NCBI RefSeq assembly: GCF_042660085.1 | Contig: NZ_JBHSTI010000008.1 | Span: forward strand, 1,479,876-1,511,875 | Origin: Longivirga aurantiaca | GTDB lineage: Bacteria; Actinomycetota; Actinomycetes; S36-B12; CAIYMF01 | Length of the DNA: 32,000 nucleotides | Direction of reading: 5' to 3' | Shown: positions 1 through 32,000 of the stretch, in pieces | How positions within the stretch are numbered: the stretch's first letter is position 1 | Layout: each line of letters opens with the position of its first letter | Notes under the pieces: generated by a model | What the model saw: the letters and a program-made list of their open reading frames with translations, nothing else | Told to the model about the DNA's origin: nothing | The model's database searches: none | Translations under genes and position numbers: made by a program

Positions 1-429
1 CCGGCCGACGAGGCGGCCGTCGCCAAGGCCCTGGCCGAGGGCGGCGACCCGCAGGGCACCGTGCAGGACCCGACCATCACGATCCACACCGCGACCGACC
101 CCCTCGTGCTCTCGCAGAACCAGACGTTCCTCCTCGACCGCTACCGGGCGGCGCAGAAGGCGGGGAAGACCAAGGCGGAGCTCGTGCAGCTCTTCACGGT
201 GGCTCCGGCGACCTACCCGGAGGACCCGGGTGCGCCGTACGGTGCGGGCCACTGCAACTTCACGCCCGAGTCGCGGCTCGCCGTGATCGACCTGCTGGTG
301 CGGTGGGTCCAGGACGGCGTCTACCCCGGCAGGACCGCGATCGCCGACGCGATGGGTACGTCGTCCGGCTACGCGCCTCTCTGGACCCCCGGCCCCTGGC
401 CGGACCCCGAGGCCCTGACGGCGGGCTGA
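1..429 (+). CDS. C-terminal part of an alpha/beta-hydrolase-like protein (5' end outside window)
   Basis: Frame 1 is open from base 1 (PADEAAVAKALAEGG...) to TGA 427-429, with high third-position G+C. HTATDPLV and GAGHCNF resemble the Asp/His end of a hydrolase triad. The product call is by eye only. Confidence 0.5.
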   Translation, partial: PADEAAVAKALAEGGDPQGTVQDPTITIHTATDPLVLSQNQTFLLDRYRAAQKAGKTKAELVQLFTVAPATYPEDPGAPYGAGHCNFTPESRLAVIDLLVRWVQDGVYPGRTAIADAMGTSSGYAPLWTPGPWPDPEALTAG

Positions 430-438
430 GACGGACCG

Positions 439-849
439 TCAGGCCGAGGTGCGTGAGCGACGGGGGCGGGTCGCGACCTGCGCGACGCAGGCAGGCACGG
501 TCTCCAAGGCGCTGTGGTCGCGTGAGCGGTACTGCGAAGGCGTCTCTCCGACGATCTCGGTGAACCTGGCGCTGAAGGATCCCAGCGAGGTGCAGCCGAC
601 GGCCATGCAGGTGTCGGTGACCGACATCCCCTGCCGCAGAAGGGATGCAGCGCGCTCGATACGTCGCGTCATGAGGTACGAGTACGGCGTCTCGCCGTAG
701 GCCGCCCGGAACCTGCGGGAGAAGTGGGCCGGCGACATCAGTGCGGCGCGCGCCATGGTCGGCACGTCCAGGGGCCTCGCGTACTCGCGGTCCATGAGGT
801 CGCGCGCCCGCCGCAGGTGCGCGAGGTCGGCGAGCTCCTCCGGCGTCAT
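439..849 (-). CDS. AraC/XylS-family HTH transcriptional regulator (short, DNA-binding domain only)
   Basis: The 136-aa ORF starts at ATG. It has the typical AraC HTH_18 pattern ...SPAHFSRRFRAAYGETPYSYLMTRRIERAASLL...VTDTCMAVGCTSLGSFSARF... No N-terminal sensor domain is present. Confidence 0.85.
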   Translation of the reverse strand: MTPEELADLAHLRRARDLMDREYARPLDVPTMARAALMSPAHFSRRFRAAYGETPYSYLMTRRIERAASLLRQGMSVTDTCMAVGCTSLGSFSARFTEIVGETPSQYRSRDHSALETVPACVAQVATRPRRSRTSA

Positions 850-865
850 GGGACGACGGTACGCG

Positions 866-2059
866 TCAGCGACGGCGGCTGTGGAGCACCGCCCCCGACA
901 CCGTGAGCAGCGCCGCAGCGGCGACGACGCACCAGGCGACGGCGACGGGCGACCCGTGTCCCACCGTGAGCACGAGCACGACGAGGACGACCACCGACCC
1001 CCAGACGAGCCCGGCCGCGGCGGGGTCGTCGGCGGCGAGCCGGTCGTAGAGCACCAGCGACGCCGCGGAGAGTGCGACGCCGGCGAGAACGAAGACGCCG
1101 GCGGACGCGGCGGCCACGTCGTACTCGGGCCCGAGCACGAGCGGCACGAGCCGCGGGCCGAGCAGCACGGCCCCGAGGATCTCGACAGCGCCGAGCACGC
1201 CGAGCAGCAGGGCGGCCCGGGCGAGGGCGCCCCGTTCGCCGCGGGCCAGCCGGGGGAACGCCGCGATCACGACCGCCTGCGGCAGCCAGAAGGCGATCTT
1301 GGCCAGGATGGCGCCGGCGGCGTACTGGCCCGCGTCGCCGGGGTCGAGGATCGCGCGCGCCAGGAGGACGTCCGCGGAGGTCAGCACGAACATCGCGAGC
1401 AGCGCGAAGGTGGCGCGTCCGGTCTCCCACGCCAGGTCGCGCGGCACCCGACCCGGCCAGGGGAGGCGGATGCGGGCCAGCGGCGCCGCCACGAGCCAGC
1501 CGAGCACGGAGCCGACGAGGACGGCGAGCACCGTCGCGGTGACGCTCCGCGTGACGAGGAGGGTGCCGAGCGCGAGACCGCTGCGCAGGACAGCGATGAC
1601 GGCGTACTGGCCGGAGAGGGCGAGGAAGCGGTCGTTGCCCTGGGTGGTCCCGAGGGCGAGACCGGTCAGCGTGAGCGGGAGGAACGCCACGGCCAGCGCC
1701 GCGAGCGGGAGCAGGTCGAGGTCGAGCACCGCCGCCGCGAACGGCACGAGCAGGAGCGCGAGTGCCGCCTCGGCAGCGCCCGCGGACAGCGCGACGTGCC
1801 CGTGCGCGTCGCTGGGTCCGCCGCGGGCGATGCGGCGTGCGACGACGGCCTGGACGGCGAGTGCCACCACGTTGCCGATGAGCAGCACGCCGAGCAGGGC
1901 GCCGAGCTCGCCGAACGACGAGGGTCCGAGCACCCTTGCGCCGACGACGTTGAGCGCGTACCCGAGGACCTGGCCGACGGCGAGCCCGAGGACCAGCAGA
2001 GCGCTGCTGCCGAGCAGTGCCTCACGTCGGGTGACGGACGTCGAGGGAGACTCGCTCAC
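866..2059 (-). CDS. Polysaccharide/oligosaccharide flippase-like membrane protein (Wzx/RfbX, MOP-superfamily-like)
   Basis: I trimmed track ORF 866..2359 to GTG (cac 2057-2059; VSESPSTSVTRREALLGSSALLVLG...). The upstream 100 codons are Arg/Glu-rich and run into the divergent gene. About 400 aa are almost entirely hydrophobic multi-span sequence. Confidence 0.7.
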   Translation of the reverse strand: MSESPSTSVTRREALLGSSALLVLGLAVGQVLGYALNVVGARVLGPSSFGELGALLGVLLIGNVVALAVQAVVARRIARGGPSDAHGHVALSAGAAEAALALLLVPFAAAVLDLDLLPLAALAVAFLPLTLTGLALGTTQGNDRFLALSGQYAVIAVLRSGLALGTLLVTRSVTATVLAVLVGSVLGWLVAAPLARIRLPWPGRVPRDLAWETGRATFALLAMFVLTSADVLLARAILDPGDAGQYAAGAILAKIAFWLPQAVVIAAFPRLARGERGALARAALLLGVLGAVEILGAVLLGPRLVPLVLGPEYDVAAASAGVFVLAGVALSAASLVLYDRLAADDPAAAGLVWGSVVVLVVLVLTVGHGSPVAVAWCVVAAAALLTVSGAVLHSRRR

Positions 2060-2131
2060 CCTGCTCCCTCGGTCGTCGCACGCGGACGCGTCAGAATAGG
2101 GCGTTCCCACCCGCCGAAGCCTGGAGGCCGC

Positions 2132-3901
2132 GTGACCCGTCGCGCGCTCTCCCTCGTCTCCGCGCTCGGCCTGGCGGTGCTGGTGCTCGGGCCGGCCCTC
2201 GCCCCGGGGTACGTCCTGCTCTACGACATGGTCTTCGTGCCGCGCCAGGACCTGCTGCCGGCGTCGATCGGGCTCGGCGGCCAGCTGCCCCGCGCGGTCC
2301 CGCAGGACGCCGTGCTCGCAGCGCTCACCACCCTCGCGCCCGGATCGGTGTGGCAGCACCTCGCGCTCCTCGGCGCCGTCGCGGGCGGGGCGCTCGGCGC
2401 TGCCCGACTGCTGAGGGGCGCCGGGGCCGCCGCCCGTGCCGCCGCCGCCGTGCTGTTCGTCTGGAGCGCCTTCTTCGCGGAGAGGCTGCTGCTCGGCAGC
2501 TGGTCGTTGCTCGTGGCGGTCGCCGTCCTCCCGTGGGCGCTGTCGGCGGCGATCGACGCGCGCCGCGCGCTGCCCGGTGCTGCCGCCCGTCTGATCCTGC
2601 TCGTCGGCCTGGCGAGCCTCACTCCGACCGGCGGCATCCTCGCCTGCCTCCTGGCCGGACCTGTCGCCCTCGGGCCCGGCTCACGGCTCGGCCGGGCCCG
2701 CCGTGCGTGGACGGCTCTCGCGCTGGTGGCGCTGCAGCTGCCCTGGCTGGTGCCGTCGCTGCTCCATCCTGCGGCGGGAGCGTCGGATCCCAACGGGCTC
2801 AAGGCCTTCGCTCTGCGGGCCGAAGGCCCGTGGGGTGCTCTCGTCACTGCGCTGGGCACGGGTGGTGTGTGGAACGGCGAGGTCGTCCTCGGCTCGCGGT
2901 CGACCTTCCTCGCACCCCTCGCCGCGGTGCTGCTCACGGTGCTCGTCGTCCTCGGAGCACCAGCGCTGGTGAGGCACCTCGGCCGCGCCGCCGCGCTCTG
3001 GCTCGTGGTCTGCGCCGTCGCGGGGATCGTCGTCGCGGTCGCCGGTGCGTGGGGACCGACCCGACCGCTCGTGCTCGCCGCCGTGGACGCGCTCCCTGGG
3101 GGAGGGCTGCTGCGCGACGGGCAGAAGTGGTTGGCCCCGTGGACGCTGCTGGTCGCCGTCGCGGCGCCGCTCGGTCTGGGTCGGATCGCGGAGCGCTCGC
3201 GCGACGCCACGGTGCGCGCGACGCTGGCGGTCGGGCTCGTGCTGCTGCCGATGGCGACCATGCCCGACCTCGTCTGGGGCGGTCTCGGCCGTATGCAGAC
3301 GACGAGCTACCCGGACGACTGGGCCGAGGTGCGGACCGTGCTCGAGGCCGACGCCGCTGGCGGCGACGTCGCGGTGCTCCCGTGGTCGGCGTTCCGTGCG
3401 TTCGCCTGGAACGGCGGGCGCACGTCGCTGGACCCGGCTCCGCGCTACCTCCCACGGCCGACCGTGGTCGACGACACGCTGCTCGTGGCTCGTCCGGACG
3501 GCACCGTGCTCCGGGTCAGCGGCGAGGACCCTCGGGCGGCCGTCGTCGGCGCCGCGCTCGACGCCGGGAGGCCGCTCGCCCAGACACTGCCGGCGCTCGG
3601 CGTGCGGTACGTGGTCGTCGAGCTGACGACACCCGGGCCTGATGTCGGATCGGCGCTCGACGGGCTGACCCCGGTCGTGCGGGGCAGCACGCTGGAGCTC
3701 TGGTCCGTGCCGGGCACGGTGGCGCCGCCAACCGGGCCGAGCGCGCGCGACCTCGTCCTGGTCGTGCTCGCGTGGGTGGCTGCAGGTCTCGTCCTGATCA
3801 CGGCTGGGCTGCAGGTAGGACGCGCGTACACCGGAGGGCGACGCAGGGACCCTGGTCTTGCTACCCTCCGGGCAGTCGACCAGTCCAAGGAGAACACGTG
3901 A
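2132..3901 (+). CDS. Polytopic membrane protein, GT-C-like putative glycosyltransferase (589 aa)
   Basis: Real start is taken as GTG 2132, preceded by ggagg at 2123-2127. The 5' 1.4 kb of track ORF 755..3901 is antisense to the flippase. There are many TM spans followed by a soluble C-terminal domain and a final TM segment. Function is inferred from context next to the AftD-like gene. Confidence 0.7.
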   Translation: MTRRALSLVSALGLAVLVLGPALAPGYVLLYDMVFVPRQDLLPASIGLGGQLPRAVPQDAVLAALTTLAPGSVWQHLALLGAVAGGALGAARLLRGAGAAARAAAAVLFVWSAFFAERLLLGSWSLLVAVAVLPWALSAAIDARRALPGAAARLILLVGLASLTPTGGILACLLAGPVALGPGSRLGRARRAWTALALVALQLPWLVPSLLHPAAGASDPNGLKAFALRAEGPWGALVTALGTGGVWNGEVVLGSRSTFLAPLAAVLLTVLVVLGAPALVRHLGRAAALWLVVCAVAGIVVAVAGAWGPTRPLVLAAVDALPGGGLLRDGQKWLAPWTLLVAVAAPLGLGRIAERSRDATVRATLAVGLVLLPMATMPDLVWGGLGRMQTTSYPDDWAEVRTVLEADAAGGDVAVLPWSAFRAFAWNGGRTSLDPAPRYLPRPTVVDDTLLVARPDGTVLRVSGEDPRAAVVGAALDAGRPLAQTLPALGVRYVVVELTTPGPDVGSALDGLTPVVRGSTLELWSVPGTVAPPTGPSARDLVLVVLAWVAAGLVLITAGLQVGRAYTGGRRRDPGLATLRAVDQSKENT

Positions 3902-4038
3902 GCGGGATCGCAGGGGCACTCATCGCCGCCGTCGTCGGAGGCGTGATCGCCGGAGGCGCGTCGTTCGGCCTCGTGTCGTCGCAGACCGCCGTCCCGGCTC
4001 CGGTCGACAGGGAGTACGTCGTCTACGGCACCAACTAG
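3898..4038 (+). CDS. Small membrane/secreted protein, DUF2613-like (46 aa)
   Basis: GTG 3898 overlaps the stop of the upstream gene (GTGA), with aaggag 8-10 nt upstream. The sequence is VSGIAGALIAAVVGGVIAGGASFGLVSSQTAVPAPVDREYVVYGTN. From memory it resembles Rv0236A, the mini-protein next to aftD in mycobacteria. Confidence 0.6.
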   Translation: MSGIAGALIAAVVGGVIAGGASFGLVSSQTAVPAPVDREYVVYGTN

Positions 4039-4067
4039 AGCCTTTCCCGGGCGAACCGGGACACCAC

Positions 4068-4100
4068 GAGGCTCGCGCGGACGATGTCCGCGCGGGCCTC
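4068..4100. terminator. GC-rich hairpin between convergent genes (bidirectional terminator candidate)
   Basis: Perfect 9-bp stem cgcgcggac (4074-4082) / gtccgcgcg (4086-4094) with loop gat, extended by gaggct/ggcctc. A second small hairpin, tcccgg-gcgaa-ccggga, lies at about 4046-4062. Confidence 0.5.
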
Positions 4101-4131
4101 GTCGTGCCAGGTGGGTGGGGCTGCGGGAGGG

Positions 4132-4878
4132 CTAGTACGGGTCGTACGGCGAGTCGTGCTTCATCGCCTTGAGCACCGGCGTCGCGTGCAGGCGACGGGC
4201 GGCCTTGATCGTGACGTTGCGGCTGAACCACGGCAGCTCTGCCATGAGCCGCTTGCGATCCGCGCCGGTCGGTGCGGCCCGGTCGAACACCGCCATCGTG
4301 GTCTCGCGCCGGAGGTAGCGCAGCCGTCCGCGCACCAGCACGTGGTGCAGGAGCGCCGAGGTGACGCCGACCGAGCAGAACGAGTCGTGGATCAGCGTCA
4401 GGGCGCCGAGCGACAGGTGCTCGGTCCAGCCGAGGTCGTCCACGACGGTCCAGTAGTCGTGCTTGCCGTCGATGTAGAGCAGGTCGATGTCGCCGCTCCA
4501 CGTCGTCAACGCGTCCTGCGACTTCATCGGGAGCAGGTCCACGACACCGGTCAGGCCGGCCGCGGCGATGTTCGCCTCGAACTTCGCCCGCGTCGACTGG
4601 CCGCCGAACATCGCCCCTTCGACGAACGGGTCGATCGCGGTGACACGAGCGCCGACCGAGGCGGCGGCGAGGCCGAGCACGACGGTCGAACGCCCCTGGT
4701 GGCTGCCGATCTCGACGATCCGGCCACCTGGCGTCAGGTGGCGTGCGGAGTCCCACAGGAGCCGGCCCTGCGCCTCGGTGAGCCAGCCGCCGACCGTGTC
4801 GGCGAGGGCCCAGGCGTCCTCGAAACGCACTGCATCACCCGCTGGGGTTCCGGAGGGGGTCGTCGGCACGGGCGTCAC
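4132..4878 (-). CDS. Class I SAM-dependent methyltransferase (Methyltransf_24-like)
   Basis: I trimmed track ORF 4132..5226 to GTG at 4876-4878 (VTPVPTT...). An alternative GTG lies at 4828-4830 (VRFEDAW...). The motif-I-like sequence is RIVEIGSHQGRSTVVLG. The upstream part of the ORF is an Arg-rich alternate frame of the AftD-like gene. Confidence 0.75.
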   Translation of the reverse strand: MTPVPTTPSGTPAGDAVRFEDAWALADTVGGWLTEAQGRLLWDSARHLTPGGRIVEIGSHQGRSTVVLGLAAASVGARVTAIDPFVEGAMFGGQSTRAKFEANIAAAGLTGVVDLLPMKSQDALTTWSGDIDLLYIDGKHDYWTVVDDLGWTEHLSLGALTLIHDSFCSVGVTSALLHHVLVRGRLRYLRRETTMAVFDRAAPTGADRKRLMAELPWFSRNVTIKAARRLHATPVLKAMKHDSPYDPY

Positions 4879-4892
4879 CTTATGCTGCGCCG

Positions 4893-7800
4893 GTGGCGGT
4901 GACCGAAGGCCCGGCGTACGCGGGCCCCCGGCACGAGCAGCGGTCGGGTAGGCGCAGCGCGCGCATCGCCGACGCCGTGGTGCTCGGGGTGCTGGCGGTC
5001 GTGCTCCTGACGCAGGATCCGGGCCGGACGCGCTTCGACACCAAGCTCGACCTCGTCGTGGATCCGTGGGGCTTCCTCGCCCGCGCGTTCTCGGCCTGGG
5101 ACTCCTCGGCCGGGTTCGGCCAGCTGCAGAACCAGGCGTACGGCTACCTCTTCCCGATGGGCCCGTTCTTCGGCGTCGCGCACTCCGCAGGACTGCCGAC
5201 CTGGCTGACCCAGGCGCTATGGGCATGGGTGCTGCTGGCCGTCGCCTACCTCGGCCTGAGGGTGCTCGCGACGCGCCTGGGGCTCCCGTGGTACGCCGCG
5301 GTGCTCGGTGCCGCGGCCTACGCGCTGGCGCCGCGCATGGTCACGGTGATCGGTCCGCTCTCGGCGGAGGCGCTGCCCGCCGCGCTGCTGCCCTGGACCC
5401 TCGTGCCGCTCGTACGGCCCGGCGCCACCGTGCGTCGCACGGCCTTCCTGGCCGCGCTGCCCGTGCTCCTCATGGGGGCCGCGAACGCGACCCTGACCCT
5501 CGCCGTGCTCCCGGTGACGGCGGTCTGGATCGTCACGCGGGGCGCCGGCCGCTGGCGCCTGCTCGCGTGGTGGTCGGGCTTCGTCGCCGCCTTCACCGCC
5601 TGGTGGATCGTGCCGCTGCTCGTGCAGGCGAGGTACGCGACGCCGTTCCTGTCGTTCATCGAGAGCGGGCGCGACACGACGTCGGGCCTCACACCCGCGG
5701 AGGTGCTGCGCGGCGACGTCCACTGGGTTGCCGGCTTCGTCGACCTCGGCGTGCCGTGGTGGCCCGCGGGCTACCAGTACGCCGCGGTCACGACCTACGT
5801 CGTGCTCACCCTGCTCGTCGCCGCGGTGTCGGTGCTCGGCCTCGCCGGCTCGCGCATGCCCGAGCGACGGGCGAACGCGACGGCGGCGCTCCTCGGTCTG
5901 GTCGTCCTCGCGGCCGGCTCGTCGCTCGCGCCGGGGCGCAGCGTCTGGTGGATGCTGCTCGACGGCCCGTTGGCGCCGTTCCGCAACGTGCACAAGTTCG
6001 ACCCGATGCTGCGGCTGCCGCTCGCCCTGGGCTTCGCGGCCGGGATCGCCTGGGTGACCGTGCAGGTCTCGCAGCGGATGCGCCGCAGGGCACGGGCGGG
6101 CGACCTCCCGCCGCCGTGGCCCGCACTCCCGGGGCTCGCGGCGGTGGCGCTGCTCGCCGTCGTCGCCGTACCGCTCGTCTCGCCAGGCATCGCCGCGGGA
6201 CGCACCTGGACGCAGATCCCGCCGTGGTGGCAGCAGACAGCCGACTGGCTCGCCGGGCCCGGAGGCGGCGAGCGCGCGCTGGTCGTCCCGGGCTCGGGCT
6301 TCGGGCGCTACCTGTGGGGCCGCACGATCGACGAGCCGCTGCAGCCGCTGTCCGACAGCCCGTGGGCGATCGACAACGACCTGCCGCTGGGGAGCATCGG
6401 GAGCGCTCGTTTGCTCGACAGCATCTCGATGGCGCTGCGCACCGGGCATGCCGCTCCGGGGCTCGCAGACACGTTGCGCCGCAGCGGCATCCGCTATGTC
6501 GTCGTGCGCAACGACATCGACTCCGACCGCGCGCTCGCGCCGTCGCGCTCGGTGGTGGCGGCGACGCTCCAGGCGAGCGAGGGCGTCGAGCTCGCCGCCG
6601 GTTTCGGCGACGACGTGGTGCAGGGGAGCGCGATCACCACGGTCGACTTCGACCGCGACGCCTCCCGTCCCGCCATCGAGGTCTACCGCGTCGTGGGCGC
6701 TGCGCCAATCGTCTCCGCGACGCCCCTGTCGCAGGTACGCGTGATGACCGGCGGGCCCGAGTCGCTCCTGCCCGCGGCTGCCGCCGACCTCCTGCGCAGC
6801 TCAGACCCCGTGGTCTTCACCGGTGACTCGCCGCCCGCGTCTGCGGGCGGCGGACTGGTGCTGACCGATGGGCTCCTGCGGCGCGACCGCGCGCTCGGCC
6901 GGGGCGACGACTCGCTCTCGGCGGTGCTCACGGCCGAGGAGTCGAGCCGGCTCTACCGCCGGGGCACCGACCTCGTCCCCTTCGCCGCGCCGGAGCTCAC
7001 GACCGCGTCGTACGACGGGATCCGGGCGCTCTCGGCGTCGACGTCGCAGGCCTTCGCCGATGCGGTGGGCAGCCTGCGCGTCGAACGTCAGCCCTTCGCG
7101 GCGTTGGACGGCGCCCTCACCAGCTGGTGGCAGTCGAGCGTCGTCACCGGTCCGGTCGGGCAGTGGTGGCAGGTCGACCTCCTCGGGCCCACGGACCTGC
7201 GCGGCATGACGGTGACGCTCGCGCAGAGCCCGTTCGTCGGCGGCCGGGTGACGCGTGTGCAGCTCACCACCGACGTCGGGTCGTGGACGGCGGACGTCGA
7301 CGCCGCCGGCACGATCGGCCCGCAGCGCGTGGACGCCCTGGTCGGTGCGTCGACGCTGCGGGTGACGGCGCTCGAGGCCGAGGCGGCCGTCGGCGACTTC
7401 GGGATCCGCGAGGTCGCCCTGCCCACCGTCGAGGCGTCCCGGCCGCTGCTGCTCGCGGCCGCGCCGGCCGGTCGGGCGGCGGACACGTCGGTGGTGCTCA
7501 CCGCGGTGTCGCCCGCGCGGAACGCCTGCGCGAGCGTGGACGACGAGGTGCGCTGCGACCCGACCGCCACCCGCTCCGAGGGCGACGCCGGGGTGCTCGA
7601 CCGGTCGCTCACCGTCGGCTCGGTCGTCACGGGCGACCTGCGGATCTCGGGCGTGATCCGCTCCGGCCCGGGCGCCGCGGGGCTCTTCGACCCGGTGGGG
7701 GCGGGGATCACCGCTCGCGCATCGAGCTGGCTGGGCAGCGACGTGCGCGTGCGACCGTCCGCCGCGGTGGACGGCGACCCGGGCACACGCTGGGTCGCGG

Positions 7801-8966
7801 ACGTCGGCGACACCGCGCCGGTGCTCACGCTCGACCTGGGCCAGACGCGGCAGATCTCGTCGCTGAGGTTCGTGACAGGCACGGGAGGCCAGCGGTTCAG
7901 CACGCCTCTCGCCGTCACCGTGGTGGTGGGCGGCCGGAGCGTCGAGGCAGACCTGCGGTCCTCTCCTGTGGTGACGTTCCCGCCGACGCCGGCCTCACGC
8001 GTCACTGTGACCGTACGTCGGAGCACACCTGTCGCCTCCGTCGACGGCGCCTCGGGACGGGCGACGCAGGCGCCGGTAGCGGTGGACGAGGTGGTCCTCG
8101 CCGGCGCCGAGGACCTCGTCTATCGCCCCGACCTCGCGGCTGCGACAGGGGCGCTCTGCGGTCTCGGCCCGACGGTCGTCATCGACGGCTCGGAGCGGTC
8201 GACCCTCGTCACCACCACGCTGGCCGACGTCCTGCGCGGCGCGGAGGCGAGCGTGCGGGTGTGCCGCGGGAACGCGGGGGTGACCCTCTCTCCGGGGACC
8301 CACCGCGTAACCGTGCGGGGCACCGCGCTGGTCGACCCGGTCCGGGTCGCGTGGGGCAGCACCTCGCCGCCGGCGGCCGGGCGCCTCACCGTGGTGACCG
8401 CCTGGGACGAGACCAGACGCACGGTCATGGTCGCAAGCGGGCCGGAATCGGTTCTGCGCGTCGCGGAGTCGGCAAACGCGGGATGGGTCGCGACGCTCGA
8501 CGACCAGGTCCTCACCCCGGTCCGCCTCGACGGCTGGCAGCAGGGCTGGATCGTCCCGGCCGGGGCGTCGGGCGTCGTCACCCTCGAGTACCGGCCCACG
8601 TCGGTGCAGCAGTCGGGCCTGCTCGCCGGCGCAGTGCTCGCGCTCCTGGGGCTCCTGCTGGGCCTCGTCGCACCGGGGCGCGGCTCCCGGTGGTCGCGCG
8701 CAGCGTCCCGGCCGATGCCCCTCGCCGCCGTGGTGGTCGTCCAGGTCGGCGTCGCCGTCCTGCTGCTCGGCGTGGTCGGCATCGTGGCGGGGGCGGCCGC
8801 CGCGGTCGGGGTGGGACGGCGCTGGTCGTCCGTCGTGGCCGGTGCGTCGGTGCTGGGGGCGGCGGCGGCCGCAGGTGCCGGCGCTCCGACGGCGCTCACG
8901 AGCGCCCTTGCCCTCGGGGGCCTTCTGCTCGCGCTCGGCACCGCCCTCAGGCGTCGCGGCGGATGA
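4893..8966 (+). CDS. AftD-like alpha-(1->3)-arabinofuranosyltransferase family protein (DUF3367-type GT-C with discoidin/F5-8-type-C-like domains), 1357 aa
   Basis: The N-terminus DTKLDLVVDPWGFLARAFSAWDSSAGFGQLQNQAYGYLFPMGPFFG matches the signature I remember for mycobacterial AftD (Rv0236c). It has a multi-TM N-terminal third and C-terminal TM segments. Internal DGDPGTRWVADVGDTAPVLTLDLGQTRQISSLRF and WWQVDLLGPTDLRGMTVTL are discoidin-like. GTG start; the exact start is uncertain. Confidence 0.9.
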   Translation: MAVTEGPAYAGPRHEQRSGRRSARIADAVVLGVLAVVLLTQDPGRTRFDTKLDLVVDPWGFLARAFSAWDSSAGFGQLQNQAYGYLFPMGPFFGVAHSAGLPTWLTQALWAWVLLAVAYLGLRVLATRLGLPWYAAVLGAAAYALAPRMVTVIGPLSAEALPAALLPWTLVPLVRPGATVRRTAFLAALPVLLMGAANATLTLAVLPVTAVWIVTRGAGRWRLLAWWSGFVAAFTAWWIVPLLVQARYATPFLSFIESGRDTTSGLTPAEVLRGDVHWVAGFVDLGVPWWPAGYQYAAVTTYVVLTLLVAAVSVLGLAGSRMPERRANATAALLGLVVLAAGSSLAPGRSVWWMLLDGPLAPFRNVHKFDPMLRLPLALGFAAGIAWVTVQVSQRMRRRARAGDLPPPWPALPGLAAVALLAVVAVPLVSPGIAAGRTWTQIPPWWQQTADWLAGPGGGERALVVPGSGFGRYLWGRTIDEPLQPLSDSPWAIDNDLPLGSIGSARLLDSISMALRTGHAAPGLADTLRRSGIRYVVVRNDIDSDRALAPSRSVVAATLQASEGVELAAGFGDDVVQGSAITTVDFDRDASRPAIEVYRVVGAAPIVSATPLSQVRVMTGGPESLLPAAAADLLRSSDPVVFTGDSPPASAGGGLVLTDGLLRRDRALGRGDDSLSAVLTAEESSRLYRRGTDLVPFAAPELTTASYDGIRALSASTSQAFADAVGSLRVERQPFAALDGALTSWWQSSVVTGPVGQWWQVDLLGPTDLRGMTVTLAQSPFVGGRVTRVQLTTDVGSWTADVDAAGTIGPQRVDALVGASTLRVTALEAEAAVGDFGIREVALPTVEASRPLLLAAAPAGRAADTSVVLTAVSPARNACASVDDEVRCDPTATRSEGDAGVLDRSLTVGSVVTGDLRISGVIRSGPGAAGLFDPVGAGITARASSWLGSDVRVRPSAAVDGDPGTRWVADVGDTAPVLTLDLGQTRQISSLRFVTGTGGQRFSTPLAVTVVVGGRSVEADLRSSPVVTFPPTPASRVTVTVRRSTPVASVDGASGRATQAPVAVDEVVLAGAEDLVYRPDLAAATGALCGLGPTVVIDGSERSTLVTTTLADVLRGAEASVRVCRGNAGVTLSPGTHRVTVRGTALVDPVRVAWGSTSPPAAGRLTVVTAWDETRRTVMVASGPESVLRVAESANAGWVATLDDQVLTPVRLDGWQQGWIVPAGASGVVTLEYRPTSVQQSGLLAGAVLALLGLLLGLVAPGRGSRWSRAASRPMPLAAVVVVQVGVAVLLLGVVGIVAGAAAAVGVGRRWSSVVAGASVLGAAAAAGAGAPTALTSALALGGLLLALGTALRRRGG

Positions 8967-9708
8967 GGATGCGGCGGTAGTGCCAGTGACCGCCGTACGA
9001 CGGGTCGTCCCAGTGGTCGAGCACCTGGCCGCCTGATGCCGACACCACCTGCTCCACCTGCTCGAGCGTGAGCTGCTGCATGCGCATCGGCGCCGGATAG
9101 CCGAGCACCCTGCGCTGCAGCCAGCCGTACAGGCCCGGGGGCAGGAACCGGAAGGCGCGCCCCTTGATCGAGGTGTCGGGCTGGTCGGCCACCTGCACCA
9201 GCGCCGTCCCGCCCGGGCGCAGCACGCGCAGGAACTCGCCGACGTACCCGATCGCGAGCTCGGCAGGCATGTGCTGCAGGACGAGGCTCGTGTAGACGAG
9301 GTCGACCGTGGCGTCCCGCAGCGGCAGCACCGGCGACGAGCTGAGGACCGGGCTGAACCGGGCCACCACGTCCTCGGGGACGACGTCACGCGACCGGCGG
9401 AGCATCGGCTCGGAGATGTCTACTCCCACGACATGCCTCGTGCGCGCCGCGAGCGCAGAGCTGAGACGCCCGACGCCGCAGCCGAAGTCGAGCACCACGG
9501 CGTCCGGGGAGGGCTCGAGTCCGGTCGCCCGCGCGTGCTGGCTCCACGACTCCGCGATCTCGCGGCTACCCGTGGCCAGGAACTCGGTGACGTCCCAGCG
9601 GTCCCCGCGCACGCCGTCCTTGACGTAGACCGCCCAGAGCGGGTCGGCGGCCCCCAGGGTCTCCCAATCGGCGCGGAGGCGGCGGAGCTCGTCGTCCTCA
9701 GAGCTCAC
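8947..9708 (-). CDS. Class I SAM-dependent methyltransferase
   Basis: Only the last 253 codons of track ORF 8947..10770 look genuine, starting at GTG 9706-9708 (VSSEDDELRRL...). Motif I is VVLDFGCGVGRLSSALA. The start overlaps the GT4 stop by 4 bp (GTGA), and the 3' end overlaps the AftD-like stop by 20 bp. Confidence 0.8.
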   Translation of the reverse strand: MSSEDDELRRLRADWETLGAADPLWAVYVKDGVRGDRWDVTEFLATGSREIAESWSQHARATGLEPSPDAVVLDFGCGVGRLSSALAARTRHVVGVDISEPMLRRSRDVVPEDVVARFSPVLSSSPVLPLRDATVDLVYTSLVLQHMPAELAIGYVGEFLRVLRPGGTALVQVADQPDTSIKGRAFRFLPPGLYGWLQRRVLGYPAPMRMQQLTLEQVEQVVSASGGQVLDHWDDPSYGGHWHYRRILIRRDA

Positions 9709-10841
9709 GCGCGGGTCCGCCCGCGCGCCACCGACCGCAGCGCGTCCTCGAAGCCGTCGACGGCGGACTTCCACGAGTGCGCGGCGGCGTGGATTCCGCA
9801 GTCCATCCCCATCCGCTCCACGAGCGAGCGGTCCGACAGCAGCCCGTCGAGCCGGCGCTCGAGGTCGGCCTGGTCGTCGCAGAGATAGCCGGTGACGCCG
9901 TGGACGACCGACTCGTTGACGCCCCCGGCCGACCGGTAGGCCAGGGTCGGGGTGCCGCACGCCGCGGCCTCCACCGCGACCAGGCCCCAGCCCTCCTTGA
10001 GGGACGGGAGCAGGTGCACCCAGGCCCGGGCAAGCTCGGCGTCGCGCTCGTCGTCGCCGACCCGCCCCAGGAACTCGACCTGGTCGTGCAGGCCGAGGCG
10101 GTCGGAGAGGACCTCGAGCTCGTGCCGGTGGTAGCCCTCGCCGATGATCCTCAGCCGGAGGTCGGGGTGGCGGTGGCGGACGCGGGCCACTGCCTCGATG
10201 GCGTGCTCCACCTGCTTGTGCGGCACCAGGCGCGACACGACGACGACGCCGGGGCGGTCGTCGCGCGGGGGGAGCGACTCGGGCAGGTCGCTGCCATTGC
10301 GGACCACGACCAGCCTGTCGCCCGGATGCCCCAGGCCCTCCAGCTCTCGGGCGGTGCTGGAGCTCACCGCGACCGCGTGGGTGGCGCGGTGCACGAGCGG
10401 GCTGAGGCGGGACTCGATGAACCACCCGATGCGCCCGGCCACCGGGCCGACGGCCACGGGCCACTGCTCGCGGTGCACGTGGTGGACGACCAGGAGGGTG
10501 GTGCGCGGCCGGGCGACGGCCGCGAAGAACGGGATGCCGTTCTGGACGTCGACGACCACGTCGTAGCCACGGGACGTCGAATGCAGGAAACCCTTGCCGT
10601 ACACGCCCAGACGGCCGCCGCGACGGCGGTAGCGCACGCCCCGGTCGAGCTCGTCGCGGGGGCGGCCGGCGTACGCCGCCGTGGCGATCGTGACCTCGTG
10701 CCCGCGCTCGGCGAGACCGCGCGCCACCTGGCCCAGCGTGCGCTCCGAGCCGCCCGCCTCCGGATGCCACTCGTCGCGCCAGCTGAGGACCAGCACGCGC
10801 AGGGGTGCGCGACCGGCCGGCTCGACGACGTGCTCGCTCAT
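9705..10841 (-). CDS. GT4-family (GT-B fold) glycosyltransferase
   Basis: 378 aa. N-terminal LRVLVLSWRDEWHPEAGGSERTL... and C-terminal LPSLKEGWGLVAVEAAACGTPTLAYRSAGGVNESVVHGVTGYL form a typical GT4 E-x7-E region. Confidence 0.9.
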   Translation of the reverse strand: MSEHVVEPAGRAPLRVLVLSWRDEWHPEAGGSERTLGQVARGLAERGHEVTIATAAYAGRPRDELDRGVRYRRRGGRLGVYGKGFLHSTSRGYDVVVDVQNGIPFFAAVARPRTTLLVVHHVHREQWPVAVGPVAGRIGWFIESRLSPLVHRATHAVAVSSSTARELEGLGHPGDRLVVVRNGSDLPESLPPRDDRPGVVVVSRLVPHKQVEHAIEAVARVRHRHPDLRLRIIGEGYHRHELEVLSDRLGLHDQVEFLGRVGDDERDAELARAWVHLLPSLKEGWGLVAVEAAACGTPTLAYRSAGGVNESVVHGVTGYLCDDQADLERRLDGLLSDRSLVERMGMDCGIHAAAHSWKSAVDGFEDALRSVARGRTRA

Positions 10842-10852
10842 GAGTCCGAAGT

Positions 10853-11644
10853 GTGCCCTACGGTGGCCCGGTGTCGGAGGTCGAGCAGGCGACGTGGAGC
10901 CGTGCGTACCGGCTGTTCCGCGACTTCAGGGTCGAGCAGAGCGACCCCGACCGCTTCTACAGCGCCCTGGCATCTGACAGCATCGCGCAGCTCCGTCAGT
11001 TCACCTCCCTCGATGGTGCGAAGGTGCTCGACGTCGGCGGCGGCCCCGGCTACTTCGCCGACGCCTTCGCGGACTCGGGCGCCTGGTACGTCCCCGTCGA
11101 GTACGACCACGGCGAGTTGTCCGCCCGCGGGGGAGTGTCGGTCCGCTCCGTCATGGCCGACGGCGCACGGCTACCGTTCCACGACTGCTCGTTCGACGTG
11201 GTCTACAGCTCCAACGTGCTCGAGCACGTGCCGGACCGCGCCGCGATGGTGCGCGAGATGGTCCGTGTCGCGGCGCCCGGCGGTCTCGTCTTCGCGGCGT
11301 ACACGGTCTGGTTCGGCCCGTGGGGCGGGCACGAGACGTCGCCCTGGCACTTCCTCGGCGGGATGCGGGCGCGACGCCGCTACTCCCGCGTGCACGGCCA
11401 TGAGCCCAAGAACAGGTTCGGCGAGAGCATGTTCGCAGTGACGGTGGCCGAGGGCCTGGGGCTCGCGCGCGACCTGCCCCAGGCGGACCTGGTCGCGGTC
11501 TTCCCGAGGTACCTGCCCCGCTCCACCTGGTGGCTGCTCCGAGTCCCCGGGGTCCGCGAGGTGGCGACCTGGAACCTCGCCCTCGTGTGGCGGCGGCGCC
11601 CCGACGCGGCCCCGACGTCCGGCAGGGACGCAACTCGCCGGTAA
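10853..11644 (+). CDS. Class I SAM-dependent methyltransferase (Methyltransf_11-like)
   Basis: 263 aa, divergent from the GT4 gene. Motif I is KVLDVGGGPGYFADAF, and DVVYSSNVLEHVPD is the post-I/II region. The start could instead be GTG 10871. Confidence 0.8.
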   Translation: MPYGGPVSEVEQATWSRAYRLFRDFRVEQSDPDRFYSALASDSIAQLRQFTSLDGAKVLDVGGGPGYFADAFADSGAWYVPVEYDHGELSARGGVSVRSVMADGARLPFHDCSFDVVYSSNVLEHVPDRAAMVREMVRVAAPGGLVFAAYTVWFGPWGGHETSPWHFLGGMRARRRYSRVHGHEPKNRFGESMFAVTVAEGLGLARDLPQADLVAVFPRYLPRSTWWLLRVPGVREVATWNLALVWRRRPDAAPTSGRDATRR

Positions 11645-11719
11645 CTTCCGGGTCTCAATCAGCGCCAACCGCGCTGGGTATCCGCTAACGTCCGCGCATC
11701 AGTCGTCGAAGGAGTCGGT

Positions 11720-12688
11720 ATGAAGCGTGGCCTGGGCATCGCCCTCGTGGGTCTGGGGGCGTTCCTCCTGGTCCTGGCTGGAGCGCTCAAGTTCTACGCA
11801 GTCCCTGCCCTGTCCAAGGCGCCGCTCGTCCCGGGTGAGTCCACCGGGGGCATCTCGACGTCGCTGGCGGTCGGGACGGCCGAGACCCTCTTCGACCCGA
11901 GCGCCCTCGTCGCCGGCGAGAACCCGATCCGCACCAACGTGCCGCTCACGTCGACGCGCACGACCCGTGGCGATGTCACGGAGTCGCAGACCGACGCCGC
12001 CAAGGCGGACGACCTCGCGATCTACGACTCGTTCTCGAACCTCACGGACGACACCGGCACGACCATCTCGGCCGGCACGATCCGTGTCGCCTTCGACCGC
12101 GTGACGTCCGAGCTGTCGAACTGCTGCAACGCCAACATCGACGGCGAAACGGTCGAGTGGTCGGGCATCAACCCGCTGAAGTTCCCGTTCAACGTCGAGC
12201 AGAAGACCTACGACTACTTCGACACCACGCTGGTGAAGGCGGTCCCGATCGAGTTCACGGGCACCGAGGACCTCGACGGCCTCGAGGTCTACGTCTTCAA
12301 GCAGAGCATCCCGGCGACGCAGATCGGCGAGCAGGAGGTGCCGGGCTCGCTCGTCGGCTCCACCGAGGCCAGCGTCAAGGCTCCGCGCATGTACGAGAAC
12401 GTGCGCACCCTGCAGGTCGACCCGGTGACCGGCTCGATCATCGCCGGCGTCGAGCAGCAGAAGCAGTGGCTCGCGGGCGCCGACGGCACCGAGAAGCTCA
12501 CGATCATCAAGGCGACAGTCGGAACCGAGGACGCCACCAAACAGGCCGCGATCGACGACGCCAAGACCAACGGCGCGCTGCTCAAGACCCTCGGCAGCAC
12601 CGTGCCGCTCGTCGGCTTCGTCCTCGGCCTGATCCTGCTCGTCGTCGGATTCGTCCTCGTGGCCCGCAAGGACCCGTCCACCTCCTGA
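11720..12688 (+). CDS. DUF3068-like ('PorA-family'-type) membrane-anchored protein
   Basis: ATG is preceded by aaggag. There is an N-terminal TM (GIALVGLGAFLLVLAGALKFY) and a C-terminal TM (VPLVGFVLGLILLVVGFVLVA) around a ~270-aa acidic, Thr-rich ectodomain. The architecture matches what I recall for DUF3068. Confidence 0.75.
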   Translation: MKRGLGIALVGLGAFLLVLAGALKFYAVPALSKAPLVPGESTGGISTSLAVGTAETLFDPSALVAGENPIRTNVPLTSTRTTRGDVTESQTDAAKADDLAIYDSFSNLTDDTGTTISAGTIRVAFDRVTSELSNCCNANIDGETVEWSGINPLKFPFNVEQKTYDYFDTTLVKAVPIEFTGTEDLDGLEVYVFKQSIPATQIGEQEVPGSLVGSTEASVKAPRMYENVRTLQVDPVTGSIIAGVEQQKQWLAGADGTEKLTIIKATVGTEDATKQAAIDDAKTNGALLKTLGSTVPLVGFVLGLILLVVGFVLVARKDPSTS

Positions 12689-12701
12689 CCTGGAGCCGGG
12701 C

Positions 12702-13082
12702 TCAGCCTCGGCTGAGGTCGGCGTCCCGGAAGAGCGGCACCGTGGCCGAGGCGTCGCGCATCAGGCGGTCCATGCTCGTCGGCGTCCGGTTCACGACGAC
12801 GACGTCGAGGTCGCAGGCGCCCCGGGCCACCACGGTCTGCGCGTAGGTCGGTGTCGTGCCGGTCGAGGGGGAGCAGACCGGCGTCCTGCTGCTCCAGGGC
12901 CCGTACGGGGTGTCGGACGGCAGGACGACGATGCGCAGGCGCCCCGCGCGGCCGGGTGCGACCGCATCGACACCCGTGCCCACGTTGACGAGGGCGGTGC
13001 TGCGCACGATCGTGGTGCCGTCGGCGCTCCGGCGTCCCCGCCGGGCCTGTCGCCGTCCAGCGCGCGGAGCATCCGGTTCCAC
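12702..13082 (-). CDS. Hypothetical protein; 5' end and start uncertain (possible frameshift)
   Basis: Very high GC3 runs from about 13007 (GTG, VRSTALVNVGTGVDAV...) down to TGA 12702-12704. Upstream of about 13015 the high-GC3 signal moves to another frame (...AAAWNRMLRALDGDRPGGD). I recognise no family. Confidence 0.4.
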   Translation of the reverse strand: MEPDAPRAGRRQARRGRRSADGTTIVRSTALVNVGTGVDAVAPGRAGRLRIVVLPSDTPYGPWSSRTPVCSPSTGTTPTYAQTVVARGACDLDVVVVNRTPTSMDRLMRDASATVPLFRDADLSRG

Positions 13083-13178
13083 GCCGCGGCGTCCGCAGGC
13101 TCGGATCCGCAGCAGTCCCGGTGCTGGCCGACCGGTGCCGGCAGCCGATCGGACGAACCCCGGCCGGTGCCTCTCGCA

Positions 13179-13958
13179 TCACACCGTCGTGCACACCCAG
13201 ATCGCCGTGCCGGGGAGGATCGCACCGCGGGTGGGCGACCAGCCGCCCCAGACCTGGTCGTTCCGCTCCGGCCACTCCGGCTCGACGAGGTCCAGCACCC
13301 GGAGGCCCGCGGAGGTGAGGGCGCGGACGGTGTCGCCCACCGTCCGGTGGTGCTCCACGTACGTCGCGGTGCCGTCCGGATCGCGCTCGACGTACGGAGT
13401 GCGGTCGAAGTACGGGCGGTCCGCCACGAGGCCTGCCGGGCCGGGAGCGTCCGGGAAGGCCCAGCGCACCGGGTGCGTGACCGAGAAGACCCACCGGCCC
13501 CCCGGGCGCAGCACGCGGGCCACTTCCGCGAACACCGCCCCGACGTCGGCGACGAACGGGATCGCGCCGTACGCCGAGCACACGACGTCGAAGACGGCGG
13601 GGCCGAACGGCAGCTCGCCGGCGTCGGCCTGGACCAGCGGCACCGCGGGGGAGAAGGTGCGGGAGTGGGCCAGCATCGCGTGGCTCAGGTCGAGCGCGAC
13701 GACGCGCGCGCCCTGGCCGGCGAGCCAGCGAGCGCCCTGCGCGCCCCCGGCGCCGACCTCGAGGACACGGCGTCCGGAGACCGGACCCAGCAGGCCCAGC
13801 TCGGCCTCGGTCCAGCCCTCCGGCCCCCACACGAGGTCCGAACCGGCCCGCGCGTCGCCGAGGAAGGCACCGTGCTCGGCGGCGTACCCCGTCGCCTCGG
13901 CGTCCCACCAGGCCCGGGAGGCCCGGACCGAGTCGCGTCGTCCCAGGTCAGAGCGCAT
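13179..13958 (-). CDS. Class I SAM-dependent methyltransferase
   Basis: Trimmed to ATG 13956-13958 (MRSDLGRRDSVRASRAWWDAEA...). Motif I is RVLEVGAGGAQGARWLA, followed by FDVVCSAYGAIPFV and LRPGGRWVFSV. Confidence 0.85.
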   Translation of the reverse strand: MRSDLGRRDSVRASRAWWDAEATGYAAEHGAFLGDARAGSDLVWGPEGWTEAELGLLGPVSGRRVLEVGAGGAQGARWLAGQGARVVALDLSHAMLAHSRTFSPAVPLVQADAGELPFGPAVFDVVCSAYGAIPFVADVGAVFAEVARVLRPGGRWVFSVTHPVRWAFPDAPGPAGLVADRPYFDRTPYVERDPDGTATYVEHHRTVGDTVRALTSAGLRVLDLVEPEWPERNDQVWGGWSPTRGAILPGTAIWVCTTV

Positions 13959-14176
13959 GGGCGAGCCGGGAGGGCGGTTTGACCCGTGATCTGCCACGTC
14001 CGTATCCTGGCCTGTGCGTCGCGGGCCTGCGCGCGCCTCATACCGAGCAGGCACCCGCATGTCGTCCGGAGTGAACCCACGCCGTCGCCCTCACGGGCTT
14101 CTGCTCGGCCGCGCCTGATGGCGAAGGCCCGCCGTCGCATCCGTCTCGACACCCATCCACCGGAGCTCCTTACTCC

Positions 14177-15643
14177 ATGACTGCCACCATCGACACCCCC
14201 GCGACGTTCCAGATCGCGGTCAACGACATCGGCGATGCCGAGGCTTTCGCCGCCGCTGTCGACGAGACCATCAAGTACTTCAACGACGGCGACATCGTCG
14301 AGGGCACCATCGTCAAGGTCGACCGTGACGAGGTCCTCCTCGACATCGGCTACAAGACCGAGGGCGTCATCCCCTCCCGTGAGCTGTCGATCAAGCACGA
14401 CGTCGACCCCAACGAGGTCGTCAAGCTCGGCGACGTCGTCGAGGCCCTGGTCCTCCAGAAGGAGGACAAGGAAGGCCGTCTCATCCTGTCCAAGAAGCGC
14501 GCTCAGTACGAGCGTGCCTGGGGCACCATCGAGAAGGTCAAGGAAGAGGACGGCGTCGTCACCGGCACCGTCATCGAGGTCGTCAAGGGTGGACTCATCC
14601 TCGACATCGGCCTCCGCGGCTTCCTCCCCGCCTCGCTCGTCGAGATGCGTCGTGTCCGCGACCTCCAGCCGTACGTCGGCAAGGAGCTCGAGGCCAAGAT
14701 CATCGAGCTCGACAAGAACCGCAACAACGTGGTCCTGTCGCGCCGAGCCTGGCTCGAGCAGACCCAGTCCGAGGTCCGCCAGAACTTCCTCACGCAGCTG
14801 CAGAAGGGCCAGATCCGCTCCGGCGTCGTCTCGTCCATCGTCAACTTCGGCGCGTTCGTCGACCTCGGCGGCGTGGACGGTCTCGTCCACGTGTCCGAGC
14901 TGTCGTGGAAGCACATCGACCACCCGTCCGAGGTCGTCGAGGTCGGCACCGAGGTCACCGTCGAGGTGCTCGACGTCGACATGGACCGCGAGCGAGTCTC
15001 CCTGTCGCTGAAGGCGACGCAGGAGGACCCGTGGCAGCAGTTCGCCCGCACGCACCAGATCGGCCAGGTCGTCCCCGGCAAGGTCACCAAGCTGGTGCCG
15101 TTCGGCGCGTTCGTGCGTGTCGAGGAGGGCATCGAGGGCCTGGTCCACATCTCCGAGCTGGCCGAGCGCCACGTGGAGCTGCCGGAGCAGGTCGTCACCG
15201 TGGGCAGCGACATCTTCGTCAAGGTCATCGACATCGACCTCGAGCGTCGTCGCATCTCGCTGTCGCTCAAGCAGGCCTCCGAGGGGATCTCGGGCGCCGA
15301 GGACGAGCACTTCGACCCGGCTCTCTACGGCATGGCCGCCACGTACGACGAGGCCGGCCAGTACGTCTACCCCGACGGCTTCGACCCGGAGACGGGCGAG
15401 TGGCTCCCGGGCCACGAGACCGCCCAGGCCGAGTGGGAGCGCCAGTACGCCGAGGCGCACTCCCGCTGGGAGGCGCACAAGAAGCAGGTCGAGGAGCAGC
15501 GCAAGGCTGACGCCGAGGCCGGGGTCGCCACCGACGCCGAGTCCGGCACGCAGTCCTACACCTCGCCCGCCCCCGAGGCCGCCGGCACGCTGGCGACCGA
15601 CGAGGCGCTGCAGGCCCTGCGCGACAAGCTCACCGGCGCCTGA
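14177..15643 (+). CDS. rpsA: 30S ribosomal protein S1
   Basis: 488 aa with repeated S1 domains (GDIVEGTIVKVDRDEVLLDIGYKTEGVIP; GVVTGTVIEVVKGGLILDIGLRGFLPAS; GQIRSGVVSSIVNFGAFVDLGGVDGLVHVSELS; GQVVPGKVTKLVPFGAFVRVEEGIEGLVHISEL). The sequence is unmistakable. Confidence 0.97.
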   Translation: MTATIDTPATFQIAVNDIGDAEAFAAAVDETIKYFNDGDIVEGTIVKVDRDEVLLDIGYKTEGVIPSRELSIKHDVDPNEVVKLGDVVEALVLQKEDKEGRLILSKKRAQYERAWGTIEKVKEEDGVVTGTVIEVVKGGLILDIGLRGFLPASLVEMRRVRDLQPYVGKELEAKIIELDKNRNNVVLSRRAWLEQTQSEVRQNFLTQLQKGQIRSGVVSSIVNFGAFVDLGGVDGLVHVSELSWKHIDHPSEVVEVGTEVTVEVLDVDMDRERVSLSLKATQEDPWQQFARTHQIGQVVPGKVTKLVPFGAFVRVEEGIEGLVHISELAERHVELPEQVVTVGSDIFVKVIDIDLERRRISLSLKQASEGISGAEDEHFDPALYGMAATYDEAGQYVYPDGFDPETGEWLPGHETAQAEWERQYAEAHSRWEAHKKQVEEQRKADAEAGVATDAESGTQSYTSPAPEAAGTLATDEALQALRDKLTGA

Positions 15644-15664
15644 GCCTCGGCTCCAGCACCGTGA

Positions 15665-15720
15665 GCTGATCGGCAGATCAGCACGACACGAAGCCCCCCG
15701 GACCGCGCGGTCCGGGGGGC
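15665..15720 (+). terminator. Two hairpins downstream of rpsA (terminator candidate)
   Basis: gctgatc-ggca-gatcagc at 15665-15682, and the strong stem gccccccggacc-gcgc-ggtccggggggc at 15693-15720 followed by cucguucgu. Confidence 0.6.
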
Positions 15721-15749
15721 CTCGTTCGTCCGGCGCTAGATTCACCGGC

Positions 15750-16346
15750 ATGAAGATCGGTCTCACCGGCGGAATAGGCGCCGGAAAATCTGCGGTGTCC
15801 TCCCGCTTCGCCCAGCACGGGGCGGTCATCGTCGACGCCGACACGATCGCCCGCGAGGTCGTCGAGCCGGGAACGCCCGGGCTCGCGGCCATCACCGCGG
15901 AGTTCGGCCGCGGCATCCTCGCCGACGACGGCACCCTCGACCGTGCCGCCCTGGCGAAGATCGTCTTCTCCGACTCCGCGCGCCGCACGGCGCTCGAGGA
16001 GATCGTGCACCCCCTGGTGGCCCTCCGGTCGGGGCAGCTGATCGCTGCAGCACCGCCGAAAGCCGTCGTCGTCTACGACGTCCCGCTGCTCGCCGAGCTC
16101 GTCGGCAAGGGCCAGCGCACCACGGACGAGTACGACGTCGTCGTCGTGGTCGAGGCCCCGGAGGAGGTCCGGATCGCCCGCCTCGTCGCCCGCGGCCTGC
16201 CCGAGTGGGACGCCGAGGCCCGGATCGCGTCCCAGTCGACCGACGAGGAGCGCCGCGCTCTCGCCGACCACGTGCTCGTCAACGACGGCACGCTCCAGGA
16301 CCTCGACGCCAAGGTCGACGCCCTCTGGGCCCAGCTCACCGCCTGA
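15750..16346 (+). CDS. coaE: Dephospho-CoA kinase (kinase domain only, 198 aa)
   Basis: Trimmed to ATG 15750 (MKIGLTGGIGAGKSAVS..., P-loop), with DADTIAREVVEPGTP and a typical CoaE layout. It sits between rpsA and uvrB as in other actinobacteria. Confidence 0.9.
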   Translation: MKIGLTGGIGAGKSAVSSRFAQHGAVIVDADTIAREVVEPGTPGLAAITAEFGRGILADDGTLDRAALAKIVFSDSARRTALEEIVHPLVALRSGQLIAAAPPKAVVVYDVPLLAELVGKGQRTTDEYDVVVVVEAPEEVRIARLVARGLPEWDAEARIASQSTDEERRALADHVLVNDGTLQDLDAKVDALWAQLTA

Positions 16347-16378
16347 TCCGCTACGCCCGCCGTGAACCGGTGGGGCGG

Positions 16379-16401
16379 TTGTCGGACCCTGGTCGTAGCG
16401 T
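16379..16401 (+). promoter_or_regulatory. RecA-NDp / PafBC-type DNA-damage promoter candidate for uvrB (leaderless)
   Basis: TTGTCGGAC-cctggtcg-TAGCGT fits the published motif tTGTCRgtg-8nt-TAnnnT. The -10 ends 6 nt before ATG 16408, which places the predicted TSS at or next to the start codon. Confidence 0.45.
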
Positions 16402-16407
16402 GGCCGT

Positions 16408-18519
16408 ATGGCCCGCCCTGTCACCGACCTGCAGCGCACCGTCGCGCCCTTCGAGGTCATCTCCGACTACATCCCGTCCGGCGACCAGCCCGCAGCCATC
16501 GCGGAGATCGCGGCACGGATCGAGTCCGGGGCCCAGGACGTCGTGCTCCTCGGCGCCACCGGCACCGGCAAGTCGGCGACCACCGCGTGGCTGATCGAGA
16601 AGCTCCAGCGCCCCACCCTGGTGATGGCGCCCAACAAGACCCTGGCCGCGCAGCTCGCCAACGAGTTCCGCGAGCTGCTGCCCAACAACGCCGTCGAGTA
16701 CTTCGTCAGCTACTACGACTACTACCAGCCCGAGGCGTACATCCCGCAGTCGGACACCTACATCGAGAAGGACTCCTCGATCAACGAGGAGGTCGAGCGG
16801 CTCCGGCACTCGGCCACCAACTCGCTGCTGACCCGGCGCGACGTCATCGTCGTCGCCTCGGTCTCGTGCATCTACGGCCTCGGCACCCCGCAGGAGTACG
16901 TCGACCGCATGGCCCGCCTCACGGTGGGCCAGGAGTGGAACCGCGACGACCTGCTGCGCCGGCTCGTGTCGATCCAGTACACCCGCAACGACCTCGCGTT
17001 CACCCGCGGCACGTTCCGGGTGCGCGGCGACACGATCGAGATCTTCCCGGTCTACGAGGAGCACCCCGTCCGGATCGAGATGTTCGGCGACGAGGTCGAG
17101 CGCCTCATGACGCTGCACCCGGTCACGGGCGAGATCCTCACCGAGGACTCCGAGCTCTACATCTTCCCGGCCACGCACTACGTCGCCGGCCCGGAGCGCA
17201 TGGAGCGCGCCATCGGCGGTATCGAGGCCGAGCTCGAGGCCCGCCTCGCCGAGCTCGAGAAGCAGGGCAACCTGCTCGAGGCCCAGCGCCTGCGCATGCG
17301 CACCACGTACGACCTGGAGATGATGCGGCAGGTCGGCTTCTGCTCCGGCATCGAGAACTACAGCCGCCACATCGACGGCCGCGAGGCGGGCACCGCACCG
17401 CACTGCCTCCTCGACTACTTCCCCGAGGACTTCCTGCTCGTCATCGACGAGTCCCACGTCACCGTGCCGCAGATCGGCTCGATGTACGAGGGCGACATGA
17501 GCCGCAAGCGCACGCTCGTCGAGCACGGGTTCCGCCTCCCGAGCGCGATGGACAACCGTCCGCTCAAGTGGGAGGAGTTCCTCGAGCGCGTCGGGCAGAC
17601 GGTCTACCTGTCGGCGACGCCGGGCAAGTACGAGCTCTCGCGCGTCCACGACGACGTCGTCGAGCAGGTCATCCGCCCGACCGGCCTCGTCGACCCCGAG
17701 GTGGTCGTGAAGCCCACCAAGGGCCAGATCGACGACCTCATGGGCGAGATCCGCCTGCGCACCGACAAGGACGAGCGCGTCCTCGTCACCACGCTCACCA
17801 AGAAGATGGCCGAGGACCTCACCGACTACCTGCTCGAGCAGGGGATCCGGGTGCGCTACCTGCACTCGGAGGTCGACACGCTGCGGCGCATCGAGCTCCT
17901 GCGCGAGCTCCGGCTCGGTCTGTACGACGTCCTGGTCGGCATCAACCTCCTGCGCGAGGGCCTCGACCTCCCCGAGGTGTCCCTGGTGGCGATCCTCGAC
18001 GCCGACAAGGAGGGGTTCCTGCGCTCGGGCACCTCGTTGATCCAGACGATCGGCCGCGCGGCCCGCAACGTGAGCGGCCAGGTCCATATGTACGCCGACA
18101 CCATCACCCCGTCGATGGCCAAGGCCATCGACGAGACCAACCGGCGCCGCGCCAAGCAGGTGGCCTACAACGAGGCCCACGGCGTCGACCCGACGCCGCT
18201 GCGCAAGAAGATCCAGGACATCAGCGACCTCATCACCCGCGAGGACGCCGACACCGAGGAGCTGCTCGGCGGCTCGGGGCGCACCCAGTCCCGCGGCAAG
18301 GCGCCCGTGCCCGGCATGGGCTCGGCGCGCGGGGGAGCGGCCGGCCTCGACGTCAGCGGGATGCCCGCGCGCGAGCTGGCCGAGCTCATCGGCGAGCTGA
18401 CCGACCAGATGCACGCGGCGGCGGCCGAGCTGCAGTTCGAGGTGGCGGCCCGGCTGCGCGACGAGGTGTCGGACCTGAAGAAGGAGCTCCGGCAGATGCA
18501 GGCGGCCGGTCACGCCTGA
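16408..18519 (+). CDS. uvrB: Excinuclease ABC subunit B
   Basis: 703 aa. Walker A is [10 protein letters not shown], the helicase motif is [13 protein letters not shown], and the C-terminal UVR domain is [21 protein letters not shown]. Confidence 0.97.
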
Positions 18520-18626
18520 TCGGCACGTGTCCTCTGATCGGCACTTGTCCTCTGATCGGCACTTGTCCTCTGATCGGCACTTGTCCTCTGATCGGCACGG
18601 GGTCCGCTGATGGGCATGGGGTCCCC
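18517..18626. repeat. Tandem direct-repeat array: 4 x 18 bp plus 2 x 19-bp degenerate units
   Basis: Units begin at 18517, 18535, 18553 and 18571 (tgatcggcac[g/t]tgtcctc; units 2-4 identical). Units at 18589 (tgatcggcacggggtccgc) and 18608 (tgatgggcatggggtcccc) are degenerate. The first TGA is the uvrB stop codon, and the array ends 60 nt before the TerC start. Confidence 0.9.
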
Positions 18627-18686
18627 GCGCCCTTCCCGTGGAAGGATGGGCCACCCGCGCACCGTTGACCGAAGGACTCCCACCGC

Positions 18687-19670
18687 GTGAACATCCCCGG
18701 CTGGATCTGGGCCGCCACGATCGCGCTGTACACGGTGCTGTTCGTCATCGATCTGCTGATCGTGGGCCGTCGCCCGCACATCCCCAGCACGGCCGAGTGC
18801 GTCCGTTGGCTGAGCCTCTACGTCGGCATCGCGATCGCGTTCGGCCTGGCCATGTGGTGGTGGGCGGGTCGCGACTACGCCGTGCAGTTCTTCGCGGGCT
18901 GGGTGACCGAGTACAGCCTGTCGGTCGACAACCTCTTCGTGTTCCTGCTGATCATGGCGCGCTTCTTCGTGCCGCGTGAGCTGCAGCAGTCCGTGCTCAT
19001 GTACGGCATCTTCATCGCGCTGATCCTGCGGGCGATCTTCATCGCGCTGGGTGCCGCGGTGATTGCTCAGTACAGCTGGGTCTTCTACTTCTTCGGCGCC
19101 TTCCTCGTGTTCACCGCGGTCAGGCTCGCCACCGAGGGGGAGACCGACGACGACGAGTACCGCGAGAACGCCCTTGTGCGCTGGGTCTCGCGGCTCGTCT
19201 CGACCACCCCCGACTTCCACGGCACGAAGCTGCACACCATCGTCGACGGCAAGAAGCTGTGGACCCCGATGCTGCTGGTGCTGCTCTCGCTGGGCACCAC
19301 CGACCTCGTCTTCGCGCTGGACTCGATCCCCGCGATCTTCGGCCTCACGCAGGAGGCGTACATCGTGTTCGCCGCCAACGTGTTCGCGCTGCTCGGCCTC
19401 CGCCAGCTGTACTTCCTGCTCGGCGACCTGCTGAACCGGCTCATCTACCTGTCGATCGGGCTCGCGATCGTGCTCGGGTTCATCGGCGTCAAGCTCGTGC
19501 TCGAGGCCATGCACACCAACTCGGTGCCGTTCCTGAACGGCGGCGAGCCCTTCCCGGTGCCCGTGCCCTCCACAGGGCTCTCCCTCGCCGTCATCGTCAC
19601 CGTCCTCACGGTCACGACCGTCGCGAGCCTCGTCGTCTCGCGGCGTGAGGGTGCGCGAGAGCCTCTGTAG
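18687..19670 (+). CDS. TerC-family integral membrane protein (paralogue 1)
   Basis: 327 aa, GTG start. TerC signatures are EYSLSVDNLFVFLLI and TDLVFALDSIPAIFGLTQE, and the protein is multi-TM. Confidence 0.9.
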   Translation: MNIPGWIWAATIALYTVLFVIDLLIVGRRPHIPSTAECVRWLSLYVGIAIAFGLAMWWWAGRDYAVQFFAGWVTEYSLSVDNLFVFLLIMARFFVPRELQQSVLMYGIFIALILRAIFIALGAAVIAQYSWVFYFFGAFLVFTAVRLATEGETDDDEYRENALVRWVSRLVSTTPDFHGTKLHTIVDGKKLWTPMLLVLLSLGTTDLVFALDSIPAIFGLTQEAYIVFAANVFALLGLRQLYFLLGDLLNRLIYLSIGLAIVLGFIGVKLVLEAMHTNSVPFLNGGEPFPVPVPSTGLSLAVIVTVLTVTTVASLVVSRREGAREPL

Positions 19671-19761
19671 GCCTCGTCAGGGAGGTCCCCCTGGCCCTGC
19701 TGGCGCGGGCAGGCGCCCCTCAGGATGTGTGCTTCGCCCCCTCGCTCGGTAGGTTCTCCGG

Positions 19762-20763
19762 ATGGACGTCACCCTCGCACTCTGGGCCGCCACGATCGCC
19801 GGCATCCTCGTGCTGATCGCGCTCGACTTCGTCACCGTCAGCCGCAAGCCGCACGAGGTGGAGTTCCGCGAGGCTGCGCTCTGGTCCGTCTTCTACATCG
19901 GCATCGCCATCGCGTTCGGCGCGTGGATCTGGTTCTCCTTCGGCACGACGCCGGGCACGGAGTACTTCGCGGCGTACCTCGTGGAGAAGTCGCTCTCGGT
20001 CGACAACCTCTTCGTCTTCGTCATCATCCTGACGCAGTTCGCGGTGCCGTCGATCTACCACCAGCGGGTCCTGCTCGTCGGTGTCGTCCTCGCTCTGGTG
20101 TTCCGCGCGATCTTCATCGCCATCGGTGCTGCGGCGCTGGCGGCGTTCGCCTTCACGTTCGTCATCTTCGGCGCCATCCTCATCTGGACGGGCATCGGCC
20201 TGTTCCGGCACAGGGACGCCGACCCGAACCCCAAGGACAACGCGGTGGTGCGCAGCGTCCGTCGTTTCGTCCCCGTCACCGACGAGTACGACGGCACGAA
20301 GCTGTTCACACACATCGACGGCAAGCGCATGGCCACGCCGCTGTTCCTCGTGATGATCGCCATCGGCTCGACCGACCTGCTGTTCGCCCTCGACTCGATC
20401 CCGGCGACCTTCGGCGTCACCCAGGAGCCGTACCTCGTCTTCGCTGCGAACGCGTTCGCGCTGCTGGGCCTGCGCGCCCTCTACTTCCTGCTCAAGGGCC
20501 TGCTCGACAAGCTCGTCTACCTCTCCGTCGGTCTGGCGCTCATCCTGGTCTTCATCGGCGTCAAGCTGGTGCTGCTGTGGGCGCACGAGACCTGGCCGGC
20601 GGTGCCCAAGATCGAGACGTCGACCTCGCTCATCGTCATCGCGGCCGTCCTCACGATCACCGCGCTCGCGAGCTGGTGGGCGGTGCGTCGCGACCCCGAC
20701 CGCATCGCGCACGCCGGCACCGTGACCGATCCGCACCGCGACGACGACGAGCCGAAGGCCTGA
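19762..20763 (+). CDS. TerC-family integral membrane protein (paralogue 2)
   Basis: 333 aa, ATG start. EKSLSVDNLFVFVII and TDLLFALDSIPATFGVTQE are colinear with the upstream paralogue. There is an extra acidic C-terminal tail. Confidence 0.9.
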   Translation: MDVTLALWAATIAGILVLIALDFVTVSRKPHEVEFREAALWSVFYIGIAIAFGAWIWFSFGTTPGTEYFAAYLVEKSLSVDNLFVFVIILTQFAVPSIYHQRVLLVGVVLALVFRAIFIAIGAAALAAFAFTFVIFGAILIWTGIGLFRHRDADPNPKDNAVVRSVRRFVPVTDEYDGTKLFTHIDGKRMATPLFLVMIAIGSTDLLFALDSIPATFGVTQEPYLVFAANAFALLGLRALYFLLKGLLDKLVYLSVGLALILVFIGVKLVLLWAHETWPAVPKIETSTSLIVIAAVLTITALASWWAVRRDPDRIAHAGTVTDPHRDDDEPKA

Positions 20764-20797
20764 CCTCGTCACCACGACCTCGTCACCGCGACCTCGG
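20762..20797. repeat. Short 14-bp tandem repeat (2.6 copies) abutting the TerC-2 stop codon
   Basis: gacctcgtcaccac / gacctcgtcaccgc / gacctcgg, with units starting at 20762, 20776 and 20790. Confidence 0.7.
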
Positions 20798-20928
20798 CGG
20801 GGGACCAGGCTCTGCACCGCGACAAGCGCGCCAGCAGGGCCGTCCGAGCGTTCGGCGCTGTGCCCGCGCGCAGGCCGGCCGAGGCCTACCGTGCGCGCAC
20901 CGGCCCGCACTCGTCGCCTGGAGTCGCC

Positions 20929-21096
20929 ATGGCCCGCATCGTCACCCTCGTGGCAGCCCTCGCTGGCGCGGTCGCGCTGCCCGTCGGGATCATGCAGGCC
21001 CGGTCGGACGCGACGTCCGAGGGCGCTGCCGGAGCGACGCTGCTGATCGGTGCGGGTGTCGTGGTGCACGCTCACCGGCCGTGGCACGGCAGGTGA
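20929..21096 (+). CDS. Small hydrophobic protein (55 aa), hypothetical
   Basis: ATG 20929 has ggag 6-9 nt upstream. The sequence MARIVTLVAALAGAVALPVGIMQ...GATLLIGAGVVVHA has two hydrophobic segments and high GC3. I recognise no family. Confidence 0.35.
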   Translation: MARIVTLVAALAGAVALPVGIMQARSDATSEGAAGATLLIGAGVVVHAHRPWHGR

Positions 21097-21156
21097 GGGA
21101 AGGCCATCGAGTCGAGTACGCCGTGCAACCCGGTTCGCCGAGGAGTCTGCGGCCGC

Positions 21157-21346
21157 TCACCAGCCGCGGTCGCGCCACTCGGCGAGGTGGGGCCGCTCGG
21201 CGCCGAGGGTCGTGTCCTTGCCGTGGCCCGGGTAGACCCAGGTCTCGTCCGGCAGGACGTCGAAGAGCTTGCCGACCACGTCTGCGTACAGGCTGTCGAA
21301 CCGCGACGCGTCGCCCCAGGTGTTGCCCGAGCCCCCGGGGAAAAGC
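21157..21346 (-). pseudogene. Orphan 3'-terminal fragment of the MBL-fold hydrolase gene (displaced copy)
   Basis: It encodes ...GNTWGDASRFDSLYADVVGKLFDVLPDETWVYPGHGKDTTLGAERPHLAEWRDRGW*. This is near-identical to the last 62 codons of the intact gene at 25890..26546, but no gene body lies upstream. The stop is TGA, against TAG in the intact copy. Confidence 0.85.
21159..21346. repeat. Direct repeat, left copy (att-like, 188 bp)
   Basis: Aligns with 25892..26079 at a constant offset of 4733 bp. I count 4 mismatches (21273, 21329, 21330, 21343), and the first 114 bp are identical. Confidence 0.9.
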
Positions 21347-21556
21347 ATGGGCCAGGTTCGCGCGCACCCTCTCCTGGCCGAGCTGCGCGCCAGCCGCACC
21401 CTGGTCGCACGCCTGCTGTCGCAGATCGGCTTGCCGGGTGAAGGTGACGAGGTCGCGCTGACGCCGCTTCAGCGACGCTCCAAGCGCGGCAACGATGGCC
21501 GCTGGGCAGCGCATCGGGAGTCAGTCGCGCGACGTCGTGCGGCAGGACTCGAGTGA
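21347..21556 (+). CDS. Phage-like protein fragment resembling the C-terminus of a small terminase subunit (tentative)
   Basis: ATG 21347 lies exactly at the repeat boundary. The sequence is MGQVRAHPLLAELRASRTLVARLLSQIGLPGEGDEVALTPLQRRSKRGNDGRW... The pattern (HPLL..R......RLL...GLP...R) recalls actinophage TerS/P27-type C-termini from memory only. Confidence 0.4.
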   Translation: MGQVRAHPLLAELRASRTLVARLLSQIGLPGEGDEVALTPLQRRSKRGNDGRWAAHRESVARRRAAGLE

Positions 21557-21834
21557 TGGCGCGCCGACGCCGGCAGACCGAGCCCGCCGTGGTTCACCCG
21601 CTGACGATGTCCGGCTACGTCGCCGCCCGGGTGACGGCCACCGGCGCGCCTGTCGTGGCGTACGGCTTCCAGTTCGGGCGCACGGGCCCGGAGGGCATGG
21701 TCGAGTTCGCGCTCGAGCCCGACGGCACCCTGACGGCCGTGGAGCGGTTCCGGATGAGCCCGTCGGAGGTTCGGCACCGTCGCCCCGATGGCACCGTCGT
21801 CCGGAGCGAAGGGGTGGACGATGGCACGACGTAG
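21553..21834 (+). CDS. Hypothetical protein (93 aa)
   Basis: The GTGATG start overlaps the upstream stop (coupled). GC3 is very high throughout. I recognise no family. Confidence 0.55.
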   Translation: MMARRRRQTEPAVVHPLTMSGYVAARVTATGAPVVAYGFQFGRTGPEGMVEFALEPDGTLTAVERFRMSPSEVRHRRPDGTVVRSEGVDDGTT

Positions 21835-22129
21835 GACGCCACCGGAGCCCGAGCCGGACCAGGGTGCACCGATGCCGCCCGAGCTCCAGTTCCGCCCGCC
21901 GATGCCGCTGACGATCTCCGAGTTCCGCGACTTGAAGCGACGCCGTACCGAGTGGCTCGAGGCGCACGACCTGCTCGACGACCGCGGGCTGCCGGACTGG
22001 CAACGCCTGCCGAATCCGGGCGGTCCTCCGCGATCGGTACGTTCCGCTCATGGACCCCCGCCCCGTGACCGTCACCGACTCGGCGGGCGACTGGCAGGGG
22101 TGGCTTCTCGCATGGCGCCGCGATGGTGA
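21821..22129 (+). CDS. Hypothetical protein, phage-context (about 75-100 aa; 3' end uncertain)
   Basis: ATG 21821 overlaps the upstream stop by 14 nt, with aagggg upstream. The sequence is MARRRTPPEPEPDQGAPMPPELQFRPPMPLTISEFRDLKRRRTEWLEAHDLLDDRGLPDWQRL... GC3 decays after about 22030, where the next ORF's frame takes over. Confidence 0.45.
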   Translation: MARRRTPPEPEPDQGAPMPPELQFRPPMPLTISEFRDLKRRRTEWLEAHDLLDDRGLPDWQRLPNPGGPPRSVRSAHGPPPRDRHRLGGRLAGVASRMAPRW

Positions 22130-22229
22130 CCACTGGCGCGGCCTCGTCCGATACCGGAAGCCGCACGAGACCGGATACGTCCTGACCTACGAGCACGCGG
22201 TCGACGGCGGCTCTCTGCGGCCTCGCTAG
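22050..22229 (+). CDS. Small W-rich protein P1 (59 aa), paralogue of 23697..23873; not in the supplied ORF track
   Basis: ATG 22050 to TAG 22227-22229: MDPRPVTVTDSAGDWQGWLLAWRRDGDHWRGLVRYRKPHETGYVLTYEHAVDGGSLRPR. GC3 is high, and 27 of 58 positions are identical to P2 by hand alignment. Confidence 0.5.
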   Translation: MDPRPVTVTDSAGDWQGWLLAWRRDGDHWRGLVRYRKPHETGYVLTYEHAVDGGSLRPR

Positions 22230-22366
22230 GCGAGGCCTATCGGCACTTCGCCGGCCTTCGCCCCGCAGTGGTCGCAGGCGCCGCTCAGCTCGACCAGCGG
22301 TGAACTGCATCGTGGCCAGAGCCGCCGCGACAAGCGGCGTGCCTTTCCGTTCGTGGAGATGCAGCC

Positions 22367-22394
22367 GCGACGGGGTCCTGATGAACCCCGTCGC
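22367..22394. terminator. Hairpin between convergent island genes
   Basis: gcgacgggg (22367-22375) - tcctgatgaa - ccccgtcgc (22386-22394), a perfect 9-bp stem. It lies between the P1 stop and the collagen-like gene stop. Confidence 0.5.
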
Positions 22395-22410
22395 GTGCTA
22401 ATGCAGGCAG

Positions 22411-23277
22411 TTACTGGGTCGGTTGGAGACTTCCGAACGCCGGGCAGACCCCGAGGCCGGGGGTTGTGAGGTGCATGCCGTATCCGACATGGCCGATGAT
22501 GTTCGGCACGGTTCCGTAGTGGCCGGCTACGAAGTTGACCTGTCCAGATCCCTCGCCGCTGCTGTCGCTGGTAGCGGCCACAACTGTGTACGACGAGGCA
22601 CCGCCCTTGAATCCGTCGCCCTCGAAGCTGAACGCAGTTGCGCCCTTGACGCCGCCACCGGCGATATTGAATTGGTCGGCGCGACTCAGAGTGATGGTGA
22701 TCGACGTGGTCGGGGCCGTGTAGGAGCACGACACGGTCAACGTGTAGCCGTTCACGGTCGTGGTGGCCGAGCCCGTCTGGCCAAATCCTCCCAACGGATT
22801 CACGAAGAAGGATGGCGAATTCGGTCCTGCGGGGCCGGGTGCGCCGTCCTGACCGTCCTGACCGGCCGGGCCGGTCGGACCGGCGGGTCCAGTGGCGCCC
22901 CGCGCGGCCAGAAGCCCCCAGGCCGTTGCGCTCGACGCCGGGGGCTTGTTGAGCGAGGACGTCTTGGCGACGTAGGAGGAGCCGCCCACCGTCACCACGT
23001 CCTGCGTCGCGTAAGTCACCGTCGAGGACCATGCGTTGCGATACCTGTAGCCCTTGGCCCAGTGGATCGTCTGCTCACTGGTGGTGCACGTCTTGCCCCG
23101 CTGGGCGTCGATGACGCGCGTGGCACCTGTGGTCTTGTTGACGCATGCCGTATAGGTGCTCGTCGTGCTCGACGGGATGTTGGCAACTGCTACGCCCCCA
23201 CCGAAGACGAGCATGCTCACGGCGACGCCCGCCACGAATCCGGTAAGACCCCGCCGTCTTGCAAGAAGCTGCTTCAT
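22411..23277 (-). CDS. Secreted/anchored collagen-triple-helix-repeat protein with tail-fibre-like modules (288 aa)
   Basis: Trimmed to ATG 23275-23277 (MKQLLARRRGLTGFVAGVAVSMLVFGGGVAVA, signal/anchor). It has a YTACVNKTTGATRVIDAQRGKTCTTSEQTIHW motif, and a W...Y..QDVV..GGSSYVA....N.PP.....W..LA module. Nine G-X-Y triplets follow (GATGPAGPTGPAGQDGQDGAPGPAGPN, nt 22819-22899), then a Gly/Thr-rich beta-like C-terminal domain. G+C is lower than in the flanks. Confidence 0.8.
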   Translation of the reverse strand: MKQLLARRRGLTGFVAGVAVSMLVFGGGVAVANIPSSTTSTYTACVNKTTGATRVIDAQRGKTCTTSEQTIHWAKGYRYRNAWSSTVTYATQDVVTVGGSSYVAKTSSLNKPPASSATAWGLLAARGATGPAGPTGPAGQDGQDGAPGPAGPNSPSFFVNPLGGFGQTGSATTTVNGYTLTVSCSYTAPTTSITITLSRADQFNIAGGGVKGATAFSFEGDGFKGGASSYTVVAATSDSSGEGSGQVNFVAGHYGTVPNIIGHVGYGMHLTTPGLGVCPAFGSLQPTQ

Positions 23278-23405
23278 GGAACACCTGGCTCCCGATCGTT
23301 GTCCCGGACACTCGACGAGCACCGTGGGCGTGCGCGCGACACTAGTTCTGGCCGGTAACCACTGTCCTGGGAACGGACGCACCTGGCCGGCCCGACCCGG
23401 ACGTG

Positions 23406-23448
23406 CGACGACCCCGACACCTACGGGGGCGAGGTAGCGGGGTCGTCG
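23406..23448 (-). terminator. Stem-loop downstream of the small minus-strand gene
   Basis: cgacgacccc (23406-23415) pairs with ggggtcgtcg (23439-23448), a 10-bp GC stem with a 23-nt loop. It begins 10 nt after the stop at 23458. There is no U-tract. Confidence 0.35.
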
Positions 23449-23457
23449 GTGGATCAG

Positions 23458-23652
23458 CTACCGGTGGTCCTCCGGGTTGAGCAGGGCGTCAACCATCGTC
23501 ACCCCGCACAGCGCCTCGACTGTCCAGTCATCGTGCACCGCATGCGCCGTCCCAATGCCGATGACGACGGCAGCGGGCACCACTCGACGGCCCGCCTTCA
23601 TGCCGTCGGGGGTCTTGCTCTTCGTCTCAGCGAACCCGGTGATCAGCGTCAT
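23458..23652 (-). CDS. Hypothetical small protein (64 aa)
   Basis: ATG start and high GC3: MTLITGFAETKSKTPDGMKAGRRVVPAAVVIGIGTAHAVHDDWTVEALCGVTMVDALLNPEDHR. I recognise no family. Confidence 0.45.
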   Translation of the reverse strand: MTLITGFAETKSKTPDGMKAGRRVVPAAVVIGIGTAHAVHDDWTVEALCGVTMVDALLNPEDHR

Positions 23653-23696
23653 GCGGTCAGCATTGCAGCCGGTTCCGACGGCGGTACGGTCGCAGC

Positions 23697-23873
23697 GTGG
23701 ACCCCGTCGCCTGCACAGTCACCACGGACACGGGCGAGCGTCCCGGTTGGGTACTGGCGTGGCAGCGCACGGAGGGCACCTGGCGCGCCCTGTGCCGCTA
23801 CTCGCGGCCCGTCGACGGGTACAGCCTCACCTTCGAGCATTGGCTGCCGGCGAGCGCCCTGCGTGCCCGCTAG
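23697..23873 (+). CDS. Small W-rich protein P2 (58 aa), paralogue of 22050..22229; not in the supplied ORF track
   Basis: GTG 23697 is the first start after in-frame TGA 23640-23642, and the ORF ends at TAG 23871-23873: VDPVACTVTTDTGERPGWVLAWQRTEGTWRALCRYSRPVDGYSLTFEHWLPASALRAR. Confidence 0.5.
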   Translation: MDPVACTVTTDTGERPGWVLAWQRTEGTWRALCRYSRPVDGYSLTFEHWLPASALRAR

Positions 23874-23912
23874 CGGTTGCATCGCCCGCGCCGGCCGCGC
23901 TTCCCTAGTCGG

Positions 23913-24185
23913 GTGGACTGCGAGTGGTTGACCGTTGACGAGGTCGCAGGGCCGGCTCGGCTACGATCGCGCGACCGTCTACCCCCTGGTGCTCGCCAGG
24001 CCCCTTCCCGTCTCGCTGCCCCGTTGGACGAGCGGGCGGCGCTGGAAGGCAAGACCAGCATCGCCTTGACGCCGTGCGAGGCCCGGCGCCACACCGAAAC
24101 CCGTAGCGCAAGGGCGGCGGGACCAAACCGAATGGTGACGGGACTTGGCTCGCCAGGACTGGCTCGAGCCTCCTCACTAGCCTGA
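23913..24185 (+). pseudogene. Excisionase/HTH_17 (MerR-superfamily)-like gene scrambled by a compensated pair of frameshifts
   Basis: Frame 0 gives V-DCEWLTVDEVAG (23913-23951). Frame +1 gives RLGYDRATVYPLVLARPLPVSLPRW (23953-24027). Frame 0 resumes with LDERAALEGK... (24024 onward). Joined, these read like a typical Xis HTH (LTVxEAAxxLGVSRxTVYRLVxxGxLPxxxxGRxW). The switches fall in a G-run (23949-23951) and a C-run (24019-24022). Confidence 0.4.
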
Positions 24186-24212
24186 AGAGGAGACACGTGG
24201 GGGTGGATCGCG

Positions 24213-25061
24213 ATGACCTTTGCATCCAGGACGTGGTCCCTGTTTGTGCTGGCGTTGCTGGTCGCATCTTGCGGTTCGGCTTCCACAGACTCCGTGCCAT
24301 GGGAAGGACTGGGCCCCGTGGTCCCGCTCTCGGGCGTCGCCCGGGTCGACGCAAGCATGGGGCCGCTCGAGGTCGAGGTGGTTGCGATCCGATGCAACTC
24401 CCGCTACTGCTTCGTGCGGCAGAACGTGCGGAACCTGGGCAAGCAGCGTGAGCGCTTCTTGTGGCCGGAGACCCTGATCGATGCGAAGGGCGTTCCCCAC
24501 CGCAGTTGTTGCGGTGACGTGGGGCTCGCCGGCGCGAGCATTCCGCCGGGCCATTCCCAGCCCATGTTCGTCGAGTGGTCACTACCAGCCGAGCTCACCC
24601 TCGTCGCGATGGAAATTGGGGCACCGCGAATAGAGCTGCCACGACCGCTCGACCTGACCCAACAGGAGTCCGATCTCACGCCCGACACCGACTACGGCGA
24701 TGAGGTGCCCATTGGCGTTTCGGTCTCCGCCGACACCGAGTACGGCGCCTTCCAGGTGACGGTGGACTCCATCGCCTGCCGCGTCCGCGAATGCCGGATC
24801 ACTCAGCATGCGACCGGGCTCGACCAGGACGCCAACTGGAGGGACTACCCCGCCTACCTGCAGCAGGCGCTGGACGCGGCAGGAGGACGACACGCCGCGC
24901 TTGTGCCCTGGCCCGGGGACGATCCTCGCTACGGACCAATGGTCCACTCCGCCTGGGAGGCTAAGGAGTTCTACGCCACGTTCGACATCCCCGCCGGCAC
25001 CCGGCTGACGCAACTGATCATGCCGGGTGCCGCCAAGCCTGTGCGGCTGCCCCTTAGCTGA
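24213..25061 (+). CDS. Cys-rich lipoprotein with two tandem DUF4352-like beta modules (282 aa)
   Basis: The signal peptide plus lipobox is MTFASRTWSLFVLALLVAS-C. Two colinear halves are visible (GPLEVEVVAIRC...LTLVAMEIGAPRIELP and GAFQVTVDSIAC...LTQLIMPGAAKPVRLPL). The DUF4352 resemblance is by eye. Confidence 0.8.
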   Translation: MTFASRTWSLFVLALLVASCGSASTDSVPWEGLGPVVPLSGVARVDASMGPLEVEVVAIRCNSRYCFVRQNVRNLGKQRERFLWPETLIDAKGVPHRSCCGDVGLAGASIPPGHSQPMFVEWSLPAELTLVAMEIGAPRIELPRPLDLTQQESDLTPDTDYGDEVPIGVSVSADTEYGAFQVTVDSIACRVRECRITQHATGLDQDANWRDYPAYLQQALDAAGGRHAALVPWPGDDPRYGPMVHSAWEAKEFYATFDIPAGTRLTQLIMPGAAKPVRLPLS

Positions 25062-25889
25062 TGGATTAACTCGGGCCGGGCCTGGCGATGTGACTACTCG
25101 AGTCGCCCGCGCCTGACGTGCAATGGTCCTCCCGGGTCTGCCACGGTTGCCGCATGAGTGACAGTGACCAGTTCGCGAAAGCGTGGGAGCGCGACGAGAC
25201 CCCGAAGCTGAGCCGGGTGCCGCCGGTTCACCGACCATCGGGCTACCTCCGGTCAACTTCGGATCATCAGGTCAGGCTGACGACATCGTGGAACTCACTA
25301 GGAATGCCCTAAACGAGACGCGACTACAGAACACTTCCCAGCCCAAACACAAGTTCTCGCACTTGATTCTGGTCGCCAGCACGTCGGGTGACCATGAGCG
25401 ACCGGTTCGGGTGCGGGTTGCCTACGTCAACCAGTACGAAGACGAAGACACCACGGCTGCTACTTCGCGTCGCACGGTCACCTGCGCCACAGCTACACAG
25501 ATGTCGCCACCATCGATGTGGTCTCACCAGCGTTCTGGTTGGCGCTTCCCCAATACGCGCAAGTTCATCAAGTGGTCGATTGGAACGTTACGCACTGGTG
25601 GAGGATGCGCATGGCCGTCGCTGCGGAACTTGGCGAAGGCCTCTCGCCATCGAGCCCGGCCCAGGCCGACGCTCTCGGCCTGCCTGGGACCGAACTGGCA
25701 GAAGAGGTCCTCAACGTGCAGTTCGTCTGCCTAGATCCGGATCTGTGCACTGCGGGTTCTGCACATCGACTGTTTCGCCCCCGCCCCCGATCATTGGCCA
25801 CCTAGACGAGCGCCGTGAGCACCGGTACGCGCGGCCATGCCTTTCGGTGTGGAGCAGTTCGGGGCGCATAGATCGAGGCCCGGGCACTG
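25062..25889. other. Low-G+C, frame-fragmented stretch next to the right repeat (probable decayed gene(s))
   Basis: Protein-like runs switch frame: MSDSDQFAKAWERDETPKLSRV (from 25154), then ...DIVELTRNALNETRLQN...VRVRVAYVNQYEDEDTT... (frame of 25183), then ...WLALPQYAQVHQVVDWNVTHWW... (25518..25805). No frame is open for more than about 180 codons, and there are no integrase motifs on either strand. Palindromes are agatccggatct (25733-25744) and tgtgca-N10-tgcaca (25744-25765). Confidence 0.35.
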
Positions 25890-26546
25890 CTACCAGCCGC
25901 GGTCGCGCCACTCGGCGAGGTGGGGCCGCTCGGCGCCGAGGGTCGTGTCCTTGCCGTGGCCCGGGTAGACCCAGGTCTCGTCCGGCAGGACGTCGAAGAG
26001 CTTGCTGACCACGTCTGCGTACAGGCTGTCGAACCGCGACGCGTCGCCCCAGGTGTTGCCCACGCCCCCGGGGAAGAGCGAGTCGCCGGTGAAGACGTGC
26101 GGCGCACCGGTGGGGTCGTCGTACACGAGCGCCACGGAGCCGGGGGTGTGCCCCTTCAGGTGCACCACCCGCAGCCGTGCGTCGCCCACCGCGACGAGGT
26201 CGCCCTCGGCCAGCATGCGCGTGACGGGCACCTCGATGTCGGGGGCGTCGTCGGCGTGGGCGAGGTGCTCCGCCCCGGTGGCGGCGAGCACGTCGGCGAG
26301 CGCCTGCCAGTGGTCCCTATGCCCGTGCGTGGTGACCACGGCGTCGAGGCCGTCCTCGCCGACGAGGTCGAGCAGCGCGGAGGCGTCGGCGGCCGCGTCG
26401 AGCAGCACCTGGCGCCCGGTGGCCGTGCAGCGCAGGAGGTACGCGTTGTTGTCGTACGGCCCGACGGCCAGCTTGCTGATGACGAGGTCACGCAGCTCGC
26501 GCACGGCTGCGGGCCCACCCACGGTGACGTTCCCGGTGTAGCTCAC
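25890..26546 (-). CDS. MBL-fold metallo-hydrolase (Rv1637c-like), 218 aa
   Basis: Trimmed to GTG 26544-26546 (VSYTGNVTVGGPAAV...). It has the HxHxDH motif (VVTTHGHRDHWQ) and HLKGHTPGS. It sits next to uvrA as in mycobacteria. Confidence 0.9.
   Translation of the reverse strand: MSYTGNVTVGGPAAVRELRDLVISKLAVGPYDNNAYLLRCTATGRQVLLDAAADASALLDLVGEDGLDAVVTTHGHRDHWQALADVLAATGAEHLAHADDAPDIEVPVTRMLAEGDLVAVGDARLRVVHLKGHTPGSVALVYDDPTGAPHVFTGDSLFPGGVGNTWGDASRFDSLYADVVSKLFDVLPDETWVYPGHGKDTTLGAERPHLAEWRDRGW
25892..26079. repeat. Direct repeat, right copy (att-like, 188 bp; forms the true 3' end of the MBL hydrolase gene)
   Basis: See 21159..21346. The two copies lie 4733 bp apart. Confidence 0.9.
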
Positions 26547-26598
26547 CCGCCGAACGTACCGAGCGGCCGAGGCCACGTCACGCCGGACGGGACGCGCG

Positions 26599-26922
26599 TC
26601 ACTCGCCCGCGGCGACGATCCAGACCTTGCGCAGCGTCTCGGTGATCTCCCACGACGTGATGTCGCCCGCGTGGAGCACGCCGACGACGCCGGGAGCGAG
26701 GTCGATGCGACCGCCGTTCTGGCAGGTGACCACCCCGCGGCCGGACAGCACCACGAACATCTCGTCGCCGAAGTCGCCGGTCGAGGTGCCGACCTCGTGC
26801 ACCCAGACGCCTGACTCGAGCCCGGCCCCCGCGAAGCCCTCGCCGATACCGGTGGGTGCACTGCCGTCCGCAGGCACGGCCAGGGAGACGTCGACGGCAG
26901 GGGCGAGGAAGCTGCTGATCAT
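26599..26922 (-). CDS. Small cupin-domain protein (107 aa)
   Basis: ATG start. The sequence is beta-rich with VWVHEVGTSTGDFGDEMFVVLSGRGVVTCQNGGRIDLAPGVVGVLHAGD, typical of single-domain cupins. Confidence 0.7.
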   Translation of the reverse strand: MISSFLAPAVDVSLAVPADGSAPTGIGEGFAGAGLESGVWVHEVGTSTGDFGDEMFVVLSGRGVVTCQNGGRIDLAPGVVGVLHAGDITSWEITETLRKVWIVAAGE

Positions 26923-26947
26923 GCGCCAACGCTAGGGGGTGCGTGGT

Positions 26948-27622
26948 TCACCACGCGGGCGGCTCACCGGGGTCCGAGCCGTCGATGCCGCGGACCGACT
27001 CATAGGCGCCTCGGCCGAGGCGCCACGCCACGACCTCGGCGAGGTCGCCCGTCACCGCCGGCGCCGAGCCGCGGCCGTCGAGGAAGTCGACCATCCGCTC
27101 CACGAACGGCTGCGGCCAGTCCGAGGGCTCCAGGCCGGCGTCGAGGTCGAGATGGTGGATCTCGACCTCGCGGAGGCGTGCCCACCCCAGGGTCCAGGCC
27201 GGCACATCGGGGACAGCGCCCGGCGGGGGCGCACCGAACAGCAGCAGCCGCCAGAGCGCCGCGTCGTCGGCGTCGACCAGGCGGGACATGGCTGCAGCGA
27301 GCGCGTCGGCGCTCTCGAGCAGGAGGGTGCGCAGGGCGGCGGAAGGCAGGGCCGCGGCCTCCTCGATCCCGGCGGCGCGCGCCTCGGGCGACGGGTACAT
27401 GGGGGAGGGTCGACCGGTCAGCGCCCAGGCCACGAGGTTGACCATCCCCTCGGCGTTGCGCGCCACATGGGCCACGACGTGGGCGCGCGACCAGCCCGGG
27501 AGCAGGGAGGGCCCGGAGAGGTCCGGATCGGTGAGCCCGTCGACACGCTGCGTGAGCCGGGAGGTGGCCTCGGTTACCTGGACGAGGTCGGCTGCCAGTG
27601 TCTCGTGCGGTGAGGAGGTCAC
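26948..27622 (-). CDS. Maleylpyruvate-isomerase-family (DinB-like, mycothiol-dependent) protein
   Basis: 224 aa, GTG start. The N-terminal DinB/MDMPI pattern is SLLPGWSRAHVVAHVARNAEGMVNLV, and the C-terminal region is like the TIGR03083 class. The call is by eye. Confidence 0.75.
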   Translation of the reverse strand: MTSSPHETLAADLVQVTEATSRLTQRVDGLTDPDLSGPSLLPGWSRAHVVAHVARNAEGMVNLVAWALTGRPSPMYPSPEARAAGIEEAAALPSAALRTLLLESADALAAAMSRLVDADDAALWRLLLFGAPPPGAVPDVPAWTLGWARLREVEIHHLDLDAGLEPSDWPQPFVERMVDFLDGRGSAPAVTGDLAEVVAWRLGRGAYESVRGIDGSDPGEPPAW

Positions 27623-27667
27623 CTGGACGACGCTAGCCGCCTCCCGGCGCCTGCGTGGGAATGTGGC

Positions 27668-27689
27668 CGTCGGAGGTCCTCGTTAGCCT
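27668..27689 (+). promoter_or_regulatory. Weaker RecA-NDp/PafBC-type promoter candidate upstream of uvrA
   Basis: cGTCGGaG-gtcctcgt-TAGCCT matches TGTCRgtg-8nt-TAnnnT at 6 of 8 positions and has a correct -10 pattern and spacing. It lies about 50 nt upstream of GTG 27739. Confidence 0.3.
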
Positions 27690-27738
27690 GACCCCGGACG
27701 CCTGCGTCCGACCGCACCCCCGATGGACAGGATCTCTG

Positions 27739-30675
<2,937 letters not shown>

Positions 30676-30718
30676 CGAGCACGCCGTCGGCACCACGCCC
30701 CACACACGAGGAGATCCG

Positions 30719-31162
30719 ATGACCGACCAGATCGCTCCCACCCGCCGCCAGGTCCTGCTGACCTCCGGCACCGTCGTCGCCGCCGCTGCGGTCACCGCCG
30801 CGTGCGGCAGCAGCGACAGCGGGTCCGGATCCGGGTCCGGGTCCGGGTCCGGATCCGGGTCCTCCGCGCCGCCGGCCGGCGCGACCGTCAAGACCGCCGA
30901 CGTGCCCGTCGGCGGCGGCGCGATCGTCAAGGACGCCAAGGTGGTGGTGACCCAGCCGCAGGAGGGCACCTTCAAGGCGTTCAGCGCCGTCTGCACCCAC
31001 CAGGGCTGTGTCGTGTCGTCCGTGGCCGACGGATCGATCACCTGCGCCTGCCACGGCAGCGTCTTCTCGGCTGCGGACGGCTCCGTCACCCAGGGCCCCG
31101 CGAAGAGCCCCCTCGCCGAGCTCACCGCTACCGTCTCGGGCGACACGATCACCGTCGCATGA
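30719..31162 (+). CDS. Rieske [2Fe-2S] domain protein with Tat signal and probable lipobox
   Basis: ATG 30719 has gaggag upstream. It has a twin-arginine signal (PTRRQVLL), then ...AVTAAC-GSS, a (GS)7 linker and the Rieske motif CTHQGC...CACHGS. Confidence 0.85.
   Translation: MTDQIAPTRRQVLLTSGTVVAAAAVTAACGSSDSGSGSGSGSGSGSGSSAPPAGATVKTADVPVGGGAIVKDAKVVVTQPQEGTFKAFSAVCTHQGCVVSSVADGSITCACHGSVFSAADGSVTQGPAKSPLAELTATVSGDTITVA
30821..30862 (+). repeat. Hexanucleotide microsatellite (GGKTCC)x7 encoding (Gly-Ser)7
   Basis: gggtcc ggatcc gggtcc gggtcc gggtcc ggatcc gggtcc, inside the Rieske lipoprotein linker. Confidence 0.9.
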
Positions 31163-31188
31163 CCCCTGTCCTGGAGGGCTGACCCCGC

Positions 31189-32000
31189 GTGGCCGACCCC
31201 GCGACCTACCGGCCGGCGCCGGGCGAGATCCCAGACTCGCCCGGCGTCTACCGGTTCCGCGACCAGCACGGTCGCGTCGTCTACGTCGGCAAGGCCAAGA
31301 GCCTGCGCAGCCGGCTCGGCTCGTACTTCCAGGACCTCTCCGCACTGCACGTGCGCACGCAGGCCATGGTCACCACCGCGGCCTCGGTCGACTGGGTCAC
31401 CGTCGACACCGAGGTCGAGGCCCTGCAGCTCGAGTACTCCTGGATCAAGGAGTACGACCCCCGCTTCAACGTCCGCTACCGCGACGACAAGAGCTACCCC
31501 TACCTCGCCGTCACGCTCGACGAGGAGTACCCGCGCATCACGGTCATGCGCGGGGCCAAGCGCAAGGGCGTGCGCTACTTCGGCCCCTACGCGCACGCCT
31601 GGGCGATCCGGGAATCGGTCGACCTCCTGCTCCGGGTGTTCCCGGCGCGCACCTGCAGCGCGGGCGTCTTCAAGCGGCACGGTCAGATCGGCCGGCCGTG
31701 CCTGCTCGGCTACATCGGGAAGTGCTCGGCGCCCTGCGTCGGCCGGGTGGACGCCGCCGAGCACCGCCGCATCGTCGAGGACTTCTGCTCGTTCCTCTCC
31801 GGCCAGACCACGGCGTACACCAAGCGGGTCGAGCGCGAGATGAAGGCGGCCGCAGCCGAGCTCGACTACGAGCGCGCTGCGCGCCTGCGCGACGACCTCC
31901 GCGCCCTCGAACGTGCGCTGGAGAAGAACGCCGTCGTCCTCGGCGACGGCACCGACGCCGACGTCATCGGCCTCGTCGACGACGAGCTCGAGGCCGCCGT
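31189..32000 (+). CDS. uvrC: Excinuclease ABC subunit C (N-terminal 270 codons; continues beyond window)
   Basis: GTG 31189 has ggaggg upstream. The GIY-YIG domain is [30 protein letters not shown]...[19 protein letters not shown], and the UVR motif is [17 protein letters not shown]. It is absent from the ORF track because there is no stop in the window. Confidence 0.95.

Follow-up and report, generated by a model that had tools for sequence, protein, structure and literature searches.

A probable immobile remnant of a mobile element at the duplicated 3′ end of an MBL-fold hydrolase gene in Longivirga aurantiaca

The end of an MBL-fold hydrolase gene is present twice between uvrA and uvrB of Longivirga aurantiaca. 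How did one gene come to have two ends, and what is the DNA that lies between them? The locus was analyzed within a stretch of 32,000 nucleotides, referred to here as the window. Islands bounded by a duplicated gene end are a well-known kind of feature. With a probability of roughly three in four, the block at 21347–25889 is the decayed and immobile remnant of a mobile element of the K5-clade serine-integrase type, integrated at the site in the MBL gene that encodes Phe-Pro-Gly-Gly (FPGG).

The duplication is a direct repeat of 188 nt (21159–21346 and 25892–26079; offset 4733), with 184 identical positions found alike by alignment, a repeat finder, and a base-by-base script. As the original prediction had described, the copies differ at exactly four sites (21273 C/T, 21329–21330 GA/AC, and 21343 A/G), all of which lie in the inner 74 nt, and the outer 114 nt are free of mismatches. 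The sequences beyond the repeat are indeed unrelated, with identity at chance level in the flanking 60 nt (12/60 and 22/60). According to the repeat finder, this is the sole long near-identical repeat of the window; the others reflect paralogy between TerC1 and TerC2 and within uvrA, at 62%–81%. ORFs and translations confirmed that the right copy (25890–26079, minus strand) is the real 3′ end, consisting of the last 62 codons and a TAG stop, of an intact 218-aa MBL-fold hydrolase gene (minus strand, 26546 to 25890; Pfam Lactamase_B, 9e-13). The left copy (21157–21346, minus strand) is an orphan without a gene body, which encodes the same 62 residues except for a G/S and an S/V substitution and ends in TGA. 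The outer boundary of the repeat falls inside these two different stop codons and the inner boundary at the Leu157-Phe-Pro-Gly-Gly codons. Both copies match phrog_21189, a 43-residue phage “hydrolase” family, in the PHROG scan, and in the intact protein the match covers residues 178–218 (1.7e-19).

The 4543 bp between the copies are foreign in composition and absent from close relatives. Six empty sites were found (L088–L090 and L097–L099, with MBL proteins 89%–90% identical), as expected from the original prediction. These loci lack the 4.5-kb block, are collinear with the window on both sides at 82%–88% nucleotide identity, and have the gene order MBL, a 174/175-aa ORF, and two TerC genes. 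An insertion into the interval between uvrA-MBL and TerC-uvrB is supported by this comparison of sequences. The synteny uvrA-MDMPI-MBL-TerC-uvrB is widespread, and the interval was rightly said to differ among actinobacterial lineages, the distance between MBL and TerC ranging from 13 bp to >9 kb among Actinobacteria. In the window the order is uvrB, TerC, TerC, orphan, which places the orphan on the uvrB side. The host flank between the stop of TerC2 and that of the orphan (20764–21156) contains a possible 78-aa ORF (20860–21096, plus strand) and showed no significant similarity to the flanks of the relatives. A drop in G+C had also been predicted for the island. It is clear in GC3, which is 0.67–0.91 in the island ORFs versus 0.91–0.98 in host genes; in total G+C it is real but modest (0.673 versus 0.72 in the rest of the window), as the lowest other 4.5-kb segment has 0.680 and the neighboring TerC and uvrB have 0.66–0.69.

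The island was also correctly predicted to have no integrase. None of its 69 six-frame pieces matched Resolvase, Recombinase, or Phage_integrase in the Pfam and PHROG scans, tblastn gave no integrase match in the island, and no tyrosine recombinase or remnant of one was found there. A search for tRNAs and known RNAs in the island found none, and phage and plasmid DNA matched it only in the MBL repeat. With no trace of the integrase found, the sole basis for assigning its family is where the homology boundary lies.

This boundary is shared with a clade of large serine integrases that is represented in at least 19 metagenomic loci, in a complete integrated element of 10.6 kb, and in the mycobacteriophages of subcluster K5; in each of them, the integrase gene starts immediately next to a 3′ fragment of MBL. 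Judged by their sequences, the integrases form one family, and those of L100 and phage Kratio are 53% identical over their full length. In the K5 phages, L100/L104, and the 19 metagenomic loci, the MBL homology starts at FPGG (residues 156–158 of the window protein), and the sequence upstream of it is unrelated or contains stops. Of the 21 loci with sufficient upstream DNA and an integrase of ≥41% identity, 20 have a fragment with this boundary, L116 having joined this count by eye, and integrases that are ≤39% identical have no MBL fragment. In every intact relative, the integrase is divergent and starts 7–98 bp from the inner edge of the orphan. The complete element lies on a single contig of 10,914 bp (L102+L111), with a hybrid MBL gene of host 5′ and K5-like 3′ sequence at one end and the integrase and orphan at the other, and its exchange point is bracketed to 11 nt of the FPGG codons. 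Another integrated relative, L110, has the order uvrB, thioesterase, Usp, orphan fragment, integrase. From the common boundary we infer that the recombinase lost from the window most likely belonged to the K5 mycobacteriophage clade of large serine integrases.

In the proposed mechanism, the conserved Phe-Pro-Gly-Gly-coding sequence of the MBL-fold hydrolase gene, 62 codons before the stop, would have been the target of a temperate phage or of a small element of phage origin. Beside its attachment site, the element would have carried these 62 codons in a version of its own, so that integration could rebuild a complete gene from the host's first 156 codons and the element's last 62; the 218-aa gene is probably such a hybrid, with a host 5′ part and an element 3′ part. 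The original gene end of the host would have been pushed 4.7 kb downstream, where it may survive as the orphan left repeat on the host flank. Deletion would have removed both the integrase gene and the arm of the attachment site on the element side, leaving a remnant unable to move by itself. A Campbell-type insertion that leaves the host gene intact had been proposed before, and a duplicated gene 3′ end of that kind does bound the block. In the general model of serine integrases, the half-sites are 25 bp long and the zinc-ribbon motif is shifted by 5 bp between attP and attB (PMC3783163). In the relatives, the element-side arm shares the motifs TT[CG][AC]C at −23 to −19 and TNAG at −15 to −12 from the Phe codon, a variable consensus, where the window instead reads GCGCG and ACCT.

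The point of strand exchange bears on the origin of the two copies. The original prediction had the crossover inside the identical 114 bp, with the inner, mismatched part of the left copy derived from the element; the integrase in this version would be of the tyrosine type or unspecified. All four mismatches do lie in the inner 74 nt, and the Ser that follows FPGG in the left copy, which none of 120 homologues has at this codon, would fit an element sequence that was never expressed; no mutation after integration would be needed. However, three mutational events would fall within 74 of the 188 nt by chance with a probability of ∼0.06, and the four mismatches alone cannot settle the position of the crossover. 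At codon 21272–21274, which contains the mismatch at 21273, the left copy and six of the closest relatives encode Gly and the intact gene Ser, a pattern that agrees no less well with the reverse assignment. Moreover, every intact relative with this homology boundary has a large serine integrase, the island has yielded no vestige of a tyrosine recombinase, and the exchange in the complete element is confined to the FPGG codons. This version of events is unlikely.

Given that the homology of the intact relatives starts at FPGG and that the exchange in the complete element is bracketed there, strand exchange most probably took place at the inner edge of the repeat and not inside the identical 114 bp. 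By the boundary held in common with the relatives, the predicted strand-exchange regions of the window are the FPGG codons of the left copy (attR, 21331–21342, minus strand) and of the intact gene (attL, 26064–26075, minus strand). A crossover at the inner edge makes the right copy nearly all element-derived and the left copy nearly all the host's original end, which reverses the earlier assignment of the inner part. The right copy is then most likely the replacement 3′ end brought in by the element (P′ side of attL), and the left copy most likely the displaced 3′ end of the host (B′ side of attR), still on the TerC/uvrB-side flank. That this flank of the orphan is the ancestral one is supported solely by the gene order and the analogy to L110. 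One point against the proposal is the Ser after FPGG in the left copy, which would have to have arisen later, in the orphan, if this copy is the original end of the host gene. The orphan of L110 is located on the same side, next to uvrB and Usp.

Apart from the repeat, what does the block contain? The phage content ascribed to it by the original prediction turned out to be weak or wrong. The “TerS-like” label stems from one 36-residue PHROG match (E = 7e-4) in an orphan ORF with no Pfam or NCBIfam match, and “Xis-like HTH” from a 19-residue match (E = 0.009); the PHROG matches behind “tail fibre” are confined to a CBM5/12 and collagen segment of a protein whose homologues occur in non-phage chromosomal contexts. 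The first of these ORFs (69 aa; 21347–21556, plus strand) has its ATG directly against the repeat edge, the position of the integrase start in intact relatives, and beyond its weak TerS-like motif it matched only itself (P0169). It overlaps by 4 nt a 93-aa ORF (21553–21834, plus strand; GC3 0.91) with weak similarity to Ig/cadherin-type repeat domains. A 113-aa ORF then runs into small-ORF paralogue A (21788–22229, plus strand; paralogue A, 59 aa, at 22050–22229). Homology to relatives starts at 22032, before any start codon, and therefore suggests a frameshifted or fused gene.

The collagen-like gene encodes a 288-aa protein (22411–23277, minus strand; the longest ORF reaches 23382) that is 100% identical to P0121 of Longivirga aurantiaca. 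Its N terminus has a hydrophobic segment (a signal or anchor) and its C-terminal domain is variable; the protein also contains a CBM5/12-like motif and a short collagen repeat. Divergent from this gene is small-ORF paralogue B (58 aa; 23697–23873, plus strand), a pairing also found in L083 and L084. The 282-aa ORF at 24213–25061 (plus strand) had no family match, and a lipoprotein-type signal, LLVASC, was read in it by eye. The remainder, 25062–25889, has the lowest G+C of the island (∼0.62) and no convincing coding frame and is probably decayed sequence. No relatives of the island genes were found in phages, plasmids, or other elements of the serine-integrase clade, and a phage origin of the content is consequently unproven. 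The lack of such kin, together with the lack of an integrase trace and of the arm motifs, speaks against the proposal of a K5-clade remnant.

The same features raise the question of whether the block ever had an integrase. A cis-mobilizable element or satellite without one could have been inserted, and might still be moved, by a serine integrase that a related helper element supplied in trans. The ATG exactly at the repeat edge looks like an original arrangement rather than a random deletion scar, and the attachment-site module is found on very different elements, namely phages of 61–63 kb, the 10.6-kb element, and another that encodes a DUF3854/DUF3631 protein. The absence of the clade's element-side arm consensus argues against such a satellite, as does the decayed appearance of part of the block. 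In addition, packaging, replication, or regulatory genes are not recognizable in it, and the searches turned up neither a second copy of the block nor a relative of it. This origin is considered very unlikely. The combined claim that the block is a living hitch-hiker, using in trans the serine integrase of phages that target the FPGG site, and that this site serves the integrase clade as a shared landing pad across Actinobacteria is quite unlikely; if it is true, the attachment site of the clade would carry a 62-codon gene-repair cassette. An origin by other than site-specific recombination (the gene end duplicated locally before foreign DNA was inserted, homologous recombination through a gene-end donor, or an assembly artefact) would account naturally for 98% identity, as in a recent duplication, and for the missing recombinase, but it is highly improbable: the inner boundary is to the codon that of >20 independent serine-integrase elements, the outer boundary is a stop codon that differs between the copies (TGA and TAG), and the four differences and unique flanks inside a 2.36-Mb contig argue against a collapsed or duplicated assembly.

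The preferred reading, a decayed element of the K5-clade type, can be compared with known systems. The K5 mycobacteriophages (Kratiovirus: Kratio, Larva, Collard, Edugator, and AlleyCat) have a serine integrase and an adjacent gene for the 43-residue “hydrolase.” Like the window, they hold the last ∼62 MBL codons, from the same FPGG codons to the stop. Unlike it, they are complete, at 61–63 kb, with the integrase 12–20 nt from the fragment, whereas the window contains neither an integrase nor any K5-like gene. No description of the K5 attB was found in the literature. The complete element (L102+L111, with the host flank in L110) resembles the window in its type of locus and in its succession of a hybrid intact MBL gene, the element, and an orphan next to uvrB-side genes but differs in retaining its serine integrase and in having portal, head-tail adaptor, and replication-initiator genes. 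Its two copies are ∼60% alike, compared with 98% in the window. This disparity counts against the proposal, which then needs the extra assumption of a host-adapted element or of later gene conversion.

Cryptic prophage remnants and cis-mobilizable elements (CIMEs) are islands between att sites whose recombination module has been lost, and the window shares with them att-derived direct repeats around foreign DNA without an integrase. In CIMEs, both recombination sites are still functional. In the window, by comparison, the gene-side sequences are intact but the element-side arm departs from the variable consensus of the clade, which makes even mobilization in trans doubtful. Bxb1 (groEL1), phiC31, phiBT1, and A118 (comK) likewise use a large serine integrase with a target inside a protein-coding gene. 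Their integration breaks the target gene, and their attP and attB are little alike. In contrast, the element in the window would have supplied a replacement of 62 codons, and one arm of its attP would have resembled the host over ∼190 nt.

A 188-bp direct repeat bounds the island at 21347–25889. Its two copies, 21159–21346 and 25892–26079, form an ungapped alignment at a 4733-bp offset with four mismatches (21273 C/T, 21329–30 GA/AC and 21343 A/G), and identity in the flanks is at chance level (12/60 and 22/60). A repeat search found no further long near-identical repeat in the window. The right copy is the 3′ end of an intact gene on the minus strand (26546 to 25890, stop TAG) for a 218-aa metallo-β-lactamase-fold (MBL) hydrolase, which matches Pfam Lactamase_B at 9e-13. 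In the left copy, these 62 residues recur with two differences, followed by TGA, and there is no upstream gene body. The alignment, offset, mismatches and distinction between intact and orphan copies are all as described in the original prediction.

In dozens of actinobacterial genomes, uvrA, an MDMPI-like gene and MBL, in that order, converge on one or two TerC genes followed by uvrB, and the distance from MBL to TerC ranges among Actinobacteria from 13 bp to >9 kb. In the closest contexts that could be fetched (L088–L090 and L097–L099; MBL 89%–90% identical), both sides are collinear with the window at 82%–88% nucleotide identity, and the MBL stop codon is followed by a 174/175-aa ORF and two TerC genes, with no counterpart of 21347–25889. 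The absence of the block from close relatives supports the proposed insertion. The nearest relative (L095, 94%) is uninformative on the island, its sequence stopping 55 bp past the stop codon. When the sequence downstream of each stop was aligned with the relatives in search of the ancestral flank, scores were no better than those of shuffles. Among 80 genome loci with MBL orthologues, no second copy of the gene end was found within 10 kb, although a full-size prophage would put the orphan outside this fetched flank, and three integrase queries detected no integrase at these loci.

Several minor features of the locus were recorded. The TerC-family genes at 18687–19670 and 19762–20763 are tandem paralogues with 73%–81% nucleotide identity in blocks; two copies are also present in close relatives and one in more distant Actinobacteria. 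A 107-aa cupin-like gene (26599–26922, minus strand) lies between the MBL and MDMPI-like genes in the window and in L095 but is absent in L088 and L097, in both of which the MDMPI gene immediately precedes MBL. At 18516–18616, 4.6 copies of an 18-nt unit, CTGATCGGCACTTGTCCT, with 98% identity, extend from the last bases of uvrB into the spacer before the first TerC gene, and a 14-nt unit, GACCTCGTCACCAC, occurs 2.5 times at 20762–20796, at the stop codon of the second.

A lead to the origin of the repeat is its likeness to a phage gene. The last 41 residues of the MBL hydrolase match phrog_21189, a family of 43-residue phage "hydrolases," at 1.7e-19, and both repeat copies match this family. 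Its members are subcluster K5 mycobacteriophages (Kratio, Larva, Collard, and others), in which the mini-gene adjoins, in divergent orientation, a large serine integrase gene. A 43-residue C-terminal hydrolase fragment is mentioned without interpretation in a genome announcement (PMC5679794). In a translated comparison, homology between K5 and host covers MBL residues 156–218, beginning at (T)VFPGG with an in-frame stop just before it; the repeat in the window begins at LFPGG, residue 157, the same codon at which the K5 homology begins. In the K5 loci (L001 6001–6202, which is 30771–30972 of the Kratio record; L002, L101, and L103), the integrase start, GTGAAT, lies ∼12–20 nt from the MBL-homologous fragment, so the attachment site must overlap the 5′ region of the integrase gene. 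The 43-residue "hydrolase" is probably a replacement end for the host MBL gene and not an independent gene.

The arrangement extends beyond K5. An unrelated viral contig (L100; also L104 and L105) carries the same fragment, and 12 nt away from it lies a large serine integrase gene whose product is 53% identical to that of Kratio. Metagenome contigs scanned with an alignment of the K5 and L100 integrases yielded 79 loci. Where the integrase was at least 41% identical and enough upstream DNA was available, tblastn found the MBL fragment at 19 of 21 loci, and one more (L116) was recognized by eye. The fragment lies 7–98 nt upstream of the integrase start, is divergent, and always begins at the Phe-Pro-Gly-Gly (FPGG) codons; none was found beside integrases of ≤39% identity. 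L117 (integrase 42%, 2 kb of upstream DNA) is the sole clade member above 41% without an upstream MBL fragment, and may use another target or be rearranged.

Two integrated relatives reveal the geometry of insertion. In L110, the integrase gene is followed by the fragment and then by the host genes Usp, thioesterase, and uvrB, which places the orphan on the uvrB side, adjoining the integrase gene. L102 and L111 proved to be parts of one 10,914-bp contig (IMG/VR UViG_3300017540_000105, identical to Ga0180217_1004550). It starts within an MBL gene that is host-like in its 5′ part and K5-like in its last 62 codons. An element of ∼10.6 kb follows, with genes for a portal (2e-104), a head-tail adaptor (8e-41), and a replication initiator, and the contig closes with an integrase gene and an orphan fragment that L110 carries in identical form. 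No tail or lysis genes were recognizable in this element, which has the look of a phage satellite or mini-prophage that entered the MBL gene, beside Usp and uvrB, of a Mycobacterium-like host. Because its two gene-end copies are only ∼60% alike, the exchange can be confined to the bases separating the last host-specific position from the first element-specific one. This bracket spans 11 nt, TT[T/C]CC[T/G]GGCGG, encoding FPGG.

The geometry of the window, with an intact gene, a block, and an orphan on the TerC/uvrB side, matches that of these relatives and allows the copies and exchange regions to be assigned. By this comparison, the right copy (∼26064 down to 25890) would be the replacement end brought by the element and the left copy the original end of the host gene, with exchange regions at 21331–21342 and 26064–26075. 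By analogy, the lost integrase would have been a plus-strand gene starting ∼12–100 nt right of 21346. That position is occupied by an unrelated 69-aa ORF beginning at 21347, and the element-side arm motifs of the clade are absent from the window, indicating that integrase and arm were lost with most of the element. The core of the original prediction, that the block is a site-specific insertion that kept the host gene and now lacks an integrase, holds. The duplicated gene end is of the kind that Campbell-type integration leaves when the host gene stays intact; the placing of the crossover in the outer part of the repeat is not upheld, as it conflicts with the FPGG bracket in the complete relative (L102+L111).

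The position of the crossover is not fixed by the four mismatches. Serine directly after FPGG, as in the left copy, occurs in none of 120 homologues, so exchange at FPGG requires one to assume that the orphan later acquired a double substitution. A crossover placed deeper in the repeat would need no mutation, but runs against the bracket in the complete relative. Exchange at FPGG fits the codon at 21272–21274 (mismatch 21273), which encodes Gly in the orphan, as in the closest relatives, and Ser in the intact gene. In contrast to the ∼60% likeness in L102+L111, the gene-end copies in the window are 98% identical, suggesting either that the element was adapted to this host or that gene conversion followed.

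The island is an ordinary cryptic remnant and adds an example to a familiar class of features; the most useful outcome is the link between the K5 integrase clade and a conserved target in the MBL gene. The K5 gene, best read as a phage-borne replacement end for the host hydrolase gene, predicts the K5 attB, with strand exchange expected within the TTCCCGGGCGG (FPGG) codons. By the gene order of M. tuberculosis, the host hydrolase gene, which adjoins uvrA, is presumably the counterpart of Rv1637c. The comparison also shows that the large serine integrases of one clade, spread across Actinobacteria, share a single conserved coding motif as insertion target and leave the gene intact. If borne out, this would offer vectors for mycobacteria and their relatives a new integration site that causes no disruption, and would be unusual for serine-integrase site recognition because one attP arm closely resembles attB.

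The composition of the island is distinct, as predicted: G+C is 0.673 versus 0.72 in the rest of the window (lowest other 4.5-kb segment, 0.680), and GC3 of its ORFs is 0.67–0.91 versus 0.91–0.98 in host genes. Searches of 69 six-frame pieces of the region against Pfam and PHROGs found no recombinase domain; the region has no tRNA or Rfam match, and promoter and terminator scans returned nothing relevant. The ORFs are mostly orphans. The collagen-like and 69-aa ORFs are 100% identical to Longivirga aurantiaca proteins encoded on a 2.36-Mb contig. The 69-aa ORF (21347–21556, plus strand, ATG at 21347) is its own sole match among 5.8 billion proteins, and a whole-library HMMER search with a 93-aa ORF returned only itself and weak Ig/cadherin-type repeat matches. 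In a 282-aa ORF without family matches, a lipoprotein-type signal was recognized by eye; 25062–25889 contains no convincing reading frame. The "tail fibre" protein has a hydrophobic segment at its N terminus and also carries a CBM5/12-like motif and a short run of collagen repeats; its PHROG matches are confined to the motif and the collagen run, and its homologues, found in other contexts that are not phage, are each accompanied by a divergent ∼58-aa ORF. Content alone therefore does not prove a phage origin, and the phage-gene labels given earlier are not sustained, that of terminase small subunit being one 36-residue PHROG match at 7e-4 in the 69-aa ORF. Searches of viral contigs with the isolated gene end, the collagen-like protein, and the 282-aa ORF as queries either came back empty or hit collagen repeats only, a plasmid collection gave no island match, and no similarity was seen to K5 genes flanking attP or to the 10.6-kb element. 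The 69-aa ORF was also considered as an integrase remnant and rejected: the only signal was six residues (GDEVAL versus GDRVAL in the Kratio integrase), and DNA comparison with 23 integrase 5′ regions was non-significant except for z = 5 to L118, out of register.

The conserved ∼58-aa ORF lies divergent from a collagen-like/CBM5/12 gene in three unrelated contexts (window 22050–22229 and 23697–23873; L083 6213–6395; L084 9658–9850), with the rough consensus MDP..VTV...G.W.GWLLAW.R..G.WR.LCRY..P..GY.LT.EHW.P...LRPR; the best family match was DUF6253 (E = 0.13), with nothing beyond. The window has two paralogues, ∼50% identical, one on each side of the collagen-like gene, and the L084 copy contains an in-frame TAG. 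In L084–L086 (∼8250–13500), a ∼5-kb block with a DEAD-box helicase gene on one side and an AhpC-type gene on the other carries a collagen-like gene and the small ORF together with several orphan ORFs and a gene for a 303-aa tyrosine recombinase, and may be another small island with the same cargo module as the window.
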